Source: an uncultured Pseudomonadota bacterium
GTDB lineage: Bacteria; Pseudomonadota; Alphaproteobacteria; Rs-D84
Direction: 5' to 3'
NCBI GenBank assembly: GCA_902781465.1
Contig: CACZJK010000001.1
Span: 60,243 to 124,242 of the forward strand
DNA: 64,000 bases
The notes under the pieces were generated by a model, which saw nothing but the letters and a program-made list of their open reading frames with translations, was not told the origin of the DNA and did not search any database. Position numbers and translations under genes: made by a program. How positions within the stretch are numbered: position 1 is the stretch's first letter; every line of letters starts with the position of its first letter. Shown one piece after another: positions 1-64,000 of this stretch.

Positions 1-1018
1 CATAAATATTTTTAACATCGATTCCTGTTTTACTGCTGTACGACAAATTTTCCGGATCGATATAAACATCTTGTCCACGCGAAGCATCCAAATAAGAACC
101 AATATCTAATCTGTCTGTTGTAAAACTGAAATTATCAGCACGCACTGATCCACGCACCAACCAATCAGATGGCCCTTCGAAACCGGTACGTCCTTCTGTC
201 ATTGAAAAATCATAAACAGACGCAACATTTGATTCAAATCCACCGGTTGTTCCAAATCTGGAAATCGTTCGCAAAGACGCATCAGAAGTATTGATTTCCC
301 CGCGCGACAAAGATAACGCCGCCCCACCATCAGCACTTTGGAACACAGCCTTGTTTGCATATAAATCACCGATTTTATTTCTGTCTTTGCGTCCTTCTTC
401 CACACCATAAAGTGCAAGAGTATTAAATTGAGCGCTTTCAAATTCTGCATTACGCGCAAACAAGACACCTATCTTGTCAATATTTTTGTCGTTCATATCC
501 AATTCAGATAAAAAGCCCACATTTTCATTTGTTTCTTTTTTAGAAACTATATCATTATACATTGTATCAAGTGGTATATCGACTTCAATACTGTTGCCGT
601 TTATTTTGGCATAAAAGCCTATGCGTCGGGCCAATTCTGCCAATTGAACCTTTGATAAATTTCCACCGTCTATGTTTATAAAACCATAAACACCATCTTC
701 ATTTTTATCAATAACCAAAGAAATATTTTGATTAAAATAAGTTTTCGGAACAAAGCCCAAAGGCAAACCATAATTTTCCAAAACAGACACAAATTTATCT
801 TGTTTCAATTCTTGTTTTTGATACGGCAGATTTTCCTTTTCTTCACGCAAATAAATACGTGCCGCGCCATAGGCTGTCTCAATTTGTTCGGTCGCAGCAT
901 ACATTTGTGCCGCCATATCACGCGATGAAATACGCTTTGCAAAAAACGGCATAAAAGCAAAGACCAACGTCAATGCCAATAACGCCTGTAATAAAAAATT
1001 ACCCGATTGTTTTTGCAA
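1..1018 (-). CDS. hypothetical N-terminally membrane-anchored protein (partial, runs off the window 5' edge); start uncertain (ATG at 952 or TTG at 1018)
   Basis: Manual minus-strand translation gives one continuous frame from about 1018 to position 1 and beyond. A hydrophobic segment (LLQALLALTLVFAFMPFF) is followed by more than 300 aa of soluble or beta-rich sequence. The ORF is absent from the supplied track because it has no stop codon inside the window. Confidence 0.4.
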   Translation of the reverse strand, partial: MQKQSGNFLLQALLALTLVFAFMPFFAKRISSRDMAAQMYAATEQIETAYGAARIYLREEKENLPYQKQELKQDKFVSVLENYGLPLGFVPKTYFNQNISLVIDKNEDGVYGFINIDGGNLSKVQLAELARRIGFYAKINGNSIEVDIPLDTMYNDIVSKKETNENVGFLSELDMNDKNIDKIGVLFARNAEFESAQFNTLALYGVEEGRKDRNKIGDLYANKAVFQSADGGAALSLSRGEINTSDASLRTISRFGTTGGFESNVASVYDFSMTEGRTGFEGPSDWLVRGSVRADNFSFTTDRLDIGSYLDASRGQDVYIDPENLSYSSKTGIDVKNIY

Positions 1019-1170
1019 AAGCCCCCTCCTACAACCCTAAGCATAGCAATTGAAAAAAATTATTGCAATCAGTTTTAAGATGCTTTAATATTCTTATCGT
1101 TAAATACAAACAATGAATAAAGTTTGTTGTTTGAAAAGTTTATTTCCTTGAAAACATAAAAAGAAAGAAA

Positions 1171-1488
1171 ATGGCAAACAAGAAAAACCAAACCTCTATG
1201 GGTCAAATGATTCAGCGCTGTCATAAATGGCGTCAAAAAAGAAAACAATATATTGATTTGGCCCGTCAAACCAGTGATGAAGTCGAACGCGAAAGATTAT
1301 TACAAACCGCGGAACATTATGGCCGTATTGTTAATGAAGAACAGGTCAAAATTGATTCCCAACGTGATCCAAAAGATAAAACACCTATGCCGGAAGAAAT
1401 GGGTGAATCTGCTGAAAATTCTGATACAAAAGAATCAGATGACGATGACGAAATCGGATTCCCAGATTTCATTACAAATTTGAAATAA
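1171..1488 (+). CDS. DUF4167-family protein (alphaproteobacterial)
   Basis: 105 aa with a basic N-terminus, a LLQTAEHYGRIV motif resembling the DUF4167 AENYLQHAEHY.RI core, and an acidic C-terminal tail. An intrinsic terminator follows. Confidence 0.45.
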   Translation: MANKKNQTSMGQMIQRCHKWRQKRKQYIDLARQTSDEVERERLLQTAEHYGRIVNEEQVKIDSQRDPKDKTPMPEEMGESAENSDTKESDDDDEIGFPDFITNLK

Positions 1489-1492
1489 AACA

Positions 1493-1516
1493 CACCGCCC
1501 ATTTGGGCGGTTTTTT
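1493..1516 (+). terminator. rho-independent terminator
   Basis: CACCGCCCAUUUGGGCGG hairpin followed by a U6 tract. Confidence 0.6.
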
Positions 1517-2087
1517 ATTTTTCTTTTCCTATTTTTAATAAACCAAACAAATTCGTTTTAATTTTTGGTTGTCCATTAATATATTTTGTTATTTCTTCTT
1601 CTGTTTTTTTAATTGTTTGATACAAATAATCAGACATTGTGTCACATATTGATGCAATTAATTCTGATATTTTTTTTGTTTTTGCAGTGATATTCAAAGC
1701 AGCTTCTAATCCGAATATTCTTGCTTCCTCAGAACTTTTTGAATAATTTGCCATATCGCTTATAAATTTTAGCGATCTGCCCATAAAATATATTTCATCA
1801 GATACACTTGCAGGATTTTTACCGTTCAGACCAGACCAAAACATCAAATCGCTGATTATTGTTTTTGACAGACCTGTTTTTTTTAATAATTCTTCTGAAC
1901 CAGGTTTTGTTAAAAAAACATTCAATTTTCCAACAACCATGAATAAATAATCATAGTAATCCTTGAATGCCACATTAACAGTACCCGAACTGGCATGTTT
2001 TGGTTTTTGTATTTTTGATATTTCGTCTTTAAATTCTTGTAAATCTGCCAAAGATGCCAATTTAACTTTTGATTTATCAAATAACAT
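1515..2087 (-). CDS. hypothetical protein
   Basis: 190-aa ORF with plausible coding bias. It has a weak resemblance to a cNMP-binding fold, which I cannot confirm. Confidence 0.35.
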   Translation of the reverse strand: MLFDKSKVKLASLADLQEFKDEISKIQKPKHASSGTVNVAFKDYYDYLFMVVGKLNVFLTKPGSEELLKKTGLSKTIISDLMFWSGLNGKNPASVSDEIYFMGRSLKFISDMANYSKSSEEARIFGLEAALNITAKTKKISELIASICDTMSDYLYQTIKKTEEEITKYINGQPKIKTNLFGLLKIGKEK

Positions 2088-2098
2088 TTTTTAATCCT

Positions 2099-2668
2099 TT
2101 ATAATAATTCATATTTAACTTTTGTCGTATCGCACATAGCGTCCGCTTCAGAATAAATACCTTGACCGCCGGTCATTTCATCACATTCTTGTTTTGTGAT
2201 TCCTTTGCAACCATAATAACTTGTATCTGTAACGAAAGTACCCTCAAATGCGACACACCAGGCATCAAAAGGTATACGACCCTCAAATTCCACATCGGAT
2301 ATGTCATCAAATTCAAATTCCAGATAACTACCGTCTACTAAAGAAACCTGCACATAATCTTGCCCAAATGTTGCTGCCCCACTATTAACTATCCAATAAA
2401 TACCATAGCCATGTTTGTGTAAATACGCAGTAACCAACGTTTCTGCATCTTCAGGCTTTCCGACTTGAACATCTTTAAAAATTCTATTGCAATGATCTGG
2501 TTCATACTTACAAGCATGCCTGTATACACACAAAGAATTTTTGGCATCCCACACCAAATCTTCCGATTGCAAACATCTTTGTTTTATTTCTTCTGTGGTT
2601 ATAGCATTCGCTATTCCAATTAATGCAACAGCGCTTGTAATCCCATAAATTATACTTTTTGTTTTCAT
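2099..2668 (-). CDS. secreted cysteine-rich hypothetical protein
   Basis: ATG at 2668 is preceded by AAAGGAGAAAAAA. The protein has a signal peptide (MKTKSIIYGITSAVALIGIANA) and many Cys residues. Confidence 0.5.
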   Translation of the reverse strand: MKTKSIIYGITSAVALIGIANAITTEEIKQRCLQSEDLVWDAKNSLCVYRHACKYEPDHCNRIFKDVQVGKPEDAETLVTAYLHKHGYGIYWIVNSGAATFGQDYVQVSLVDGSYLEFEFDDISDVEFEGRIPFDAWCVAFEGTFVTDTSYYGCKGITKQECDEMTGGQGIYSEADAMCDTTKVKYELL

Positions 2669-2696
2669 TTTTTTCTCCTTTTTATTTGCCATTTTT

Positions 2697-3095
2697 TTAA
2701 CTACATGCCTCGTTAACCTCTTCTTGGGTTGCAAGACCTTTCTCTTGTAATTTTTTTAAATTGTCGCAATCTTTGTCAGATTGTGATCGCAAATCAGAAG
2801 CCATCCCTGGTACATTACTTGTTTTACCGCCACTACCAGATGTTCCGTTTAACTTTTGTGATAATTTTACATTTGCAACAACACCTACACCCGTCGCGAC
2901 AAGTGTTGTTATACCCGCTATCTTGAATCCTTGGGTCGATTTTTCACATTGTTTTAATACTTCATATTTTTCATCACGTGTTTTTGTGTATCTGGCTATC
3001 TCAGAATCTAACATTTGATTGCGTATATCCAAATTCATATCTGCCATTGATACAATTGGAACAAACACCAAAAGAACTGTCATTATCTTTTTCAT
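2697..3095 (-). CDS. family E small exported protein (coiled-coil plus glycine-zipper segment); paralog of 18955-19767
   Basis: Signal peptide present. CEKSTQGFKIAGITTLVATGVGVVANV aligns with CMGTNKGLKIAGISTLGLTAAGVAANI in the paralog. It overlaps the upstream gene by 4 nt (ATGA). Confidence 0.55.
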   Translation of the reverse strand: MKKIMTVLLVFVPIVSMADMNLDIRNQMLDSEIARYTKTRDEKYEVLKQCEKSTQGFKIAGITTLVATGVGVVANVKLSQKLNGTSGSGGKTSNVPGMASDLRSQSDKDCDNLKKLQEKGLATQEEVNEACS

Positions 3096-3388
3096 TTTTG
3101 ACCGTCCTTTGGTTTTGTTGGTGCTTTCTTTTTTTCATTGATTTTAACAGCCTGAACTATCGCCGCCGTTCCTGTCGCCGCAACGCCAACGCTACCAATT
3201 ACAGTTGCCGCGACCCAACCTTTCTTGGTCTTTTCGCAACGCGTCATTTCAGAATCTATTTGCTGAATTTCGTTTTTCAGTGTTTGAAGAACTTCTTCTT
3301 TATATCGGACTTGTTCGGCCAATTCAGCATCATCGGCATACGCATTACATATGCATATTATTGATAAACCGAATAATATTTTTTTCAT
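3092..3388 (-). CDS. family D small exported protein (coiled-coil plus glycine-zipper TM-like segment); paralog of 19770-20144
   Basis: Signal peptide MKKILFGLSIICICNAYA. CEKTKKGWVAATVIGSVGVAATGTAAIVQAVKI aligns with CEKQKKGWIAATVIGSAGVVSTGIAAGVQGVKI in the paralog. Confidence 0.55.
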   Translation of the reverse strand: MKKILFGLSIICICNAYADDAELAEQVRYKEEVLQTLKNEIQQIDSEMTRCEKTKKGWVAATVIGSVGVAATGTAAIVQAVKINEKKKAPTKPKDGQK

Positions 3389-3424
3389 TTATTTAACCCC
3401 GTTTTTTATATTTTCTTCAAACAC

Positions 3425-3592
3425 AATTAAACCGCCATAAAGCAAGCGGTTGGAGGCTCAAAACAATTCTAGTGGAAATTGCGTGCTTATTCGATATATT
3501 CGCAACCCTCCAACCATAGTTGGAGATGTTTATCGTCATCTAGACGCCACTAAAATGGGTTTTGAGTCCCAATCAGCAAAACTCTTGCTGAT
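3425..3592 (-). ncRNA. R1 structured leader RNA, copy 5 (upstream of family D gene)
   Basis: Reverse complement contains a -10 TATAAT box, hairpin AUCAGCAA-GAGU-UUGCUGAU and the long-range helix CUCAAAAC/GUUUUGAG. Hairpin 2 is CGUC-uaga-GACG and hairpin 3 is CUCCAAC-UAU-GGUUGGAGGG. It ends with CCUCCAACCGC, an AACCGC/GCGGUU terminator with a U-tract, and then the SD and ATG at 3388. Confidence 0.7.
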
Positions 3593-3711
3593 ACCGTTTA
3601 TTATACCATATTTCCCAAATAAAAAAAGTAAAAAAATATGCGTATTTTTCCAAAGAAGTTTTTATTGAAATCGTGTAATTATTTGCTATGCTTTCCGTCA
3701 AAGGAAGCATT

Positions 3712-5244
3712 ATGGATACTAATTATACTGTTTTAGCGCGCAAATACCGCAGTCAAGACTTTGAATCTCTTATTGGCCAAGATGTTTTGGTAAAAACATT
3801 AACAACCGCAATAAATACCGGCCGTATCGCACACGCCTATATTTTCACAGGGATTCGTGGAACCGGTAAAACCAGTACTGCACGTATTTTGGCCAAGGCT
3901 TTGAATTGTTTGTCATCTGACCATGCGACATCTAAACCTTGTGGTGTTTGTGAAAATTGTCGTGCGATTGCGGCGGGTCAACATATTGACGTTATGGAAA
4001 TTGACGCGGCCTCTCATACAGGCGTTGATAATATGCGTGAAATTTTGGATGCTGCGCTTTATCGTCCAACAAATGCAAGATACAAAGTTTATATTATCGA
4101 CGAAGTCCATATGTTATCAACCAGTGCGTTCAACGCATTGCTTAAAACATTGGAAGAACCACCTGCACATGTGATATTTATTTTGGCGACAACAGAAATC
4201 AGAAAGGTTCCTGTCACTATTTTATCACGTTGCCAGCGTTTTGATTTGGCGCGCGTTCCGGTTGAAACATTAAAGAAACACTTCGCCTGGGTCGCAGAAC
4301 AGGAAAAAATCGAATTATCAGACGGTGCAAACGAATTATTGGCACGCGCTGCGGACGGCTCTGTGCGTGATGGTTTATCATTACTGGACCAGGCGATTGC
4401 ACAAACAGGCGGTCACGTTGACGAAGGTGCGGTTCTTGATATGTTAAAAAGAACAGACCGCGGAACAGTTGTGAATTTTATGAAAACTGTTTTATCTGGC
4501 GATGTAAATGCTGCACTGACGCGATTGGACGAAATCTATAACAATGGCGCAGATTTAACGATGCTGTTAAACGATATGATGGAATGGACGCATTGGGCAA
4601 CACGTATGTATCCGTCTTTGCGTTTGCAAGATGTGACATCGTCCCCTTATACCGCGGACCAGCGCGAAACAATCAAAAAGATAAATGAAACAATTTCTTT
4701 GAATACTCTTTCGCGCATATGGCAGGTTATGGTTGCTGCTGTTTCTGAATTACAGGCGTCCAGCAATCAAAAACAATGTTTTGATATGTTGATTGTTCGT
4801 TTGATGCACATTGCAGATATGCCATCAATTCCAGAATTATTAAAACAAAATTCTGAAAACGCACCTGTAAAAAAAGAAGAACCTAAAACCGAAGAAAAAC
4901 CAAAGTTCTTGGAAATAAATACTTCTGATGAATTGGCAAATGCTTTACAGGCGGCACGTGAATTATTATTGTATTCATATTATACTTCCAATCTTGAAAT
5001 CACAGAATTTGAAAACGGAAAAATAAAATACTTTGACCGCAAGGGCGATAAAGATTTTTCACAAAAACTTACATTGTGGTTAAAAGATAAAACCGGAAAA
5101 AATTGGACACTGGAAATAATAAAAGAAGCACCCCACCAACAAACATTGTCTGAACATACCAAATCTGAAATAGAAGCAGACCCAATGGTTGCAGACGCAA
5201 TGAGTTTGTTCGAAGGTGCCGAAATCGTAAATATATCTAAATAA
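3712..5244 (+). CDS. dnaX: DNA polymerase III subunit gamma/tau
   Basis: AAA+ clamp-loader motifs are present (GIRGTGKTSTARILAKALNC, DEVHMLS, SRCQRFDL). ATG at 3712 follows AAAGGAAG. Confidence 0.9.
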   Translation: MDTNYTVLARKYRSQDFESLIGQDVLVKTLTTAINTGRIAHAYIFTGIRGTGKTSTARILAKALNCLSSDHATSKPCGVCENCRAIAAGQHIDVMEIDAASHTGVDNMREILDAALYRPTNARYKVYIIDEVHMLSTSAFNALLKTLEEPPAHVIFILATTEIRKVPVTILSRCQRFDLARVPVETLKKHFAWVAEQEKIELSDGANELLARAADGSVRDGLSLLDQAIAQTGGHVDEGAVLDMLKRTDRGTVVNFMKTVLSGDVNAALTRLDEIYNNGADLTMLLNDMMEWTHWATRMYPSLRLQDVTSSPYTADQRETIKKINETISLNTLSRIWQVMVAAVSELQASSNQKQCFDMLIVRLMHIADMPSIPELLKQNSENAPVKKEEPKTEEKPKFLEINTSDELANALQAARELLLYSYYTSNLEITEFENGKIKYFDRKGDKDFSQKLTLWLKDKTGKNWTLEIIKEAPHQQTLSEHTKSEIEADPMVADAMSLFEGAEIVNISK

Positions 5245-5260
5245 CTTTTGGGGGTAAAAG

Positions 5261-5716
5261 ATGAGGGAACAATCAGGTCGTTCATTGATAGAAATTATTG
5301 GTGTCTTGGCAATCAGTGCAATTATGATTTCTGGGACTTATGCGATATATCATTCAACTAATGAAAAACAGAAAAGATTGATTGCAAGCAGTGAATTACA
5401 AGATATTGCAACAAAAACTAAAACTCTTTTGGAATATTCAGGCTATCAAAATGTGTCTGTTGATTTCTTGATTGAAAAAGGCGTATTGAAAAATGAAAAA
5501 GCCCCGGCTGGCAAAGACGGATGGTCTGTGACAAGCAGCATAGACGGCACAGAATTTTCAATCAATTTGATTGGATTAAATTTCGAAGAATGCGCATACT
5601 TTACAACCAAAAAATTAGATTGGGTGACACACATCAGTGTCAACGGACTTGATTCTGCGGATTCATCATATTGCTTAAAGACAGGCGACAACACAATTTC
5701 ATTTTTCGCACAATAA
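5261..5716 (+). CDS. type IV pilin-like / pseudopilin N-terminal domain protein
   Basis: MREQSG|RSLIEIIGVLAISAIM has G at -1, E at +5 and a hydrophobic helix, which is prepilin-like. Confidence 0.4.
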   Translation: MREQSGRSLIEIIGVLAISAIMISGTYAIYHSTNEKQKRLIASSELQDIATKTKTLLEYSGYQNVSVDFLIEKGVLKNEKAPAGKDGWSVTSSIDGTEFSINLIGLNFEECAYFTTKKLDWVTHISVNGLDSADSSYCLKTGDNTISFFAQ

Positions 5717-5719
5717 AAT

Positions 5720-6400
5720 ATGAATTTTAAAAATTTTATTTTTGTTGGTTTAACTTTGGCATTATCAGGATGCCTTCAATATCACAGCCCCACGCGTAAC
5801 ACTTGGAATCAGCACCTTTACGGGGCCAGTTTTATGGATATGACCGAAACGGCCAAGACCGCAAAAATGCCGGTCTATATGGGACGCGGTGGAAAAGTAA
5901 TTACACAAACGGGTGAATTATCTGAAAAAATGCAATACGGTGATAAAAATGCAATCGATAATGCTGTCTTGGTAAATTATATGGCCAACCTTGAATACGC
6001 ATTGTATGACGCATTAAGAAAGCCAGGGATATCGGTTCAACGCGCTGGCACAGATGTAGTAATTATTTTGGTACGTGATGCAATTATGGAAAACAGTATT
6101 GCTGATATTTCTGTGGACGGTGCAGATACATTAAAAACCATTTCAAAAATATTAAATAAATACAACGCAACATTTATGGAAATCGCAGGATATACAGATT
6201 CTATGTCTGACCAAAATGCGGCACACGCATTATCGCTGGATATGGCACAACGCGTTGGCGTATATTTATCACAACACAATGTTTCAACATCGCGTATGTT
6301 TATCGTCGGACGTGGTTCTGCGCGACCTATTGCGGCCCAAGATGATATCGGTCGTTTAACAAATCGTCGCATAGAAATAAGATTAAGCCCGGCACGATAA
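5720..6400 (+). CDS. OmpA-family lipoprotein
   Basis: Lipobox LALSGC. The C-terminus carries an OmpA-like domain (GYTDSMSD...NRRIEIRL). Confidence 0.6.
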   Translation: MNFKNFIFVGLTLALSGCLQYHSPTRNTWNQHLYGASFMDMTETAKTAKMPVYMGRGGKVITQTGELSEKMQYGDKNAIDNAVLVNYMANLEYALYDALRKPGISVQRAGTDVVIILVRDAIMENSIADISVDGADTLKTISKILNKYNATFMEIAGYTDSMSDQNAAHALSLDMAQRVGVYLSQHNVSTSRMFIVGRGSARPIAAQDDIGRLTNRRIEIRLSPAR

Positions 6401-6490
6401 TATAGAAATTAAATCCTGAAAATATATCTTTGCGTTTTTATACAAATATTGCTATATTTCTGATAACCAAATAACAAAAAGGAAGAAAAA

Positions 6491-7144
6491 ATGAAAAAAG
6501 AATTAAATCCAATTTTACAAAAATATTCCAAAACAGGCATTATCGCGGCGGCTGTTGTGGTTGTTGCATTGATTGGTGCATTTACAATATCGCACTTTAC
6601 CAAGGGTCATGATACAGCATCTGCGATTGCCGAAGTATCAACAAACGCGGCCAAGGCTTCTGATTTGCGTATCGCGGTAATCAGTATGGATAAAATCCAA
6701 ATGGAAGCAAAAGTTTTAGAAGACCTGCATAAACAACGCGCAAATTTTGAAAACAAATTAAAATCAAAATTGGAAAAAGAACAAAAAGCAATTGAAAAAG
6801 AAAAAACAGATATCGAAAAATCTCAAGATATGTTATCCCAAGAAGCCTTGCAACGTCGCGTCGTTGATTATCAACGCCGTGTAAGCGAATTCCAACGTCA
6901 TTTGTCTGAAAGCGCCCAGGCAATTGAAACATCTTACCAAGATGCATTACAAACAATACAAAAGAAACATCTGGACCCTGTAATCCAAGGCATCATTGCA
7001 AAAAAGAACTTGTCTTTGGTAATTGATGGTCGTATGGCACGCATGGGCGAAAATGTTAAAGATCTTGATATCACAGATGAAGTTGTCAAAGCATTGAACA
7101 AAAAAGTTTCAACTGTGAAAATGGCAACGCCAAAAGGTTTATAA
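6491..7144 (+). CDS. Skp/OmpH-like periplasmic chaperone
   Basis: Signal-anchor, a long coiled-coil and a C-terminal VIDGRMARMGENVKDLDITDEVVKALNKK segment typical of Skp. A terminator follows. Confidence 0.45.
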   Translation: MKKELNPILQKYSKTGIIAAAVVVVALIGAFTISHFTKGHDTASAIAEVSTNAAKASDLRIAVISMDKIQMEAKVLEDLHKQRANFENKLKSKLEKEQKAIEKEKTDIEKSQDMLSQEALQRRVVDYQRRVSEFQRHLSESAQAIETSYQDALQTIQKKHLDPVIQGIIAKKNLSLVIDGRMARMGENVKDLDITDEVVKALNKKVSTVKMATPKGL

Positions 7145-7166
7145 AAACTTTTTGTAATATAAAAAG

Positions 7167-7193
7167 AAACCACCCAATTGGGTGGTTTTTTTT
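7167..7193 (+). terminator. rho-independent terminator
   Basis: AAACCACCCAAUUGGGUGGUUUUUUUU. Confidence 0.6.
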
Positions 7194-7227
7194 GTTGTAT
7201 AAAATAACAGTTTCAGATAAAATAATT

Positions 7228-7410
7228 TTGTCAGCAAGAGTTTTGCTGATGAGGCTTGAGAACCTGTGATAAAGTGGCGTCTAGAAAAAGCGGACGTAAA
7301 ATGCTCCAACCTATGGTTGGAGGGCTGCGAATATATGGAATAAGCAGCGCAATTTCCACTTTGAATTGTTCTCAACCTCCAACCGCCTTTCTTTTAAGTG
7401 CGGTTTTAAT
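7228..7410 (+). ncRNA. R1 structured leader RNA, copy 1 (upstream of family C gene)
   Basis: A -10 box GATAAAAT sits at 7216-7223. Hairpin UCAGCAA-GAGU-UUGCUGA is followed by long-range helix UUGAGAAC/GUUCUCAA. Hairpin 2 is CGUC..GACG, then CUCCAACC-UAU-GGUUGGAGGG, hairpin CUGCG..CGCAG, CCUCCAACCGCC and a terminator. Confidence 0.7.
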
Positions 7411-8211
7411 TTTTTTGCCGTTCTGGCTGTTCTTGGAACGACGCAAGGTTCTCCCCTTGTTGGGGGAGTGCGGCGCAGCCGGAGGGGGGTTAAGACAAAA
7501 GGAACAAAATGTGTTGTGTGTTACGGTGCAACATTTAATCAATATTGGTATATCGAAGATAACGCACCAATACAAACATCTTGCACCACCGGTGGCGATA
7601 TAATATTACCAACCCCACCAATCAAATATGGATATGATTTTATCGGTTGGGAGAAATTACCATATGTTCCAATTGAGTATTTGGAAAGCACCGGAACACA
7701 GTATATTGATACGGGGCTAACTGTGAATGATGGTGATATAAGTGCAACCGCTGTTTTTATGCCGACCAGTTTTGTTGTAAACGATACTTATGCATGTATT
7801 TTTGGTATTAATGGAAACTTTCAGGCTGCCTACACTGGTACTGGTACAGCACACATAGGCAACACTTCGTCCTTACAACAATTTTTTTATCTTTATAAAA
7901 AAGCAACTGTTAAGGGTGTTTTATCGTCAAGTATGCCTCAAATATATTATGTTGATAATGTTTCTACTGGTTTGTCGAGAACTTTTAATACAGATAAAAG
8001 GTTAATGTTATTAGATGCGGAACCTCATAGGTTTGCCGCACGTGGTAGATTGTATAGTTTCATTGCTTCTAGAAATAATAAAGTAATTATGGATCTTATC
8101 CCCGTTCTTGATTCCAACGGCACACCATGTATGTATGACGTGGTGGAAAAGAAATTTTATTACAACGCCGGTACCGGTCAATTCATCGCTGGTCCAGTTA
8201 TTGGGGAATAG
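7366..8211 (+). CDS. family C exported-protein paralog with GW (Listeria-Bacteroides-type) repeat; 5' end disrupted (pseudogene or internal GTG start at about 7471)
   Basis: From CVVCYGATFNQYWY onward it is collinear with 24067-24855 (LPTPPIKYGYDFIGWE motif). The paralog's signal peptide is replaced by read-through of the R1 leader plus a GC-rich palindromic repeat, with no ATG in frame near the homologous start. Confidence 0.4.
   Translation: MFSTSNRLSFKCGFNFFAVLAVLGTTQGSPLVGGVRRSRRGVKTKGTKCVVCYGATFNQYWYIEDNAPIQTSCTTGGDIILPTPPIKYGYDFIGWEKLPYVPIEYLESTGTQYIDTGLTVNDGDISATAVFMPTSFVVNDTYACIFGINGNFQAAYTGTGTAHIGNTSSLQQFFYLYKKATVKGVLSSSMPQIYYVDNVSTGLSRTFNTDKRLMLLDAEPHRFAARGRLYSFIASRNNKVIMDLIPVLDSNGTPCMYDVVEKKFYYNAGTGQFIAGPVIGE
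7447..7491 (+). repeat. GC-rich palindromic repeat (GGTTCTCCCC..GGGGGAGTGCGGCGCAGCCGGAGGGGGG); second copy at 23267-23310
   Basis: Near-identical 45-bp GC-rich block in a roughly 35% GC genome, also present at 23267-23310. It contains a CTCCCC-N-GGGGGAG dyad. Confidence 0.7.
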
Positions 8212-8400
8212 CCCAGGTTCCGCCCCCATGGGGAGGGGAACCCGCAGGGCTTGTTTCGCCATAGCCTTGGCGACGGCGAATGGAGGGGGTAATCCGGTAC
8301 ATTCAAAATAACGAAATACTGGAACAAAAACCAACCCCCCTCCTGCTACGCGAACTCCCCCACAGGGGGAGAACCTTCACTCTGGAATAAGGAGATAAAT
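8212..8400 (+). repeat. GC-rich quasi-palindromic spacer between the family C and B genes (CCCCCATGGGG, CTCCCCCACAGGGGGAG)
   Basis: Homologous to 23874-24066. It contains several C(4-6)N(2-4)G(4-6) hairpin motifs. Confidence 0.6.
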
Positions 8401-8871
8401 ATGAAAAAAATTTTGTTATTATCTTTATTACTTATACAACCGGTATATGCGGAATATATAACAAATGATATTGTTTCCGGTTGTGATGGTGGGTATTTCT
8501 ATCGTGCACAGTTTGTAAAAAAACAAATAATATGTCCGAATGGTTATTATTTACCCGCAAATGCTTTATCTTGTGAATTATGCCCAAATGGTTATGCATG
8601 TAATGGTGGGACTTACAGTTTTAATGAAAACAATTTTTCTGGTGCAGAATACACAACCCCAATAACAAACAATATGAACAATATATGTGCATCAAATGCA
8701 CCACAATTATTACGTGCGGTATTTCGTCCACATACGATAACGATAAACTGGGACGACGGGACGAATATTACCCAAAATACCTGTCAATATGGTGGTGCGA
8801 TAACATTACCGCCAACGCCGGTCAGGCCGGGTTATGTGTTCGGCGGATGGCGGATTAAGAACCCAGATTAG
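8401..8871 (+). CDS. family B exported protein with C-terminal GW (Listeria-Bacteroides-type) repeat; near-identical paralog at 23403-23873
   Basis: Signal peptide MKKILLLSLLLIQPVYA. It is Cys-rich and carries ITLPPTPVRPGYVFGGWR. It is identical to the paralog across most of its length. Confidence 0.6.
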   Translation: MKKILLLSLLLIQPVYAEYITNDIVSGCDGGYFYRAQFVKKQIICPNGYYLPANALSCELCPNGYACNGGTYSFNENNFSGAEYTTPITNNMNNICASNAPQLLRAVFRPHTITINWDDGTNITQNTCQYGGAITLPPTPVRPGYVFGGWRIKNPD

Positions 8872-8950
8872 TTCCGCCCCCATGGGGAGGAGAATCAATA
8901 AAAAAAAGCACCCGTAATTGCGGGTGCTTTAACAATTATTTTTTTTAAGT

Positions 8951-11350
8951 TTATAATTGTGCCTTGACTTCTTGGATTTCATAGCATTCGACACGATCGC
9001 CTTCTTTCAGATCGTTATATTTGTCGAAACTCATACCAAATTCTACGCCAACGCCAACTTCGGATACTTCGTTCTTTTCGCGACGCAATTCGCCAATCTT
9101 GCCATCGTATATAACAACATTGTTGCGCAACAAACGAACCATTGCAGATTTCTTTATTACACCTTCACTTACGCGGCATCCGGCAACTTTAATACCCTTG
9201 CCCACAGTGAACAATGCGATAACATCTGCATATCCGATAAAGTTTTCACGTTTTTCAGGCGCCAATTTACCAGACAATATTTCTTTGATTTCATCTGTAA
9301 TACGGTAAACAACACTGTGATATCTGATATCTACGCCGTTATTGCGTGCCATATCACGAACCGCACTGTCCGCACGAACATTAAACGCGATTATAACCGC
9401 ACCTGATGCTGTCGCCAATCTGATATCGCCTTCGGTAATTTGACCAACACCCGCAGACAATAATTCTACACCGGCCTTTTCAGAATTAAATCCACGCAAC
9501 ATATCTGAAATCGCCTCCACAGAACCTTGCACATCTGCGCGCAAAATAACTGGCAATGTCAATTTCTTGGTTTCATCACGTTTTGCAAACAATTCTTCCA
9601 AAGAAGAACGTTTAACTGCGTTTGCTTTATCTTTTGCCTTTTGTGCACGATATGCAGCAACTTCACGTGTTTGCGCTTCATTTTCCATAACGTGTAATTC
9701 GTCACCCGCAGATGGAACAGATTCCAAACCTAATACCATTGCTGGCTGACCCGGTTTAACAGATTTAACACGGACACCATTTGAATTTATCAAACCACGA
9801 ACGCGTCCAAATGTTTCACCAACTACGAACACATCACCAACAGATAAAGTTCCCTGGCGCATCAAAATTGTTGCAACCGCACCAAGCCCTTTTTCCATTT
9901 TTGCCTCTACTACATATGCAGAAGCCAACATATCTGGGTCGGCCTTTAAATCCATAATTTCGGCCTGTAAAAGAATCGCTTCTTCTAATTTATCCAGGCC
10001 CATTTTTGTTTTCGCAGAAATTTCAACACATTGAACATCACCACCCATTTCTTCAACCTGAACTTCCTGTTGCAACAGGTCTGTTTTTACACGATACGGG
10101 TCGGCTTCTGGTAAATCACATTTGTTGATTGCGACAATAAAAGGAGCCTTGGCCGCACGAATATGATTTATCGCTTCGATTGTTTGTGGCATAATTGAAT
10201 CATTGGCCGCAACAACCAAAACAACGATATCTGCGATTTGCGCACCGCGTGCACGCATTGCTGTAAAAGTTTCATGTCCCGGCGTATCAAGGAAAGTTAT
10301 TATCGCACCAGATTTTGTTTTAACTTCATACGAAGAAATATGCTGTGTGATTCCACCTGCTTCGCCTGCAACTACATTTGCATTACGGAACGCGTCCAAA
10401 AGTGAAGTTTTACCATGGTCAACGTGTCCCACAACTGTCACAACTGGATAACGCGGTTGCAATCTGTCCGCGTGTGGTTCTTCTTCCAAAATATTAGCAT
10501 AAGGTTTAACATCAACACGTTTTACTGTTGCACCAAATTCAGTTGCTATCAATTCGGCCGTATCCGCATCAATAGATTGATTTTGTGAAGCCATCATGCC
10601 CATTTCCATCAATTTTTTGATAACATTGCCGACTTTTTCAGCCATAGCAGCCGCCAAATCTTTCACAGTAATCGTATCACCCAATGTGACAATGTGTTCC
10701 ACCTTTTGTGGCGCAGTAAATACAGCTCGTGCTTTTTCACGGAAACGTTTTAATGAAGCCTCGCTGCGACGGCGATTTGCACCACGCAAACCGATTTCGT
10801 CATCGTCGTCATCTTCGCCACCACCGATAACAATATCGTGGATAGAAATCTTGCCACCTTTTTTGAAATCTTTTTTAAAACGATTTTGTTTTTGACCACG
10901 AACATCATCAGCATCTTCATCACGACGATTGTTATGGTTATTAAAGGCGACATTATTCTTTTTATTTTCATGAGTGTTTTCGCGCACTGGAACGATCGCA
11001 GGTTCTTCAACAACTGCTTCCGCTTCGCTTTCACGTTGCGCCAATTGTTCTTTGACTGCTTCGTATTCACGATTTTCGCGTTCTATTTCCGCTTCGCGTG
11101 CACGACGCGCTGCTTCTTCTTCGGCCTCGCGTTTTCTGCGTTCTTCATCACGCGCCTTTGCTGCCTCTAATACGGCACGTAATTTTTCATCAGCCGCACT
11201 GCGCACATTTTCAACCTTTTTAGGTTCTTCACGTAATTCATTATTACCCGGTGCAACAATGCGACGACGGCGTTCTACAAAGACAGCGTCGCCTTTTTTA
11301 CTTTGCACTGCACCAACTGTCACAGATTTTCCAAGTGTTAATGTCGCCAT
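8951..11350 (-). CDS. infB: translation initiation factor IF-2
   Basis: GTPase G-domain motifs are present ([21 protein letters not shown]) with a charged N-terminal region. Length is 799 aa. Confidence 0.95.
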
Positions 11351-11386
11351 ATTTTAACCTTTGGTTTTATTATTACCTTTATTTTA

Positions 11387-12931
11387 TTATTCAGCGTCCG
11401 TTTCTGGAACGATACCGTATGCCAATTCACGTGCCTTCATAACAATACGTTCTGCAAGACGTTCTGACATATTATCTTCGCCCAAGATTTCAACCAATTC
11501 GTCAGATGCAAGGTCTGCCAAATCAGACAAAGATTTAATATCGTTTTCACCCAATTTCATAATTATTGGACGTTTAATGAAATCGAATTTCAACAAATCA
11601 TCGCTCATACCCATTTTGTGGCCATTATCAAAATAATCTTGTTCAATTTTGGCCAAGTATGCTTTTGCACGATTTTGTAATTCTGTTGCCAATTCTGTAT
11701 TGAATCCTTCGATAGATTCCAATTCAGACTGTTCAACATACGCAATTTCTTCGATTGTTCTGAAACCTTCTGTAATCAATAATTGAGCAATAGTTTCATC
11801 AACATCCAAAGCACTTGTAAACAATTCTGTTTTTTCTTTGAATTCTTTTGCACGGCGTTCTGCTTCTTCGGCTTCACTCATAACATCAATATTCCAACCA
11901 GTCAATTGAGAAGCAAGGCGAACATTTTGACCACGACGACCAATTGCCAAAGATTGTTGGTCTTCTGTCACAACGACGGCCGCAGTATGTGTATCTTCGT
12001 CAACGATGATTTTTGCAACTTTCGCAGGTTGCATTGCATTAACGATAAATACTGCAGGGTCTTCTGAATACAAAATAACATCAATCTTTTCACCATGACA
12101 TTCGTTTATCACAGGTTGAATACGTGTTCCCTTGATACCAACAGTCATACCAACCGCATCAATAGATGGATCTTGGGTTTCAACTGCGATTTTAGCGTGT
12201 GAGCCAGGCGCACGAGATACAGATTTAATTTTAATAATACCTTCATAAATTTCTGGAACTTCTTGAGTGAACAATTTTTCCATAAAACTTGGGTGGGTTC
12301 TGGTCAAGAAAATCTGTGGGCCTGTATTAGAACGAACAACGTCCATAATCAAAGCACGAACACGATCACCAACCGCCAAGCGTTCACCTGGGATTAATTC
12401 TGTATTTTTGATATAACCTTCGGCTTTGCCATTGATATCAACAAAAACATTACCAAATTCAATACGTTTAACAACACCATTAACAATATCGCCTATATTA
12501 TCTTTGAATTCTTCGTATTGATTGCCTTTTTCTGCATCACGCACACGTGCGGTCATAATTTGACGCGCTGTTTGGAAAGCCATACGACCAAATTCTGGTT
12601 CTGGCAACATATCTTCGACCACATCACCAACCTGAGGATTTGCAGCATATTTTTTTGCCTTTTCCACAGTCAACATAGTGTTTGCGTCGTATTCTTCGCC
12701 CTTGGATTCAGGGGATTCGATAACTTCGAACAGACGTTTTACATGTATTGCACCATTTTTACGATCGATTTGTGCAGCAATGTTAAATTCTTCACCATAT
12801 TTATGTTTTGCAATTTTTGCGATGGCCGCTTCCAAAGATTCGATAACTGTTTCGCGATCTATCATCTTTTCTTGGGCCAAAGAATCAATCGCTAATAACA
12901 AATCTTGACGTGGCATAGATTCAAAAGACAT
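11387..12931 (-). CDS. nusA: transcription termination/antitermination factor NusA
   Basis: S1 and KH domains plus a C-terminal acidic region. It is adjacent to infB. Confidence 0.9.
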   Translation of the reverse strand: MSFESMPRQDLLLAIDSLAQEKMIDRETVIESLEAAIAKIAKHKYGEEFNIAAQIDRKNGAIHVKRLFEVIESPESKGEEYDANTMLTVEKAKKYAANPQVGDVVEDMLPEPEFGRMAFQTARQIMTARVRDAEKGNQYEEFKDNIGDIVNGVVKRIEFGNVFVDINGKAEGYIKNTELIPGERLAVGDRVRALIMDVVRSNTGPQIFLTRTHPSFMEKLFTQEVPEIYEGIIKIKSVSRAPGSHAKIAVETQDPSIDAVGMTVGIKGTRIQPVINECHGEKIDVILYSEDPAVFIVNAMQPAKVAKIIVDEDTHTAAVVVTEDQQSLAIGRRGQNVRLASQLTGWNIDVMSEAEEAERRAKEFKEKTELFTSALDVDETIAQLLITEGFRTIEEIAYVEQSELESIEGFNTELATELQNRAKAYLAKIEQDYFDNGHKMGMSDDLLKFDFIKRPIIMKLGENDIKSLSDLADLASDELVEILGEDNMSERLAERIVMKARELAYGIVPETDAE

Positions 12932-13142
12932 TTATTTCTCCTTATGATGTTGTTTTTATTGCCTTTTTATTGAAAGAGCGGGGTTTTTATAACCCCGCCC
13001 TTAAAACTTATTTTAAGAACACGATATATTATTGTGTCCGAATCGTTAAAAATCAAGTAAAAAATGAAGTATTTTTAATATAAAACAAATATATATTATT
13101 GTCTTTGTTGCTTGACGGTATGACTTTTGGGCTTTATACTTT

Positions 13143-14210
13143 ATGATTATGAAGATTATAAACCGATATTTTAGGCGTCAACTGCTTGGCATATTTGTCA
13201 TGCTGTTGTTGATTTTGACAGGTTTGTCATGGATGATGCAGATTATGTCTATGATGAAATTCCTGCTTAGTTATGGTATTAAATTTTCCAGTTTTGTTTA
13301 TTTAACTTCGTTGATGATACCTTTTATCATATCAATAATCATTCCTTTTGTCACATTTATCGCGACAATATTTATCTATAACAAAATGATTACCGAAAAC
13401 GAAGTGACGGTTATGGCGGCATCTGGTCTGTCTCCATGGCAAATTGCAAAACCTGCGATAAGACTGGCCGCATGGATAACATTGGCGCATTTGATTTTGA
13501 ATATATGGATTGTTCCTTTAAGTCAAAGGATGTTTTACAGCACCCAATGGAATTTACGTTATGGTTTGGCACATTTGAAATTACAAGAATCTGCTTTTAC
13601 TAAACTGGCAAATGGACTGGTTGTTTATGTTGATAATGTTTCTGGAAAGGATTTGAACCAAGTTATGTTATCTGATATGCGCACAGAAAATAATCAATTA
13701 TTGGTTTTTGCAAAGCGTGGCAAACTGGTTTCAACTGTCCATGGGCTTTCTATTGTGACCGATAATGGTTCGTTGCAAATCCAGGGACGCAATGGCTTTA
13801 CCACCGGCACATTTGATAATATGGACATGGATTTGAATTTGGTTGAAAATGACAAAGATGCATCTTTCCGTGTTCGCAGAATACCAAGTTGGACTTTATT
13901 AAAAACAGTATTTTCCCAAGATGACACACGTCAACATAAATTGACATTGGTTGAAATTTGCACACGATTTATAAATCCATTTATGAATATTATTTTGGCA
14001 ATAGTTTGTACACTTGCATTGTTAAAAACATCTTTATTGCGTCGTCGTGCCAGTTTTGCCCCAGCAATGGCGGTATTAGGTATGGCGGCAGTAATGGCGC
14101 TTTATATGTCTATGTCTAATATGGTGACCAGTTTGACTGATGTTGGATTGTTGGCACTTGTTGTATTCGGGTTATTGTTCGCATTAATTGGTTTATTGTT
14201 AAAAAAATGA
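13143..14210 (+). CDS. lptF: LPS export ABC permease, LptF/LptG (YjgP/YjgQ) family
   Basis: Six-TM permease, 355 aa, located directly upstream of lptD. Confidence 0.6.
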   Translation: MIMKIINRYFRRQLLGIFVMLLLILTGLSWMMQIMSMMKFLLSYGIKFSSFVYLTSLMIPFIISIIIPFVTFIATIFIYNKMITENEVTVMAASGLSPWQIAKPAIRLAAWITLAHLILNIWIVPLSQRMFYSTQWNLRYGLAHLKLQESAFTKLANGLVVYVDNVSGKDLNQVMLSDMRTENNQLLVFAKRGKLVSTVHGLSIVTDNGSLQIQGRNGFTTGTFDNMDMDLNLVENDKDASFRVRRIPSWTLLKTVFSQDDTRQHKLTLVEICTRFINPFMNIILAIVCTLALLKTSLLRRRASFAPAMAVLGMAAVMALYMSMSNMVTSLTDVGLLALVVFGLLFALIGLLLKK

Positions 14211-16240
14211 AAAGCATAAATTTATCTTTACTGATGTGTTTATTTACAACAAACGCTTTTTGTTTGGGTGTGAATACTGACGAACCAAAAACAATTAAAT
14301 CAGATAAAGTTTATTACAACGTAAAATCCGAAGAAATAAAAACGTCGGGCAATACAGAAATGACAAATGCCTCGGGCCAGCGCATAAGATTAAATGAATT
14401 AAGTCTGTCAAAAAATCAATCAAGCGTTCACGCAAGCGATATTGAAATCTGGTTGGGTAATCATGTTTATGTCAAAGCAGACAAAGTCACAAAAAACGGC
14501 GATGAAACCATTGCTAAAAACGCAGACTTTACCGCATGTGAAGGCTGTGATTCTTATGGAAACGCCTGGGATATACACGCACATACAATAGTTCATGATG
14601 CAATTGAAAAGATGATTTATTTTCATAATGCTTCATTTTGGGTTTATGATAATAATATTCCGGTTTTGTGGTTGCCTTATTACGAAATGCCAGACCCAAG
14701 TGTAAAATACAAAACAGGCTTTTTGTCGCCAAGTTTTAATTCAACAAACGGTATGGGAACCCAGATAAATATACCGGTATATATAAATATATCTGATCAT
14801 CATGATTTAACAACAACTTTTTCATACCTTACAAACGAAAACCCGTTATTTCAGGCCGAACACAGATTGAATTTTCGCCGTTCTGAATTCAGAACCAAGG
14901 GTTCTTTTACTCATAACGAAGCCGGCAAAAATCGTTGGCATTTATATAATGACGATATAATTGAAATGGGCGACAATGCACGCACAACCATATATATTGC
15001 CAGAACATCTGATAAAACCTATTTGCAAAAATATGGTTTTTACGATTATCAACCATACCTTGATTCTGGGGCCAAGGTAGAATTATTCGGGCAAACCAGT
15101 TATGTTGTGGCCGACGCCCATATATTCCAAGAATTACGTACTGCAAGTGGCAATCAACAAGAAGTTTCTGGAAACATATTACCAAACGTTCGTGGTGTAT
15201 ATCAAACGGACCCATTTTGGCACGAAACTTATCTCAGTTTCTCTGGCGACGTATTGGCAGTATCCAGTGAAAAATCAGACAGTCAACGCGCCATTGGCGA
15301 AGCACGCATAATTTCCCCATGGACATTGTGGGGTGGGAATCGTTTAACGCTTAGTGTGGCATCACGATATGATATTTATAATTTTGATAAAACCGCAGTT
15401 TATAATGAAAGCGGCCAAATAAATGATTCTTATACCGGTGTCAAATCAAGATTTTTACCAAGTGGTTATGTTGAATGGGGGCTTCCTCTTTACAGTGTTA
15501 AAAACGATTGGACTTATATAATCGAACCACGTGCACGTTTAACAGTTATGCAACGCACAGACACAAAGTCCGTATTTGCAGCAGACAATGATTCTGCCGG
15601 TCGCTTTTTGTCTGATACAACATTGTTCTCTAATAACAGATATGCGGGATACGATGTATGGGAAAACGGTAATTTCATTGATTATGGCGCACGTTGGGCT
15701 GCATTTAATACCAATAATAATATCGAAGTGTTTTTGGGACAAACTTACGATTTTGTTTCTGACAAGGAAGACTTTTATGACAACGGTTTCAGAAATGGTT
15801 TTTCTGACTATGTTGGACGTATTGCGTATTCACGAAAATATTTTGAAATCTCGTCACGTTTTCGTAACGACAGATACACGTACAAATTAAATCATACCGA
15901 AAATTCTATTTATATCGGCCATGGAAATAACTATATATCTTTGGGACACATTTGGGATACACAACCTATTGATATTTATTCTGGCGGGGATAAAGATACT
16001 CACGAAATTGCAACTGGTGCCGGCCTTCAACTGACTAAAAGAATAAATGTTAAAAGTTCTGTAATATTTAATGCATACGAACATATTATACAAAGACATT
16101 CTGGCGGGGTATTCTATGAACATCCATGTTATTATTTTTCTTTGGAATACCAACGCGATAACGCAACACACGAAGACTATGTTGGAAACACCACTTTCCA
16201 ATTCAGATTTGGTATGAGTATTGACGGCAAACATTATTAA
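14207..16240 (+). CDS. lptD: LPS-assembly outer membrane protein LptD
   Basis: 677 aa with a signal peptide, an OstA-like N-terminal domain and a large beta-barrel. It follows lptF and precedes surA. Confidence 0.7.
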   Translation: MKSINLSLLMCLFTTNAFCLGVNTDEPKTIKSDKVYYNVKSEEIKTSGNTEMTNASGQRIRLNELSLSKNQSSVHASDIEIWLGNHVYVKADKVTKNGDETIAKNADFTACEGCDSYGNAWDIHAHTIVHDAIEKMIYFHNASFWVYDNNIPVLWLPYYEMPDPSVKYKTGFLSPSFNSTNGMGTQINIPVYINISDHHDLTTTFSYLTNENPLFQAEHRLNFRRSEFRTKGSFTHNEAGKNRWHLYNDDIIEMGDNARTTIYIARTSDKTYLQKYGFYDYQPYLDSGAKVELFGQTSYVVADAHIFQELRTASGNQQEVSGNILPNVRGVYQTDPFWHETYLSFSGDVLAVSSEKSDSQRAIGEARIISPWTLWGGNRLTLSVASRYDIYNFDKTAVYNESGQINDSYTGVKSRFLPSGYVEWGLPLYSVKNDWTYIIEPRARLTVMQRTDTKSVFAADNDSAGRFLSDTTLFSNNRYAGYDVWENGNFIDYGARWAAFNTNNNIEVFLGQTYDFVSDKEDFYDNGFRNGFSDYVGRIAYSRKYFEISSRFRNDRYTYKLNHTENSIYIGHGNNYISLGHIWDTQPIDIYSGGDKDTHEIATGAGLQLTKRINVKSSVIFNAYEHIIQRHSGGVFYEHPCYYFSLEYQRDNATHEDYVGNTTFQFRFGMSIDGKHY

Positions 16241-16254
16241 AGCGGGGGAATTAG

Positions 16255-17076
16255 ATGAAAAAATTATTAGGTATAGTTTTTCTTTTGTTAAATACAGTCA
16301 ATGCAAATGCAGCCACTGTGGTAGGTTCTGTTAATGGTAAACCTGTCACAGACACAGATATAACAGCACGCACAGAATTAATGGCAAAGCAAGGCAAGGT
16401 ATCAAAAACAAATCGCAAACAGGCTTTCCAAAACATAGTCGATGATTATATCAAACTGGATTATGCTGCGAATTATAATGTAAAACCAACAGATAAAGAC
16501 GCAGATAAAGAATTAAAGCAAATGAACCTGGGCGAAATGAGTGATACAGTGCATGCTATGGCGCGTTTGGCAATGCGTGCAAATATTGCATGGAATGTTA
16601 TGATGGCGCGCACCATTGTCCCACACATAGAAGTTTCACAATCTGATATTGATGAAGAAAAGGCATCAATTGCACGCGAACATGGATTACCTGTTGAAAT
16701 AACTATGTTGCGCGTTATCGATATGCCAAATGATATATATCAAAAATTGAGCAAACCTAAAAATTGTGATGAAGCAGAAAAAATGATTGAAAACTTTGGT
16801 GGGTATCCACAAAAGATTACCGCTCAACACTACGAACTGGCCCCAGAAGTTCGTGAACGAATTGCAAACCTGCCTTTGCTGACTTGGTCTAAAAATGAAA
16901 ACAACTCAATTTTCTTGGTATGCAGTGAAAAGAAAACCAAGGAATATAAAAATCTGGATGAAATAATTAAACAAAACGCAATTTATAAAAAAGCCTCTTT
17001 TAACGGCGACCAACAATTAAAACAATTGCGCCGCAAGGCTGTGATTATTGTGAACGACGAACGATATAAATTATGA
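16255..17076 (+). CDS. surA: SurA N-terminal-domain-like periplasmic chaperone (no obvious PPIase domain)
   Basis: Signal peptide, a VNGKPVTDTDI motif and its position between lptD and rlmN. Confidence 0.45.
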   Translation: MKKLLGIVFLLLNTVNANAATVVGSVNGKPVTDTDITARTELMAKQGKVSKTNRKQAFQNIVDDYIKLDYAANYNVKPTDKDADKELKQMNLGEMSDTVHAMARLAMRANIAWNVMMARTIVPHIEVSQSDIDEEKASIAREHGLPVEITMLRVIDMPNDIYQKLSKPKNCDEAEKMIENFGGYPQKITAQHYELAPEVRERIANLPLLTWSKNENNSIFLVCSEKKTKEYKNLDEIIKQNAIYKKASFNGDQQLKQLRRKAVIIVNDERYKL

Positions 17077-18179
17077 AAACAATACTTTTTAATTTAAACG
17101 ATTCTGAATTAGAAAAATTTGTGACAGATTTGTCACAACCTCGTTTTCGTGCAAAACAAATTCGCGAATGGTTAAATCGTGGCGCGCCTGATTTCAGTGT
17201 AATGAAAAACTTGCCAGAAGATTTAAGGAATAAATTATCTGAAATTGCTGAAACTTTGCCATTAAAAATCGTAAAAAAACTGGAAAGCAGCGACAATCAA
17301 ACAACCAAGTTTTTGCTGGAATTAAATGACGGCGAACAAATTGAATGCGTTTTGATGCGGACTACATACGGAAACAGCGTATGCGTTTCGTCCCAGGCCG
17401 GATGTGCGATGGGTTGTAAATTTTGTGCTTCGACATTACTTGGACTTAAACGTAATTTAACTGTCAATGAAATGTATGCCCAGGTTTTAACCGCACAATG
17501 GGAATTACGCAAAGACAGAATTGATAAAAAAGATATTCACCCAAATGGCGATGCAAACAACGGTGATGTTTCACATATTGTTGTTATGGGAACCGGCGAA
17601 CCTTTACAAAATACAGAAAATGTAATTGGATTTTTGGAACGCGCAAATTCTGAATTAAATATATCGTGGCGTCGTATAACTGTTTCTACTTGTGGCATAG
17701 TCCCAGGAATCGAAGAATTAAACAAATGGGGCCGACCAATCAATCTGGCGATATCTTTACACGCACCAACTGATGAATTGCGTTCACAAATTATGCCTAT
17801 CAACAACAGATATAAATTAAACGAAGTTCTTGATGCCGCTTTTGCGTTTTCAGACACGCACAACCGTCAATTGATGATTGAATATATATTGTTGGGTAAA
17901 AAAGACGAAAACGATTCTGTGGTACTTTATAATGCAAATGAAGATTATGCCAATAAATTGGTCGAATTGATGCGTGGGCATAATGTTATGGTAAATTTGA
18001 TACCTTGGAACGCAGTGGACGAACGCGATTTTGCTTCCATTTCTGGAAATGCAGTTCACAGATTCCAAGATATTTTGATTAAAAACGGAATTCATACACG
18101 AATCAGACGGGAACGGGGGGCGGATATTGGTTCTGCGTGTGGACAATTAAGGCTAAAAAATGCAAGGGATAAAAAATGA
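17073..18179 (+). CDS. rlmN: 23S rRNA (adenine2503-C2)-methyltransferase, radical SAM
   Basis: CX3CX2C radical SAM motif (SQAGCAMGCKFCAS) and RlmN/Cfr family conservation. Confidence 0.85.
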   Translation: MKTILFNLNDSELEKFVTDLSQPRFRAKQIREWLNRGAPDFSVMKNLPEDLRNKLSEIAETLPLKIVKKLESSDNQTTKFLLELNDGEQIECVLMRTTYGNSVCVSSQAGCAMGCKFCASTLLGLKRNLTVNEMYAQVLTAQWELRKDRIDKKDIHPNGDANNGDVSHIVVMGTGEPLQNTENVIGFLERANSELNISWRRITVSTCGIVPGIEELNKWGRPINLAISLHAPTDELRSQIMPINNRYKLNEVLDAAFAFSDTHNRQLMIEYILLGKKDENDSVVLYNANEDYANKLVELMRGHNVMVNLIPWNAVDERDFASISGNAVHRFQDILIKNGIHTRIRRERGADIGSACGQLRLKNARDKK

Positions 18180-18925
18180 AATTAAGATATATAACTTGTT
18201 CTGACCCTCGTGAACACAATTCAGTAAAATCTATTATTCAACTGTCGCAAAAACCGCATGCTGAAATTGCGGTCCAATGCCACCCATCTGCTATGGCTGC
18301 CGGCATGCCACGCAATATATGGTTTAATGAATTATTGCGCGCCGCGATGGAATTGCGTTCTATGAATTTAGCAATACATATAAATAATGAATGGTCTAAT
18401 GATATATGCACCAAAGGTATTATCCCAGGTATTATTTATGATTGGATGAAAATTGAAAAACAGCACAACAAACCACTTATAAAACGCATACAATTAAATA
18501 TGTCAAAAAATACGGCAGATAATATAGATGTGTGTGCTGTGCGTGCGGTATTATACGAATTCAGACATCAAGAATTTATATTTCAATACAATGATAAAAC
18601 CAAGGCCGCAATAGATAAACTACATAAATCAGGGGCCAAGTTTTCGTTATTGTTTGATGCAAGTGGTGGCAACGGTATATCGCCTGACAGTTGGCAAAAA
18701 CCAATATACGCCGAACACCCAATGGGATACAGTGGCGGCATATCGCCAATGAATGTTGTAGGAAATTTAAATAAAATCGCACCACTGGTGGGCGAAGATG
18801 AAACCTGGATAGATGCCGAAGGCAAATTAAAATCTCAAACCTTGTTCGAAGAAAAAGCCTTATTCGATGCAGATTTGGCCCGTGCATATATCAACCGCGC
18901 CAACAAATGGCAAAAACAACATTAA
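18176..18925 (+). CDS. phosphoribosylanthranilate isomerase-like (TrpF-fold) protein
   Basis: C-terminal DASGGNGISPDSW...GYSGGISPMNV resembles the TrpF motif LD..GGSG..FDW..LAGGL.P.NV. Confidence 0.3.
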   Translation: MKLRYITCSDPREHNSVKSIIQLSQKPHAEIAVQCHPSAMAAGMPRNIWFNELLRAAMELRSMNLAIHINNEWSNDICTKGIIPGIIYDWMKIEKQHNKPLIKRIQLNMSKNTADNIDVCAVRAVLYEFRHQEFIFQYNDKTKAAIDKLHKSGAKFSLLFDASGGNGISPDSWQKPIYAEHPMGYSGGISPMNVVGNLNKIAPLVGEDETWIDAEGKLKSQTLFEEKALFDADLARAYINRANKWQKQH

Positions 18926-18926
18926 A

Positions 18927-18949
18927 AAAACCGCCAATCGGCGGTTTTT
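18927..18949 (+). terminator. rho-independent terminator (bidirectional)
   Basis: AAAACCGCCAAUCGGCGGUUUUU. Confidence 0.6.
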
Positions 18950-18954
18950 AACTA

Positions 18955-19767
18955 TTATTCATCCCAACAAACATCTTCCCCATTCAAACATCTTGCTTCT
19001 GCGTCGCCAAGGCACGCACAAACACCTGTTTCTGAATTATAATGATAAGCCCTTGGGTTAGCACATTTTTGTACCAATTCTTTACATTTATCTTCTGTAT
19101 TATTTTCACCAGACAATGTACACGCTGCCAGAACAGGTACATTTATTTCAACAACCTGCCCCGTTCCAGATGTTTGTTCTTTAGGTATTGAATTGACATT
19201 AAATGTTCCGTTGAAACTTTCACCTTCGCACAAATTTTGAAAATCATCGGACTCTGTCGCAACGGTACTAGTTTTTTCTACACATGATTTACCATCTTCT
19301 GCTACTTCAAAATTGCCACTGCAACTTAATATCTTACAATCGCCATTTTCATCTTTTTCAACCGTCAATATTTTATTAGTATTTGCACCTTCGGCCGTTA
19401 ATTGGGTTTTACATTCAGCCAATAATGCCGCTTGTTCTGCCGCTGCTGCTTCTCTTTGGGCTTTAAGTGCCTGTTTATCAGTTATTGATTTATTAAGCGA
19501 TTCTATTTTTTCATCTTTCTTTTCTATTGTTTTTTCATTATCTTTTATAGTTTTTGCTTCATATATATTTGCCGCAACACCGGCCGCAGTTAAACCCAAA
19601 GTTGAAATTCCTGCGATTTTAAGGCCTTTGTTTGTTCCCATACACTTTTCCAACTGTTCCATTTTTCGCTGTTTTTCACGCACCAATTGTGTAAAACGTG
19701 CCGACGCACCAAACACCATATTCGGAACCAATGCCAACAATAATGGTAAAAGGAAATATTTTTTCAT
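18955..19767 (-). CDS. family E exported protein (coiled-coil, glycine zipper, Cys-rich C-terminal domain)
   Basis: Paralog of 2697-3095 with a signal peptide and many Cys residues in the C-terminal half. Confidence 0.55.
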   Translation of the reverse strand: MKKYFLLPLLLALVPNMVFGASARFTQLVREKQRKMEQLEKCMGTNKGLKIAGISTLGLTAAGVAANIYEAKTIKDNEKTIEKKDEKIESLNKSITDKQALKAQREAAAAEQAALLAECKTQLTAEGANTNKILTVEKDENGDCKILSCSGNFEVAEDGKSCVEKTSTVATESDDFQNLCEGESFNGTFNVNSIPKEQTSGTGQVVEINVPVLAACTLSGENNTEDKCKELVQKCANPRAYHYNSETGVCACLGDAEARCLNGEDVCWDE

Positions 19768-19769
19768 TT

Positions 19770-20144
19770 TTAATTACCCAATTCAGTACTTTGTCTGTTT
19801 AATTCTTTTATTTCTTTGTTCTTTTCAGCAATAGTATCTTTTTGATCTTTGATTTTTACACCCTGAACACCTGCGGCAATCCCGGTTGATACAACACCCG
19901 CAGAACCAATAACAGTTGCCGCAATCCAGCCTTTCTTTTGCTTTTCGCATTTGGCGATTTCTTCATCTAAAATCCGAATATCATTTTCCAAAGTGGCAAT
20001 TGCTGCTTCGTCATCTAATTCTTCTATCGAAGTTCCTTGTTGTTGTGCAAATTTAGCTGCTGTATTATTGTTAACTTTTACCGCAGCATCTGCATTAAAT
20101 ACAGAAATCAGCATAATAAGTGATGATATAAATAATTTTTTCAC
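19770..20144 (-). CDS. family D small exported protein (glycine zipper)
   Basis: Paralog of 3092-3388. Confidence 0.55.
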   Translation of the reverse strand: MKKLFISSLIMLISVFNADAAVKVNNNTAAKFAQQQGTSIEELDDEAAIATLENDIRILDEEIAKCEKQKKGWIAATVIGSAGVVSTGIAAGVQGVKIKDQKDTIAEKNKEIKELNRQSTELGN

Positions 20145-20247
20145 AGAAATCCCCTTGATATCTCTTGCGAATTATATCATAAAAAACACAAATATTAAAA
20201 TTATTTCTGGACAAATGAAAAAAATACTGTAATATATCTATCGCTTT

Positions 20248-20324
20248 GGGTGTTTAGCTCAGTTGATTAGAGCATCTCGTTTACACCGAGAGGGTCAGGG
20301 GTTTGAGTCCCTTAACACCCACCA
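20248..20324 (+). tRNA. tRNA-Val (anticodon TAC)
   Basis: Cloverleaf with acceptor GGGTGTT/AACACCC, anticodon loop TTTACAC, T-loop GGTTTGAGTCC and an encoded CCA. Confidence 0.9.
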
Positions 20325-20505
20325 GAAATTTAAACCGGGTTTATCCCGGTTTTAATTTTTGGGTTGTGGTATTTGGACGAAAAACCACAAGGTTTGACTA
20401 TGAGTAAGCGAAAACGAACATTTGTGAAGTTTGAGCGCTAACGAATGCCGCGCAGGCAAAATATTGCCGAGCGAGTCCCTTAACACCCACCAGAAATTTA
20501 AACCG
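20305..20505 (+). repeat. 33-bp perfect direct repeat of the tRNA-Val 3' end (20305-20337 and 20473-20505) flanking a 135-bp insert; att-like integration scar
   Basis: GAGTCCCTTAACACCCACCAGAAATTTAAACCG occurs twice. Each copy is followed by its own terminator hairpin. Confidence 0.6.
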
Positions 20506-20523
20506 CCAATCGGCGGTTTTTTA

Positions 20524-20817
20524 TTATTCAGACAAAGAACCTGTCACTTCGGACATAGTTTTTTCGATTAAAGCGTCTGCTTTTTCTTTCGCATCTTTAT
20601 AAGCATCCATTACAAACACGGAAAGATTTTGTGCGCCACCGGCCAATGCGGCATCATTTATATTCACATCTAAAACATCGTATTTTCCGGTCATAGTGAT
20701 GATAACGCCACCATTGCCCCCAATACCACGAACCTGTTTTTGTGCCAAAGAATCCTGGGCGGCCGCTATTTTAGTTTGTAAATCTTGGGCCTGGGCCATC
20801 AATGATTCCATATCCAT
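20524..20817 (-). CDS. ybaB: nucleoid-associated protein YbaB/EbfC
   Basis: 97 aa showing the conserved YbaB pattern. Confidence 0.75.
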   Translation of the reverse strand: MDMESLMAQAQDLQTKIAAAQDSLAQKQVRGIGGNGGVIITMTGKYDVLDVNINDAALAGGAQNLSVFVMDAYKDAKEKADALIEKTMSEVTGSLSE

Positions 20818-20879
20818 TTTATTAATTCCTTTTTTTCAGCAAAAAATACCCCCTGGCAAAGAACCAGGGGTTTAATTTA

Positions 20880-23042
20880 TTATTTCTTTTCTTTACCTGT
20901 TTTTTGATCAATACCGACCATGGACAAACGTGTTTTACCGCGTTTATCTATGCCCATGTATTTTACATAAACAGTATCACCAACATTGATTTTAGCATCT
21001 TCGATTTTTGGTAATCTTTCGCCTGTGATTTCAGAAATATGAACCATAGATTCAAAATTTTTCAAAATCTTTACGAACAAACCAAAATCTTTGATACCAC
21101 TTACAACGCCTTGGTAAATATGTCCTTCTTCTGGTTCAGCAATAATTTCTTTGATACGTTCCATGGCTGCTTTACCATCTTCTGGATTTGAAGCCATAAT
21201 CTTAATACTGCCATCGTCTTCCAATTCGATTTGAGTATTTGTTTCGCGTGTCAAAGCCTGGATTACAGAACCACCTTTGCCGATAACTTCGCGAACTTTG
21301 TCTGGATCAATTTTCATAGTGTATGCTTGTGGCGCAAATTCAGACAATTGTTTGCGTGGTGCCTTGATTGCCTTTTCGATTTTGCCCAAGATATGCATAC
21401 GGCCATCTTTTGCCTGGGCCAAAGCATGTTCCATAATTTCAAATGTAATGGAAGTGATTTTGATATCCATTTGCAATGCTGTAATACCTTGGTCTGTACC
21501 AGTCACCTTAAAGTCCATATCGCCAAGGTGATCTTCGTCGCCCAAAATATCGGTCAAGATAGCGTAATCGTCGCCTTCTTTAATCAATCCCATTGCGATA
21601 CCCGCAACCGGACGTTTCATAGGAACACCACCGTCCATCATCGCCAATGTAGCACCGCAAGTTGTTGCCATTGATGAAGAACCATTTGATTCTAAAATAT
21701 CAGAACAAATACGGATTACATAGTCGAATTCGCTGCGGCTTGGGACCATTGGATGAACTGCGCGCCATGCCAAATTACCATGTCCAAGTTCACGACGACC
21801 TGGGGATTTCAAACCTTTTGCTTCACCAACTGAATAACCCGGGAAGTTATAGTTCAAAATGAAATCGCGTTCATCATCACCATCCAAAGATTCGATTGGC
21901 AATGCATCACGTGTGCCACCCAAAGTCAAAGAAACCAAAGCCTGGGTTTCACCGCGTGTAAATAACGCAGAACCATGTGCGCGTGGCAAAACACCCAATT
22001 CGATTTCAATTGGACGAACAGTTTTTGTATCACGACCATCAATACGTGGTTTGCCTTCCAAGATATTGGTACGCATAATGCGCGCTGTGATACCTTCGAC
22101 GATTTCATCTGCCCAAGATTCTAATGTAGAAGCAGCAGTTGTGGTTTCTGGGAACAATTCTGGAATTCTTGCTTTTGCTTTCGCATGAATTTCAGCCAAA
22201 GTATCAAGGCGAACCAATTTTTCTTTGATTAACAAAGCATCAGTGATTTCGTTTGCATATTGTTCGAAATCTTTTTCCATGATGATATATTCTTCGCTGT
22301 GTTCTGGAATCGCCCAAGGTTCTTTACCGGCCTTTTTAACAAATTCGTTGATTGCTTTGATAACTGTTTGTTGTTGATCAAAACCGAATTTCACAGCACC
22401 CAAAGTTGTCTTTTCATCCAATTCGCCAATTTCAGATTCAACCATCAAAACACCGTCTTTGGTCGCAGCAACAACCAAATCCATTTTTGATTCTTCAACT
22501 TCTTTTTTAGATGGGTTTAATAAATATTTACCATCTTTATAACCAACACGTGCGGCACCAATTGGTCCCTGGAAAGGAACGCCAGAAATTGCTAATGCAG
22601 CAGAGGACGCAATCATCGCCAAAATATCAGGTTGATTTTTCTTGTCATAAGAAAATACCTGGGCAATGATTTGAACTTTGTTTTTGAAAGTTTCTGGGAA
22701 CAAAGGACGGATAGGACGATCAATCAAACGCGCAATCAATGTTTCGCTTACGCTTGCTTTGCCTTCACGACGATCGCGCGAACCTGGGATACGACCCGCA
22801 GATGCATATTTTTCTTGGTAATCAACAGTCAAAGGAAAGAAGTCTTGACCTTCTACTGCTGTTTTTTCTGCGCACACAGTTGCCAAAACCATTGTGCCAC
22901 CCATTGTTGCCATAACGGCACCTGTTGCCTGTTTTGCATAACGACCTGTTTCCAAAATAACCTTTTCATCACCGTATTGGAATTCAACAGTAATCGGATT
23001 ATTCAAAACATGTTTTTCGCCTTTTTTAAACATTCCAAACAT
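20880..23042 (-). CDS. pnp: polynucleotide phosphorylase
   Basis: 720 aa with two RNase PH domains plus KH and S1 domains. Confidence 0.95.
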   Translation of the reverse strand: MFGMFKKGEKHVLNNPITVEFQYGDEKVILETGRYAKQATGAVMATMGGTMVLATVCAEKTAVEGQDFFPLTVDYQEKYASAGRIPGSRDRREGKASVSETLIARLIDRPIRPLFPETFKNKVQIIAQVFSYDKKNQPDILAMIASSAALAISGVPFQGPIGAARVGYKDGKYLLNPSKKEVEESKMDLVVAATKDGVLMVESEIGELDEKTTLGAVKFGFDQQQTVIKAINEFVKKAGKEPWAIPEHSEEYIIMEKDFEQYANEITDALLIKEKLVRLDTLAEIHAKAKARIPELFPETTTAASTLESWADEIVEGITARIMRTNILEGKPRIDGRDTKTVRPIEIELGVLPRAHGSALFTRGETQALVSLTLGGTRDALPIESLDGDDERDFILNYNFPGYSVGEAKGLKSPGRRELGHGNLAWRAVHPMVPSRSEFDYVIRICSDILESNGSSSMATTCGATLAMMDGGVPMKRPVAGIAMGLIKEGDDYAILTDILGDEDHLGDMDFKVTGTDQGITALQMDIKITSITFEIMEHALAQAKDGRMHILGKIEKAIKAPRKQLSEFAPQAYTMKIDPDKVREVIGKGGSVIQALTRETNTQIELEDDGSIKIMASNPEDGKAAMERIKEIIAEPEEGHIYQGVVSGIKDFGLFVKILKNFESMVHISEITGERLPKIEDAKINVGDTVYVKYMGIDKRGKTRLSMVGIDQKTGKEKK

Positions 23043-23266
23043 ATATTTTCTCCATTTTTGTTTGTTTATTTATGCGAAGAAAAATTATTCGTTTTTGCGC
23101 TCTTGTGAACAAAACGCAAGAAAGAACAATTCTATCTTCGCGACCTGAGTTTGATTATAAAATATAAATAAATATTTTCAACAAATTTTAAGAACGCCAA
23201 AAGTAAATTATTTATTCTTTTTTATTCACCACCCGCCATCCGCCTTTGCTATATTGTCGCAGACCA

Positions 23267-23310
23267 GGTTCTCCCCCCGTGGGGGAGTGCGGCGCAGCCG
23301 GAGGGGGGTA
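23267..23310 (+). repeat. GC-rich palindromic repeat (second copy of the 7447-7491 repeat)
   Basis: GGTTCTCCCCCCGTGGGGGAGTGCGGCGCAGCCGGAGGGGGG. An additional palindrome TCTCCCCCACATTGGGGGAGA lies at 23380-23400. Confidence 0.7.
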
Positions 23311-23402
23311 TTCTGGTTTATTTGTTATACCGAACGACTGGGACAATTGTTTTTTCAACCCCCTCACCACTTCGTGGTCCTCTCCCCCACATTGGGGGAG
23401 AA

Positions 23403-23873
23403 CTAATTTGGGTTCTTAATCCGCCATCCGCCAAATACATATCCAGGGCGAACTGGTGTTGGGGGCAGGGTTATCGCACCACCATATTGACAGGTATTTT
23501 GGGTAATATTCGTCCCGTCGTCCCAGTTTATCGTTATCGTATGTGGACGAAATACCGCACGTAAAACCACAGGTGCATTTGATGCACATATGTTGTTCAT
23601 ATTGTTTGTTATGTTTGTTGTGTATTCTGCACCAGAAAAATTGTTTTCATTAAAACTGTAAGTCCCACCATTACATACATAACCATTTGGGCATAATTCA
23701 CAAGACAAAGCATTGGCGGGTAAATAATAACCGGATAAACATGTTTCAGTATGCGGAACAAATTTTGCACGATATGCACCAGAATTATTACATCCGGCTA
23801 TAATATCATTGGTGATATATTCCGCATATACCGGTTGTATAAATAATAAAGATAATAACAAAATTTTTTTCAT
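23403..23873 (-). CDS. family B exported protein with GW repeat (paralog of 8401-8871)
   Basis: Near-identical to the copy at 8401-8871, in inverted orientation. Confidence 0.6.
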   Translation of the reverse strand: MKKILLLSLLFIQPVYAEYITNDIIAGCNNSGAYRAKFVPHTETCLSGYYLPANALSCELCPNGYVCNGGTYSFNENNFSGAEYTTNITNNMNNICASNAPVVLRAVFRPHTITINWDDGTNITQNTCQYGGAITLPPTPVRPGYVFGGWRIKNPN

Positions 23874-24066
23874 ATATATCTCCTTATTCCAGAGGGCCTA
23901 ATTCCCCTCCATGGGAGGGGTGGATTGCGTCAGCAAGACAGGGAGGGGGCCGATTATATTTATATTAAATATTTTTATTTGACCCCTCCCCGCCGTTCCG
24001 GCCCTCCCCTCCGGCGGAGGGGAATCCGCAGGATGCGCCAGAGCGACGGCGCATGGCGAATTTTAT
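23874..24066 (-). repeat. GC-rich quasi-palindromic spacer between the family B and C genes (CCCCTCCATGGGAGGGG, CCCCTCCGGCGGAGGGG)
   Basis: Homologous to 8212-8400. Confidence 0.6.
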
Positions 24067-24855
24067 CTATTCCCCTGAACCGACTATTGGTCCGGCTATA
24101 AAATCACCTGTACCTTGGTTATAATAAAATTTACCTTCTACTTTATCGAACATACATGGTGTGCCGTTGCCGTCAAGGACAGGGATAAAGTCACGGACGA
24201 GAATATCGTTGTCGTAGATTTTTACGTAATAAAATCTTTCACTACCACTAATTATTGGCGAACCGTCAGAGTTCGTTGCAAACAATGTTAAAGTATAATC
24301 ACATGTAAAAATTGCAGGGTTGCTTTGCATAGTAGATATTGTAAAACCATTTACTGTTACAGTTGCTATGTTTTTATTTTTATCAAATGTTATAATTTTA
24401 TTATAAAGGTCTAGTGTCGTATTTCCCCATGTTATTTGAGTATTATAATCACTTCTTAAATTGTCTATAGACACCGAGGGGTTTACACTTGCATCAAAAC
24501 TATTTTTTAATGGAGATGCACCAACAACAGTTCTTGCTCCGAATATCCAGCCACCATTTCTCAATATCATTACATTTGCCACTACTCTTGTATCTTGATT
24601 TGGATAATACCCCGTATCAATATACTGTGTTCCTGTGCTCTCCAGGTATTCGATTCGTTGGATTAGTAATTGTTCCCAACCGATAAAGTCATATCCGTAT
24701 TTGGTTGGTGGGGTTGGTAATATTATATCACCACCGGTGGTACAAGATGTTTGTATTGGTGTATTATCTTCAACATACCAATATTGATTAAAAGTTGCAC
24801 CGTAACACACAACACATATAAATAATGTGATTACAGATATTAAAAATTTTTTCAT
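24067..24855 (-). CDS. family C exported protein with GW (Listeria-Bacteroides-type) repeat
   Basis: ATG at 24855 is preceded by AAGGGGGAA. Signal peptide MKKFLISVITLFICVVCYG, and the protein carries ILPTPPTKYGYDFIGWE. Confidence 0.6.
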   Translation of the reverse strand: MKKFLISVITLFICVVCYGATFNQYWYVEDNTPIQTSCTTGGDIILPTPPTKYGYDFIGWEQLLIQRIEYLESTGTQYIDTGYYPNQDTRVVANVMILRNGGWIFGARTVVGASPLKNSFDASVNPSVSIDNLRSDYNTQITWGNTTLDLYNKIITFDKNKNIATVTVNGFTISTMQSNPAIFTCDYTLTLFATNSDGSPIISGSERFYYVKIYDNDILVRDFIPVLDGNGTPCMFDKVEGKFYYNQGTGDFIAGPIVGSGE

Positions 24856-24874
24856 AAAATTCCCCCTTTGCCAA

Positions 24875-25062
24875 AAAAAGACCGTCCAAAGGGCGGTCAG
24901 GGAGGTGGTAAAGATTAACAAAACGAAATCTATCTCCCCGACCATAATATCAGGGACACATGCGATGCAAAAAGCACCGAAAAAACATCAGATACGATGC
25001 TTTCGCATCGGTTTTGTTAAAGGCTTACCACAGCCCTGAACCCAATTCCCATTGGATTCAAA
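24875..25062 (-). ncRNA. R2 structured leader RNA, copy b (upstream of family C gene)
   Basis: -10 GATAGAAT in reverse complement at 25068-25076. Hairpins are CCAAU-GGGA-AUUGG and CGAUGC-GAAA-GCAUCG. An alternative terminator GCAUCG..CGGUGC plus U5 is possible. Second terminator is GACCG..CGGUC plus U7, about 20 nt before the ATG. Homologous to 43556-43762. Confidence 0.55.
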
Positions 25063-25133
25063 TACTATTCTATCATAACAACACAAAAAAACAACACCTG
25101 TTTTCACAGGTGCTGCATTGAATTATAAAAAAT

Positions 25134-25997
25134 TTACAATCCCATTTTATCTTTCATCTCTATCAATACCGGTGTTTTTATGCCCAGTTTTTCTGCCCTG
25201 TGAATCAGACCGCGCAAGGCGAATATACCCTCAACCGTCCCCGTATATTCTTCGCCACGCGCGATTGCTTCACCGGCCGAAAAATTACGGGACGTCGGCG
25301 ATGTTGCAGACAAGAACAAATCACCCACGCCGCAAAGTCCATGAAAAGTTCCGCAAGACGCCCCCATTTCAACAGCGATATCTACGATTTCATCCCATGC
25401 ACGTGTGAATATCAAAGCGCGTTCGTTTTCACCACTTGATTTAACAGTCAAATAGCCCGAAATCAAAGATTCTGCGTTTTTACCAACACCACAGATTTGC
25501 GCACCAATAAAATCTTCGCAATCTTGTAAATAAAGTTTTGATAATGCGATATGTCCCCCTGCCCTGACACGTTCATTTCCGGCTATCGTAGAACCTGTTG
25601 GAATACCGGTTGCAACCTCGCGCGCAAATTGTGGGCCAGATAACACACCAAAATCTTTACATTCTGGAATTTCAGTGTTCAAAATTTCAGACATAAATTC
25701 GCCGGTTTCACCTTCCATACCCTTGGTACAAATCAAAATTGGTTGGTTATTATAAACTGCACGCATCTTTTTAACTGTTTCACGAAAGAAAGCCGCCGGT
25801 GTCACAATCAACCAATATTCGCAATCTTTCAAATCAGACATATTATCAGTTCTGATTACATCATCAGGTTTTTCTAAATCGGCCAATCCATCAAAAACAC
25901 CACCGAACCCCCAATGAATAACCTTATTACCAGAACGCGCACAAGTATAAGCCAACGCAGTGCCCCATGCACCTGCCCCAAAAACACCTATTTTCAT
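25134..25997 (-). CDS. gpsA: NAD(P)H-dependent glycerol-3-phosphate dehydrogenase
   Basis: MKIGVFGAGAWGTALA Rossmann motif. ATG at 25997 follows AAGGAAG. Confidence 0.85.
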   Translation of the reverse strand: MKIGVFGAGAWGTALAYTCARSGNKVIHWGFGGVFDGLADLEKPDDVIRTDNMSDLKDCEYWLIVTPAAFFRETVKKMRAVYNNQPILICTKGMEGETGEFMSEILNTEIPECKDFGVLSGPQFAREVATGIPTGSTIAGNERVRAGGHIALSKLYLQDCEDFIGAQICGVGKNAESLISGYLTVKSSGENERALIFTRAWDEIVDIAVEMGASCGTFHGLCGVGDLFLSATSPTSRNFSAGEAIARGEEYTGTVEGIFALRGLIHRAEKLGIKTPVLIEMKDKMGL

Positions 25998-27610
25998 TTT
26001 AACTTCCTTATTTTTCTTTGGACATTTGGCACCACAATCAAACAATCATCTGACAAATCCAGCGCATGTTGATAAGATTTTTTTGCGCGTTCAATATCAC
26101 CTTGTTTTTTATAAAAATCGCCCAAATGTTCATACACTGATGACGACGGAGAAACTTCGCCTATGCGTTCCAATAATTCCAGCGCATTCGCAGTTCCTTC
26201 TTTTTTATCAACAATAACACTTAATAAATCCCATGCAGCAACATCCGAAGTATTTATTTTTATCAAAGACATAACCAAATCATACGCCATATCCAGATTT
26301 TTATTCTGCATCGCCCAAACACGCGCCTGTAATGACATTGTATCAGGTGTTAATCTGTCGTCTATTCTTTTAACTTCATCCAAATCTTTTTGGGCGCGTT
26401 TTGCATCACCAAACATAGCATACACATACGCACGTTGTTTAAGGAAATAAATACGTCCCAAGACAGACAAATTTTTATGCTTTAATGCGCGATTTATAAC
26501 AGACAATGCCTTTGTCTTGTCCCCTGTTCTTATACTGTTGCGACCAACAATTTGCGCCGCCGGTATAAACAAAGGATTATTTTTTGCGATTTTTTCTATT
26601 GCTTTCATATCTTTGTTTTTTTCGGCTATTTTCATTTGGCCAAACAGATACAAAGGACTTGTTTTAGGAATATTGTTAAAGCATGTTTCATAATCGCCTG
26701 TATTATAAAAATAATATTGCCCCAGATAGTAATTTATCGCATCTGCGTTTTTACCGTTCGATATAATTTCTGCAAATCGCAAAAACATCAAAGACAAATC
26801 TGTATAAAGCATTATTTGAGTATGCGATACAGTTTGAACCAAACTGAATACTAAATTGTTTTTATACCCTTCGTAATTAGACCAATCTGGGATTTCCTGA
26901 TAATCCAGCATATACATACCACCAACCTTGGCCAGAAAATCTTCCCTTAAAATTTCCATATCTTCCGTCATACCGTTTTCACGATAAAACGACATCAGGT
27001 AAAGATAGTCATTTACATTCATAAATTCTGGATGCACCTTGGCAAATTCTTTGGCCGCAGTATCAATATCTTTATTCAATACTGCGATTTGTCCGCGCAC
27101 AAAAGATTTCCAGTTAGGGTCAGCCTTTACAGAATCTATGAACTTTGCAGTATCTTTTGGATTCTTGGTCTGGGAACCTGAAAAAATACGAATTGGCGCC
27201 GCCAAAATCGAAGTATCTTTGTTATGACGTTTATACACAGATTTCCAATCGTCTTTCTGCAATAAATACGCATCATAAATCAATCTTTCAACCACATCTT
27301 TGGAATTTTTGAAAGTTTCTGCATTTTGTGGCATTTTTCCACCAAAGAAATCTGTCAGATTTTTCATCTGGGCAATATTTTTATTATCAGCCTTTACTTC
27401 GCTTATCATCTTGGACGCGGCCGCAAAATCGTTTATATAAAGCGCATGCTGGGCCGCCAAAAACGATCCGAAATCCGTATCAAAGACTGCACCGCCCTGC
27501 CCCATTTTGGTTGAATTCATTTCAAATACTTTCTGTCCAACCAGTGTTGAACAAAAAATGACTACCGCGATAAAAAACGGCACCGTATAAAAACTTTTAA
27601 TTCCTTTCAT
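25994..27610 (-). CDS. TPR-repeat protein with N-terminal membrane anchor
   Basis: Multiple TPR-like repeats (for example EHLGDFYKKQGDIERAKKSYQHAL) and an N-terminal TM segment. Confidence 0.5.
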   Translation of the reverse strand: MKGIKSFYTVPFFIAVVIFCSTLVGQKVFEMNSTKMGQGGAVFDTDFGSFLAAQHALYINDFAAASKMISEVKADNKNIAQMKNLTDFFGGKMPQNAETFKNSKDVVERLIYDAYLLQKDDWKSVYKRHNKDTSILAAPIRIFSGSQTKNPKDTAKFIDSVKADPNWKSFVRGQIAVLNKDIDTAAKEFAKVHPEFMNVNDYLYLMSFYRENGMTEDMEILREDFLAKVGGMYMLDYQEIPDWSNYEGYKNNLVFSLVQTVSHTQIMLYTDLSLMFLRFAEIISNGKNADAINYYLGQYYFYNTGDYETCFNNIPKTSPLYLFGQMKIAEKNKDMKAIEKIAKNNPLFIPAAQIVGRNSIRTGDKTKALSVINRALKHKNLSVLGRIYFLKQRAYVYAMFGDAKRAQKDLDEVKRIDDRLTPDTMSLQARVWAMQNKNLDMAYDLVMSLIKINTSDVAAWDLLSVIVDKKEGTANALELLERIGEVSPSSSVYEHLGDFYKKQGDIERAKKSYQHALDLSDDCLIVVPNVQRKIRKLK

Positions 27611-27635
27611 AATAAAATATGTTAGAATAATTATT

Positions 27636-28196
27636 ATGAAAACAAAAGAAAAATTTATTAAATACGAAAATCTGTTAAAAGATTGGTCAAATAAAATGAA
27701 TTTGGTCGCACCAAGCACTTTGACAGATATTCAAACACGCCATATTCAAGACAGCGCCCAATTGGCCAAATATTTACCACAGGATGTAAATATTATCGAT
27801 TTGGGCAGTGGCGCCGGATTTCCAGGTGTAGTTTTGGCCGTTCTTGGTTGGAACGTCACCTGTATCGAATCGATTGGTAAAAAAACAAACTTTTTATCAG
27901 CGTTAAAAACGGAACTTAACCTGCCAAACCTAACCATTATCAACGACAGAATCGAAAATTTTCTTTCAAAAACACCGGTAAAGGCCGGGGATTTTGTATT
28001 CACAGCACGCGCTTTTGCCCCACTGATTAAAATTTTAGATTACACACACAAAACAAAATGCCGGCTTTTTTTATTAAAAGGCCGGGAAATAGAATCTGAA
28101 ATTCAGACCGCAAAAACCAAATATAAATTTGATTATGAATTACATAAATCTGAAACTGGCGACGGTTTTATTATATGTATATCAAATGTAAAATAA
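27636..28196 (+). CDS. rsmG: 16S rRNA (guanine527-N7)-methyltransferase
   Basis: SAM-binding motif DLGSGAGFPG, 186 aa, located upstream of parAB. Confidence 0.85.
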   Translation: MKTKEKFIKYENLLKDWSNKMNLVAPSTLTDIQTRHIQDSAQLAKYLPQDVNIIDLGSGAGFPGVVLAVLGWNVTCIESIGKKTNFLSALKTELNLPNLTIINDRIENFLSKTPVKAGDFVFTARAFAPLIKILDYTHKTKCRLFLLKGREIESEIQTAKTKYKFDYELHKSETGDGFIICISNVK

Positions 28197-28202
28197 GAAT
28201 TT

Positions 28203-28218
28203 ATTTCACGTGAAACAA
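28203..28218. promoter_or_regulatory. parS centromere-like site
   Basis: TATTTCACGTGAAACA, a 15/16 match to the tGTTTCACGTGAAACa consensus, 90 bp upstream of parA. Confidence 0.65.
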
Positions 28219-28311
28219 TCGATAACTTATTGATAAAAGCCAATTTTAATATTTATATTGACTATTATTTTTCTTTTTTTTATGCTGTTTTCAACAAAAG
28301 GAAAGTAGAAA

Positions 28312-29085
28312 ATGGCAAAAATCATTTCATTTGCAAATCAAAAAGGTGGTGTTGGTAAAACAACAACCGCAATAAATATTGCTGCATCATTGGCCGCAAT
28401 TAAAAAGCGCGTCTTGTTGATTGACCTTGATTCCCAAGGAAACGCCGGAACTGGTCTGGGTTTCGTTCGCGCCGCCCATAAACAGAGCGTCTATGGCGTA
28501 TTGATGGGCACCGCCAGCGTTGCAGAAAACATACTGACAACCGCGGTTCCAAATATGCATTTATTGCCGGCATCTGCTAAATTGGCCGGGGCAGAACTGG
28601 ATATGCTGGATTTGGAAAATCGCGAATACAGATTGCGCGACGCCCTGATGCCTGTTATGGATAATTATGATTATATACTGATTGATTGTCCGCCAAATTT
28701 GGGTATGTTGACTATAAACGCATTGTCTGCATCTGATTATGTAATCATACCGTTACAGTGCGAATTTTTCGCATTGGAAGGTGTCCAGCATTTGCTTTCC
28801 ACCATACGTGCGATCCAAGAAAAATGGAATTCAAAACTGGACATCTTGGGTATGGTTTTGACAATGTATGATAAAAAACTGGGGCTGACACGCGCAGTCG
28901 AAGAAGACGTTCGCAACACATTTGGCGATAAAGTTTTCAAAACAGTCGTTCCACGTAATGTCCGCGTATCAGAGGCACCAAGCCATGGCAAACCCGCCCT
29001 GTTCTATGATTTCAAATCAACCGGGGCCCAGGCTTATTTACGTGTCGCAACCGAAGTCGTCAACGCGCTTGAACAAAGGATGTAA
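28312..29085 (+). CDS. parA: chromosome partitioning ATPase ParA
   Basis: Deviant Walker A motif KGGVGKTT. Confidence 0.9.
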   Translation: MAKIISFANQKGGVGKTTTAINIAASLAAIKKRVLLIDLDSQGNAGTGLGFVRAAHKQSVYGVLMGTASVAENILTTAVPNMHLLPASAKLAGAELDMLDLENREYRLRDALMPVMDNYDYILIDCPPNLGMLTINALSASDYVIIPLQCEFFALEGVQHLLSTIRAIQEKWNSKLDILGMVLTMYDKKLGLTRAVEEDVRNTFGDKVFKTVVPRNVRVSEAPSHGKPALFYDFKSTGAQAYLRVATEVVNALEQRM

Positions 29086-29087
29086 AA

Positions 29088-29963
29088 ATGTCATCAAAAT
29101 TCTTAGGTAAATCATTGGCTCAATTAAACGAAGAAATGGGGACAACGCCGGACATTTCCGTATTGACTGGATTGGAACGTGTTGTTGTAAAACCGATTCC
29201 TTTGGTTCAAATAAGTCCTAACCCGGACCAGCCACGAAAAACATTTAACGAAACTGAATTAAATGATTTGGCTGAATCTATACGGGAAAAGGGCGTTTTA
29301 GTTCCTATTATATTAAGGGCCGTCCAAAACAAACCTTATCTTTATGAAATTGTTGCCGGCGAACGCAGATATCGCGCCGCACAAAGGGCAGGGCTCAGCG
29401 AAATTCCGGCCTTGGTAAAAACTCTGGACGATAAAAATGCGATGGAAATTGCGTTGATTGAAAATGTACAGCGCGAAAACCTGAATCCTATCGAAGAAGC
29501 CGAAGGTTATCAAAATTTAATGTCAAAATGCGGCTATTCTTTGGAAGATGTATCACGATTGATTGGTAAATCGGTCAGTTATATACGCAACCTTATGCGC
29601 ATCAATAATTTGCCGGAATCTGTTAAAAATTTGATAAAAGAAGGCAAGATTTCTGCATCACACGCGCGCACAATCGCGGTATCTGAAAACCCAGAACAAT
29701 TGGCGCATGATATTATAAATAATAATTTATCAGTTGCCGAAACACAAAAACACGTAAAAAATTCTACACGCGCAAAAGGCAGCCGCAACCTGATAAAAAA
29801 CACTCTGGATTCGGAATACGTCGCAAAAATAGAATCTAAATTATCAAAACATTTGGACGCAACCGTAAAATTACACGAAAAGCGGGGCGGGGCGGGTCAA
29901 TTTACAATATCATTTGATAACCGCGTCCAAATGGAAGATTTAATAAACAAATTGTTAAAATAA
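29088..29963 (+). CDS. parB: chromosome partitioning protein ParB
   Basis: ParB box GERRYRAAQRAGL with an HTH region. Confidence 0.9.
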   Translation: MSSKFLGKSLAQLNEEMGTTPDISVLTGLERVVVKPIPLVQISPNPDQPRKTFNETELNDLAESIREKGVLVPIILRAVQNKPYLYEIVAGERRYRAAQRAGLSEIPALVKTLDDKNAMEIALIENVQRENLNPIEEAEGYQNLMSKCGYSLEDVSRLIGKSVSYIRNLMRINNLPESVKNLIKEGKISASHARTIAVSENPEQLAHDIINNNLSVAETQKHVKNSTRAKGSRNLIKNTLDSEYVAKIESKLSKHLDATVKLHEKRGGAGQFTISFDNRVQMEDLINKLLK

Positions 29964-30019
29964 ACCGGTCAACACCGGTTTTTTTATTGCAATAAATAAT
30001 TATTTTCTGATAAAATAAT

Positions 30020-30210
30020 TTTGTCGGCAAGTATTTTGTCGGTGGGGTGTAGCTACCTCTGAAATAAATCGGCGTCTGGGAAAAAGCGGACGTAAAATGC
30101 TCCAACTGATAAAAATTTGGTTGGAGGGTTGCAAAATATACTGAATATGCACACAATTTCCGATTTAAATTGTAGCTAACCTCCAACCGCCCGATTTTCT
30201 GGCGGTTTTG
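30020..30210 (+). ncRNA. R1 structured leader RNA, copy 2 (upstream of family A gene)
   Basis: Promoter TTGCAA-N17-ATAAAAT. Long-range helix GGGGU-UAGCUA/UAGCUA-ACCUC. Hairpin 2 is CGUC..GACG, then CUCCAAC..GGUUGGAGGG, CCUCCAACCGCC and terminator CCGCCCGAUUUUCUGGCGG plus U4. Confidence 0.7.
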
Positions 30211-30236
30211 TTTGTAAAAAAACAAAAGAGGATACA

Positions 30237-30713
30237 ATGACAAAAATTATAATGATAATCGCCGGATTAATAACAACAATTCCAACATATGCAACAACAA
30301 TGTGCGCCGCAAATGATACCGTTGCCATCGTATTAGATCCAAGTATTGAAAAAATTGATATGGGTGCAGACGCTACAAGCCAAACTTGGTGGGCACAATT
30401 ACCCTTCGGACGCGTCAGCGGAACCGCAGCACTTATAAATAAAAACTGCACACAAGGTCAAGCCACATCAGAATTAACCGACATTGATAATAATGGTGAT
30501 ACAAAACGTATTGTGGGCGGTGAAAAATACGGCAAAGTTTGTTGGTGTAAATTGATACATCCTGCCATGTCTAAATGGGTTTGCAATGTTTATTCAGGCT
30601 ATTATAACGATAATTTTGGTTTTGATAGAGGTTCTTTAGCACATTGTGTTGGAATGTGTGCGACACTATTCGGAAGTATAAACTCCGGTCTTTTTGGTTC
30701 GATTGAAAACTAA
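30237..30713 (+). CDS. family A small secreted Cys-rich protein (TYATTMCA family)
   Basis: Signal peptide. Conserved with the 36822 and 55109 ORFs (PTYATTMCA.NDTV..VLDPSI, WWAQ.PFGRVSGTAA, VGGEKYG.VCWCK). Confidence 0.6.
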   Translation: MTKIIMIIAGLITTIPTYATTMCAANDTVAIVLDPSIEKIDMGADATSQTWWAQLPFGRVSGTAALINKNCTQGQATSELTDIDNNGDTKRIVGGEKYGKVCWCKLIHPAMSKWVCNVYSGYYNDNFGFDRGSLAHCVGMCATLFGSINSGLFGSIEN

Positions 30714-30756
30714 AAAAACACCGGCGATTGCCGGTGTTTTTATGACAAAGTTAATA

Positions 30757-31173
30757 TTATTTAACTGTTGTTGTTGCGTTACGGTTGTATTTCCAAACGT
30801 CTTCGCCAGAACCTTTAACCAATGGACGTTCTTTACCATAAGAAATTGTGGAAATACGAGATGGTGCTATGCCATCATGAACCAATACTGCCTTTGCAGC
30901 GTTTGCACGACGTGCACCCAATGCCAAGTTGTATTCTGTTGAACCACGTTCGTCGCAATTACCTGCGATTTGGATTTTTGTTCCTTCGTGGTTTTTCATA
31001 TACAAAGATTGACCCAACAAGTTGTTTTCTGCTTCGTCAGAAATTTCTGCTGAATTAAAAGCAAAGAAAACGCGTTGATTGTTCAAATCAGAAGGTTCAA
31101 CAATACCGGATCCACCGCAAGCGGCCAATAATCCAGCAACACCAGCTAATAAAGCAAAATTTAATACTTTCAT
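30757..31173 (-). CDS. pal: peptidoglycan-associated lipoprotein Pal
   Basis: Lipobox LLAACG and an OmpA-like domain (NLALGARRANAAKAVL). Confidence 0.75.
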   Translation of the reverse strand: MKVLNFALLAGVAGLLAACGGSGIVEPSDLNNQRVFFAFNSAEISDEAENNLLGQSLYMKNHEGTKIQIAGNCDERGSTEYNLALGARRANAAKAVLVHDGIAPSRISTISYGKERPLVKGSGEDVWKYNRNATTTVK

Positions 31174-31248
31174 GAAAATACTCCCTTGAGTTTTTGTTGC
31201 TCAGTGTATATTCTATATCAATGAATATTAAAAAGCAAGGAATAAAAC

Positions 31249-31992
31249 ATGGGAAATTATACGTTGCAAGATTTAAGTTTGGCCGGCGTTCGTTGGGAAC
31301 TGTCTGAAACGCCTTCGAAAGGCGATGTAAAAAAGGCACCTGTGCAACAAAATTTAATTTCAAACAAAGAATCCGCCAAGCCTGTTATTATACCGGCGGC
31401 GGCACCGATAACTTTGGATACTGTTAAATCTATGGTTGAACGTCCAAACGATGTTGAATCGCTGGTTCGTATGATTGCAGAATTCAATCATCCTTTGCGC
31501 GGTGGTGCCACAAACGTGGTTATGCCTAATATCGCAAAAAAGCCAAACGGATTGTTGATAATCACAGATCTGCCAAGTGCAGATGATGATATGTCTGGAA
31601 AAACATTATCTGGTCCGGCAGGCGAATTGACCGATAAAATGTTGTCTGCGATTGGAATGTCGCGCGAAAATGTTTCGATTGTTCCGTTATTATTCTGGCG
31701 CACACCCGGTGGTCGCACACCAAGTCGCGAAGAAATCGATTTATCAATGCCTTTCGTCAACAAAGTGATAGATATGTTGGCACCAAAAATAATTATAACC
31801 TTTGGAACTTTGGCGGCAACCGAAATAGCCCAAACAAACTTAACAGATAAACACGGCACAGAAATTACTGATTCCAAAGGGCGCACAATTATTCCAATGT
31901 ATCATCCTAATTATTTAATTTTGAAACCAAGTGCAAAAAAAGATGTTTGGGATGCACTGCAAAATATTCAAAAATTGTTGAAAAACCCTTAA
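31249..31992 (+). CDS. uracil-DNA glycosylase, family 4/5-like
   Basis: Motifs GPAGELTDKML..GMSRENVSIVPLLFWRTPGGRTPSREE and MYHPNYLI match the UDG family 4 pattern (GE.PG...G.PF.G.AG.LL / HPS.LLR). Confidence 0.5.
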   Translation: MGNYTLQDLSLAGVRWELSETPSKGDVKKAPVQQNLISNKESAKPVIIPAAAPITLDTVKSMVERPNDVESLVRMIAEFNHPLRGGATNVVMPNIAKKPNGLLIITDLPSADDDMSGKTLSGPAGELTDKMLSAIGMSRENVSIVPLLFWRTPGGRTPSREEIDLSMPFVNKVIDMLAPKIIITFGTLAATEIAQTNLTDKHGTEITDSKGRTIIPMYHPNYLILKPSAKKDVWDALQNIQKLLKNP

Positions 31993-32047
31993 AAATATTT
32001 AATAATTGGCGCATAAGTTAAAAAGGAGCACGACTATTAAACCTAAT

Positions 32048-32584
32048 ATGAATAACGGTAAAGCCCGCGATATGGGCCCACGTATGAACGAAAAAATATT
32101 TGCTAAATCTGTCCAGGTAATCAGTGCAGACGGCCAAAATCTGGGTGTTATGGAAACAGCGAATGCTTTGAATATGGCGTATGATATGGGGTTAGATTTG
32201 GTTGAAATCAACGCTAATTCTACACCTGTATTGGTTAAAATAATGGATTACGGCAAATTTAAGTATGAACAAAAAAAACGTGCGAACGAGGCACGCAAGA
32301 AACAAAAAACTATCGAATTAAAAGAAGTTTGGGTAAAACCTTTTATCGAAGAAAACGATTTGAATATCAAATTGAAAAAGGTTTTTGAATTCTTGGAAGA
32401 GGGCAATAAAGTAAAAATCGCCGTTATGACCAAAGGTGCAAAAAAAGTTTTGGCACGTGGTCGTGATGCTGTTCCACAATTGTTTGAACACATTACTGAA
32501 TTAATAGGTGACAAAGGAACGGTTGAATCAAAATCCAAACCAGACGAAAGAACAAAATCTATTATAATTGCGCCTGTGAAATAA
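32048..32584 (+). CDS. infC: translation initiation factor IF-3 (possibly initiating at an upstream ATT at about 32035)
   Basis: IF3 N- and C-terminal domain conservation (DGQNLGVMETANALNMAYDMGLDLVEI, PVLVKIMDYGKFKYE). Confidence 0.85.
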   Translation: MNNGKARDMGPRMNEKIFAKSVQVISADGQNLGVMETANALNMAYDMGLDLVEINANSTPVLVKIMDYGKFKYEQKKRANEARKKQKTIELKEVWVKPFIEENDLNIKLKKVFEFLEEGNKVKIAVMTKGAKKVLARGRDAVPQLFEHITELIGDKGTVESKSKPDERTKSIIIAPVK

Positions 32585-32585
32585 A

Positions 32586-32609
32586 CACCGCCCAACGGGC
32601 GGTTTTTTT
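32586..32609 (+). terminator. rho-independent terminator
   Basis: CACCGCCCAACGGGCGG followed by U7. Confidence 0.6.
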
Positions 32610-32674
32610 ATTCCTTTATTTGTTGCAAATCGTGGTTTTATGCGGTATCTTAATCGAAAACGAAAGGGTGTAAA

Positions 32675-32878
32675 ATGGATACAAATAAACTTTCTTTTGA
32701 AGAAGCATATAAACAACTGACTGAACTTGTTCAAAAAATGGAAAGTGGCGAAATGCCTTTGGCTGATTCTGTTGCGGCATACGAACAAGGAATTAAATTA
32801 AAGGCATATTGCGAACAATTGTTAAAAGAAGCAGAATTAAAAATCGAAACTTTGAAAGTGACAAGTGCTGGTGAATAA
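32675..32878 (+). CDS. xseB: exodeoxyribonuclease VII small subunit
   Basis: 67 aa with LSFEEAYKQLTELVQKMESGEMPLADSVAAYEQG. Confidence 0.8.
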   Translation: MDTNKLSFEEAYKQLTELVQKMESGEMPLADSVAAYEQGIKLKAYCEQLLKEAELKIETLKVTSAGE

Positions 32879-32879
32879 T

Positions 32880-35393
32880 ATGGCCGAAAAAAATAAACTT
32901 TCACCTGTGATGCAACAATATGTTGATATGAAGTCTGAAAATCCAGACGCGCTTTTGATGTTCCGTCTGGGCGATTTTTACGAGGCTTTTTTCGAAGATG
33001 CAAAAACAGTAAGTGAAACACTTTCTTTGGTTTTAACTCATCGTGGTACAGATGGCTTTGGCGTTGATGTTCCAATGTGTGGTATTCCATGGCATGCGTC
33101 CGATAATTATTTTGGAAGATTGGTCAAGGCCGGATTCAAAGTCGCGCTTGTTGAACAAATGGAAACACCACAACAGGCGAAACAACGCGGTCATAAATAT
33201 ATTGAAAGAAAAGTTGTACGCGTTTTAACACCTGGCACACTGACAGATGAAAATTTATTAACACCAAAAAAATCTAATTTTTTGATTTCTATTGTGCCTG
33301 TTAATGGCGCTAAATTTGACTTGGCCGGTTGTGATATATCCACTGGTGAATTTTTTATTGGCGAAACAGATTCTATTATTGACGATATGATTCGCATCAA
33401 TCCTGCGGAAATAATCTATCCAGAAAGTAATGCGGAAAATCAGATAATTAAAAATCTGCGCGAAATATACAAGACAACGCCAGTATATGAAAAATTATAT
33501 TTGCGTTCTGATATCAATTTAATTGTATCGCATGTATTTGGCGGAAATGTAAAATCTGACAATAATGAAAACGTTTCTGCAATAAGATTGTTGGCCGGTT
33601 ATTTATTTAATACACAAAGGGGCGCAAATATATCTTTCCGTGCACCTTATTCTTTCAAATCAGGTCGTCAATTATTGATTGATTCGTCAACTTGGAAAAG
33701 TTTGGAAATAGACGCACCGATAAACGACGGTGGAACTTGTTTGCTTGATGTATTGGATCAAACAAAAACCGCCGGTGGCGCGCGTAAATTGCGTTCTTAT
33801 CTGCGAACATTACCAGGCGATATAGACACTATTCACGAACGTCAGGAACACATCGGACATTTACTATTAAACCATTCATTGATGGCAGAAATTACTTCCG
33901 TTTTGACACGCACACCTGATGTTAATCGTGCTTTATCAAGATTATTATCGGGACGCGGCACACCACGTGATTTGAAAAATGTTTCTGAATTTTTATCAAT
34001 ACTCGACACTATTAAAATCGTGGGACAGAAACTGGATACAACACTGGCAAACAAATTTGCAGGTATCAATACTCACGATAATTTGACCAGTGAATTAATA
34101 TTGGCACTGAACGATGAATTGCCTACATTTTTCCGCGACGGTAATGTGATTAAAAAAGGATTTAATATATCACTTGATAAGATGCGCGAATTATCACATG
34201 GTGCAATAGAAACCATTGCTGGATTACAGGCAGAATATATAAACGAAACCGGAATAAACACGTTAAAAATAAAATATAATAATATACTTGGTTATTTTAT
34301 AGAGGTTCCGTCCGCACGCGCTGATACTTTGATGGCACCAGAATCAGGATTTATACATCGTCAAACCATGGCGGGCAACATGCGTTTTACAACGACTGAA
34401 TTGATTGATTTAGATAATGATATACGCAGTGCATCTGAAAAAGCCGCCGCGATAGAATCTGATATCATAAACGAATTTATCGAAAAGATTCGTGCTGTTT
34501 CTAATGATTTGATGAATACGGCAGATTTGGTGGCCGATATCGACGTGTGGTTATCTTTGGCAAATGTCGCAGACCTTTATTCTTGGGTTCGTCCAACGAT
34601 AACAACCAACAATGAATTTGAAATAATTGGCGGACGCCATCCTGTTATTGAATATGTCTTGCGCAAGACAGGCGACAGTTTTGTTAAAAATGATTGTGAT
34701 TTAAATAACGAACCAATCGCATTGTTAACAGGACCAAATATGGCCGGTAAATCAACATATTTGCGTCAAAATGCTATATTGGTGGTATTATCACATTTGG
34801 GTTCTTTTGTTCCGGCTACATCGGCTAAAATTGGTATTTGTGACCAATTATTCAGTCGTGTTGGTGCCTCTGATAACCTGGCGGCGGGTCAATCAACATT
34901 TATGGTTGAAATGGTTGAAACTTCAAATATATTGAATCGCGCAACTGAAAAATCTTTTATTATATTTGATGAAATAGGGCGCGGAACATCAACATTTGAC
35001 GGCATGGCAATTGCCCAGGCAGTCCTTGAATACCTTAATGAATTGGGGGCGCGTACATTGTTCGCAACTCACTATCACGAATTAACCAGATTGGTGGTGA
35101 ACGAAAACCTGAACAAAGTTGTGTGTTTGACTATTGATGTTCGCGAACATAATAATGACATTATATTCTTGCATAAAATAATAAACGGTGTAGCCAATCG
35201 TTCTTATGGAATTGCGGTTGCAAAAATGGCTGGTATGCCGGAAAAGATAGTAAAAAGGGCGGAATCTGTCCTGGAAAACCTGGAATCAGATACACTAAAC
35301 ACGACAACTGTTATCGCAGAACACAAAAAATCATCGGTAAAGCCTATTGTGGCCGAAGAAAAATCAAATTCACAATTATCATTATTTGGGTAA
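32880..35393 (+). CDS. mutS: DNA mismatch repair protein MutS
   Basis: TPVMQQY motif, Walker A GPNMAGKST and the MutS domain architecture. Start ATG at 32880. Confidence 0.9.
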   Translation: MAEKNKLSPVMQQYVDMKSENPDALLMFRLGDFYEAFFEDAKTVSETLSLVLTHRGTDGFGVDVPMCGIPWHASDNYFGRLVKAGFKVALVEQMETPQQAKQRGHKYIERKVVRVLTPGTLTDENLLTPKKSNFLISIVPVNGAKFDLAGCDISTGEFFIGETDSIIDDMIRINPAEIIYPESNAENQIIKNLREIYKTTPVYEKLYLRSDINLIVSHVFGGNVKSDNNENVSAIRLLAGYLFNTQRGANISFRAPYSFKSGRQLLIDSSTWKSLEIDAPINDGGTCLLDVLDQTKTAGGARKLRSYLRTLPGDIDTIHERQEHIGHLLLNHSLMAEITSVLTRTPDVNRALSRLLSGRGTPRDLKNVSEFLSILDTIKIVGQKLDTTLANKFAGINTHDNLTSELILALNDELPTFFRDGNVIKKGFNISLDKMRELSHGAIETIAGLQAEYINETGINTLKIKYNNILGYFIEVPSARADTLMAPESGFIHRQTMAGNMRFTTTELIDLDNDIRSASEKAAAIESDIINEFIEKIRAVSNDLMNTADLVADIDVWLSLANVADLYSWVRPTITTNNEFEIIGGRHPVIEYVLRKTGDSFVKNDCDLNNEPIALLTGPNMAGKSTYLRQNAILVVLSHLGSFVPATSAKIGICDQLFSRVGASDNLAAGQSTFMVEMVETSNILNRATEKSFIIFDEIGRGTSTFDGMAIAQAVLEYLNELGARTLFATHYHELTRLVVNENLNKVVCLTIDVREHNNDIIFLHKIINGVANRSYGIAVAKMAGMPEKIVKRAESVLENLESDTLNTTTVIAEHKKSSVKPIVAEEKSNSQLSLFG

Positions 35394-35397
35394 GCAA

Positions 35398-36267
35398 ATG
35401 GATGGATTTATAATATTAGACAAGGATACTGACGTTTTCAGCAGGACGGCCGGTTGGCGCATTGCCAAAATGTTTAATACCAGAAAGTTCGGACATATTG
35501 GAACCTTGGACCCAATGGCCAGTGGTGTTTTACCGATTGCGATTGGCAATGCCACAAAAATGATTCCTTTTATCGAAGAAGTATGTGAAAACAAAAAAGA
35601 GTACCTGTTCGGGCTTCAATTCGGAATTGATACAGATTCGCTGGATATAACTGGAAACATAAAAGCAACCAATGATATTATCCCAAATGAAGCAGATGTT
35701 ATCGATGCCTGTCAAAAAATAGAAAGAACAACTGAACAAATTCCACCACAATTTTCTGCGGTTCACATAGATGGCAAACGCGCATACGAATTGGCACGCG
35801 CCGGGAAAGATATAGAAATGGCGCCACGACCAATAACCATCTATGAATTGGAATATATCGGCAAAAAAGATAAAGAATACAATTTCAGGGTTGTCTGTTC
35901 ACGTGGAACTTATGTTCGTTCAATCGTTCGCGATATTGCAAAATTATGCGGTGCAATTGCCACAACAACATATATACGCAGAACGAAAACAAACGGGTTT
36001 TCGATAAAAAATGCTGTAAAACTTGATTTTTTGGAAAATCTGGTTAATAATAACGTCAGCATTGAATCATATTTGATGCAACCTGATTGTGCACTGGGGG
36101 ACATTCCGGTAATCAATCTGGGGGATAAAGATATCGAACTTTACCGGAACGGTGGCTTTATCAAAACCGATGAAAAGAACGGATTATATCGCGTTTATTC
36201 GAACAAAACCTTTGTTGGAATAGGTCGCATAAAAGACGGAACACTTCATCCAAAACGAACAATCTAG
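35398..36267 (+). CDS. truB: tRNA pseudouridine(55) synthase
   Basis: GHIGTLDPMASGVL catalytic motif. Confidence 0.85.
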   Translation: MDGFIILDKDTDVFSRTAGWRIAKMFNTRKFGHIGTLDPMASGVLPIAIGNATKMIPFIEEVCENKKEYLFGLQFGIDTDSLDITGNIKATNDIIPNEADVIDACQKIERTTEQIPPQFSAVHIDGKRAYELARAGKDIEMAPRPITIYELEYIGKKDKEYNFRVVCSRGTYVRSIVRDIAKLCGAIATTTYIRRTKTNGFSIKNAVKLDFLENLVNNNVSIESYLMQPDCALGDIPVINLGDKDIELYRNGGFIKTDEKNGLYRVYSNKTFVGIGRIKDGTLHPKRTI

Positions 36268-36282
36268 AAAAAAGGAATAACA

Positions 36283-36555
36283 ATGTCCGTAACAAAAGAA
36301 AGAAAAAGCGAATTGGTCAAAGCATTCAAAAACAGCGAACACGATAATGGTGGTTCTGCTGCGGCACAGGTTGCAGTTTTGACAGAACGCATTCGTAATT
36401 TAACAGAACATATGAAAGCCAATCACAAAGACGAACACTCTAAACGTGGTTTGTTATTGATGGTTAACCGTCGTAAAAAACTGTTAAGATATATCAAGGA
36501 TAACAATCCTGGTGAATACGAAGAACTTATTAAAAAATTGGGGCTTCGTAAATAA
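36283..36555 (+). CDS. rpsO: 30S ribosomal protein S15
   Basis: 90 aa, conserved across the full length of S15. Confidence 0.9.
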   Translation: MSVTKERKSELVKAFKNSEHDNGGSAAAQVAVLTERIRNLTEHMKANHKDEHSKRGLLLMVNRRKKLLRYIKDNNPGEYEELIKKLGLRK

Positions 36556-36556
36556 A

Positions 36557-36583
36557 AACACCGCCGATTGGCGGTTTTTTTAT
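36557..36583 (+). terminator. rho-independent terminator
   Basis: ACACCGCCGAUUGGCGG followed by U7. Confidence 0.6.
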
Positions 36584-36623
36584 TTTTCTCTTTTTTTAAT
36601 AAATAATGTTTGCTAGAATATAT

Positions 36624-36806
36624 CTGTCAGCAAGAGTTTTGCTGATGAGGCTTAGAAACCTGCTTCGATATGCGTCCACAAGAAGACGTTAATTCTCCAA
36701 TCAATAATTTGGTTGGAGGGCTGTGATATACATAAATAAACGGCGCAATCTCATATCGAATTGTTTCTAACCTCCAACCGCCCGATTTTCTGGCGGTATT
36801 TTTTCG
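36624..36806 (+). ncRNA. R1 structured leader RNA, copy 3 (upstream of family A gene)
   Basis: -10 TAGAAT. Hairpin UCAGCAA-GAGU-UUGCUGA is followed by long-range helix UUAGAAAC/GUUUCUAA. Hairpin 2 is CGUC-cacaagaa-GACG, then CUCCAA..GGUUGGAGGG, CCUCCAACCGCC and terminator CCGCCCGAUUUUCUGGCGG plus U. Confidence 0.7.
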
Positions 36807-36821
36807 AAATGGAGGAAACAA

Positions 36822-37292
36822 ATGAAACGATTTTTTATAATATCAGCATTAACAATAATAATGCCAACATACGCAACAACAATGTGCGCCCAAAATGACA
36901 CAGTCGCAGTTATATTAGATCCATCAATAATTGCAACAAGTTATGGTTCTGATGCAACAACTGGAACATGGTGGGCGCAATTCCCGTTTGGTCGAGTTAG
37001 TGGTACTGCCGCTATGCTAAATAAATCATGTACCCAAGGTCAAGCAATATCACAATTAACCGATACAAATAACGGTGAAACTAAATTGGTTGTTGGGGGT
37101 GAAAAATACGGTCGTGTTTGTTGGTGTAAAATAACACACCCGACAACATCTAAATGGGTGTGTAATATAACCGCAATTAACTATGGTGGCAGTGATTTCA
37201 CCGGATGTGTAAATTTGTGCGGACGGTTTTTGACAAACACCTATCACAATAGTGCATTAGAATCAGGTTTATTTGGTTCAATTTCAAATTAA
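36822..37292 (+). CDS. family A small secreted Cys-rich protein
   Basis: Paralog of 30237-30713. SD GGAGG is 8 nt upstream. Confidence 0.6.
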   Translation: MKRFFIISALTIIMPTYATTMCAQNDTVAVILDPSIIATSYGSDATTGTWWAQFPFGRVSGTAAMLNKSCTQGQAISQLTDTNNGETKLVVGGEKYGRVCWCKITHPTTSKWVCNITAINYGGSDFTGCVNLCGRFLTNTYHNSALESGLFGSISN

Positions 37293-37314
37293 AAACCGGT
37301 ATTTACCGGTTTTT

Positions 37315-37788
37315 TTATTGCAGATTTTTTCTTTTTCTGAATTCATCCAATGATACAACGCGTTTATCATCTGGGACAGTGCCTGGTTTTTCTTCCAATG
37401 GCAATTCAGGGGCATCTGTCGTTTGTTCGGCCGCTTTTTGACGCGGATGAAAAGATAACATAAATTCTGTTGATGGATCTTTGAATTCAACCAGCGCAGC
37501 AAACGGAACGCGTATAAAAAATGGACGCCCATCAAATGTCAATTGGACCCCAAATTCTTTGTCCGAAACATTAAGATTATTATAAGAATATTGTAAAACT
37601 ATTGTCATAGTGTCCGGATATCTTATTCGCAAAAAGTCCGGCAATACCACACCCGGTGCACGCGTCTTGAAAGTGATAAAAAATCCAGCATCATCACCCA
37701 GTCCGTTATATTGTGCGTATATAAGTGCTTCCTTGACAACGGATTTCAATGCGTTATCTAATAATTGTTGATAATCTATTTTATGCAT
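37315..37788 (-). CDS. SspB-like ClpXP adaptor (stringent starvation protein B family)
   Basis: The pattern FFITFKTRAPGVVLPDFLRIRYPDTMTIVLQ...LTFDGRPFFIRVPFAALVEF fits the SspB fold signature. It has an acidic and Pro-rich linker tail and overlaps recF. Confidence 0.45.
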   Translation of the reverse strand: MHKIDYQQLLDNALKSVVKEALIYAQYNGLGDDAGFFITFKTRAPGVVLPDFLRIRYPDTMTIVLQYSYNNLNVSDKEFGVQLTFDGRPFFIRVPFAALVEFKDPSTEFMLSFHPRQKAAEQTTDAPELPLEEKPGTVPDDKRVVSLDEFRKRKNLQ

Positions 37789-38869
37789 CTTTATTCTCCG
37801 CTTTTACTATATTACTTATACGCCCATCAACGCAAGTGACAAATAAAGCATTTGGAACATCGCTGAATATATTTGAATCGATTCCGGTTGCAAAAACCTG
37901 AGCATCGGCGGCGTTAAGGTCATTGAATAATTTTGTTCGTGCCGCGCTGTCCAGATGTGCGGCCGCTTCGTCCAATAAAATGATTGGTTGGGCACCTGTT
38001 TTTATATGTATCAATTTTGCATGCGCCAATATCAAATCAATCAATATAGACTTTTGTTGACCTGTTGAAGTTATTTGTGCCGGCAAATCTAATTTCTTAT
38101 TAAACACCCCAAAATCAGACTTATGCACACCATCAATCACCATTTTATCACCGGTCAATTCGCGATTATTTTGCAAATATTCAAAATACTTTTTTTCGGC
38201 CAAAGCGGCTGTATTTTCCAAGGACAATCTTTCAACCAGTCCATCGACAGAAACTGCGCCAGTTTCAAAGAAATAATTTATTTCTGATGCATATCTTATA
38301 CGCATCGCAGCAATCGAAACAGAAGTTGCCGCAATTTGTTCATCCAGCACATTCAACCAATTATTATCTGCACCGCTTTTTATTGCACCAGCGCGTTCAG
38401 ACATCAATTTATTCAGGCGCGCCAAACGCCCCATGTGCGATGGTTCAAAAGATGCCGCCAATCTATCAAAAAAAGCCCGTCTGTCTGCGGCAGATTCTAC
38501 GAAAATTCTGTCTTCTTTTGGGGTCAACCAAACAATGCGCAATTTTTTAGAAAGTTCTGACAACGCCACATTTTCATTGTCTATTTTTGCATGACGATTT
38601 GTATCGCCAGGATTCAAGAATACACAAATATCAGTTTCATCAACTGTTGTTGCAAACACTGAAAAACCACTGTCCCCGTTAAAGCGCGCCATTGTTTGAA
38701 TATCTGCGCCACGCAAACCTTTTTCACCACAAAGCAAAGACAGTGCTTCCAATACCGCGGTTTTGCCGGCACCATTTAATCCTGTAATAATAATATTTTT
38801 TGCGCCATCAATTTTGATTCGCGACGAAGTGTGATTTCTGAAATTAGTAAGAGTAATTTGATTAATCAT
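37781..38869 (-). CDS. recF: DNA replication and repair protein RecF
   Basis: Walker A GLNGAGKT and the SMC-like RecF signature. Start MINQITL at 38869 sits just downstream of tRNA-Cys. Confidence 0.85.
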   Translation of the reverse strand: MINQITLTNFRNHTSSRIKIDGAKNIIITGLNGAGKTAVLEALSLLCGEKGLRGADIQTMARFNGDSGFSVFATTVDETDICVFLNPGDTNRHAKIDNENVALSELSKKLRIVWLTPKEDRIFVESAADRRAFFDRLAASFEPSHMGRLARLNKLMSERAGAIKSGADNNWLNVLDEQIAATSVSIAAMRIRYASEINYFFETGAVSVDGLVERLSLENTAALAEKKYFEYLQNNRELTGDKMVIDGVHKSDFGVFNKKLDLPAQITSTGQQKSILIDLILAHAKLIHIKTGAQPIILLDEAAAHLDSAARTKLFNDLNAADAQVFATGIDSNIFSDVPNALFVTCVDGRISNIVKAENKDA

Positions 38870-38877
38870 TTTTAATT

Positions 38878-38951
38878 TGGAGGCCAGGGTCGGAATCGAA
38901 CCGGCATCCAAGGATTTGCAGTCCTCTGCATAACCACTCTGCCACCTGGCC
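38878..38951 (-). tRNA. tRNA-Cys (anticodon GCA)
   Basis: Reverse complement GGCCAGGTGGCAGAGTGGTTATGCAGAGGACTGCAAATCCTTGGATGCCGGTTCGATTCCGACCCTGGCCTCCA has anticodon loop CTGCAAA and is collinear with E. coli tRNA-Cys. Confidence 0.85.
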
Positions 38952-39068
38952 TTTGACGTAAGGCTATCTTAGGCAAAAAATAAATAATTTTCAACATAAA
39001 AATTTACGGTTTTCCAAATGAATTTGTTCCGATATTTTTTAAGGCAAAAATCAGATATCTTATATATT

Positions 39069-40382
39069 ATGAAACATTTATATTTGCCTTTTGTTTTTGT
39101 TCCTTTTTGCGCACTTGCTATGGAAGATTGCGCAACAATGCGACATACACCTAAAAAAGAAATGACATTGGTCGAAGTAGTGGACATGGGGCTTTGCCGT
39201 AATCCAAATACAGCCGCAGCATACGCCGCATTACAATCTGCGCGCTTTACCAAAAACGCAGCACATTCGTATTATTTACCAACTGTATCAGGTGGCCTTG
39301 GCGCAAACCGTTCACACACAGAACACGATGATTGGAATTATAACGCATCGTTATCTGCATCTTATTTAATTTTTGATTTTGGAAAACGCGAATCTGATTT
39401 TGCACAAACACTGGCCACCTATCGCGCAGCCGGTTTTGATTACGACGAAACAATACAAAATTTTATTTATTCTATTGTCGGTGCGTATTATGAATTATTA
39501 AATATGGATGCAGGTGTAGCATCTGCTAAATCAGCATTGACCGTTGCACAAACTGCGAAAGAAACCGCCGATAAAAAATATAAATCTGGCGTTGTTGCAC
39601 GCGCAGATGTTTATAAAGCCGACACAACACTCGCATCATCACAATTGGCACTGGAACGTGCAAAAAACAATCGTGAAATAGCAAAAGGAAATCTTTTGAA
39701 CGTGTTATCTTTTTCTGCAAACGAAGAAATAAAAATAAAAGATATGCCTGCCAGTTTTGGCAGCGACGCCGAAAGTAAAAACATAGATAATCTGATTTCG
39801 ATTGCTAAAAAACAGCGACCTGATTTATTAAAAGCAAAATCGCAAACCAATGCAGCATGGCATCGTCGCAACAGCGCTTTCTTGAAAAACCTGCCGTCTA
39901 TTTCTGTTAATGCTTCTGCACAAACAACAGATAAAACCGCCGGCGGAATGTTCAAAGATATGACGCTTAAAACACACGGCAGCATTGGTTTTTCTGCATC
40001 AATGCCTATATTCACTGGATTTTTAAATTTTTATAATGCGCGTTCTGCAAATGCAGATTATGAAAACACAAAATACAACGAAGAAAACATTTCAAACAAT
40101 GCGATGATGGATGTGTTCACCGCATATCAAAATTATAAAACCGCACAAACAGTTTTAAAACAAACTGAATTTCTTCTTAAATCAGCAACAGAAAACGAAC
40201 GCGTCACATCTGGAATGTACAAGGTTGGACGCGCAACAATGCTGGATTGGCAAACTGCACAATCTGAATTGGCCGACGCACGTAATCAACACAACAGTGC
40301 CAAATACGATTTATTTATAAAACGTGCCGCAGTTGCTTTGGCAATTGGCGATATAAAAACCGGTTTAAAGGAAAATAAATAA
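39069..40382 (+). CDS. TolC-family outer membrane efflux protein
   Basis: Signal peptide and two TolC repeat halves. It overlaps the downstream adaptor gene (TAATG). Confidence 0.7.
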   Translation: MKHLYLPFVFVPFCALAMEDCATMRHTPKKEMTLVEVVDMGLCRNPNTAAAYAALQSARFTKNAAHSYYLPTVSGGLGANRSHTEHDDWNYNASLSASYLIFDFGKRESDFAQTLATYRAAGFDYDETIQNFIYSIVGAYYELLNMDAGVASAKSALTVAQTAKETADKKYKSGVVARADVYKADTTLASSQLALERAKNNREIAKGNLLNVLSFSANEEIKIKDMPASFGSDAESKNIDNLISIAKKQRPDLLKAKSQTNAAWHRRNSAFLKNLPSISVNASAQTTDKTAGGMFKDMTLKTHGSIGFSASMPIFTGFLNFYNARSANADYENTKYNEENISNNAMMDVFTAYQNYKTAQTVLKQTEFLLKSATENERVTSGMYKVGRATMLDWQTAQSELADARNQHNSAKYDLFIKRAAVALAIGDIKTGLKENK

Positions 40383-41554
40383 TGGAAAATGAAACCAAAC
40401 CATCTTTTATAAAAAGATTATGGAATTGGATTTGGCGCAACAAGTGGTGGATTGTCATAATATTGATAATCGCAGGTTTGCTTTGTTGGTGGTTATGTCC
40501 TTTTTCAAAAAACAAAAAAGAATATATTACAATGGATATAACACGTGGCGACATAACACAAAGCGTGACCGCAACCGGCGAAATACAACCTGTGAACACT
40601 ATCAATGTAGGCTCGCAAGTTTCCGGCACAATTGAAAATATTTTTGTAGATTATAATTCACATGTTAAAAAGGGTGATATTTTACTGACCATTGAACCAT
40701 CTGTTTTACAATCAACAGTTGACGAATCATTGGCAACACTTGATTCAACAAAGGCCGAATTAAAATACACTAAAAGCGAATATAATCGCGCAAAATCTTT
40801 ATATGCCGACGGCTTTATTTCGCGCGCAGAAATGGAAAAACTACAAACTGCATACGAACAAGCCCAGCAAGCAGTGAACAAAGCACAATATGCATACGAA
40901 CGCGCCGTAACTAATTTAGGATATGCAACAATTACTTCGCCGGTTGATGGAACTGTGATTTCAAGAAAGGTAGACAAAGGACAAACGGTTGCCGCATCTT
41001 TCCAAACACCAGACCTTTTTGAAATTGCCGAAGATTTATCAAAAATGCAAATTGAAACCGCCGTATCAGAAGCCGATATCGGTATGATAAAGGACGGTAT
41101 GCCGGTCACTTTTACAGTGGACGCATATCCCGGTATGATATTCAAAGGAAATGTTCAACAAATAAGATTGTCCCCAACAACAGTTTCCAATGTGGTTGTT
41201 TATACTGTCGTTATCGATGTAGATAATTCTGATTTAAAATTGATGCCAGGCATGACTGCCTTTGTGACTGTTGTGGTTGCAAATGCAAAAGACACATGGA
41301 AAACAAAAAATTCAGGACTTTTAATTCGTTCATACAAAAACATAATTGATAATGTTGGCGATGATATCACACCGAAAACACACCTGGCGATAAAGCGCAA
41401 CAAAGACATTGTTTTTGTCCCTTATAAACGCGGAATTGCAACGCCCACAGAAACCCAAATAATATCTGATGAATTACGCGAAAATGACAAAATCATTGTT
41501 GGATTCACAGGCCAAACAACAAATAATAAAAGCAATATGCGCCCACGAATGTAA
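40382..41554 (+). CDS. macA: HlyD/MacA-family periplasmic adaptor subunit
   Basis: N-terminal TM segment, a coiled-coil hairpin and lipoyl plus beta-barrel domains. Confidence 0.75.
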   Translation: MENETKPSFIKRLWNWIWRNKWWIVIILIIAGLLCWWLCPFSKNKKEYITMDITRGDITQSVTATGEIQPVNTINVGSQVSGTIENIFVDYNSHVKKGDILLTIEPSVLQSTVDESLATLDSTKAELKYTKSEYNRAKSLYADGFISRAEMEKLQTAYEQAQQAVNKAQYAYERAVTNLGYATITSPVDGTVISRKVDKGQTVAASFQTPDLFEIAEDLSKMQIETAVSEADIGMIKDGMPVTFTVDAYPGMIFKGNVQQIRLSPTTVSNVVVYTVVIDVDNSDLKLMPGMTAFVTVVVANAKDTWKTKNSGLLIRSYKNIIDNVGDDITPKTHLAIKRNKDIVFVPYKRGIATPTETQIISDELRENDKIIVGFTGQTTNNKSNMRPRM

Positions 41555-41555
41555 T

Positions 41556-42302
41556 ATGAAAAATCAAACTGATATTATTGTATTAAACAAAGTAAACAAA
41601 AGTTTTCCGTTGGCCATCGGTGGAACCCAACAGGTTTTATTCGATATAACTTTTACAATAAAAAGTGGAGAATTTGTCGCAATTATGGGACCAAGTGGTT
41701 CTGGGAAATCAACGTGTATGAATATAATTGGCGCATTGGACAGTGCGACATCTGGCACTTACGAATTATACGGCAAAGACATAACAACCATGACCGCAGA
41801 CGATTTAGCAACTGTTCGAAATGAACATATAGGCTTTGTTTTTCAAAACTTTAATTTATTACCCAAACGAACAATAATGGACAATGTAATGTTGCCTTTG
41901 ATGTATCGCGGATGGGTTATGGACGACAGAATTCGCCGTGCGCGTGAAATGTTAAAATTGGTTGGATTAGAAAATTTTGAAACTTATTATCCAACACAAT
42001 TATCGGGGGGTATGAAACAACGCGTTGCTATTGCGCGCGCTTTGGCCGGGAATCCAAAATTGATATTAGCAGACGAACCCACAGGTTCACTTGATTCAAA
42101 AATGGGAAATGAAATTTTGAAATTCTTTGAAGAATTAAATCGTAATTTTGGAATAACAATAATAATGATTACACACGAATTTGAAATCGCAGGATATGCG
42201 CATCGAATAATACATATTTTTGATGGGCGCGTGACTTACGACGGCCCTGTTCCAAAAAGCGAAACAACGCTTCTTAAATCAGAACAAAAGCATAAAAAAT
42301 GA
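41556..42302 (+). CDS. macB: ABC transporter ATP-binding protein (MacB/LolD-like)
   Basis: Walker A GPSGSGKST, signature LSGGMKQRVAIARAL and Walker B ILADEPT. Confidence 0.85.
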   Translation: MKNQTDIIVLNKVNKSFPLAIGGTQQVLFDITFTIKSGEFVAIMGPSGSGKSTCMNIIGALDSATSGTYELYGKDITTMTADDLATVRNEHIGFVFQNFNLLPKRTIMDNVMLPLMYRGWVMDDRIRRAREMLKLVGLENFETYYPTQLSGGMKQRVAIARALAGNPKLILADEPTGSLDSKMGNEILKFFEELNRNFGITIIMITHEFEIAGYAHRIIHIFDGRVTYDGPVPKSETTLLKSEQKHKK

Positions 42303-43516
42303 CAATCGGTGATATACTAAAAGAATCTTGGATATCAATCAGTGGTAATAAATTACGGTCTTTCCTGACCGTTCTTGGCATTATTATCGGCGTTATGGCG
42401 GTTGTTATAATGGTTGCAGTTGGGGAAACAGTTCAAAAATCTATCACAGACCAATTTTCATCACTGGGCACTAATACAATTGTTGTTCGTGCAGGCGCAG
42501 CGCGCACAGGTGGCGTTCGTATGGGAAATCGCCAAACATTGACAATAACTGATGGCGAACAAATAAAAAGGTTATCAGATGTCATCTACGTTGCACCGGC
42601 ACAAATGGGTTCGTCCCAGGTTATATATGGAAACAAAAATTGGTCAACAATGATTTTGGGGACTTCGCCTGATTATGCTGCAATTCAAGACATAGATATA
42701 GAATACGGAACTTTCTTTGATGAAAACGCGGTAAAAAACGCATCTACTTATGCAGTTATTGGCCCTGATACAGCAATGGAATTGGGCATGCCTGAAAATC
42801 CTGTTGGTGAAATAATAAGAATTCAAAATATGCCTTTTGTGGTTATCGGTATGATGCAGGCACGTGGTGATTCAGCCTTTGGTTCCCAAGATGATATGAT
42901 TATAATTCCGGTCACGACACTTAAAAAGCGATTGCAGGGTTCTAAATTTCCAGATGCAGTCACCATGATTGCGTTAAAGATTTATAATGATTCTGATAAC
43001 AATGTTGTTATCGAACAAATCACTTCTCTTTTACGACAAAGGCACAGATTAAAAGAAAACGATGAAGACGATTTTCAAATAACAGATATGAAGCAAATAA
43101 TGGAAACAATGAATACAGTGACAGGATATTTGAAATTATTATTGATTGCGATTGCGGCGGTATCTTTACTGGTTGGTTCAATTGGAATTATGAATATGAT
43201 GCTGACTTCTGTTGCAGAACGCACGCGCGAAATCGGTGTTCGCAAAGCAATTGGCGCACGCGAACGCGTAATAATAATTCAGTTTTTATCTGAATCAGTA
43301 ATGATATCGTTTATCGGTTCAATGATAGGATTGATTCTTGGGGTAGGTTTATCCCAAGGGGTAGGTCGTTTTATATTACATTACAATGTTCCATTTTCAA
43401 TATGGCCGGTAATATTATCTGTTTCAGTTGCGGTTGTGGTCGGATTGGCATCCGGCGTTATGCCAGCAATCAAGGCCGCGAAATTAAACCCAATCGACAG
43501 TTTAAGGTATGAATAA
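42299..43516 (+). CDS. ABC transporter permease, FtsX/MacB family
   Basis: N-terminal TM segment, a periplasmic domain and three C-terminal TM segments (FtsX-like). Confidence 0.8.
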   Translation: MTIGDILKESWISISGNKLRSFLTVLGIIIGVMAVVIMVAVGETVQKSITDQFSSLGTNTIVVRAGAARTGGVRMGNRQTLTITDGEQIKRLSDVIYVAPAQMGSSQVIYGNKNWSTMILGTSPDYAAIQDIDIEYGTFFDENAVKNASTYAVIGPDTAMELGMPENPVGEIIRIQNMPFVVIGMMQARGDSAFGSQDDMIIIPVTTLKKRLQGSKFPDAVTMIALKIYNDSDNNVVIEQITSLLRQRHRLKENDEDDFQITDMKQIMETMNTVTGYLKLLLIAIAAVSLLVGSIGIMNMMLTSVAERTREIGVRKAIGARERVIIIQFLSESVMISFIGSMIGLILGVGLSQGVGRFILHYNVPFSIWPVILSVSVAVVVGLASGVMPAIKAAKLNPIDSLRYE

Positions 43517-43555
43517 AGAAATACTTGCACGCCTATTTATTTTTGATAGAATGGT

Positions 43556-43762
43556 TATGAATCCAATGGGAATTGGGTTTGGGGCTGTGATAAGCCCAAT
43601 CAGGTCGGTGCGAAAGCATCGTTATATTGGTGTTTCGGTGTTTTTTTTGCATCGTCAACATCCCTGACTAACAAGGTCGGGGAGCCGTCATACCGTAAGG
43701 TGACGGAATCATAACCTGATTGATTTATCAACTCCCCGACCGCCTTTTCATTGGCGGTTTTT
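43556..43762 (+). ncRNA. R2 structured leader RNA, copy a (promoter TTGCAC-N16-TAGAAT at 43525-43552)
   Basis: Homologous to the reverse complement of 24875-25062. Hairpins are CCAAU-GGGA-AUUGG, GGGC..GCCC and CGGUGC-GAAA-GCAUCG. An alternative stem GCAUCG..CGGUGU plus U8 is possible. A long helix GGUCGGGGAG/CUCCCCGACC encloses CCGUCA..UGACGG. Terminator is ACCGCC..GGCGGU plus U5. Confidence 0.55.
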
Positions 43763-43780
43763 ATAAAATGGAGTTTTCCT

Positions 43781-44068
43781 ATGCCACAAACTAAACAAAT
43801 TAACAAAATCGACCAAACTGAAAGATTAATAGAAGCGGTTGAAAACCTGTCTTTTTCAATCGACAATTTGAAAGACAATAGTTCGCGTGATTATTCACCA
43901 TATTTAACAAATATTTTTATATCTTTGAAAATATTGGATAAAATTCAACACGAATTACACATATTAAATAAAACATTTATTATGTCTGCTCTGCTTTTAA
44001 GTGCAACAAAAAATCCAGAAAAAACATTAAATGAATATCACAAAATTATTGACCAATATTTAAATTAA
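43781..44068 (+). CDS. small hypothetical protein
   Basis: ATG at 43781 is preceded by GGAG. 95 aa with no signal peptide, followed by a terminator. Confidence 0.4.
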   Translation: MPQTKQINKIDQTERLIEAVENLSFSIDNLKDNSSRDYSPYLTNIFISLKILDKIQHELHILNKTFIMSALLLSATKNPEKTLNEYHKIIDQYLN

Positions 44069-44096
44069 AACACCGCCGATTGGCGGTGTTTTTTTA
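44069..44096 (+). terminator. rho-independent terminator (bidirectional with accC)
   Basis: AACACCGCCGAUUGGCGGUGUU followed by U7. Confidence 0.6.
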
Positions 44097-45476
44097 TTCT
44101 TTATTCTCTTCTGTGTTTTCTTTGGTTTCTTTTTCAGATTCCAAGAAATGTTCCAACCAATGATTATCTGTTTTTAATTGGCGAACATCTGAATTTCCCA
44201 ACAACTTTTTCTGTAATGGAATTGTTGTTTTGATTCCTTCGATAACAAATTCGTCCAATGCACGTTCCGCGCGCATAATACACGCTGGTCTTGATTGCGC
44301 ATGTACAATCAATTTTGCAATCATAGAATCGTATGTCGATGGAATTGTGTATCCTGTGTATGCCGCACTGTCCACACGCACACCCAGGCCGCCTGACGGT
44401 GCATACAATGTTATTTTGCCAGGGTTTGGAATAAAAGTTTCCGGATCTTCGGCATTGATACGAAATTCTATCGCGTGCCCATGCGCAACCAGATTTGATT
44501 GTGTATAACCCAACTTTTCCCCCGCCGCAATACGTATTTGTTCACGGACCAAATCAATACCATAAACCATTTCCGTCACAGGATGTTCAACCTGTAAACG
44601 TGTATTCATTTCAAGGAAATAAAATTTACCATCTTCGAACATAAATTCAAAAGTACCGGCATTTGTATATTTCATTTTCTTGGCCGCGGCTTTACAAACC
44701 TCTATCATATCATCGCGTTGTTTTTGCGTTAATATTGCCGCAGGGCATTCTTCCATAACTTTTTGGTTTTTACGTTGCAACGAACAATCACGTTCACCAA
44801 AGATAACCACATTGCCATGTTTATCACCCAAAACCTGAAATTCAATATGACGCGGATGCAACAACAGTTTTTCCATATAAAGCGTATCGTCACCAAATGC
44901 AGATTTAGATTCTGCCTTTACTATCGGAAAAGCCTCGCGTAATTCATTGGCATTACTTATCGCGCGCATACCACGACCACCACCACCAGATGCCGCCTTT
45001 ATCATAACCGGGTATCCAATTTTATCCGCCCAAACCAGCGCATCTTCGATATCGCGCAATGCGCCTTCGCTGCCCGGAACGACAGGCAATCCACATTTTA
45101 TCGCAGTTTGTTTTGCATTTACTTTATCGCCCATTTTGCGAATCATATCACTGTCCGGACCAATCCAGATAAGACCATGCTGTTCAACCTTGTCTACAAA
45201 GTCTGCACGTTCTGATAAAAATCCATAACCCGGGTGAATAGCATCTGCATTGGTCAACAACGCCGCAGTCAATATCGCAGATTCATTAAGATAAGATTCT
45301 GACGATTGTGCCGGACCAATACACACAGATTCGTCCGCCAACTTAACATGCATTGCGTCACGATCAGCCGTAGAATAAACCGCAACCGTTCGAATACCCA
45401 TATCGCGACACGCACGAATAACACGCAAAGCGATTTCACCACGATTGGCAATTAAAACTTTTTTTATTTGTGGCAT
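44094..45476 (-). CDS. accC: acetyl-CoA carboxylase biotin carboxylase subunit
   Basis: ATP-grasp motifs and full-length AccC conservation. ATG is at 45476 (MPQIKKVLIANRGEIA). Confidence 0.9.
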   Translation of the reverse strand: MPQIKKVLIANRGEIALRVIRACRDMGIRTVAVYSTADRDAMHVKLADESVCIGPAQSSESYLNESAILTAALLTNADAIHPGYGFLSERADFVDKVEQHGLIWIGPDSDMIRKMGDKVNAKQTAIKCGLPVVPGSEGALRDIEDALVWADKIGYPVMIKAASGGGGRGMRAISNANELREAFPIVKAESKSAFGDDTLYMEKLLLHPRHIEFQVLGDKHGNVVIFGERDCSLQRKNQKVMEECPAAILTQKQRDDMIEVCKAAAKKMKYTNAGTFEFMFEDGKFYFLEMNTRLQVEHPVTEMVYGIDLVREQIRIAAGEKLGYTQSNLVAHGHAIEFRINAEDPETFIPNPGKITLYAPSGGLGVRVDSAAYTGYTIPSTYDSMIAKLIVHAQSRPACIMRAERALDEFVIEGIKTTIPLQKKLLGNSDVRQLKTDNHWLEHFLESEKETKENTEENKE

Positions 45477-45486
45477 AACAACACCA

Positions 45487-45921
45487 TTATTCAATTACAA
45501 TAATAGGCATATCAAATTCAACAGCCGTTCCGTCTGTCACCAAAATTTCTTTGACAACACCATCAACATCAGACTTGATAGGATTGAAAGTCTTCATCGC
45601 TTCAACCAGCGCAACTGTATCGCCAGCCTTGACTTCACTGCCCACTTTTACAAAAGGTTTTGCACCTGGTTCTGGGGACAAATAAACAACACCAACCATT
45701 GGTGATTTCAATGTATGTCCAGAAACTTTTTCAGACGCACTTGCTTTATTTGCAGTTTGAACAAAACCGACAGGTGCCGCCGCAACCGCTTGTTGTTTTG
45801 ATAAATGAATATGTTTGCGATATAAACCCAATAACAGTTGACGTTCCAAATCCAATTCTGTTATGCCCATTTCGTCCATTAATTTAGACATATTTTCAAC
45901 TGTTGACCTAAAAGATGACAT
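45487..45921 (-). CDS. accB: acetyl-CoA carboxylase biotin carboxyl carrier protein
   Basis: Biotinyl domain with the EAMKT variant of EAMKM. Confidence 0.85.
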   Translation of the reverse strand: MSSFRSTVENMSKLMDEMGITELDLERQLLLGLYRKHIHLSKQQAVAAAPVGFVQTANKASASEKVSGHTLKSPMVGVVYLSPEPGAKPFVKVGSEVKAGDTVALVEAMKTFNPIKSDVDGVVKEILVTDGTAVEFDMPIIVIE

Positions 45922-45981
45922 AATTACAAATCCTTTTTATTAAAACATATTATATAAATTCTATCATATTGATTTTTTATG

Positions 45982-46212
45982 TCAAGGAACAGGATCATAC
46001 CCACATCCCCCACCTGGGCGACAACGTGATATACGTTTTATTCCCAAAAAAGTTCCATGCACAAATCCATATTTTTCAATTGCCTGTTTTGTATATTCGC
46101 TGCAAGTTGGAGTAAAACGGCATGCCGCACATCCACCTGTGAACGGCGATATACACAATTGATAAACATTGATTAATTTGCATCCAATTTTGGCAAAAAT
46201 ACTGTTTTTCAT
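45982..46212 (-). CDS. yidD: membrane protein insertion efficiency factor YidD
   Basis: CRFTPTCSEYTKQAIEKYG..GIKRISRCRPGGGCGYDPVP. It overlaps rnpA with ATGA. Confidence 0.85.
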   Translation of the reverse strand: MKNSIFAKIGCKLINVYQLCISPFTGGCAACRFTPTCSEYTKQAIEKYGFVHGTFLGIKRISRCRPGGGCGYDPVP

Positions 46213-46535
46213 TTTGCAATTTTCTTTAATAAATTTGCCATTTTTACACGTCCCCCTTCGCGAGAGCATTCAAAAATAGATGGACGCGCAATAAATATAT
46301 AGTCCGCATTAGGCAACATTAAATGTTCATTATACGCAATCCAATCGCGCAATAAACGCTTTGCACGATTACGACGGACCGCCAATTTGAAAAAGCGTTT
46401 TGTTGCAACAATACCGTATCTTGCGTCTTTTTTTGCGGCCAATTTTGCTTTTACTATAAAATAGAAATTAGACACAACCGGATCTTTTTCAGTTGTTAAA
46501 AAATCTCTATGATTTCTTATCGTTTTTCTTTTCAT
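46209..46535 (-). CDS. rnpA: ribonuclease P protein component
   Basis: RNR-like basic motif KRFFKLAVRRNRAKRLLR. Start is ATG at 46535. Confidence 0.75.
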   Translation of the reverse strand: MKRKTIRNHRDFLTTEKDPVVSNFYFIVKAKLAAKKDARYGIVATKRFFKLAVRRNRAKRLLRDWIAYNEHLMLPNADYIFIARPSIFECSREGGRVKMANLLKKIAK

Positions 46536-46624
46536 GGTCGCAATTATACCAGAATATCGCGAAAAGCAAATAAAAAAGCAAAAAATGCTATGCGCACTTG
46601 ATTTTTTTCGCGCCTGCTTTATAA

Positions 46625-47704
<1,080 letters not shown>

Positions 47705-47725
47705 TCCGCTTAACAGCGAGATAAA

Positions 47726-47751
47726 AAACACCGGCCTGTGCCGGTTTTTTT
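47726..47751 (+). terminator. rho-independent terminator
   Basis: AACACCGGCCUGUGCCGG followed by U7. Confidence 0.6.
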
Positions 47752-47791
47752 ATTGCAAATCTGAATTTAGGTGTTATAATGCCTCTGCTTT

Positions 47792-47868
47792 GGGTGGTTA
47801 GCTCAGTTGGCTAGAGCGTCACGTTGACATCGTGGAGGTCGTTGGTTCGAGCCCAATACCACCCACCA
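47792..47868 (+). tRNA. tRNA-Val (anticodon GAC)
   Basis: Acceptor GGGTGGT/ACCACCC, anticodon loop TTGACAT, T-loop GGTTCGAGCC and an encoded CCA. Confidence 0.9.
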
Positions 47869-47925
47869 AAAATTCTAAGGCCTGCCCAAAGTTATGGCAG
47901 GCTTTTTTAGTTCAAGGGGCAGATT

Positions 47926-49896
47926 ATGACAAAGAAATATCTTATTACATCGGCACTTCCTTATGTGAATAACAATTTACATATCGGGCATTTAATTGGC
48001 TGTTTATTGCCAAGTGATGTTTATGCGCGTTTTTGTCGCGCAATGGGTCGTGATGTTTTATTTGTCTGTGGATCTGATGAACATGGAACAACATCTGAAA
48101 TTGGGGCGCGCAAAGAAAATTTGCCTATTGAAGAATATGTTGATAAATACCGCGCAAAACACGCACAATCTGTAAAAGACTTTAATTTGTCTTTTGATTT
48201 GTTTGGACGCACACACACAAAATTACAAGAAAAATTGATTCATGATTTATTTAATCGCCTTGACGAACAAGGTTTAATCGAAGAAAAAACATCATTACAA
48301 CCTTATTCTGTTAATGAAAAAAGATTTTTGGCAGACAGATATGTTATTGGAACTTGTCCAAAATGTGGCTATGAAAAAGCCTATGGAAACGAATGTGAAA
48401 AATGTGGTGCTTCCTTGGAACCATCTGAATTGATAAACCCACACAGCGCCGAAGATCCAAATTCACCAGTTGAAATGCGCGAAACAAAACATTTGTATTT
48501 TAAATTAAGCGCGATGAGCGATAAATTAAAACAATGGGTTGATTCCAGACAAGGCTGGCCAAAAACAGCAACTGCTATTGCTAATAAATGGCTGAGCGAA
48601 GGCCTGCATGATGCGCCGATTACACGCGATTTGAAATGGGGAATACCTGTTAATAAACCTGGCTTTGAAGACAAAGTTTTCTATGTTTGGTTTGATGCAC
48701 CTTGGGGTTATGTTTCAATTTCCCAGGCAGCAAACAAAGATTGGGAATCTTGGTGGAAAAATCCAGATTGTCATTACACTCAATTTATGGGCAAAGACAA
48801 TGTTTCGTTCCATGCTGTGTTTTTTCCATCGCAAGAATTGGCGATGAACGACAATTGGAAAACAGTTGATGTATTAAAGGCCGTCAATTTTATGAATTTT
48901 AATGGCGCAAAAATATCTAAATCAACCGGCAACGGAATATTCTTGGTTGACGCGATAAATGACGCCCCAAGTGATTGTTGGCGTTATGCGTTGTTGGCGT
49001 CTGCGCCTGAAACAGATGATACAGATTTCACAATTAATCGTTTCGCAGATATTGTGAACAAAGATCTTAACGGTATGTTGGGTAATTTTGTATCACGTGT
49101 TTGCAAATTATCTGCAAAGAATTTTGGAAACAGCGTTCCAAAATCTGGTGATATTGATGCGGAATTGAAATCAAAGATTGATGAAAAATTACAAGAATTA
49201 ACAGATGCACTTGAAAAATGCGAATTGCGTGCAAGTGTCTTTGCACTACGCGGTTTATGGGCAATTGGTAATGAATATATGACTGAAAAGGCCCCTTGGA
49301 CAATGATTAAAGAAGGCGATTTGGATGGTGCAGCGTCCGTATTAAACACTTGCTTTCAATTGATTGATTTGTATTCACGTGTATCTGCGCCGTTCATACC
49401 GGATGCTGCAGAAAAAATGCAAAATATCTTTGCAGACAAACAAGATTTATCTTGGCCAACAGAATTTAAATCACGCGTCGCAGACGGGGCAGAATTTACA
49501 ATTCCTGAAAATCTGTTTGAAAGAATTGACGACGAAAAAATTAAAGAATTAACAGAAAAATATTCTGTTAAAAACGAACCAAAATTGACCGTTGTTAAAA
49601 TTACAGAGGTAAAAAATCACCCATCACGTGAAGATTTACATATTTTAACCGTCAATGATGGCACACAAGATTATACTGTTGTTTGTGGCGCACCTAATGT
49701 TCGCAAAGACATGTTGGCTGTATTCGCACCAATTGGCGCAATATTACCAAAGACCGGCAAACCAATTAAACCACGTAATGTCGCAGGTATTGAATCTAGT
49801 GGTATGTTATGCAGTGGCGCCGAATTAAATGTGTCCGATGATGATTCTGGATTATACGAATTAAATGACGAAACAAAAATTGGTAATGTATTTTAA
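47926..49896 (+). CDS. metG: methionine--tRNA ligase
   Basis: HIGH motif PYVNNNLHIGHL, KMSKS motif KISKS, a Zn knuckle CPKCG..CEKCG and a C-terminal tRNA-binding domain. Confidence 0.9.
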   Translation: MTKKYLITSALPYVNNNLHIGHLIGCLLPSDVYARFCRAMGRDVLFVCGSDEHGTTSEIGARKENLPIEEYVDKYRAKHAQSVKDFNLSFDLFGRTHTKLQEKLIHDLFNRLDEQGLIEEKTSLQPYSVNEKRFLADRYVIGTCPKCGYEKAYGNECEKCGASLEPSELINPHSAEDPNSPVEMRETKHLYFKLSAMSDKLKQWVDSRQGWPKTATAIANKWLSEGLHDAPITRDLKWGIPVNKPGFEDKVFYVWFDAPWGYVSISQAANKDWESWWKNPDCHYTQFMGKDNVSFHAVFFPSQELAMNDNWKTVDVLKAVNFMNFNGAKISKSTGNGIFLVDAINDAPSDCWRYALLASAPETDDTDFTINRFADIVNKDLNGMLGNFVSRVCKLSAKNFGNSVPKSGDIDAELKSKIDEKLQELTDALEKCELRASVFALRGLWAIGNEYMTEKAPWTMIKEGDLDGAASVLNTCFQLIDLYSRVSAPFIPDAAEKMQNIFADKQDLSWPTEFKSRVADGAEFTIPENLFERIDDEKIKELTEKYSVKNEPKLTVVKITEVKNHPSREDLHILTVNDGTQDYTVVCGAPNVRKDMLAVFAPIGAILPKTGKPIKPRNVAGIESSGMLCSGAELNVSDDDSGLYELNDETKIGNVF

Positions 49897-50234
49897 TGGA
49901 ACAAAAACATAGCATTTTTTACAAGAACTATCCGTCGACGTATAAAGTAAATATATTCAGTGATAAATCTGATTTGCCGATTGCCAGTTTTTGCTGTGCC
50001 TATTGTAAAATGTGGTTAACATGTGATGCTGAATCTGATGTTATAAATCGTGGACACAAACGCGATGTATGCTATATTGCACACGAACTGGAACAAAAAA
50101 TATCACCATTTATATGTGGTGCATCACATGGGTTTTCTGACACCAGTTTTGTATTGTATATTAAAAATGACGAACAACGAAAAAGCATTGATAAAATTCG
50201 CAAACACTTTTTAAAAAAATACAAAATGCGTTAA
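49896..50234 (+). CDS. hypothetical Cys-rich protein
   Basis: 112-aa ORF with no recognised motifs, translationally coupled to metG. Confidence 0.3.
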   Translation: MEQKHSIFYKNYPSTYKVNIFSDKSDLPIASFCCAYCKMWLTCDAESDVINRGHKRDVCYIAHELEQKISPFICGASHGFSDTSFVLYIKNDEQRKSIDKIRKHFLKKYKMR

Positions 50235-50237
50235 AAA

Positions 50238-50774
50238 ATGTCAGATAATAAATTAATTTTAATGTCTTGTTGTGCGCCATGTTCGTGTGGTGCAATTAAA
50301 CAATTGGCCGATGGCAAAATTGAAGGCATAGACGATTTTATCGTTATGTTTTTTAACCCTAATATTTTCCCAGAAAGCGAATATCAAAAGCGTTTAGACG
50401 AACAAATAAAATACTGTGAAAAATTGGGTGTTAAATACGTTGTTGGCGATTACAATCACGATGATTGGCGTGAACATGTGCGTGGGCTTGAAACCGAACC
50501 AGAACGCGGCGCGCGTTGCAGCAAATGTTTTGCATATCGTTTTTGTTATGCACGCGAATATGCAAAAAAGCATGGGTTTAACGCGATTGCTTCTGTATTT
50601 GGCGTATCACGACACAAAGACCAATCCCAGGTTGACCGCTCAGGTGAACAATCATGTGGCGAAATAAAATATTTACCAATAAAATGGAACGAACAATTAA
50701 GACAACAAATAAATCACGAATCTGATTTTTATCGTCAAAATTATTGTGGCTGTGAATTTTCCATGCGTAAATAA
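50238..50774 (+). CDS. queH: epoxyqueuosine reductase QueH (DUF208)
   Basis: LMSCCAPCS, NPNIFPESEY, RCSKC and QNYCGCEFS motifs. Confidence 0.65.
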   Translation: MSDNKLILMSCCAPCSCGAIKQLADGKIEGIDDFIVMFFNPNIFPESEYQKRLDEQIKYCEKLGVKYVVGDYNHDDWREHVRGLETEPERGARCSKCFAYRFCYAREYAKKHGFNAIASVFGVSRHKDQSQVDRSGEQSCGEIKYLPIKWNEQLRQQINHESDFYRQNYCGCEFSMRK

Positions 50775-50835
50775 TAAAATTGCTTTTTGCTTTTAATTTT
50801 CTATAATTTTATTGAAATACAACAAAAGGACAAAT

Positions 50836-51720
50836 ATGTCATCTATATATGTTTTTCCGGGTCAGGGCGCACAAGCCGTTGGTATGGGTTTTGAACTTTA
50901 TCAAAACAATACTGATGCACGTGCTGTGTTTGATGAAATGGATGCGGTACTGGGCGAAAAATTATCAGATATTATTTTCAATGGCCCAATTGAAACATTG
51001 ACTTTGACTGCAAATGTTCAACCTGCTATTTTGGCAACAAGTATTGCGATGTATCGTGCCGGAAATTATCCAAAGCCAGATTATGTTGCTGGACACAGTT
51101 TGGGTGAATATACTGCATTATGCGCTGCGGGTGCTATATCTTTGGCTGACGCAATAAAATTGGTAAGATTGCGTGGTGAATCCATGCAAAACGCAGTTCC
51201 TGCGGGTCAGGGTGCAATGGCTGTAATTTTGGGTTTGGAATTTGATGAATTGAAAAAAGTTTGTGAAAAGGCGGAAAACGAAACCGGTGGAGTATGCGAT
51301 ATTGCAAATGATAATTGTCCGGGACAAATTGTTATATCTGGGGCAAATAATGCAATCGAACGTGCTATGGAACTGGCAAAAGAAAATGGTGCAAAGCGCG
51401 CAATGAAATTGGCTTTATCTGTTCCACCACATTCCCGTTTGATGGAACCTGTGGTTGCAGTTATGAAACACGCATTGGACGAAATTGAAATAAAAACACC
51501 TATTGTTCCGATTATTTCAAATAAAACTTGTCAACCTATGACTGATGTAAATGAAATCAAAGACGCGCTGCTTTACCAAATAACACATGGTGTTCGTTGG
51601 CGTGAAAGTGTTCTGGAAATGGTAAATCTGGGGATTGATGATTTAACAGAAATCGGCCCAGGCGAAGCCTTGATTGGTATGACAAAACGTACAACAGATA
51701 AAATTAACGCACACAAATAA
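50836..51720 (+). CDS. fabD: malonyl CoA-ACP transacylase
   Basis: GQGAQ and the GHSLGEY active site. ATG at 50836 follows AAAGGA. Confidence 0.85.
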   Translation: MSSIYVFPGQGAQAVGMGFELYQNNTDARAVFDEMDAVLGEKLSDIIFNGPIETLTLTANVQPAILATSIAMYRAGNYPKPDYVAGHSLGEYTALCAAGAISLADAIKLVRLRGESMQNAVPAGQGAMAVILGLEFDELKKVCEKAENETGGVCDIANDNCPGQIVISGANNAIERAMELAKENGAKRAMKLALSVPPHSRLMEPVVAVMKHALDEIEIKTPIVPIISNKTCQPMTDVNEIKDALLYQITHGVRWRESVLEMVNLGIDDLTEIGPGEALIGMTKRTTDKINAHK

Positions 51721-51730
51721 GGGATAAAAT

Positions 51731-52456
51731 ATGTTTGAATTAAAAAATAAAGTTGTTTTAATTACTGGCGCAACCGGTGGTATTGGTGGTGCAATTGCAC
51801 AACAAATGAAAAATGCAGGCGCAACCGTTGTTATCACAGGACGCAACCTGGAAAAATTATCATCTTTTGATGATTCGTTTATAAAAATTCAATCTGATTT
51901 ATCTGTTGAAGGTGCAGCTGAAAAATTGATAGCCGACACTATTGAAAAAGCAGGCCGCATTGATGTTTTAATTAACAATGCCGGAATTACAGCAGATACA
52001 TTGATGATGCGTATGAGTGACGAACAATTCGATAATGTTTTGAACACTAACTTACGCGCAGCCTTCAAAATGTGTCGCGCGGTTATTATGCCTATGATGA
52101 AACAGCGTTTTGGTCGTATTATAAATATGGCTTCTATCGTTGGTGTTGTCGGTGGCGCGGGTCAAACAAACTATGCCGCATCCAAGGGCGGAATTATCGC
52201 GATGACAAAATCTATCGCCGCCGAAGTTGGCGCACGCGGAATCACAGCAAATGCTATTGCACCTGGATTTATCAAAACACCAATGACAGATGTATTGCCT
52301 GATGAATTAAAAGCAAAATATTTGGAACAAATACCGGCCGGTCGTTTTGGCGAACCAATCGATATTGCAAACGCTTGTGTATTCTTGGCATCTGATGAAG
52401 CATCTTATATCAACGGACAAACAATTCATGTAAACGGCGGAATGGGGCGTTTTTAA
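51731..52456 (+). CDS. fabG: 3-oxoacyl-ACP reductase
   Basis: SDR TGATGGIG motif and the YAASKGG catalytic motif. Confidence 0.85.
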   Translation: MFELKNKVVLITGATGGIGGAIAQQMKNAGATVVITGRNLEKLSSFDDSFIKIQSDLSVEGAAEKLIADTIEKAGRIDVLINNAGITADTLMMRMSDEQFDNVLNTNLRAAFKMCRAVIMPMMKQRFGRIINMASIVGVVGGAGQTNYAASKGGIIAMTKSIAAEVGARGITANAIAPGFIKTPMTDVLPDELKAKYLEQIPAGRFGEPIDIANACVFLASDEASYINGQTIHVNGGMGRF

Positions 52457-52457
52457 A

Positions 52458-53012
52458 ATGAAAGCACAAGAATTTACAGAATTACAGACAGAACGTCTTG
52501 ATTTAAGACCATTGTCTGCAACATTTGATTTTGCAAATTATCTGTTTGATATAATTTCGCATAATCGTGATTTTTTCAGATTTATGCCATGGGCGAACAT
52601 AGATAAGCCAGAATCAGAATTTGAATTTTTGCAAAACGCCGTCAAAGACTGGGAAAAACAAGAAAAAGCAACTTATGGTATGTTTTTAAGAACCGACAAC
52701 AGTTTTGTAGGCGTATGTACTATGTTTAACCTGAATTACAATAATGAAAGTGGTGAAATTGGTTATTGGTTAAACCCAAAATATGCAAAGCATGGATTTA
52801 TGAATGAAGCAGTCCAAGCCATTTCAACTGAATTTTTTAACAAAGGTTTAAAACGCATAGTAATATTAGCAAATACAGAAAACGTGGCGTCATGCAAAGT
52901 TGCAAAAAAATGTGGGTTTGAACAAGAAGGTGTTTTACACAGTTATGATTTTCTTCCAACACTCAGTAAACGCGAAGATGTTATTTTATATGCAAAAATA
53001 AATAAAGATTAA
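52458..53012 (+). CDS. GNAT-family N-acetyltransferase (RimJ/RimL-like)
   Basis: TERLDLRPL N-terminus and a GNAT core (GEIGYWLNPKYAKHGFMNEA). It occupies the position where acpP would normally sit. Confidence 0.5.
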   Translation: MKAQEFTELQTERLDLRPLSATFDFANYLFDIISHNRDFFRFMPWANIDKPESEFEFLQNAVKDWEKQEKATYGMFLRTDNSFVGVCTMFNLNYNNESGEIGYWLNPKYAKHGFMNEAVQAISTEFFNKGLKRIVILANTENVASCKVAKKCGFEQEGVLHSYDFLPTLSKREDVILYAKINKD

Positions 53013-53015
53013 ATT

Positions 53016-54668
53016 ATGCAAAATTATGATGTGATTGTTATTGGTGGTGGACACGCAGGAACCGAAGCAGCGGCTGCATCTGCACGTCGTGGTGCAAAAA
53101 CCTTGTTATTAACTATGCGGGAAAGTGATATTGGCGCAATGTCTTGTAACCCATCAATTGGTGGTCCTGGTAAATCACAAATGGTTGCAGAAATGGCTGC
53201 GTTTGGTGGTGTTATGCCAAATGCCGCAGACAGTGCTGGTATTCATTGGCGCACATTAAACGCTTCACATGGTGCTGCAACCCAGGCACTGCGCGCACAA
53301 ATCGATCGTAATTTTTATCATGATGCTGTTATGAAAATTTTAAAGAACACCAAAAATCTTGATGTGATTTTTGAATCTGTTTTTGATTTAGATTTGCAAA
53401 ATAAAACTGTAAATCAAAAATATTCTGCCAAAGCGATAGTTTTAACAACCGGAACTTTTCTTGGTGGATTGGTCACACGCGGAAATGAAAAAATTGCATC
53501 TGGTCGTTTGATGGATAATGGCGAATACCAAGAAAACGATTCACATATATCGTCTGTTTTGAAAAAAGCGGGCTTTGAATTATTAAGATTAAAAACTGGA
53601 ACCCCGGCGCGAATTTATCGCGACAGTATAGATTTTTCGGTATGCGAAGAACAACCTGGTGATGTTCCACATGATTGGTTTGGTATTGGTGATGAAAACA
53701 ATACAATAAATGATAAATGTTTTATCACACATACAAACGAAGAAACGCATCAAATTATTCGTGATAATATTAAAAACGCACCAATGTATAATGGCGATAT
53801 TCGCGGACTTGGGCCACGTTATTGCCCGTCATTGGAAGATAAAGTAATGCGTTTCCCAGAACACAAAACACATCATGTATTCTTGGAACCAGAAGGTTAT
53901 AACAGTGATTTAATATACCCAAATGGAATTTCAACTTCATTTGGCAGTGATATCCAAGACAAATGGATACGCACTATCCCAGGCCTGGAAAACGCACGCA
54001 TCGCAAGATACGGATACGCAATTGAATATGATGCAATTGATGCGCGCGCATTAAAAAATACTTTGGAATCAAAAGATATAAACGGACTCTTTTTCGCAGG
54101 TCAAATCAATGGAACCAGTGGCTATGAAGAGGCCGCCGCCCAGGGTTTAATTGCGGGCGCAAATGCCGCCGCGGTTGCATTAGATAAAGAACCATTGGTT
54201 ATCGATCGAACAAATTCTATGATTGGCGTTTTGATTGACGATATAACAACACTCGGGGTGGACGAACCATATCGTATGTTCACTTCACGCGCAGAATACA
54301 GATTAAATTTACGTGCAGATAATGCGATATTACGCCTTGGTGATATGTCTGAAAAATTGGGTTTAATATCACACGAATTACATAACCAGATTTTAAATCT
54401 GCGTCGAAATACAGCCGCCGAAAACGACAATTTTTATGCAGGCTATATACAAAGAAACGAACGCGAAATTGCAAACTATAAAAAAGATGCCGGGTTAAAA
54501 ATACCGACAAATTTTGATTATAACGATATGCCAGGTTTAACAAATGAATTGGTTGAAAAACTGACCAAAACGCGTCCTGAAAATATCGCGGCACTATCAA
54601 GAATTCCAGGTATGACACCGGCCGGAATAATGGTTGTTATGCGAAAAATTAAATCTGGAAATAAATAA
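53016..54668 (+). CDS. mnmG: tRNA uridine-5-carboxymethylaminomethyl modification enzyme MnmG (GidA), shortened at 550 aa
   Basis: FAD motif [28 protein letters not shown] and the C-terminal [13 protein letters not shown]. Confidence 0.8.
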
Positions 54669-54693
54669 AAATATATACTAAGATTTGCCTATC

Positions 54694-54769
54694 GCCGGAA
54701 TAGCTCAGTTGGTAGAGCATCTCATTCGTAATGAGGGGGTCGCAGGTTCGAATCCTGTTTCCGGCACCA
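54694..54769 (+). tRNA. tRNA-Thr (anticodon CGT)
   Basis: Acceptor GCCGGAA/TTCCGGC, anticodon loop TTCGTAA, T-loop GGTTCGAATCC and an encoded CCA. Confidence 0.85.
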
Positions 54770-54913
54770 CGAAAAATTGTTAACCCGCACAATAAAAGTG
54801 CGGGTTTAAAATTTTTCAGTGTCGCCATGTAATGAACATAGTGAATACAAGCAGACTTTTTTATTTTAATAACTTTTCCCTTTTTTTCATAAACAATCTC
54901 TGATAAAATATTT

Positions 54914-55092
54914 TTGTCAGAAAGAATTTTTCTGATGAGGCGTAAGAACCTGTTAATGTATTGTGTCCGCGGGGACAAAAAACACCTCCAATCGTCTTTT
55001 GGTTGGAGGGTTGCGATATATATGAATAAGCACGCTATTTTCAATACATTATAGTTCTTAACCTCCAACCGCCTTTTATATCGGCGGTTTTT
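54914..55092 (+). ncRNA. R1 structured leader RNA, copy 4 (upstream of family A gene)
   Basis: -10 GATAAAAT. Hairpin UCAGAAA-GAAU-UUUCUGA is compensatory relative to the other copies. Long-range helix is GUAAGAAC/GUUCUUAA. Hairpin 2 is GUCC-gcgg-GGAC (also compensatory), then CCUCCAA..GGUUGGAGGG, CCUCCAACCGCC and terminator CCGCCUUUUAUAUCGGCGG plus U5. Confidence 0.7.
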
Positions 55093-55108
55093 AAAAACGG
55101 AGGAAAAG

Positions 55109-55462
55109 ATGAAAAAAATATTTTTAATAATTTCTTTATTGGCAACCATACCAACATACGCAACAACAATGTGCGCCCAAAATGATACAGTTGTAGTGGT
55201 ATTAGATCCGACAATATCCGGAGACCGCGGTTATAACTCAAGCAATGGTAATTGGAGTTTTATAACAAAATCATATGCAATATATGGCGAAACTAAAATA
55301 GAAAACAGCAAATGTTTTTACAGAATAACCCACCCATTTATAATTCCATGGAGATTCCATACAAATACAACTAGCGTAGGCGGGTGTGCCGACAGTGTAG
55401 CTGTTGCATTTGGCAATGGGATAGAATTAAGGAGGTCGATTTTTTCATCAATCACTGATTAA
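55109..55462 (+). CDS. family A small secreted Cys-rich protein (diverged, 117 aa)
   Basis: MKKIFLIISLLATIPTYATTMCAQNDTVVVVLDP is shared with the 30237 and 36822 ORFs. SD GGAGG present. Confidence 0.55.
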   Translation: MKKIFLIISLLATIPTYATTMCAQNDTVVVVLDPTISGDRGYNSSNGNWSFITKSYAIYGETKIENSKCFYRITHPFIIPWRFHTNTTSVGGCADSVAVAFGNGIELRRSIFSSITD

Positions 55463-56130
55463 CGCCTATCCACCGAATTACACCATTTGGCGACTGGGCA
55501 ATGTTCGCAATCTGGGCGCAAGGCTTTACAAGTGTATCTGCCATGTAAAACCATCACATGATTTACAATTGGATGATATTTTTGCGGAATTATTTGTAAC
55601 AGTTTTTCTTCAACTTTTTCAGGTGTGTTTTCGGCATCTCCCACCCAACCATATCTGTGTGCATTACGAAACACATGTGTATCAACGCCTATATTTGGTG
55701 CATTCCACAAAACATTCATAACAACATTGGCTGTCTTTTGACCGATGCCGCCCAATTTCATAAGTTCATTTCTGTTATGATATTTTTCTGGGAATTTATA
55801 GTGTAAATCATCACTGTTTTCATCATGCAATTGTGATGCCAATTTTATAATACTGGTTGCCTTGTTATTAAAAAAAGAAATAACGTGAATATATTTTTTA
55901 AGTCCGTCCAGGCCCAGTTTCAACATCTTGTCCGGGGTTGGCGCAACACGAAATAATTCTGGTGTCACTTCGTTGACTTTTTTATCGGTTGCCTGGGCAG
56001 ATAAAATAACAGCCACCGCAAAAGTAAATTCATTTGTTGAATATAATTCAGACCGGATATTCATATTCAATGTCCGTGGAACATTTTCAAAATAAATATC
56101 CGGTGTAAGAGTTATGTTCGATTTAACCAT
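55459..56130 (-). CDS. nth: endonuclease III (HhH-GPD glycosylase with 4Fe-4S loop)
   Basis: VAVILSAQATDKKVN, HhH GIGQKTANVV and Cys cluster CKALRPDCEHCPVAKWC. Confidence 0.7.
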   Translation of the reverse strand: MVKSNITLTPDIYFENVPRTLNMNIRSELYSTNEFTFAVAVILSAQATDKKVNEVTPELFRVAPTPDKMLKLGLDGLKKYIHVISFFNNKATSIIKLASQLHDENSDDLHYKFPEKYHNRNELMKLGGIGQKTANVVMNVLWNAPNIGVDTHVFRNAHRYGWVGDAENTPEKVEEKLLQIIPQKYHPIVNHVMVLHGRYTCKALRPDCEHCPVAKWCNSVDRR

Positions 56131-59100
56131 TTACTTTTTCGATATTGATTGCGAAATTGTAATCTTCGATTTGCTTTTCAAATTGATTCGCATCGCCCAT
56201 TTCCATTTCAACAATCAAGGCATCATGCATAATGCGTTTTTTGTGCGCTTCGATTGCGTTTGCTAATGCAACATCGGCAGTATATGTCAATCTAATTCTG
56301 TCCGAAACGTCCAGGTTTGCGGCCTTGCGCGAATCTTGGATAAAGCGAAGAACTTCATTTACCAAACCTTCTGCTATCAATTCGGCGTTCAATTCTGTAT
56401 TCAAAACCACAACCGCAGTATTATCTGACAAGGCTGCACCCGAAACACCATCTTTTACGGTTAAACGGTTTTCGAATTCATCGCTGTTCAAAGTATATTC
56501 GCCAACAATCAATTTATCGCCATCAATTGTGTATTCACCACGTTTAACAGATGGTATAATATCTTTCAATGCACCACCAAGGCGTGCACCAATTTTTGGT
56601 GTAATCAAATATACAAAACTGTCCGCGACACTGTGAATATCATCTATGAATTTTACTTCTTTTACATTTAATTCATCCGCGATGATATCCGCGTATTCAG
56701 GCATTTCTATACCAGCGATGGTGGCGTCGGCCAGTGGCAAACGATTACGCAATTTATATTGTTCACGTAATTGTTTTCCGGTTGATACAATCATTTGAAC
56801 ACGACGCATATCGTTCAAGATTGCTTCGTCTGTTTTGCCAGCAACCGGCCAATCTTGTAAATGTACAGATTCTGCACCAGTTAAATTCTTGAATATATAT
56901 TCAGATATAAATGGTGCAAAAGGTGCCAAACATTTTGTAAATGTTTTCAAAACATAATGTAATGTTTCAAACGCAGACACATCTTCGTCCCAGAATCTGT
57001 CGCGATTACGACGGATATACCAGTTGTTTAATATATCAAGGAATCGAACGAATTCTTTGACCGCAATATCTGGCTTATATTCGTCCAGTGCACCCGTTGT
57101 CGTTTTTATCAATTCGTTCAATTCAGCCAAGATATAATTATCCAATAAATTGTCTGAATCTGGATCTTTTTCAACAGTGATATTTCCCGCATTCGCATAC
57201 AGTGTAAAGAAATGATATGCGTTCCAAAGTGGTGTCAAAATTGTTTTAATTGAATCATTAAATACAGTTCCTTCTTTATCAACACCAACACCTTCGGCCT
57301 TCATAAAGTTGCTGCCCTGGATAAACAAACGTATTGCATCTGAGCCATATGTTTCCAATTGTTCACTTGGGTCAACATAGTTATGTAAAGATTTTGAAAA
57401 CTTGCGTTTTTGTTCGTCCAAAATCATACCGTTTGCAGACACTGTTTTGAACGCAGGTTTATCAAACAACGCAACCGCCATAATCATCAAAGAATAAAAC
57501 CAACCACGTGTTTGATCTTGACCTTCGATAATATAATCAGCCGGGAAATTTGCTTCGAATTTTTCAACATTTTCAAATGGATAATGCAATTGTGCAAATG
57601 GCATAGATCCACTTTCAAACCAACAATCCAAAACGTCACTTATACGATGCCAACCATCTTTGGTCAAAGCATCCAATGTAGGACGATGTAAATCTTTTAT
57701 TTCTACACCAAAGAAATCTTCCATTTCTTTTATGGAACCAAAGATTTTATATTCGCCGTCCCGTTCCCAAATTGGTAATGGAACGCCCCAGAATCTGTTT
57801 CTGGAAATTCCCCATGGACGGGCATTTTCAATCCATGCCATAAAGCGATTACCTGCCGATGTCCAATTTGTTTCATTTTTAGTTATTTCAACCAAACGTT
57901 CACGAATCTTTGGCACATCAACATACCATGCATCTGTTGCACGATAAATCAGTTTTTCATGACTGCGTGGACCATATGGATAACTGTGTTTATGTTGATC
58001 TTTTTTGACCAAAACGCCGTTCGTTTTTAACCAATCGATAATCTTTGGATTGGCCGCAAAAATATTTTGACCCGCCCAATCTTTAACCGTCGAATCAAAA
58101 TTACCATAATCATCAACATTTAAAATAACCGGGAATTTAGCATCTAATGCCTTGGCCGCCAAATAGTCATCTTCGCCATATGCTGGCGCGATATGAACGA
58201 TACCGGTACCATCGCCATCACTTACATAATCAGCCGCAATTATTTGATGCAATAATGGGTCGCTGTTTTCATAATAATTAAATATTGGTTTATAATGCAG
58301 ACCGACCAAATCTTTACCCAATACAGTTCCAAGATTTTCAGAATCTGCGAAAACCTTTTCGTATGCTTTCAAACGCGATGCAGCCAAAACATAGACTTTA
58401 CCATCGTTATGTTTCATACGAACATATTCCATATTTGGGTTTACAGCCAGCGCAGAATTCGCAGGCAGTGTCCAAGGTGTTGTTGTCCACGCAATAGCCC
58501 GATCACCATTTTCCAATTCAAACCATACCGTCACAGTATCATCAACAACATCTTGGTATTCACTGGACGCTTCACTGTTAGACAAAACAGTTCCTAATTT
58601 CCAGTCAAAAGGATTGACCTTGAAATCTTTATAAAGCAAGCCTTTTTCATATAATTTTTTCAGGGCCCAAATCACAGATTCCATATAATTTTTATCCATG
58701 GTGCGATAACCAAAACCTTCGCCACCATCAACCCAACGACCTATACGCGCGATAAAACGCAACCATTCTGTCGTATATCGCGTCACATCCGCACGGCACA
58801 TATCACAAAAGGCGGCAATACCATCGGTTGCAACAATATCTTTGGCAGTACGATTTTGTGCTTTTTCAACACTGTTTTCAGCCGGCAATCCGTGACAATC
58901 CCAACCCAGTTCACGAACAACGTGACGTCCCTTCATTGTTTGATAGCGCGAAACCATATCTTTAATGGCAGATACACCCAAATGTCCCCAATGTGGCAAA
59001 CCATTTCCAAAAGGTGGACCATCGTAAAAATTAAAAGGTTCGCCCATTTTGGTTTTATTCAAAGATTTATGAAATGTATCATCTTCGCGCCAAAATTGCA

Positions 59101-59158
59101 GCACATCGTGTTCAATTTCTGAAAAGTTAGCCTTTGGTTCGGTCTTTTTATATGCCAT
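56123..59158 (-). CDS. ileS: isoleucine--tRNA ligase, type 2 (eukaryote-like)
   Basis: HIGH-region PPFGNGLPHWGH, KMSKS motif KFSKS, and 1011 aa in length. Confidence 0.9.
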   Translation of the reverse strand: MAYKKTEPKANFSEIEHDVLQFWREDDTFHKSLNKTKMGEPFNFYDGPPFGNGLPHWGHLGVSAIKDMVSRYQTMKGRHVVRELGWDCHGLPAENSVEKAQNRTAKDIVATDGIAAFCDMCRADVTRYTTEWLRFIARIGRWVDGGEGFGYRTMDKNYMESVIWALKKLYEKGLLYKDFKVNPFDWKLGTVLSNSEASSEYQDVVDDTVTVWFELENGDRAIAWTTTPWTLPANSALAVNPNMEYVRMKHNDGKVYVLAASRLKAYEKVFADSENLGTVLGKDLVGLHYKPIFNYYENSDPLLHQIIAADYVSDGDGTGIVHIAPAYGEDDYLAAKALDAKFPVILNVDDYGNFDSTVKDWAGQNIFAANPKIIDWLKTNGVLVKKDQHKHSYPYGPRSHEKLIYRATDAWYVDVPKIRERLVEITKNETNWTSAGNRFMAWIENARPWGISRNRFWGVPLPIWERDGEYKIFGSIKEMEDFFGVEIKDLHRPTLDALTKDGWHRISDVLDCWFESGSMPFAQLHYPFENVEKFEANFPADYIIEGQDQTRGWFYSLMIMAVALFDKPAFKTVSANGMILDEQKRKFSKSLHNYVDPSEQLETYGSDAIRLFIQGSNFMKAEGVGVDKEGTVFNDSIKTILTPLWNAYHFFTLYANAGNITVEKDPDSDNLLDNYILAELNELIKTTTGALDEYKPDIAVKEFVRFLDILNNWYIRRNRDRFWDEDVSAFETLHYVLKTFTKCLAPFAPFISEYIFKNLTGAESVHLQDWPVAGKTDEAILNDMRRVQMIVSTGKQLREQYKLRNRLPLADATIAGIEMPEYADIIADELNVKEVKFIDDIHSVADSFVYLITPKIGARLGGALKDIIPSVKRGEYTIDGDKLIVGEYTLNSDEFENRLTVKDGVSGAALSDNTAVVVLNTELNAELIAEGLVNEVLRFIQDSRKAANLDVSDRIRLTYTADVALANAIEAHKKRIMHDALIVEMEMGDANQFEKQIEDYNFAINIEKVNG

Positions 59159-59319
59159 CTTTTTGCCCTTTATTATATTAAAAACGGCGCCTTACGCGCC
59201 CCAGCCACCGCCAAAGCGCAGTGCCAGTTATTTAATAATAATTATTGTGTTTGTTTTCATGCTTTTATTTATACAATGAATATCTCTAAAAAGCAAGTTT
59301 TTGATTTCGTTATTTTTGT

Positions 59320-59359
59320 TTGACAAAATACTTGACTTGTCAATCATTTTACTTATAAT
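59320..59359 (+). promoter_or_regulatory. promoter with overlapping palindromic operator TTGACAA-N10-TTGTCAA
   Basis: -35 TTGACT at 59332-59337, a 16-nt spacer and -10 TATAAT at 59354-59359. The inverted repeat TTGACAA (59320-26) / TTGTCAA (59337-43) straddles the -35. Confidence 0.5.
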
Positions 59360-59390
59360 ATAACCGTAATAATTCAAAACAGAGAAAAAA

Positions 59391-59732
59391 ATGGAATACC
59401 AAACAAATAAATATCGTGGTGAAATCATAGATTGTATTTTGGCAAACAGGATATCTACAACGCCAGTCCAATCGACAACTGATTTTATGTACATTGTTGG
59501 AAATGGTGATGTTTTTATAACAATTCAATGTGATAAATACGGAAATGAAAAATCAGCATTTTGTATAAAACACGTAAAACATCGTACAACAGGCGCAACA
59601 CTTGAAACAAACTATATCAAATTCGAAAATCACGAAGACGCCAAATTTGTTAACGCTGCATGTAAACAACGAATCATCGGCCAATCAAAAGAACAGGCTA
59701 AAATAGAAAGATTTAACCAAAGATTCAAATAA
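59391..59732 (+). CDS. hypothetical protein (gene 1 of a two-gene module)
   Basis: 113-aa ORF, translationally coupled (TAAAATG) to the next ORF. Confidence 0.4.
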   Translation: MEYQTNKYRGEIIDCILANRISTTPVQSTTDFMYIVGNGDVFITIQCDKYGNEKSAFCIKHVKHRTTGATLETNYIKFENHEDAKFVNAACKQRIIGQSKEQAKIERFNQRFK

Positions 59733-59733
59733 A

Positions 59734-60156
59734 ATGTTAGAAAACAAACACAAACACTTTACAACTCGTGATAAAATCAAAGAACGCGTTTTATATCTCG
59801 CTTCATCTCCGTATACAGGTTGTTCTGTTTTCGAAAGCAAAGATGCTGAACAATTGAAAAAGCAAAACGGATTTGAAAATTTGACTGTTATTGTATGTAA
59901 ATATCAAACAGACAGTTTTCTCTTGGAATACACAAAATGGTTTATGCAAGGATTTGAACTTGCGCAAAAGATGGGCTTACCAGGGTGCGAACACCACAAT
60001 ACATTGATTCAAGGCACTGGTGTTAAAGTCCAAACAATTGATTTTGGTTCTTTTAATTTTTATGGTAAAGATGCCTATGAAATAATGAACGCATACGAAG
60101 AAAGTCGCGATATACAATCATATATCATAAACAATCATCAAATAAAACAAATATAA
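59734..60156 (+). CDS. hypothetical protein (gene 2 of a two-gene module)
   Basis: 140-aa ORF followed by a bidirectional terminator AUACCGGCAUUUGCCGGUAU at 60161-60186. Confidence 0.4.
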   Translation: MLENKHKHFTTRDKIKERVLYLASSPYTGCSVFESKDAEQLKKQNGFENLTVIVCKYQTDSFLLEYTKWFMQGFELAQKMGLPGCEHHNTLIQGTGVKVQTIDFGSFNFYGKDAYEIMNAYEESRDIQSYIINNHQIKQI

Positions 60157-60182
60157 AAAAATACCGGCATTTGCCGGTATTT

Positions 60183-62501
60183 TTATGCGCGCAATTTTGC
60201 ACCGCATTTTGTTTCTATATTCTTTATCACTTTATCTTGAATTTCTAACAATTCTTTATCAGACATATTTTTATCTGGATAAATAGTGATTGTAAATGCG
60301 ATTGATTTTTGACCGTCGCCCATATCAAACGCATCAAATATAACAGCATCCGCAATACTTGAATCAGAAGCAATTGCTGTTGCTATTATTTTTTGTGATT
60401 CAAATTTATTATCAACCACAAAAGCAAAATCACGTGTGATTGGCATAAAGTCTGTCAAAGGCAATTTTTTATATTTCGGATTTTTTGGTAAATCTTCAAT
60501 ATTTTCTATTATACCCACAAATACTTTTGTTTTTATATGTAATTGCTTTGCAATTGATGGATGCAGTTGACCAAATTCACCCAAAACTTTTTTACCCTGA
60601 ACAATTTTTCCGTAAACATAAGGATGCGCCCAAAGTGGTGCGTTTGTTGTATCAACAGTATATTTTTGTGCACCAAGTAATGATACAATATCTGACTTTA
60701 CATCAAACACATCAACACCGCGATTACGTTTTTGCCAATGTTTTTGTGATGTTTCACCACAACGAACGATACAAAGTGAAGTATGTTGTTCACCTGGCAT
60801 ATCACCATCAAATACAGTCCCAAGTTCGAACATATTCAAATCAGAAAATCCGCGTTTTTCATTGTTTGAAATTGCCAACAATAAATTTTCCAGCAAATTA
60901 TTCCGCATCGTATCCATATCAACAACAATAGGATTTGCAACACGAACAATCGGTTTATTAAACAACAAAGTTTCTGTTTTAGAATTTCCGAAACCAAAAC
61001 TTGGTGCTTCGTTCAAACCGCGATTTGCCAATTTAGTTTTCAAATCCAAATTCATTTCATTATGAATTGCTTTGATATTATTTTGCGGTAAATCTTTCAA
61101 TCCGATTTTTTCATATCCATAAATACGTATCAATTCAGAAACTATATTTTCAGGAATTACAACATCAGTTCTTTGTGGATGTGGTGTAATGATTAAATCA
61201 TTACCTTTTTCAACAACTGTGAAATGTAATTTCTTTAAAATATCTATTTGGGTTTGTTTATCCAATTTTAATCCTGTCTTTTTTTCAAATAATGACGGAT
61301 TATAAACAATAGATTCTGGTGTATAAGACAAACGACCCGCCCCAGACACATTTACAATTTCACCACCGCATGTATCCATTATAATCTTTGCCGCCAAAGA
61401 TAATGCTGCCAATGTGCCATCTGGATTTATACCGCGTTCATAACGATACGAAGAATCTGTGGATACACCATGTCTTTTTGCAGATTTGCGAACAGACACC
61501 GGATTAAAATATGCAGATTCTAAAATAATATTTTTTGTTTCATCTGTTGTAGAACCGCGTGCGCCACCAATAACACCAGCCAAAGCCAAAATGCCCGCAT
61601 CATCAGCAATAACCAAATCTTTATCACATAATTCATGTTCGTTTCCAAACAGGTCTGTGAATTTTTCCCCGTCTTTTGCCATACGCACAGTTATATTGCC
61701 AACTATCTTATCTGTATCAAAACAATGCATAGGCTGTGCCAAATCATAGCAAATATAGTTGGTCGCATCAATCGCGGCATTTTTCGGATTTATTCCCGCA
61801 GACAACAAACAATTTTGAATTGTTTTATTTGACGGCGCATTTTTAATTCCATGAATTTCACAGAAACGATATGTTGGACAAGCATCACTTGCCAAAAGAT
61901 TTACTTTTCGTGTTCCTTTTACTTCTTTTAATTCTGTAATTTTTTCATCAATAAATTCGCCAGCACCCGCCGCAGACAAATCGCGCGCAATACCACGCAC
62001 AGATAAATAGTCTGGACGATTTGGTGTAATAGATGTTTCAAATACAGCAGACGCATTTCCAGACAAAGCAGATATTGGTTGACCGATTACTTCTTTTGAT
62101 TCATCCAGTTCGATAATACCACTGTGATCATCGCCAATACCCAATTCTTTTGCACTGCACATCATACCATTTGATTCAACACCGCGTAATTTACCAGGTT
62201 CAATAACCATATCGCCAATTTTACACCCAGGCAATGCCAGCGCAGATACCAAACCTTCGCGCGCATTTGGCGCACCACAAACAACCTGGCGTAATGTACC
62301 AGAACCATCATCTACCTTTAACACATGTAAATGGTCAGAATTTTCATGCGCCTTGCATTCAATTATTTTTGCAGCGATTGGTAAAATTGGATTATATAAA
62401 TCTTCGACTTCTAATCCCAGGCCATTTAATTTATCACCTATTTGTTCAGGGGATAAATCTGTATTCAAATATTGTTTTAACCAAGAATAAGACCATTTCA
62501 T
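60183..62501 (-). CDS. pheT: phenylalanine--tRNA ligase beta subunit
   Basis: 772 aa with tRNA-binding, B3/B4 and B5 domains. Confidence 0.9.
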   Translation of the reverse strand: MKWSYSWLKQYLNTDLSPEQIGDKLNGLGLEVEDLYNPILPIAAKIIECKAHENSDHLHVLKVDDGSGTLRQVVCGAPNAREGLVSALALPGCKIGDMVIEPGKLRGVESNGMMCSAKELGIGDDHSGIIELDESKEVIGQPISALSGNASAVFETSITPNRPDYLSVRGIARDLSAAGAGEFIDEKITELKEVKGTRKVNLLASDACPTYRFCEIHGIKNAPSNKTIQNCLLSAGINPKNAAIDATNYICYDLAQPMHCFDTDKIVGNITVRMAKDGEKFTDLFGNEHELCDKDLVIADDAGILALAGVIGGARGSTTDETKNIILESAYFNPVSVRKSAKRHGVSTDSSYRYERGINPDGTLAALSLAAKIIMDTCGGEIVNVSGAGRLSYTPESIVYNPSLFEKKTGLKLDKQTQIDILKKLHFTVVEKGNDLIITPHPQRTDVVIPENIVSELIRIYGYEKIGLKDLPQNNIKAIHNEMNLDLKTKLANRGLNEAPSFGFGNSKTETLLFNKPIVRVANPIVVDMDTMRNNLLENLLLAISNNEKRGFSDLNMFELGTVFDGDMPGEQHTSLCIVRCGETSQKHWQKRNRGVDVFDVKSDIVSLLGAQKYTVDTTNAPLWAHPYVYGKIVQGKKVLGEFGQLHPSIAKQLHIKTKVFVGIIENIEDLPKNPKYKKLPLTDFMPITRDFAFVVDNKFESQKIIATAIASDSSIADAVIFDAFDMGDGQKSIAFTITIYPDKNMSDKELLEIQDKVIKNIETKCGAKLRA

Positions 62502-62516
62502 TTTATCACCCCTATA

Positions 62517-63458
62517 TTAAAAACCGTTATTTTTTAACCAACGAACATCGCCATCATAGAATTTACGAATATCGTTTAAACCATATTTTAACATTGCCAT
62601 ACGATCCCAACCGAAACCAAACGCAAAACCTTGGTATTCATTTGGATCTATATTGCAATTCTTTAATACATTTGGATGCACAATACCGGCGCCACCCATT
62701 TCAAGCCATTTATCACCCCATTTCATATCAAATTCAACAGAAGGTTCTGTGAAAGGAAAGTATGACGGACGAATACGAATTTCAATATCGCGTTCAAAGA
62801 ATCTTGAAAGCAATGTACGCAAAGTTGCAATCAAATCAGACATAGTCACATTTTTATCAACATATAAACCTTCGATTTGATGGAACATAGGGGCATGTGT
62901 CGCATCCATTTCTTTACGATAGGTAGAACCAACCGCAAACATTTTAATTGGCGCACCTTCTTTTTCCATCGCACGAATCTGAATAGAACTGGTCTGGGTA
63001 CGCGCAACATTTCCATTTTCCATAAAGAAACTGTCTTGCATATCACGCGCAGGATGATATTCCGGGGTATTTAATGCGGTAAAATTATGCCAATCATCTT
63101 CGATTTCTGGACCAGTCCAAAGTGTAAATCCAAAAGATTCCAAAATGGCTGATAATTCCTTTAAACTCTGTGTCAAAGGATGTAATGTTCCGCGTGTTTC
63201 TGGTTCGCCATCCAAAGTGACATCGACATATTCGGTTGCCAATTTGGCGTTCAAGGCCGCATTTTCCAATTCTGTCTGTTTTTCTTTGAATAACTGACGC
63301 AATTCAGCATTTTCAGCATTTATAACCGCACGTTCTTCATTAGACAATGTCGCCATAGTCTTTAATTTCGCGGTCATAGTACCATTTTTACCAAAAGTTT
63401 CCGCATACAAAGCCTGTAATTCTTCGATTGATGATGCGTTTTTAATTTTATCTTTCAT
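62517..63458 (-). CDS. pheS: phenylalanine--tRNA ligase alpha subunit
   Basis: Class II aaRS motifs FRVDYFPFTEPS-like and GFGFGWDRMAML. Confidence 0.9.
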   Translation of the reverse strand: MKDKIKNASSIEELQALYAETFGKNGTMTAKLKTMATLSNEERAVINAENAELRQLFKEKQTELENAALNAKLATEYVDVTLDGEPETRGTLHPLTQSLKELSAILESFGFTLWTGPEIEDDWHNFTALNTPEYHPARDMQDSFFMENGNVARTQTSSIQIRAMEKEGAPIKMFAVGSTYRKEMDATHAPMFHQIEGLYVDKNVTMSDLIATLRTLLSRFFERDIEIRIRPSYFPFTEPSVEFDMKWGDKWLEMGGAGIVHPNVLKNCNIDPNEYQGFAFGFGWDRMAMLKYGLNDIRKFYDGDVRWLKNNGF

Positions 63459-63533
63459 TTTTACCCCATTTATAAAAATAAGACCGTATCTCTACGGCCT
63501 TATTGTGACAAAACAAAACCTTGCCGTAAAGTG

Positions 63534-63902
63534 TTATTTCGCAACTTTGGCAATAAATCGTTTTGCAGTTTCAATCAATGTTTCAAAGTTTTTATCAGCA
63601 TCGTATGCCATTTGGGCCAAAACTTTACGGTCCAATGTGATACCTGCTTTCTTTAAACCATTCATGAACTGGCTGTATGTCAAACCATTTGGACGAACCG
63701 CAGCATTGATACGAACAATCCACAAAGAACGGAAATCACGTTTCTTTTGACGACGATCGCGATATGCATATTGTCCGGCTTTTTCGGTTTTTTCACGTGC
63801 AGCACGATAAGTTGAATGATGACGGCCCAAATAACCTTTGGCACGTTCAAGTATTTTATTGTGTTTTTGTTTAACGGTGGTACCGCGTTTTACTCTTGCC
63901 AT
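63534..63902 (-). CDS. rplT: 50S ribosomal protein L20
   Basis: MARVKRGT N-terminus, conserved over the full length. Confidence 0.9.
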
Positions 63903-63914
63903 AATGTGCCCCCT

Positions 63915-64000
63915 TTATTATTTCAAACCGTATGGAGCCAAGATTTTAGCCTGACCCACCATGTTTTCGTTCAAATACTGTGGTTTTGCCCCGGCTTTAT
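63915..64000 (-). CDS. rpmI: 50S ribosomal protein L35 (partial, C-terminal end only)
   Basis: Minus-strand translation ends ...KAGAKPQYLNENMVGQAKILAPYGLK*. The gene lies upstream of rplT and is truncated by the window edge. Confidence 0.6.

Follow-up and report, generated by a model that had tools for sequence, protein, structure and literature searches.

A dispersed family of secreted-protein operons with a putative attenuator-type leader RNA and triplex-type GC-rich repeats in a gut alphaproteobacterium of the order Rs-D84

Introduction

On one contig of an uncultured bacterium, two cassettes that each pair a gene of exported-protein family C with one of family B lie in inverted orientation, and GC-rich palindromes accompany both. 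This arrangement raises the question of whether the palindromes have driven the duplication, or still drive the inversion, of the DNA between the cassettes, as a sequence-only reading of the locus had proposed. Alternatively, the cassettes may be copies within a larger family, in which case their relative orientation could carry little meaning. We address this question for the window, by which we mean the whole 64,000-nt stretch of DNA that was analyzed, together with related assemblies.

The source organism, an alphaproteobacterium of the gut with a reduced genome, is close to Candidatus Enterousia in the order Rs-D84, and its IF-2 is 93% identical to that of Candidatus Enterousia merdequi. 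Neither Candidatus Enterousia nor its relatives have been cultured; these gut bacteria have genomes of <1 Mb and probably depend on other cells (PMC12306168). The GC content of the window is ~38%, and not ~35% as had been supposed. Below, we establish the anatomy, paralogy, and copy number of the cassettes, their presence or absence in relatives, the covariation of an RNA that precedes them, and the triplex-compatible sequence design of their palindromes. The explanation that we consider probable for the locus as a whole is a dispersed, multi-copy operon family with an attenuator-type leader RNA, secreted C and B proteins, and triplex-type repeats as passengers.

Results

C1-B1 (7.5-8.9 kb, + strand) and C2-B2 (24.9-23.4 kb, - strand) are, as had been described, inverted paralogous two-gene cassettes. 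They share four pairs of inverted-repeat arms with nucleotide identities of 74-92%: 8542-8893/23381-23732 (352 nt, 91%), 7509-7716/24610-24817 (208 nt, 88%), 8380-8487/23787-23894 (108 nt, 92%), and 8096-8196/24088-24188 (101 nt, 74%). The ~14.5 kb that separates the cassettes is housekeeping DNA. B1 and B2 are closely alike, although at 87% protein identity the earlier wording of "nearly identical" was slightly generous. C1 and C2 are 44% identical as proteins (BLASTP); they do share the N-terminal block noted previously, but they also share their last ~50 residues, and it is the middle alone that has diverged.

The order within each operon is a promoter, a leader RNA of ~200 nt, the C gene, a GC-rich spacer, and the B gene. 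Position 7366, the open reading frame start that had been taken as the start of C1, falls inside the leader RNA, and the frame runs on through the leader terminator and a GC-rich element. In the near-identical assembly L004, the true C1 start is an ATG inside a 41-nt segment that is absent from the window at 7509, and because of this gap the C1 of the window lacks a start codon and signal peptide. In the window, coding sequence for C1 occupies 7510-8211 (+), as delimited by alignment to L004, BLASTP against C2, and tblastn. It is followed by the C1-B1 spacer (8212-8378), which holds an inverted pair of GC elements, and by B1 (8401-8871, +), which encodes a protein with a signal peptide and a Cys-rich repeat as well as the first half of an InlB B-repeat (Pfam PF09479, E 3e-8; family alignment). 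This B1 differs from the public version of B1, with no exact match on look-up. Beyond it lie a truncated GC hairpin (8872-8895, by sequence reading) and a bidirectional intrinsic terminator common to the B1 side and infB (8905-8930, from a terminator scan). The second cassette comprises C2 (24067-24855, -), with a signal peptide, half an InlB B-repeat, and a predicted LamG/ConA-like jelly roll with a hypervariable middle; a spacer with an inverted pair of triplex-type elements (23896-24062); B2 (23403-23873, -), recognized by PF09479 and by its paralogy to B1; and, 3' of B2, an inverted pair of triplex-type elements (23262-23405; model R1, fold, and three-block check).

The two cassettes had been read as a single inverted duplication, a unique pair, and instead we found that they are two members of a larger, dispersed, multi-copy operon family. 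C-B pairs occupy four further places on the sister scaffolds L121 and L122, which are perhaps of another genome; in one of these four, a different small exported protein replaces B. Additional C and B paralogues were found on the window's own contig, among them P0062 (family C), recorded on the 278,731-nt scaffold, and P0159 (family B), recorded on the 310,225-nt contig. The cassettes are scattered at unrelated loci in both orientations. Their presence also varies among relatives: the related species L247 lacks the gpsA-pnp copy, with 33 bp in place of the 1.95 kb (25131-23186) that carries the leader, C2, and B2 in the window, and the closer relatives L249 and L251 (InfB 97% identical) have unrelated secreted-protein genes between infB and ompH. 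Given that C1-B1 and C2-B2 are copies of a dispersed operon family, their duplication is ordinary, and their inverted orientation is most likely incidental.

We examined what the two proteins might do. The sequence-only reading had assigned the Listeria-Bacteroides repeat to both families, and on PF09479 (Flg_new) this held for B, which scored 33.9 bits (B1) and 33.8 bits (B2) over the gathering cut-off of 27, whereas C1 (20.3 bits) and C2 (23.4 bits) remained under it. That an InlB-B/Flg_new-type module is carried by both families is nevertheless supported. In B and C alike, the match to the 65-position profile runs from position 1 to about position 40; thus, in contrast to InlB B-repeat proteins, both hold the first half of the repeat alone. 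Complementation of a split domain by the two half-repeats was rejected, since B and C hold the identical half. No NCBIfam model matched either B or C.

B, a small secreted protein that is rich in Cys and contains half an InlB B-repeat, is restricted to its lineage, with only 40 homologues among 5.8 billion proteins. Its structure model (pLDDT 65.5) was too weak for use. The C-terminus of B is almost invariant as protein despite nucleotide identities of 73-93% between paralogues, which argues for purifying selection; the same identities led us to reject gene conversion as the main cause of this near-identity. For C2, 1504 homologous proteins were found at E <= 0.001, and the framework strands of C are conserved around a hypervariable middle (alignment A2). 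In an AlphaFold2 model of C2 (pLDDT 85.8), the core appears to superpose on LamG/LNS domains, as in adhesins of the LamG/ConA-like lectin fold, and a signal peptide is present. Such domains were the top Foldseek matches in the PDB (E ~2e-5), although the similarity is modest (target-normalized TM-score 0.5-0.57, rmsd 5-7 A) and C has no Pfam LamG match. From this model, we consider C a putative secreted or surface binding protein of the LamG/ConA-like kind.

Upstream of C1 lies a structured leader RNA (7212-7423, +), delimited by a covariance model, R2 (176.6 bits, E 9e-49), and by covariation. It contains a -10-like GATAAAAT (7216-7223), a P1 helix (7230-7250), two long-range helices (7257-7263/7368-7374 and 7270-7276/7357-7363), three switch segments (CTCCAACC at 7304-7311, GGTTGGAGGG at 7315-7324, and CCTCCAACC at 7376-7384), and a terminator (7381-7417). 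Cassette 2 has a variant leader (24862-25078, -; R2 36.7 bits, E 1e-8, and sequence reading) with matching changes in its switch segments, TCCCTGA / GGTCGGGGAG / CTCCCTGACC. A sister variant was found by the R2 model at 43541-43777, and in both variants all three segments are altered coherently. R2 identified seven copies of the leader in the window, one before each C gene and five before other genes, and the leader occurs in at least 120 metagenome loci, among which GGTTGGAGGG and CCTCCAACC are invariant because the search pattern required them. The genes 3' of the leaders mostly encode signal-peptide proteins, and some encode small HTH proteins.

Covariation argues strongly for this structure. 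Of 115 leader sequences, 97% show perfect pairing in one long-range helix of 7 bp, for which 35 sequence variants occur, and the second long-range helix has 90 sequence variants. In alignment A6, 83.9% of cells were paired, compared to 72.4% in shuffles, and both-side changes occurred in 219 cells versus 79; not one of 500 shuffles reached the observed value of either measure. RNAalifold recovered only P1 and the helices that we forced, and the long-range helices were therefore tested directly. We searched Rfam with the window at the gathering threshold, with seven loci carrying the GC motif at E <= 1, and with one leader at E <= 10. Among 4227 families, the leader had no match at gathering score or at a credible E-value, and neither the window nor the seven loci returned anything relevant.

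The layout of the leader suggests how it may work. The 5' arm of the terminator overlaps CCTCCAACC, which could alternatively pair with an internal GGTTGGAGG, and the latter in turn has a potential upstream partner in CTCCAACC. Judged from its sequence, the leader is thus a putative transcription-attenuation switch and would be a riboswitch or an attenuator that depends on a factor. Like riboswitches and attenuator RNAs, it combines a promoter and a large covarying domain with an intrinsic terminator that would compete with an alternative helix, and like riboswitches, it stands upstream of many functionally related genes. Unlike known riboswitches, it is in no Rfam family, and in place of a metabolic pathway, its apparent regulon comprises small HTH proteins together with exported proteins. 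Since the leader precedes many other exported-protein genes, the cassettes would belong to one co-regulated surface-protein regulon.

The GC-rich hairpins to which the earlier reading drew attention are all present where it placed them. They constitute a genuine repeat family whose members cluster in the C-B spacer and at the borders of the cassettes. The 45-nt block it reported matches at 7448-7468 (+), 8355-8374 (-), 23268-23287 (+), and 23382-23403 (-), four matches against none in shuffles. Element a1 (7446-7490, +) reads CTCCCC / TTGTTG / GGGGAG / TGCGGCGCAGCCG / GAGGGG (R1 34.9 bits; three-block check); it is located 3' of the leader terminator and 5' of the C1 start, and L122 has an identical copy in the equivalent position (3923-3967). 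The C1-B1 spacer contains an imperfect forward element (~8214-8290) and a perfect reverse element (8334-8376, R1 36.9 bits), and the pair folds as a single long hairpin (-71.3 kcal/mol, z = -3.6). The inverted pair 3' of B2 consists of perfect elements at 23357-23405 (-) and 23266-23309 (+), with R1 scores of 37.0 and 41.4 bits (fold -64.2 kcal/mol, z = -4.1). In the C2-B2 spacer, the three-block check identified CCCCTCC/GGAGGGG/GGGGAGG and CCCTCC/GGAGGG/GGGAGG, a pair with a fold of -83.2 kcal/mol (z = -5.6) and a weak R1 match at 23982-24028. Inverted pairs usually measure 140-165 bp. R1 matches occur on both strands, all outside real coding sequences, with more copies in L121, L122, L019, L061, and L107; L061 alone has 5 copies at a spacing of ~110 nt.

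A perfect three-block design, in which a pyrimidine block is followed by a complementary purine block and a mirror purine block (6-7 nt each), is present in six of the eight elements. A strict search for this design found 2 instances in the window and 0 in each of 30 shuffles. The first loop is 3-6 nt long, and the second is a mini-hairpin of 12-21 nt that covaries across phyla: 107 of 121 spacers fold, versus 53% of shuffled ones (alignment A5). By this design, the GC palindromes are candidate intrastrand triplex-type repeats of the BoxC/TM kind, with a mini-hairpin as the second loop. Against the triplex reading, these blocks equally permit the inverted pairs to form ordinary long hairpins.

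The intrastrand triplex motif, named TM_ECO, BoxC, or PIT element, is treated by Holder et al. 2015 (PMC4666352), who cite Hoyne et al. 2000. As with TM_ECO/BoxC (PMC4666352), the elements here have three G/C-rich blocks, are strictly intergenic and multi-copy, occur in both orientations and often as opposite-strand pairs, and sit at variable loci. They differ from TM_ECO in having blocks of 6-7 nt rather than 9 nt, a different sequence (CTCCCCC/GGGGGAG/GAGGGGG), and the covarying mini-hairpin as second loop rather than 3 nt (TTA or CCG). TM_ECO has loops of N3-6 and N3, and the published ITxF search admitted loops of 1-6 nt (PMC4666352). Our second loop falls outside this short-loop rule, so we file the elements as a variant and not as canonical TM_ECO, and the hairpin-linked variant may be uncatalogued for the same reason. 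Besides the Rs-D84 alphaproteobacterium, many phyla have the variant in near-identical form.

Several other identities were considered. The elements resemble REP/BIME, REPIN, and Rickettsia palindromic elements (RPE) as short GC-rich extragenic palindromes that occur singly, in inverted pairs, and in arrays, and REP-type elements have proposed roles in mRNA stabilization and genome plasticity (PMC3733652). Unlike REPs, however, they have a mirror-repeat third block and lack the GTAG/CGTC tags (PMC3733652), and we saw no RAYT gene or transposase in the loci examined. Unlike RPEs that insert in frame, the element lies 5' of the coding sequence in the sister assembly with an intact C1 start. Integron attC sites were rejected by reading, as the ends GTTCTCC/GGAGAAC are incompatible with GTTRRRY/RYYYAAC, and a phage or plasmid origin was rejected with only 3 matches to the GC motif in 2.9 million viral contigs. 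No element has a T-tract, and they are therefore not canonical intrinsic terminators. Literature searches by sequence string returned nothing relevant.

The composite elements of 140-165 bp, with terminal inverted repeats GGTTCTCCCCC...GGGGGAGAACC, might suggest that the cassette is the cargo of a MITE- or REPIN-like non-autonomous element, with the GC inverted pairs as its ends and a transposase acting in trans. A multi-copy element family and the variable presence of cassettes between related genomes are both consistent with this. However, the cassette is not bounded by GC pairs on both sides. In the 1.95-kb insertion, a pair lies close to just one of the ends, and we saw no target-site duplication. 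Together with the missing REP tags and the lack of a transposase or RAYT gene in these regions, this makes transposition as cargo very improbable.

The two cassettes contain every GC element of the window, and 66 kb of syntenic DNA from relatives yielded none, so the elements could have a cassette-specific function instead of being passengers. REP elements set expression ratios within E. coli operons. The GC elements could likewise act mainly in the operon RNA, where protection of the mRNA 5' of the hairpins from 3' exonucleases or attenuation of read-through, possibly with a pyrimidine-type RNA triplex in one orientation, would set the C:B ratio. Consistent with this, elements are found in the C-B spacer of four of six cassettes and at the 3' end of B, their folds are very stable (z -3.6 to -5.6), and the copies just 5' of B are in the C-rich orientation, the sole type able to form triplexes in RNA (PMC4666352). 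On the other hand, both orientations exist, T-tracts are absent, and relatives have the element in tandem arrays and in other, unrelated intergenic regions. GC-rich elements are missing entirely from one cassette (L122 10001-11425), which shows that they are not required for a cassette to exist. We therefore regard a main role in the operon RNA as possible but unlikely. Most likely, the elements are passenger repeats that build up in these dispensable operons and are duplicated along with them.

TM/BoxC elements are statistically linked to local rearrangements and small deletions, and they are reported to mark rearranged loci (PMC4666352). The GC palindromes match this published class, and a role in instability is therefore plausible, although the link is correlative both in the literature and here. 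To this extent, the proposal that palindromes mediate duplication or inversion retains some basis. We found no invertible segment, however: orientation is the same in the window and the ENA scaffold, the assembly L003, from another sample, keeps the infB-B1 junction, and no inversion isomers were found among the assemblies examined. Nor did the ORF translations of the region or its listed Pfam hits include a recombinase. In principle, arms that are 88-92% alike over up to 352 nt suffice for RecA-dependent exchange that would flip the 14.5-kb housekeeping segment or might have made the second copy, and reports of TM/BoxC elements at rearranged loci would accord with this. Yet the cassette family sits at unrelated loci in both orientations, with one member free of GC elements, and we judge a palindrome-driven invertible or duplicating segment to be quite improbable.

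The window and L004 are otherwise identical assemblies that differ in cassette 1 alone. They differ first by the 41-nt indel, which is located 19 nt away from a GC element, and second by a stretch of B1 that resembles B2 in the sister assembly and would fit gene conversion between copies. Such strain differences could also be artefacts of metagenome assembly between paralogous repeats, and we put the chance of this not far short of even. Short-read metagenomes are the source of both assemblies, the repeated cassette accounts for the indel and for all 16 mismatches, with 100% identity over >60 kb elsewhere, and contig L003 breaks within B1. Against an artefact, the 41-nt gap lies in sequence just 88% similar to its paralogue and removes a non-repeated stretch, and small deletions beside TM elements are what has been reported (PMC4666352). 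The elements probably leave these loci open to small deletions, to gene conversion, and to being gained or lost.

Discussion

The noteworthy parts of this locus are the leader RNA and the repeat variant, rather than the duplication that first drew attention to it. The leader is a well-supported, unannotated structured RNA, with examples in the hundreds, and a candidate for riboswitch or antiterminator discovery. The GC palindromes extend the little-studied intrastrand triplex repeats to a hairpin-linked form, one that published search rules have probably missed, and the near-identity of this form across distant phyla sharpens the question of what such repeats do.

A sub-1-Mb genome that keeps many secreted-protein operons, each placed behind the one elaborate leader RNA, points to molecules for contact with a host or partner. 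We hold it as a tentative possibility, with less than even chances, that the leader is a new riboswitch class or a new antiterminator target for a surface-protein regulon and that the hairpin-linked triplex motif is an uncatalogued, functionally constrained DNA or RNA element. If so, a single signal would switch a large regulon of secreted and surface proteins, those for host or partner contact, in the <1-Mb gut alphaproteobacteria of Rs-D84.

Paralogous cassettes in inverted orientation

The sequence-only reading described C1-B1 and C2-B2 as two paralogous two-gene units in opposite orientation, and this is borne out by four inverted nucleotide arm pairs: 8542-8893 with 23381-23732 (352 nt, 91% identity), 7509-7716 with 24610-24817 (208 nt, 88%), 8380-8487 with 23787-23894 (108 nt, 92%), and 8096-8196 with 24088-24188 (101 nt, 74%). 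B1 and B2 had been called nearly identical; they are paralogues, with a protein identity of 87%. C1 and C2 (44% identical) share their N-terminal part as proposed, and the C-terminal part is conserved as well, the middle having diverged. In the suggested search for PF09479 (Flg_new), B scored above the Pfam cut-off and C below it, and in both the match ran only from position 1 to about 40 of the 65 in the profile. All of the GC-rich hairpins quoted in that reading were found in the window, whose GC content is about 38% rather than 35%. We conclude that the cassettes are a genuine paralogous operon pair, and that the inverted duplication as such is ordinary.

We also compared the window with a public assembly (ENA ERZ28613905, STEW19-1 scaffold_21; loci L001, L002, and L004), which is 100% identical to it across tens of kilobases, the differences being confined to cassette 1. 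There, 41 nt that are absent from the window at 7509, 19 nt downstream of a GC-rich element, encode the ATG and signal peptide MKKFLLSIITLFICVVCYG of C1 (L004 11020-11060). Because these bases supply the real start, the C1 start previously placed at 7366 is an artefact of reading through the leader terminator and the GC-rich element, and C1 as it stands in the window has neither start codon nor export signal. Either this stretch has truly been deleted, or the gap reflects a misassembly. A second difference lies in B1, which in ERZ28613905 has the sequence of B2 across the stretch matching window 8658-8712, through either gene conversion or chimeric assembly.

Gain and loss among related genomes

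The window's IF-2 shares 93% identity with the Candidatus Enterousia merdequi protein; the genus is placed in Rs-D84, an order of gut alphaproteobacteria with genomes of <1 Mb (PMC12306168). Homologues of family C at E <= 0.001 number no fewer than 1504, nearly all of them ~250 aa long and from uncultured gut Alphaproteobacteria; family B has only 40. The window itself holds just two copies of each. P0062, on a sister 278,731-nt scaffold, is a third C paralogue, and P0159, on a 310,225-nt contig, a third B paralogue. C-B pairs were also found beside other housekeeping genes, in either orientation, on two sister scaffolds of the same metagenome (L121 10001-11401; L122 3989-5360 and 10001-11425). 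In a further pair (L121 19387-18127), the second gene is no homologue of B and falls instead into the small exported-protein family that also includes window 30237-30713. Between two leader-C cassettes of L121 lies a reverse-transcriptase gene (RVT_1, 342 aa) with a 108-aa neighbor (15177-16548), which could be a diversity-generating retroelement.

In L247, from a related species 80-87% identical in nucleotide sequence, gpsA is followed 185 bp later by pnp, and 33 bp stand in place of the 1.95 kb of the window (25131-23186) that hold the leader, C2, B2, and GC-rich elements. L249 and L251, with an IF-2 of 97% identity, have unrelated signal-peptide proteins in the slot at which infB and ompH converge (equivalent to window 12400-14800), without the leader or C-run/G-run hairpins. 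The secreted-protein genes in this slot differ in each close relative, which marks it as a flexible-genome hot spot. Given that the gpsA-pnp and infB-ompH sites both differ between relatives, we consider them variable slots of the flexible genome. The cassettes belong to a family of leader-controlled secreted-protein operons that is dispersed and is gained and lost between related genomes.

Elsewhere in the window, the 3' end of tRNA-Val(TAC) and its downstream bases are repeated 168 nt on (20243-20360 and 20473-20528; 56 nt, 80% identity), which resembles a scar left by integration of an element into the tRNA gene.

Properties of the C and B proteins

The confident structural model of C2 (pLDDT 85.8, and >90 over residues ~70-260) gave its best PDB matches to LamG/LNS domains of agrin, neurexin, and laminin (E about 2e-5, target-normalised TM-score 0.5-0.57). 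Aligned family C proteins have an invariant framework (IEYLESTGTQYIDTG ... IPVLD.NG.PCMYD.V..KFYYN.GTG.FIAGP) around a hypervariable middle of ~110 residues, and this is the pattern of a predicted binding protein under diversification. B carries a signal peptide, and its Cys-rich unit weakly matches ephrin-receptor-like repeats and DUF7631; the structure model of B was too weak to use. The C-terminal half-repeat of B is nearly invariant, and since its protein is almost identical between paralogues while the DNA is only 73-93% identical, this points to purifying selection and not to homogenisation. NCBIfam holds no model for C or B.

A leader RNA upstream of secreted-protein genes

In a repeat search of the window, the ~200 nt preceding C1 turned up again at 29977-30200, 36580-36810, 54870-55080, and 3439-3591 (- strand), and a covariance model of this leader (R2) recovered seven copies. 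Besides those of C1 (7212-7423, +) and C2 (24862-25078, -, a variant), there are five, each 5' of a small exported-protein gene: 3412-3611 (-; 98 aa, 3388-3092), 30005-30225 (+; paralogue at 30237-30713), 36608-36816 (+; paralogue at 36822-37292), 43541-43777 (+; a second GGTCGGGGAG variant, with a 105-aa ORF at 43751-44068), and 54898-55107 (+; paralogue starting at 55109). R2 also matches a Ca. Enterousia MAG (L019) and all C genes of L121 and L122. The genes behind the leader mostly encode proteins with signal peptides, from several families, and also include ones for small HTH proteins. At 2697-3388 and 18955-20144, several small signal-peptide proteins with a coiled-coil segment and then a Gly/Ala/Val-rich hydrophobic stretch (for example ...ATVIGS.GV...G.AA.VQ.VKI...) form paralogous pairs that adjoin leader-driven genes.

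In the alignment, a -10-like TATAAT is followed by hairpin P1, two long-range helices, an inner hairpin, a triad (CTCCAACC ... GGTTGGAGGG ... CCTCCAACC), and an intrinsic terminator, the 5' arm of which (AACCGCC) overlaps the third triad member. Scanning metagenomes with the pattern GGTTGGAGGG-N35-65-AACCTCCAACCGC placed the leader at no fewer than 120 loci. Among the matches listed, a perfect upstream partner exists for the 7 nt preceding AACCTCC in 97% of 115 distinct sequences, in 35 variants, and the next helix occurs in 90 sequence variants. In the leader alignment (A6), 83.9% of cells are paired versus 72.4% in shuffles, and 219 cells are changed on both sides versus 79, a count reached by 0 of 500 shuffles; slid controls were all far lower. 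Because invariance elsewhere is imposed by the search pattern, the only independent test of the alternative helices comes from two variant leaders, in which the triad becomes TCCCTGA / GGTCGGGGAG / CTCCC(T/C)GACC and both alternative pairings are kept. When the multi-helix domain with CTCCAACC:GGTTGGAG is formed, the terminator would form; pairing of GGTTGGAGG with CCTCCAACC would instead sequester the terminator arm and let transcription read through. No Rfam family matches the leader.

GC-rich elements and a hairpin-linked triplex motif

The core pattern GTTCTCCCC-N3-7-GGGGGAG occurs four times in the window versus 0 expected, and C-run/G-run hairpin stretches of at least ~73% GC in 30 nt are found in the 64 kb only at the two cassettes. 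Read in register, the copies share a 45-nt unit consisting of GTTCTCCCCC, a loop, GGGGGAG, a 12-16-nt linker forming a small hairpin, and GAGGGGG. It stands singly at 7446-7490 and as inverted pairs that fold as long hairpins (140-165 bp, fold z -3.6 to -5.6) at 8212-8378, 23262-23404, and 23896-24062. A model of the element built from cross-phylum genome matches, with the window copies left out (R1), matches these copies at 35-41 bits and nothing in the window outside the cassettes, even at E <= 1.

The third block mirrors the second (GGGGGAG / GAGGGGG), and flanking companion elements (CCCCTCC-TAA-CCTCCCC-loop-GGGGAGG) are mirrored likewise. Judged from base order, this three-block arrangement is a putative intramolecular triplex design, and six of the eight window elements follow the three-block rule perfectly. 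G/C-rich intrastrand triplex motifs were already defined by Holder et al. 2015, and TM_ECO (CCCTCNCCC-N3-6-GGGNGAGGG-N3-GGGNGAGGG) matches BoxC and the PIT elements of Hoyne et al. exactly (PMC4666352). Such motifs formed triplexes in vitro, are always intergenic without strand bias, often occur as opposite-strand pairs, and mark loci that are more rearranged and have more small deletions than controls (PMC4666352).

The palindromes had been proposed to mediate duplication or inversion, or to stabilise RNA. They do belong to a known repeat class correlated with local instability, which lends the first proposal partial support, but inversion is without evidence. The elements around the inserted cassette do not bracket the insertion, one cassette has none, and in relatives they follow rRNA and unrelated genes. 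They also form one five-copy array: in a Ca. Enterousia MAG (L061 5536-6022), five tandem triplex-type units at ~110-nt spacing fill an intergenic region of ~500 bp. The motif is nearly missing from viral contigs. Here, the palindromes look more like passenger or destabilising sequences than a machinery for recombination. All GC-rich elements lack a T-tract; an RNA-level role in the C-B spacer is possible.

The 23 specified bases of the unit matched more than 115 loci when 185,579 species genomes were scanned, some of the cross-phylum matches perhaps arising by chance in GC-rich genomes. The matches listed include Rhizobiaceae, Anaerolineales, Bacteroidaceae, Prevotellaceae, Actinomycetota, CPR, Acidobacteriota, Planctomycetota, and Ca. 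Enterousia. Among them, the linker, which was not specified in the search, takes the form A-U-G-[stem]-loop-[stem]-C-A with numerous compensatory changes in the stem, and 107 of 121 linkers fold versus 53% of shuffled ones. In these loci (L006-L120), the 45-nt motif, nearly identical across many phyla, often lies 8-60 nt 5' of a start codon; in those of Chloroflexota, CPR, and Bacteroidales it comes with another triplex-type unit, CCCCTTCC-TAA-CCTTCCCCC-loop-GGGGGAAGG. Loop 2 of the window elements is a 12-21-nt hairpin, whereas that of TM_ECO is 3 nt. Since the published search took only loops of 1-6 nt (PMC4666352), the hairpin-linked form may be uncatalogued. Two items deserve attention: the unannotated leader RNA and this cross-phylum, hairpin-linked variant of the triplex motif.

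Follow-up and report, generated by a model that had tools for sequence, protein, structure and literature searches.

R1, a multi-copy leader RNA of the order Rs-D84 with a covarying pseudoknotted domain and the probable architecture of a transcriptional attenuator

In the pyr/PyrR leaders of Bacillus subtilis and in trp-type attenuators (pairings 1:2, 2:3 and 3:4), three successive complementary segments are followed by the 3′ arm of a terminator. The middle strand picks an upstream or a downstream partner, and the downstream partner is shared with a terminator that precedes the Shine-Dalgarno (SD) sequence. The same order of segments is found in R1, a leader of about 190 bases with five copies and two divergent ones in the window, the 64-kb stretch of DNA analysed here. 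Its middle strand B, GGUUGGAGG, can pair with an upstream strand A, CUCCAAC, or with a downstream strand C, CCUCCAACC. R1 differs from the pyr and trp-type systems in that this platform sits inside a domain of about 150 nt with two pseudoknots and in that a conserved leader peptide is missing. The open reading frames in the leaders (6-53 codons) have no SD, no alignment column holds an ATG in more than 40% of the leaders, and the AUGs after B differ between copies; leader-peptide attenuation was therefore rejected. The loop between A and B varies in length (3-12 nt) and in sequence and is thus not a protein-binding loop of the PyrR type.

R1 also differs from PyrR, T-box and leader families in having no Rfam match at the gathering score. 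With Rfam 15, only four tRNAs in the window passed this score, and in 12 loci with about 25 R1 copies no match overlapped R1. Permissive scans of two copies gave noise and a single sub-threshold match, to sRNA-Xcc1 (RF02221), found only at 7315-7392, where its 32.2 bits stay below the gathering score of 53. The sRNA-Xcc1 RNA resembles R1 in that a long G/C-rich helix encloses two hairpins, but only the B-to-C part of R1 matches, the copy at 30119 does not match, and an integron context is missing, so this assignment was discarded. The literature that we covered, which is incomplete, holds no description of R1 and nothing on gene regulation in Candidatus Enterousia/Rs-D84.

The focal leader lies on the + strand behind a gene (29088-29963) that has its own terminator at 29962-29981 and that, going by sequence and position, is a candidate parB. 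It begins with a predicted promoter at 29987-30016 (−35 TTGCAA, 18-nt spacer, TG-extended −10 TAAAAT), from which the RNA should start about 7 nt after the −10 box, at the foot of the 5′-terminal hairpin P1 (30024-30042, UCGGCAA-GUAUU-UUGUCGG). P2 (30045-30058) is a local 3-bp hairpin, GGG/CCU, whose 8-nt loop UGUAGCUA contains the 5′ strand of the pseudoknot PK1 (30050-30055). The 5′ strand of a second pseudoknot, PK2 (UAAAUCGG, 30065-30072), pairs with the loop of P5 (CCGAUUUA, 30160-30167). It is followed by P3 (30073-30092, CGUC...GACG), an optional hairpin that is missing in short variants. Strand A, the proposed anti-antiterminator strand (30100-30107, CTCCAAC(T) as DNA, CUCCAACU), is separated by the loop 30108-30118 from the switching strand B (30119-30128, GGTTGGAGGG as DNA, GGUUGGAGGG), the partner of either A or C. 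P4 (30128-30152), with a conserved A/U-rich loop (consensus GAAUAUAUUGAAUAAG), and P5 (30154-30172, CAAUU...AAUUG) lead to the 3′ strand of PK1, UAGCUA (30173-30178). Directly after it comes C (30180-30188, CCTCCAACC as DNA), the 3′ strand of the putative antiterminator, whose last four nucleotides, AACC, open the 5′ arm of an intrinsic terminator (30185-30213). This terminator, AACCGCC (30185-30191) with GGCGGTT (30201-30207) and then TTTTGTTTG as DNA (UUUUGUUUG), overlaps C and stands about 25 nt ahead of the SD and ATG. A, B, C and the terminator all lie where the initial annotation had placed them. The SD AAGAGGA (30226-30232) and the gene that would be controlled span 30226-30713; the gene (30237-30713, ATG at 30237) encodes a 158-amino acid signal-peptide protein without a Pfam match, a member of what we call family A, and begins too soon after the terminator to have a promoter of its own.

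The other R1 copies on the + strand lie at 7226-7416 (154.5 bits with the covariance model), at 36622-36809 (134.5 bits, ahead of the family A gene 36822-37292) and at 54912-55100 (151.6 bits, ahead of the family A gene 55109-55462). A Pfam scan of the paralogues at 36822 and 55109 returned no family. A copy on the − strand at 3419-3596 (151.8 bits) precedes the gene 3388-3092 (−) and further exported-protein genes. B is found at 7315, 30119, 36711 and 55001 on the + strand and at 3507-3515 on the − strand. The window contains the motif GGTTGGAGG 10 times, the five copies being counted on both strands; shuffling gave 0.18 expected occurrences, and none of 100 shuffles reached 10. The claim that an upstream CUCCAAC(C) is present in every copy was borne out for the pairing but not for the identity of the strand, which is CUCCAAC(C/U) in three of the five copies and CUCCAAU(C), with a G·U wobble to B, in two. 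The covariance model also found two divergent copies, called R1b, that are absent from the list in the initial annotation. One (43558-43770, +, 33.2 bits) precedes a 95-amino acid open reading frame starting at 43782 and has A CCCUGACU, B GGUCGGGGAG, C CUCCCCGACC and a terminator GACCGCC/GGCGGUU; the calculated energies are −14.3 kcal/mol for A:B, −28.2 kcal/mol for the segment from B to C and −12.6 kcal/mol for the terminator. The other (24869-25064, −) has a weak score of 18.7 bits and was assigned from this score and a reading of its sequence (A CCCUGAU, B GGUCGGGGAG, C CUCCCUGACC). The gene behind it (24855-24067, −) encodes a signal-peptide protein that has a Flg_new repeat.

Homologues of R1 were found at more than 150 loci in Candidatus Enterousia/Rs-D84, gut Alphaproteobacteria with small genomes, and in unassigned gut metagenome contigs. 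The family does not extend beyond the order Rs-D84, and its copy number is unusually high: the window holds seven copies in 64 kb, and other loci hold about one further copy per 40 kb. The first scan for homologues used a pattern that fixed B and C and thus carried an ascertainment bias. This was countered in two ways, by adding hits of the covariance model that do not fit the pattern and by scanning again with a pattern in P4/P5. This second set comprises 79 unique leaders fetched by a pattern outside A, B and C. A −10-like hexamer stands 6-10 nt 5′ of P1 in essentially all homologues, and some have an extra hairpin inserted in P4. A phage origin was rejected: 22 IMG/VR contigs matched the pattern and only four contained a true R1, ahead of a secreted protein or of an ABC exporter beside a methyltransferase gene. 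These four contigs are probably host fragments.

Covariation in the helices was evaluated in an alignment of 35 diverse leaders. In the complete fold 91.6% of the cells were paired compared to 80.2% in shuffles (0/500 as high, for a null that ignores phylogeny), and sliding the partner strand reduced pairing to 37-48%. Both sides had changed in 30 of the 45 pairs. P1 showed such changes in 7/7 pairs and P3 covaried in 4/4 (e.g., CG 14, UA 14 and UG 5), while 4/5 pairs of P4 covaried, its loop being the most conserved part. P2 was 97% paired (pair 33:46 is GC in 24, AU in 6 and GU in 5 leaders), and in P5 pair 153:171 is UA in 24 and AU in 10. For PK1, all six pairs had changed on both sides and 96.7% were paired. 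The longest complement of the PK2 strand to its own P5 loop had a median of 8 nt and reached at least 6 nt in 33/35 leaders, with 34 distinct sequences, compared to a mean of 3.9 nt for mismatched partners. P1-P5, PK1 and PK2 together make up an aptamer-like domain in the 5′ UTR that is supported by covariation, as would be expected of a riboswitch. A palindrome in the P4 loop, AAUAUAUU, was considered as a dimerisation site and rejected, as its four central nucleotides are variable or give way to a hairpin.

These data also bear on the long-range helix that had been proposed with the CCU of C as its 3′ strand. With its suggested partner, GRGG, 114/130 cells were paired and compensation was absent. 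GRGG covaries instead with a local CCYC, the other arm of P2, where 125/126 cells are paired and compensation is seen, so that this proposal did not survive. The real long-range helix, judged by covariation, is PK1, between the loop of P2 and the 6-7 nt that directly precede C. An extension of the type GRGG:CCUC does appear in minimum free energy (MFE) folds. Nor is the likeness of CCUCC to an anti-SD sequence conserved, being absent from variants of C like CGCCCCGACC and GCACCCGCCCC. Mimicry of the ribosome or of the anti-SD as the purpose of CCUCC/GGAGG was rejected on the same grounds, variant B and C strands being without the motifs.

The central proposal, that one segment is common to several competing structures as in a terminator/antiterminator platform, is strongly supported by the comparison of homologues: compensatory changes maintain A:B, B:C and the terminator alike. 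B:C was 97.7% paired with 6/9 pairs doubly changed, and A:B was 93.7% paired with 4/8 pairs doubly changed. The 79-leader set gave 98.1% paired with 14 doubly changed cells for B:C and 96.9% with 17 doubly changed cells for A:B. Among copies chosen without reference to B or C, complete triples of A, B and C have changed in compensation, as in CUUCUGCC/GGCAGGAGG/CCUCCUGCC, CCCUGACU/GGUCGGGGAG/CUCCCCGACC and ACCCCGAU/GGUUGGGGUG/CACCCCGACC; the B/C pair alone has done so in GGGAUUGGAG/CUCCAAUCCC. By their A/B/C sequences the leaders fall into subfamilies, with B being GGUUGGAGG in R1a, GGUCGGGGAG in R1b, GGCAGGAGG in another, and so on. Because changes in B are matched in both A and C, both of these mutually exclusive pairings are under selection. 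A is the weaker partner: most of the changes in it are either C-to-U wobbles or mismatches on the side next to the loop. A terminator-like hairpin with a U-tract is present in 122 of 124 unique leaders; its stem covaries (pair 190:210 is AU in 18 and GC in 16), and its 5′ arm shares nucleotides with the 3′ end of C in every case, the variant types included. One leader, L101, has replaced the terminator by a hairpin between C and the SD (UUGGAGG, −9.9 kcal/mol), the only translational platform found. R1 thus has the three parts of a generic attenuator: a terminator, an antiterminator (B:C) and an anti-antiterminator (A:B).

Calculated energies for the focal leader are −12.7 kcal/mol for the A:B hairpin, −20.2 kcal/mol for the segment closed by the 9-bp B:C helix, and −11.6 kcal/mol for the terminator, which falls to −4.4 kcal/mol without the shared AACC. 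Terminators in general lose about 6-7 kcal/mol without it. When explicit structures were compared in the 35 leaders with P1-P5 held fixed, B:C was favoured over A:B by 4.7 ± 3.1 kcal/mol before the 3′ arm of the terminator is made (35/35), and A:B plus terminator was favoured over B:C by 3.4 ± 3.7 kcal/mol at full length (32/35). Nested-only MFE calculations favoured A:B in 84/88 transcripts cut after C but count PK1 and PK2 only together with A:B; they were dropped in favour of the explicit structures since they cannot represent B:C together with the pseudoknots. A geometric argument suggests that B:C could coexist with PK1 and PK2.

The genes 3′ of R1 encode diverse orphan signal-peptide proteins, small XRE-type helix-turn-helix proteins, among them a recurrent one of about 70 amino acids, and an ABC exporter, and their products mostly lack Pfam families. 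Most leaders are followed on the same strand by an SD and ATG 33-70 nt after C. The gene start is then too close to the terminator to leave room for a promoter of its own, so expression would occur only by read-through. Unlike most riboswitches, R1 precedes genes that do not point to a single ligand or pathway and that give no metabolic clue.

We conclude that R1 is probably a cis-acting, promoter-proximal terminator/antiterminator/anti-antiterminator attenuator of a riboswitch-like type. The RNA would start at P1 and form a sensor from P1-P5, held together by PK1 and PK2 (J2/3 with the P5 loop), which ends in the three-partner expression platform. From the order in which the strands are transcribed we infer that B, made right after A, would form the A:B hairpin first. 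As C emerges beside the PK1 anchor it could displace A, and B:C would then close a three-way junction with P4 and P5. This helix would hide the AACC that the terminator needs, and the polymerase would read into the gene (ON). If A retained B instead, C would be free, AACCRYC could pair with GRYGGUU, and transcription would end in the U-tract, some 20-40 nt 5′ of the SD (OFF). Conditional read-through would follow if a candidate effector biased the exchange between A and C on B. A small molecule or ion, as in a riboswitch, is a tentative first choice for this role; a dedicated protein or RNA factor is somewhat less favoured, the absence of any regulated exchange is doubtful, and a physical or kinetic cue is distinctly unlikely.

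Other explanations start from the same observations. Each unit combines a −10 box by P1 with an intrinsic terminator, and R1 could consist mainly of stand-alone sRNAs of about 180 nt whose role in trans is regulatory, structural or that of a protein sponge, with read-through as a fixed leak. We consider this unlikely, even though a pure cis-regulator does not explain the head-to-tail arrays of units without an open reading frame, each with its own promoter, at four loci (four units within 1 kb in L143; pairs in L213, L078 and L034). These tandem units may reflect a further role as sRNAs, and by strict criteria an obvious SD plus ATG open reading frame is missing from 19 of the 71 leaders of the unbiased set that could be assessed. 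The terminator fold is also the more stable one at full length, and most copies within a genome have identical A, B and C strands but diverge in the other helices, which fits a shared partner in trans. However, multiple pairing constraints would also slow the drift of A, B and C, most units are closely followed by an SD and ATG without space for a promoter, and a plain sRNA needs neither two exclusive partners for B nor the overlap of C with the terminator. The exchange of the terminator for an SD-sequestering hairpin in L101 argues for control in cis as well. The two roles are not mutually exclusive; terminated riboswitch RNAs that act in trans are known, e.g., SreA and SreB of Listeria. The restriction to one order in many copies, a pattern that protein-bound and sRNA motifs typically show as well, counts against a switch, as do the absence of P4 from the apparently intact copy at 24869-25064 and the heterogeneity of the genes.

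The heterogeneity of gene functions would suit a folding pathway equally, in which A guards B until C is made, a single native fold results, and terminator efficiency is constant, the terminator serving as an in-built attenuator or insulator that keeps expression at a fixed low level. The weaker, wobble-rich A, the thermodynamic preference for B:C once C exists and the lack of a known effector agree with this. Yet constant B:C would bar the terminator, which is conserved and covaries in 122/124 leaders, and persistent A:B would free C from tracking B, which it does track. The end states are only about 3-5 kcal/mol apart, with opposite signs before and after the terminator arm, a setup typical of a kinetic switch, and we regard a fixed pathway as quite unlikely. 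A DNA-level element, such as a MITE-like element, an attC-like recombination site or a recently duplicated promoter cassette with RNA pairings as by-products, is highly improbable. Its multi-copy nature, the 9-bp inverted repeat formed by B and C 50-60 bp apart, the sub-threshold sRNA-Xcc1 match in one copy and GTTGGAG/CTCCAAC, which resemble integron core sites, could be read in this way. But the order GTT...AAC is the reverse of attC, variant B/C types lack the GTT/AAC core, and R1 always lies in the sense orientation, directly 5′ of a gene and with its own promoter. Copies of the same genome differ in a compensatory manner at P1, PK1, PK2, P3 and P4, including G·U-tolerant changes that only RNA would accept, and they are scattered among housekeeping genes, e.g., after the gene 29088-29963.

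A switch acting in cis would add a complex orphan class, with two pseudoknots and more than 150 examples, to the repertoire of riboswitches and attenuators, in the uncultured, genome-reduced gut lineage Candidatus Enterousia/Rs-D84. Compensatory evolution of two mutually exclusive helices is rarely demonstrable, and R1 offers a clean natural model of strand exchange. As the genes under its putative control encode secreted proteins and small regulators, the trigger is probably central to the interaction with a host or with neighbours. A more speculative reading, which we hold to be rather doubtful, makes R1 a genome-wide RNA master switch behind constitutive promoters that gates much of the transcription units of a genome below 1 Mb, namely the secretome and a set of XRE-type regulators. 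It would sense a ligand or factor that RNA is not known to sense, with the A/B/C subfamilies as parallel channels and the units without an open reading frame as decoys or sRNAs in trans. For a genome this small, control of such a number of units by a single leader class would be an unusual regulatory economy centred on RNA.

Three further systems share some traits with R1. In ON-type riboswitches like the adenine riboswitch of pbuE (ydhL), one strand of the helix that closes a three-way junction, the 3′ one, overlaps the 5′ arm of the terminator, and formation of that helix prevents termination, as B:C would do in R1; the energies of R1 suggest a kinetic decision of this kind. R1 differs in its unrelated sequence and fold, in the lack of an Rfam purine match, in the extra competitor strand A and in its non-metabolic genes. 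The SAM-I or S-box riboswitch has another junction order, other conserved nucleotides and the opposite platform logic, and R1 has no Rfam SAM match. The likeness lies in the P2 loop of R1 pairing with a junction strand by the closing helix (PK1) and in a second loop-to-strand pairing (PK2) that ties distant parts together. In the scans of the window and of two copies, R1 gave no match in sequence or structure to the c-di-GMP-I and -II families (RF01051 and RF01786), but it resembles their regulons in having many copies per genome, placed ahead of surface or secreted proteins and regulators.

R1, a leader RNA family of about 190 nt, is built around a switching strand, B, that can pair with either an upstream anti-antiterminator strand, A, or a downstream antiterminator strand, C. 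The initial annotation had described these strands and an intrinsic terminator at 30100–30210, and all of the elements are present in the sequence, which confirms that observation. On the plus strand, A (CTCCAAC(T)) lies at 30100–30107, B (GGTTGGAGGG) at 30119–30128 and C (CCTCCAACC) at 30180–30188, and the terminator consists of AACCGCC (30185–30191) and GGCGGTT (30201–30207) followed by TTTTGTTTG. An SD sequence, AAGAGGA, is located at 30226–30232 (+) ahead of the ATG at 30237. The leader has its own sigma-70-like promoter (TTGCAA and TG-TAAAAT separated by 18 nt, ending at 30016), downstream of the terminator of the preceding gene (29962–29981). The calculated energies are −12.7 kcal/mol for the A:B hairpin, −20.2 kcal/mol for the B-to-C segment when closed by B:C, and −11.6 kcal/mol for the terminator, which drops to only −4.4 without the AACC that it shares with C.

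Homologous leaders were collected in a first scan with the pattern B...C, using one genome per species, which returned at least 116 loci. A profile built on the five window copies was then searched against the window and the loci listed in that scan, and 88 homologous leaders were confirmed. Because B and C were fixed in the pattern, this set is uninformative regarding the alternative pairing of B, and two remedies were used. A covariance model built from 35 leaders recovered copies outside the reach of the B...C pattern: two divergent ones in the window and about 12 in the loci. In these pattern-independent copies A, B and C change together (CCCUGACU / GGUCGGGGAG / CUCCCCGACC; CUUCUGCC / GGCAGGAGG / CCUCCUGCC; ACCCCGAU / GGUUGGGGUG / CACCCCGACC; UCCCGACC / GGUCGGGA / UCCCGACC), and joint changes of B and C only were also found (GGGAUUGGAG / CUCCAAUCCC; GGGGUUGGACAG / CUGUCCACCCC). 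In the model alignment, B:C was paired in 97.7% of cells and A:B in 93.7%, with double changes at 6 of 9 and 4 of 8 pairs, respectively. The second remedy was a metagenome scan with a pattern confined to hairpins P4 and P5, which yielded 81 loci with 91 model hits, of which 79 were unique. B was GGUUGGAGG in 59 and C was CCUCCAACC in 61 of these 79 leaders, with 98.1% (B:C) and 96.9% (A:B) of cells paired. Doubly changed cells numbered 14 for B:C versus 1.6 after shuffling, and 17 versus 2.1 for A:B; this control ignores relatedness, and several different kinds of change were seen. A is the weaker partner: most of its differences are wobbles from C-to-U changes or mismatches located at the loop end, whereas B:C is nearly all Watson-Crick. 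Since B cannot pair with A and C together and C overlaps the terminator, these patterns show selection for mutually exclusive structures. The central claim of the initial annotation, that competing structures share one segment, is thus supported.

The order of elements was taken from anchored listings and a 35-sequence alignment. The −10 box of a sigma-70-like promoter ends 6–10 nt upstream of the 5′ hairpin in each unit, and the RNA then runs through P1, P2 (a hairpin of 3 bp and an 8-nt loop), a joining strand (J2/3), an optional P3, an A-rich linker, A, a variable loop and B, followed by P4, P5, 6–7 nt, C and the terminator. The P4 loop, with the consensus GAAUAUAUUGAAUAAG (30130–30150 in the window, and homologues), is better conserved than any other unpaired stretch, and in some leaders an extra hairpin takes the place of its centre. 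Two pseudoknots, both missed initially, complete the fold. PK1 pairs the P2 loop with the 6–7 nt immediately 5′ of C and covaries at 6 of 6 pairs in the 35-sequence alignment. PK2, between J2/3 and the P5 loop, was too variable for column alignment and was therefore assessed in each sequence: the longest complement had a median of 8 nt and reached at least 6 nt in 33 of 35 leaders, with 34 different sequences, versus an average of 3.9 nt for mismatched partners. Over the whole alignment, 91.6% of cells were paired compared with 80.2% after shuffling (0/500) and 37–48% with slid partners, and 30 of 45 pairs had changes on both sides. One structural detail of the interpretation, which is supported in its core, was wrong. 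The CCU of C had been placed in a long-range helix, and MFE folds do pair it with a GRGG located 5′ of the P2 loop. Covariation instead links that GRGG to a local CCYC (pairing in 125/126 cells, through GC, AU, UA and CG), whereas the distal CCU pairing (114/130) is lost when either side changes. The proposed anti-SD likeness of CCUCC is not general across copies.

Among the 88 leaders, the A:B hairpin averaged −12.3 ± 2.7 kcal/mol, the B:C duplex −17.0 and the terminator −9.2, or −2.8 without AACC. The two states were compared with P1–P5 held fixed and the pseudoknots omitted from both. Before the 3′ arm of the terminator is made, the B:C state is ahead by 4.7 ± 3.1 kcal/mol (35/35); in the full-length RNA the lead passes to A:B plus terminator, by 3.4 ± 3.7 kcal/mol (32/35). 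This calculated balance is as would be expected for a co-transcriptional, kinetic switch. Nested MFE folding of truncated transcripts preferred A:B in 84 of 88 leaders only because the method can accommodate PK1 and PK2 alongside A:B but not alongside B:C. Topologically, B:C would be the closing helix of a three-way junction that includes P4 and P5, and PK1 would become a pairing between a loop and a junction strand, an arrangement judged feasible. We infer a folding order, polarity, conditionality and effector as follows. Transcription would start from a constitutive promoter, and the A:B hairpin and the PK1/PK2 scaffold would form co-transcriptionally. C, emerging beside PK1, would displace A to give the antiterminator and read-through; alternatively, the 3′ arm of the terminator would capture C and cause termination. 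A putative effector would bias the exchange between A and C.

GGTTGGAGG occurs ten times in the window, corresponding to five copies counted on both strands, versus 0.18 expected from shuffles. These five R1 copies have B at 7315, 30119, 36711 and 55001 on the plus strand and a leader from 3596 to 3419 on the minus strand. The two divergent leaders that had been overlooked (R1b; 43558–43770, plus strand, and 24869–25064, minus strand) were detected with the covariance model. They carry a different A/B/C address, with GGUCGGGGAG as B, and P4 either has a different loop (AUAC...AAAGG) or is missing; one genome therefore holds at least two switch subtypes. The density is 7 units in the 64-kb window, and other loci have roughly one further unit per 40 kb. 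The R1 unit at 54912–55100 is immediately preceded, at 54694–54766 (plus strand), by a tRNA gene, one of four in the window, and a small terminator-like hairpin.

Most of the matches listed in the B...C scan come from Candidatus Enterousia or unnamed gut Alphaproteobacteria MAGs. Enterousia, from the uncultured order Rs-D84, inhabits animal guts and has genomes below about 1 Mb (PMC12306168). An alpha-type tmRNA in one locus is consistent with this placement. True R1 leaders were also seen on contigs binned as Bacteroidota (L005, L021 and L070, labeled Muribaculaceae MAG, and L029, labeled Bacteroides fragilis bin), which are probably mis-binned Rs-D84 contigs. Four IMG/VR contigs carry genuine R1 (L121:12018–12201, L128:766–949, L127:8440–8621 and L122:9514–9705) and the gene that follows encodes a secreted protein or an MsbA-like ABC exporter, with a DNA methyltransferase gene adjoining. 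Either R1 is here part of a prophage, or the contigs are host DNA wrongly classed as viral.

A terminator-like hairpin (−6 kcal/mol or better, followed by at least 4 U in 8 nt) was found after C in 122 of 124 unique leaders. The gap between terminator and SD is too small for a promoter, so that downstream genes would have to be reached by read-through. The first set contributed 78 downstream ORFs, of which most have an SD and an ATG 33–70 nt past C; the N-terminus is signal-peptide-like in 41, and a further 27 are small proteins that lack such an N-terminus. In the P4/P5-selected set, 52 of 71 assessable leaders have a close downstream ORF (25 signal-peptide-like, 22 small). The comparative data show the individual helices and that these exclude one another, as well as the terminator and the adjacent position of the gene. 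No conserved leader ORF was found among R1 leaders. Pfam detected a Flg_new repeat in two window proteins and no family for the window's family A signal-peptide proteins or the other proteins scanned; two representatives of the small proteins both matched XRE-type HTH families (HTH_3, HTH_19, HTH_31). Leaders of the short type, which have no P3, are nearly always followed by a conserved HTH gene of about 70 aa. Such leaders before an XRE-type HTH protein of about 70–75 aa occur in L068 (7444–7594, minus strand), L088, L001, L071, L183 and L217, and the recurrent protein has the motif M.V.LVD.KYFG..., MAKLLIDANYYG...; it is a candidate regulator in the R1 regulon, or possibly its controller. 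One leader, in L101, lacks a terminator; immediately ahead of the AUG, its C and the SD form the helix CCUCCAA...UUGGAGG (−9.9 kcal/mol), and by its predicted pairing, this single case is a translational version of the R1 logic. The ORF at 7366–8211 (+), after the leader at 7226–7416, has neither the start codon nor the signal peptide seen in its paralogue at 24855–24067 (−), with which it has CVVCYGATFNQYW in common. A G+C-rich hairpin (CUCCCCUUGUUGGGGGAG) lies inside a 90-nt gap (window 7417–7520), and the ORF may be a pseudogene or have a recombined 5′ end.

Some units do not fit a purely cis-acting regulator. In some loci, R1 units without an ORF are arranged head to tail, each a complete promoter, leader and terminator. 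L143:153–1007 (+) has four units in 1 kb with an SD and ATG only after the last, and paired units occur at L213:4689–5055, L078:42–1116 (−) and L034:6854–7296 (−). The terminated leaders may also act as small RNAs; the arrays suggest that such units serve as sRNAs or decoys, or that attenuation proceeds in several steps. About 40–200 nt past the last leader, L034 and L078 have a common G+C-rich segment (…CUCAUCUCCAAUCAAAG…GGCCCGGCGCGGCUAUCCCCGGCUCUGGCCC…) in which no ORF is obvious.

No Rfam 15 family matched the R1 element in the window, the individual copies or the homologous loci scanned, and no description of it was found in the literature searched. On comparative grounds, R1 is a lineage-specific, highly multi-copy, riboswitch-like leader family that appears undescribed. 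Its mode of action would resemble that of three-hairpin attenuators or ON-type riboswitches, and it is a member of no described family.

Follow-up and report, generated by a model that had tools for sequence, protein, structure and literature searches.

A covariation-supported terminator/antiterminator RNA leader precedes genes for a family of small, predicted-exported proteins in an Rs-D84 alphaproteobacterium

We analysed a window of 64,000 nt, the forward strand of contig CACZJK010000001.1 from position 60,243 to 124,242 (assembly GCA_902781465.1), which carries three plus-strand genes of what we call Family A. The first, A1 (30237–30713), encodes 158 amino acids with a predicted signal peptide at residues 1–19 (30237–30293); it is preceded by the Shine-Dalgarno (SD) sequence GAGG at 30228–30231 and followed by a bidirectional terminator (30714–30741) common to A1 and pal. 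A2 (36822–37292; SD GGAGG at 36811–36815) encodes 156 amino acids, the first 18 forming the predicted signal peptide, and has its own terminator at about 37293–37312, while A3 (55109–55462; SD GGAGG at 55099–55103) encodes a short form of 117 amino acids in which a central block is missing. An earlier note on this DNA had described a paralog set, and homology searches bear this out: A1 and A2 match at E = 5e-65 and 56% identity in BLASTP (61% in a MAFFT alignment), A3 is related at E = 5e-16, and a Family A HMM recovers exactly these three proteins from the window. Its placement of an SD behind the terminator of a leader RNA, R1, was also correct, as GAGG or GGAGG lies 6–8 nt 5' of the ATG in all three genes and R1 copies end in a terminator directly 5' of each. 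The claim that all three share an N-terminus and a core stands in full for A1 and A2, the only window genes to carry the complete core WWAQ(L/F)PFGRVSGTAA..CTQGQA..VGGEKYG(K/R)VCWCK..HP..SKWVCN. In the alignment A3 has no ~40-residue WWAQ..GGEKYG block. It retains the first ~40 residues and the last third of the protein, and the features it has in common with A1 and A2 are its signal peptide, the motif PTYATTMCA/NDTV..VLDP, C(F)YRITHP..W in degenerate form and ..IFSSI(T)D at the C-terminus. The description "Cys-rich" suits A1 and A2, with 7 Cys each, and less so A3, with 3.

The three genes occupy conserved positions in related genomes. A1 has a syntenic ortholog in locus L076, an identical A2 lies in the same order S15-A2-SspB-RecF in L001, and A3 has a syntenic ortholog in L077 as well as further 117-aa orthologs (P0049–P0051). 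The dN/dS ratio is 0.20 for A1 against A2 and 0.185 for A3 against its L077 ortholog, both to be compared with 0.05–0.08 for neighbouring housekeeping genes. We reject a reading of A3 as a spurious ORF or pseudogene because its 117-aa orthologs are conserved and its dN/dS is 0.185; A3 is a short form that is conserved and subject to purifying selection, rather than a copy in decay.

By a rule requiring a basic n-region, a hydrophobic h-region of 10–14 residues and small residues at −3/−1 of the cleavage site, all three proteins carry a predicted Sec/SPase I signal (MKK.., a hydrophobic core and a (T/V/S/A)-(Y/F/H/N)-A cleavage site), and 140 of 167 small family members keep this canonical n-h-c architecture and a Cys that is invariant at mature position +4. 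We rejected a lipoprotein (SPase II) reading of the TTMC motif: the lipobox [LVI][ASTVI][GAS]C is absent, position −1 is mostly Met (the residues 5' of the invariant Cys read T-T-M, T-D-M, V-D-A and similar), and the LPAM_1 match reaches no better than E = 0.46. A type IV prepilin signature is present in another ORF of the window, at 5261–5716.

The signal peptide had been anticipated by the earlier note, as had the lack of a recognisable family. Pfam, NCBIfam, PHROGs and PADLOC returned no family for A1 and A2 and noise alone for A3, no protein family recurred among 53 Family A members searched at E ≤ 5, and the family profile matched no PDB sequence. An AlphaFold (AF2) model predicts a mainly beta core at a pLDDT of about 90, for which Foldseek against PDB and BFVD found nothing with E < 0.25 or with TM > 0.21 normalised by query length. 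A META-domain lead was dropped; this weak match (E = 7e-4, below the cut-off) was confined to one two-domain homolog, P0090, and absent from the 53 members and the fold search. Family A is a previously undescribed protein family, and its core is an unannotated domain.

This ~110-residue core forms 869 clusters at 50% identity, found mostly in gut metagenome-assembled genomes (MAGs) of Rs-D84/'Ca. Enterousia', and 51 clusters are close to Family A; in both counts nearly all members come from MAGs with the label Ca. Enterousia or Alphaproteobacteria. A single MAG holds up to 7 Family A loci in a two-pattern scan. The core also occurs in tandem, in 2–6 copies, within giant surface proteins: secreted proteins of 4,750–6,218 aa repeat it 4–6 times beside 6 Listeria-Bacteroides repeats (Pfam PF09479, Flg_new) and a C-terminal Endonuclease I domain. 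The Family A domain is combined with Listeria-Bacteroides repeats in P0052 and P0090, and with the Endonuclease I domain in P0052. The repetition of the core beside Listeria-Bacteroides repeats in secreted proteins of this size lends indirect support to an adhesin-like reading of Family A.

Upstream of each Family A gene of the window lies R1, a ~185-nt RNA with its own predicted promoter, for which the results are stronger than for the proteins. The copy ahead of A1 (R1_30k, 30019–30214, plus strand), identified by a covariance model (CM) match of 168–170 bits, covariation and its minimum free energy (MFE) fold, follows a promoter at 29987–30016 (TTGCAA, an 18-nt spacer and the extended −10 TGaTAAAAT). 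It is predicted to contain a P0 hairpin, the closing helix P1a/b/c, P2 and a P4 loop, as well as three segments, seg1 (CTCCAAC, 30100–30106), seg2 (GGTTGGAGG, 30119–30127) and seg3 (CCTCCAACC, 30180–30188), the last running into a terminator (AACCGCC..GGCGGTT and a U-tract, 30185–30213). The copy ahead of A2 (R1_36k, 36622–36805, plus strand) has seg2 within 36709–36720 and seg3 with the terminator start at 36769–36782, and folds at an MFE of −66.4 kcal/mol (z = −5.8); in the copy ahead of A3 (54912–55096, plus strand) the corresponding elements lie within 54999–55010 and at 55060–55073. Two further copies lead to genes outside Family A, one (7226–7412, plus strand) being 5' of a pair of Listeria-Bacteroides-repeat proteins at 7.4–8.9 kb and the other (3424–3596, minus strand) 5' of three small signal-peptide/TM ORFs (3388–3092, 3095–2697 and 2734–2099). 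The CM search thus finds 5 strong copies in the window, along with 31 in related loci, and the core motifs occur 5–6 times in the window where 0.13–0.24 are expected by chance. A cTGaTAAAAT/TAGAAT block is kept ~10 nt 5' of all copies. A divergent R1-like leader, R1v (24868–25066, minus strand; MFE −79.4 kcal/mol, z = −6.6), precedes an intact repeat protein with its ATG at 24855 (24.9–23.4 kb). At 11 bits it falls below CM detection and was recognised by eye; it follows the P0/P1/P2/P3/terminator logic of R1, with CCCUGAU as seg1, GGUCGGGGAG as seg2 and CUCCCUGACC as seg3, and lacks a P4 with the loop that is conserved in R1. An R1v-type leader also stands ahead of a Family A homolog in L026.

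R1 has two folds with covariation support that exclude each other, a terminator fold and an antiterminator three-way junction, in keeping with the suggestion that Family A is regulated. In alignments fitted to the model, which inflates the pairing percentages, 98.4% of cells are paired in the terminator fold (36 sequences) and 97% in the antiterminator fold. Both sides have changed in 34 of 48 terminator-fold pairs, with 275 compensatory cells against 26–40 in slid controls, and in 31 of 32 copies the strands of P1c stay complementary over 7–10 bp despite unrelated sequences. The antiterminator fold shows compensatory changes in the antiterminator helix and in P5. The three segments change together, so that seg1/seg2/seg3 read CUCCAAC/GGUUGGAG/CCUCCAACC, CUCCUGAC/GUCAGGAG/CCUCCUGACC and CUUCCGGC/GGCUGGAAG/CUUCCAGUC in three sets of R1 and CCCUGAU/GGUCGGGGAG/CUCCCUGACC in R1v. 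The terminator fold is predicted at −61 to −68 kcal/mol and the antiterminator fold, when enforced, at −45 to −54 kcal/mol; given this predicted advantage of 9–16 kcal/mol for the former, read-through could be infrequent or depend on a strong effector.

Three other models were set aside. A first RNAalifold model (GGAGGG:AAUUUCC, outer helix 4) paired at 85% with many broken cells, compared with 98–99% for P3 (seg1:seg2) and P1c. With connecting loops of 0–1 nt, a pseudoknot of simultaneous P1c and P5 is implausible on steric grounds, and we handle the two as alternative states. Attenuation by a leader peptide found no conserved short ORF with an SD over seg1: AUG frames cross seg1 in the 7k and 30k copies and are absent from the 36k, 55k, 3k and L006 copies, and none has an SD.

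The genes 3' of R1 encode predicted exported or surface proteins only, namely Family A, repeat proteins and type IV pilin-like proteins. Where R1 was located without reference to Family A, the next gene always begins with a signal peptide, a TM segment or a pilin leader. Listeria-Bacteroides repeat proteins follow R1 or R1v in L061 and L063, as they do in the window. R1 control is not universal for Family A, since of 54 reference-genome loci only ~17 carry an R1 in the 1.5 kb before the gene; many others lie in tandem arrays or behind different intergenic elements.

We consider it probable, at somewhat better than even confidence, that these elements form a surface-protein regulon gated by R1 as a new attenuator or riboswitch-like RNA. 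Family A proteins would be lineage-specific, Sec-exported, disulfide-stabilised and beta-rich proteins of ~14 kDa in Rs-D84/'Ca. Enterousia'-type bacteria, their ~110-residue core serving as an extracellular module that giant surface proteins also deploy in tandem. Most likely they bind or attach outside the cell, to a partner cell, a host or a macromolecule, and the paralogs may diversify specificity.

Instead of adhesins, Family A could be periplasmic or released capture proteins that scavenge nutrients or macromolecules. The signal peptide comes without an anchor signal, the Endonuclease I domain in P0052 would fit nucleic-acid scavenging, and the lineage synthesises neither amino acids, nucleotides nor fatty acids and has no standard uptake systems (PMC12306168). 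However, Family A resembles no solute-binding fold, no transporter genes adjoin the window copies, and tandem copies in repeat proteins of several thousand residues are more typical of surface fibres. We judge scavenging unlikely.

Family A proteins might also be the building blocks of a polymer or hetero-oligomeric fibre on the surface, in which the N-terminus (xxMC-A-x-N-D-T-V-A-V-V-L-D-P), a hyper-conserved alternating hydrophobic strand with a Cys, enters a neighbour and serves there as donor strand or as disulfide tether. The neighbour would be the divergent 'B' paralog or the 250–320-aa Cys-rich protein of R1 operons elsewhere. No part of Family A is better conserved than this N-terminal motif, yet in the AF2 monomer model it is unstructured, of low confidence and not packed on the core, and the domain copies of giant proteins do not have it. 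In L003, L008, L009, L054 and L074, R1 is followed by a conserved operon of three genes (large Cys-rich protein, B paralog and Family A), and R1 precedes type IV pilin-like genes in L067. Against a polymer, A1, A2 and A3 are solitary genes, none of the window ORFs scanned is an usher, chaperone or sortase gene and no dedicated assembly gene adjoins any window copy, and the motif matches neither type IV pilin (G|F/M..E) nor lipoprotein signals. On balance we think such a fibre decidedly improbable.

R1 might also be a dispersed stand-alone sRNA gene or structured mobile repeat, not a cis-regulator of Family A, as it comes with a promoter and a terminator of its own, is similar in its 3' half to the 88-nt sRNA-Xcc1, and, in the case of A1, differs in evolutionary history from the CDS (66% identity to L076 for the leader, 96.6% for the CDS). 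We think this very improbable: R1 always matches the gene in orientation and lies 10–35 nt 5' of the SD/ATG with no promoter between. Moreover, the antiterminator pairing overlaps and co-varies with the terminator, all downstream genes encode predicted exported proteins, and R1 lacks target-site duplications and terminal repeats. Finally, small secreted toxins or bacteriocin-like antagonistic peptides would likewise be small, Cys-rich, predicted to be secreted, multicopy and faster evolving than their neighbours, but this reading is scarcely credible given the conserved core-genome positions of A1, A2 and A3, the many copies of the domain embedded in giant structural proteins, and the lack of any PADLOC or PHROG match or of adjoining immunity, maturation or export genes.

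Under the preferred reading, a surface-protein regulon gated by R1, each Family A gene would be an autonomous unit of upstream gene terminator, extended −10 promoter, ~185-nt R1, SD and CDS, in which R1 controls whether RNA polymerase reaches the gene. In the OFF fold, seg1 would pair with seg2 (P3), and the long closing helix P1a/b/c and the intrinsic terminator would form, giving a ~190-nt transcript and no expression. In the ON fold, seg2 would instead pair with seg3, which comprises the P1a 3' strand and the first bases of the terminator stem, to create a three-way junction with P4 and P5; P1 and the terminator would be lost and transcription would read through. An effector, be it a small molecule, protein or RNA, would tip the balance away from the terminator fold, which is favoured in energy, and towards the antiterminator fold.

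A bolder version, possible but rather doubtful, is that R1 is a new orphan riboswitch class whose sRNA-Xcc1-like three-way junction or four-way terminator fold binds a small molecule or second messenger and, in an obligately partner-dependent bacterium, switches on an entire regulon of Family A, Listeria-Bacteroides-repeat, type IV pilin and larger Cys-rich genes. Family A would then be a novel extracellular fold that assembles on the cell surface through its conserved N-terminal strand and Cys.

Rs-D84/'Candidatus Enterousia' are widespread uncultured gut Alphaproteobacteria, thought to live off other cells, with genomes below 1 Mb and described as partner-dependent (PMC12306168). An abundant unannotated extracellular domain (~870 clusters) represents repeated investment despite extreme genome reduction, and we propose that surface genes are gated at transcription elongation by a dedicated RNA switch that has been duplicated heavily, to six copies (R1 and R1v) in 64 kb. 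The effector of R1, if found, would reveal the signal for deploying the surface repertoire. Given the predicted structure and mutations, this can be put to a direct test in vitro, with no need to grow the bacterium.

Among known proteins, those with Listeria-Bacteroides repeats share giant proteins and R1/R1v leaders with Family A; the two have no sequence similarity, and Family A has no Pfam model. Type IV pilins resemble Family A as small, predicted-exported proteins in which the mature N-terminus is hyper-conserved and the globular part is variable and contains disulfides. Family A differs from them in its classical SPase I signal and in lacking a leader ending in G, the G|F/M-x-x-x-E motif and the hydrophobic N-terminal helix.

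Among known RNAs, none of 4,227 Rfam families reaches its gathering score in any R1 copy, and R1_30k gives chance-level matches alone at E ≤ 10. The best scores, for the seg2-P4-P5-seg3 part, are to sRNA-Xcc1 (RF02221) at 43, 37.9 and 36.4 bits in three related-locus copies, below its gathering score of 53 bits. Most copies have no match, including R1_30k, the one window copy scanned at the relaxed threshold (the whole window was scanned at the gathering score). Both RNAs lie directly 5' of a co-oriented gene and have a G-rich/C-rich closing helix around two hairpins with AAUACA opening the first loop; the predicted antiterminator (seg2:seg3, P4 and P5) has the three-way junction of RF02221 and aligns to its consensus. 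In contrast to the 88-nt sRNA-Xcc1, which occurs in Xanthomonas integron cassettes upstream of symE, R1 is twice as long, adds a 5' competitor domain (P0, P1a–c, P2 and seg1) and an intrinsic terminator, and is found in another host lineage, outside integron cassettes and with other downstream genes. R1 may offer a functional context for this orphan Rfam family.

Known terminator/antiterminator leaders include the trp-type 1:2/2:3/3:4 attenuators and the pbuE adenine ON switch. R1 differs from trp-type attenuators and known riboswitches in having no leader peptide, no Rfam match, and surface-protein genes instead of metabolic or transport genes downstream. Like them, it has three overlapping complementary segments that would form exclusive anti-antiterminator, antiterminator and terminator helices. 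As in attenuation leaders and riboswitches, a structured domain conserved by covariation lies within the 5' UTR of the putatively regulated genes, and the terminator and antiterminator share seg3 in an overlapping predicted expression platform.

The earlier note had described three paralogous, small, secreted Cys-rich proteins with a common core, each behind an R1 leader (a structured RNA of ~185 nt) and without a recognizable family. We recovered all three ORFs of this set, Family A, as described: A1 (30237–30713), A2 (36822–37292) and A3 (55109–55462). A1 and A2 are clear paralogs (56–61% identity, E=5e-65) and both carry the quoted core. A3 is related to them (E=5e-16), but ~40 residues of the core (WWAQ..GGEKYG) are missing from it, so the earlier note's core common to all three does not hold for A3. 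What A3 has in common with A1 and A2 is limited to the signal peptide, the PTYATTMCA-NDTV..VLDP motif, the C-terminal tail and, in degenerate form, C-F-Y-R-I-T-H-P..W. Each gene is preceded by an R1 copy with a terminator at its end, and GAGG or GGAGG lies 6–8 nt 5' of the ATG. A family HMM finds these three members in the window and no others, and the domain is absent from the protein libraries searched.

A word-indexed search returned 51 clusters of Family A homologs, and an exhaustive profile search returned 869 clusters at 50% identity, of which 268 reach E<=1e-10. Gene order is kept around A2 (S15-A2-SspB-RecF in related locus L001), A1 (ParB-A1-Pal in L076) and A3 (A3-Nth-IleRS in L077). 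dN/dS is 0.185 at dS 1.18 for A3 against its ortholog, 0.066 at dS 1.20 for the neighboring nth, and 0.20 between A1 and A2. These comparisons identify A1, A2 and A3 as real genes. The short form of A3 is a maintained variant rather than a decaying copy, as 117-aa orthologs exist at 50–69% identity. Separately, the A1 coding sequence is 96.6% identical to its syntenic L076 ortholog (window 29088–31173). Its dS of 0.06 against 1.10 for parB and 0.31 for pal, with only 66% identity in the R1 leader between them, suggests that the A1 coding region alone was recently recombined or transferred.

In 140 of the 167 small members, the N-terminus opens with a basic n-region (MKK) and continues with 10–14 hydrophobic residues and then (T/V/S/A)-(Y/F/H/N)-A. 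This last element is predicted to be a textbook signal peptidase I site, which has small residues at −3 and −1 and an aromatic residue at −2. The mature protein begins x-x-(M/A)-C-(A/V)-x-(N/D)-(D/N)-(T/S)-V-A-V-V-L-D-P, in which the +4 Cys is invariant; this Cys is not in a lipobox, because the residue before it is mostly Met. Alignment positions C23, C102, C141, H108 and W114 are invariant, and W51, G94, E96, W103, C104, P109 and S112 nearly so. An AlphaFold2 model (53-sequence alignment; pLDDT 77, pTM 0.70) has a beta-rich core at residues ~40–120 (pLDDT ~90) followed by C-terminal helices, and leaves residues 20–39, the most conserved stretch, unpacked against the core.

The core (profile positions ~36–152, without the N-terminal motif) also recurs two to six times in tandem within larger proteins. 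In the 4,750-aa P0052, a signal peptide is combined with six Listeria-Bacteroides (Flg_new) repeats, a C-terminal Endonuclease I domain and, at residues 3069–3738, four to five Family A domains; P0053 (6,218 aa) and P0197 (5,456 aa) resemble it, and in P0090 one Flg_new repeat follows two Family A domains. Family A is therefore best described, at the level of domain architecture, as a portable extracellular module found in giant surface or secreted proteins. Tandem arrays of the small proteins occur in other genomes, as do conserved three-gene operons encoding, in order, a 250–320-aa Cys-rich secreted protein, a divergent ~150-aa 'B' paralog and Family A.

The window is a bacterial chromosome segment of ~38% GC rich in housekeeping genes (including parA/parB, pal, IF3, mutS, truB, rpsO, recF, mnmG, nth, ileS, pheST, metG, nusA/infB, pnp, lptDFG and mreB), and 6.5 kb of it is 100% identical to the ENA gut-metagenome scaffold L001. 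Nearly all homologs come from MAGs that bear the label 'Candidatus Enterousia', Alphaproteobacteria or uncultured proteobacterium, and an alphaproteobacterial two-piece tmRNA is encoded in one related locus. These homologs suggest that the window belongs to the Rs-D84 lineage. Rs-D84 genomes are smaller than 1 Mb, lack amino-acid, nucleotide and fatty-acid synthesis as well as respiration, and are described as belonging to obligate symbionts or parasites of other cells (PMC12306168). At this genome size, a single MAG yields up to seven Family A loci in a two-pattern scan, which undercounts copies. Adjoining the recF-A2 region, a tripartite system for efflux or export is encoded at 39018–43516 (+) by genes for a TolC-like OEP, an HlyD/MacA-like adaptor and a MacB-like permease.

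Taken together, the comparisons establish Family A as a real, expanding family of predicted signal-peptide proteins with a new domain, presumably exported to the cell surface or medium. We propose a binding or attachment role, indirectly and mainly from the occurrence of the domain in giant proteins, which would serve a partner-dependent lifestyle. Alternatively, the proteins could be toxins, scavenging proteins of the periplasm, or polymer subunits joined through the conserved N-terminal strand; binding or attachment is the role we favor. Family A and R1 offer a handle on surface deployment by uncultured reduced-genome gut symbionts.

The five R1 copies in the window (164–174 bits) lie at 30019–30214, 36622–36805, 54912–55096 and 7226–7412 (all +) and at 3424–3596 (−). 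A sixth, divergent leader, R1v (25066–24868, −), has different switch segments, lacks the conserved P4 loop and is not recovered by covariance models; in L026, a leader of this variant stands 5' of a Family A homolog. Each R1 copy with its gene appears to be an independent transcription unit, because the genes upstream have their own terminators (29962–29981, 36560–36575, 54782–54806) and R1 supplies a conserved extended −10 (TGnTAAAAT/TAGAAT), joined in the 30-kb copy by TTGCAA with an 18-nt spacer. In L010, L016, L018 and L025, intergenic regions from several Ca. Enterousia MAGs, long imperfect palindromes (e.g. TTGTCATTCCTGCGAAGGCAGGAATAGGGTC ... GACAAAG) stand 5' of Family A homologs where R1 would be, and may be another repeat or leader class.

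R1 precedes Family A, either alone or as the last gene of the three-gene operons, and also Listeria-Bacteroides-repeat proteins (L061, L063, window 7.4–8.9 kb), 350–370-aa signal-peptide proteins (L062, L068, L069, L075) and a 93-aa membrane protein (L064). R1v at 24.9 kb likewise precedes an intact repeat-protein pair (24855–24067 and 23873–23403, −) paralogous to that at 7.4–8.9 kb. An R1-controlled operon at 3388–2099 (−) encodes three small ORFs (98, 132 and ~190–211 aa) with signal peptides and coiled-coil-like segments; their C-terminal region is TM or Cys-rich, and none of them matches a family. Two divergent copies in L067 (103–305, +; 11438–11628, −) lie directly 5' of type IV pilin-like genes (..SGRSMIEMLGVLAIVGVL..), which would link pilin expression to this leader class. 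Every readable first gene behind R1 encodes an exported or membrane protein, and the gene content argues firmly for a regulon of envelope and surface proteins. As R1 lies within 1.5 kb of only ~17 of 54 Family A loci in reference genomes, its control of the family is common, not universal.

After the 7-kb R1 copy, the signal-peptide region of the repeat-protein ORF has given way to a GC-rich palindromic insert (~7417–7475, +; ..ggttctccccttgttgggggagtgcggcgcagccggagggggg..), where the paralog at 24855 has MKKFLISVITLFICVVCYG intact; comparable palindromes, also rich in GC, occur in intergenic regions of L005 and L015. The insert may represent a small mobile element of palindromic sequence, and the 7-kb gene may be a pseudogene. 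A 151-aa ORF at 5261–5716 (+) has a type IV pilin/pseudopilin-like N-terminus (GRSLIEIIGVLAISAIMISG), with no Pfam hit and no R1 upstream.

Compensatory changes were already visible among the five window copies in a first RNAalifold model, which was corrected with copies gathered upstream of Family A homologs and, independently, by a P4-loop pattern in metagenomes. The terminator fold comprises hairpin P0, a closing helix of P1a (GAGG:CCUC), P1b and P1c, hairpin P2, P3 formed by seg1 and seg2 (CUCCAAC:GUUGGAG), P4 with the conserved loop GAAUAUAUNGAAUAAG, and an intrinsic terminator abutting P1a. In a 36-sequence alignment that was model-fitted and favors the structure, 98.4% of cells are paired and 34 of 48 pairs change on both sides (275 compensatory cells); partner-slid controls give 26–40 compensatory cells and ~40–47% pairing. 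P1c retains 7–10 bp of complementarity in 31 of 32 copies with sequences essentially unrelated between copies, comparative evidence that we regard as decisive on its own for this fold.

Seg2 (GGUUGGAGG) has a second complementary partner in seg3 (CCUCCAACC), which comprises the P1a 3' strand and the first terminator-stem bases. The three segments co-vary as CUCCUGAC / GUCAGGAG / CCUCCUGACC in four copies and CUUCCGGC / GGCUGGA(A/G)G / CUUCCAGUC in two, with G-U wobbles differing between the two partners, and AGGG->AGUG is answered by CCUCC->ACUCC in two copies; R1v has CCCUGAU / GGUCGGGGAG / CUCCCUGACC. The seg2:seg3 helix surrounds P4 and a hairpin P5 (CAAUU..AAUUG, alternating with CUAU[U/A]..[U/A]AUAG), and as the P5 loop is the P1c 3' strand, P5 and P1c are mutually exclusive. 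In this antiterminator fold 97% of cells are paired, and both the antiterminator helix and P5 show compensatory changes. R1v lacks the P4 loop that is conserved in R1; the elements present throughout are P0, P1, P2 and the seg1/2/3 switch. Covariation thus establishes R1, at the level of sequence, as a new structured leader whose two folds, one with and one without an intrinsic terminator, exclude each other.

ViennaRNA energies are −61 to −68 kcal/mol for the terminator fold and −45 to −54 for the enforced antiterminator fold, and native leaders fold far better than shuffles (z = −5.8 and −6.6). Because the terminator fold is lower in energy and native leaders are well folded, termination is the likely default in this model, and an effector would be needed to favor read-through. 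R1 contains no conserved leader peptide. An independent sRNA or repeat is an alternative reading of R1; we favor effector-dependent antitermination. R1 is of interest as an orphan riboswitch-like class of unusually clear bistability.

No Rfam family matches the R1 copies at gathering score, and the RNA is absent from the libraries searched; nor did we find mention of R1 or the Family A domain in the literature on the Rs-D84 lineage. The sole recurrent signal is sRNA-Xcc1 (RF02221), with scores of 43, 37.9 and 36.4 bits; the gathering score is 53, which excludes membership by the Rfam criterion. These matches (L021 1388–1461, L023 1391–1464, L022 998–1071 (−)) coincide exactly with the seg2..seg3 antiterminator three-way junction of three R1 copies. 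sRNA-Xcc1 is an 88-nt RNA of Xanthomonas (PMC2996969) found in integron cassettes, where it lies upstream of symE and is co-oriented with it (bioRxiv 10.1101/2025.06.18.660453). Both RNAs have a closing G/C-rich helix, two hairpins and AAUACA opening the first loop, and this possible link is of interest in itself: R1 may be distantly related to sRNA-Xcc1 and be set within an expression platform. Sec export and terminator/antiterminator switching are classical mechanisms; the protein domain and the RNA themselves are new.
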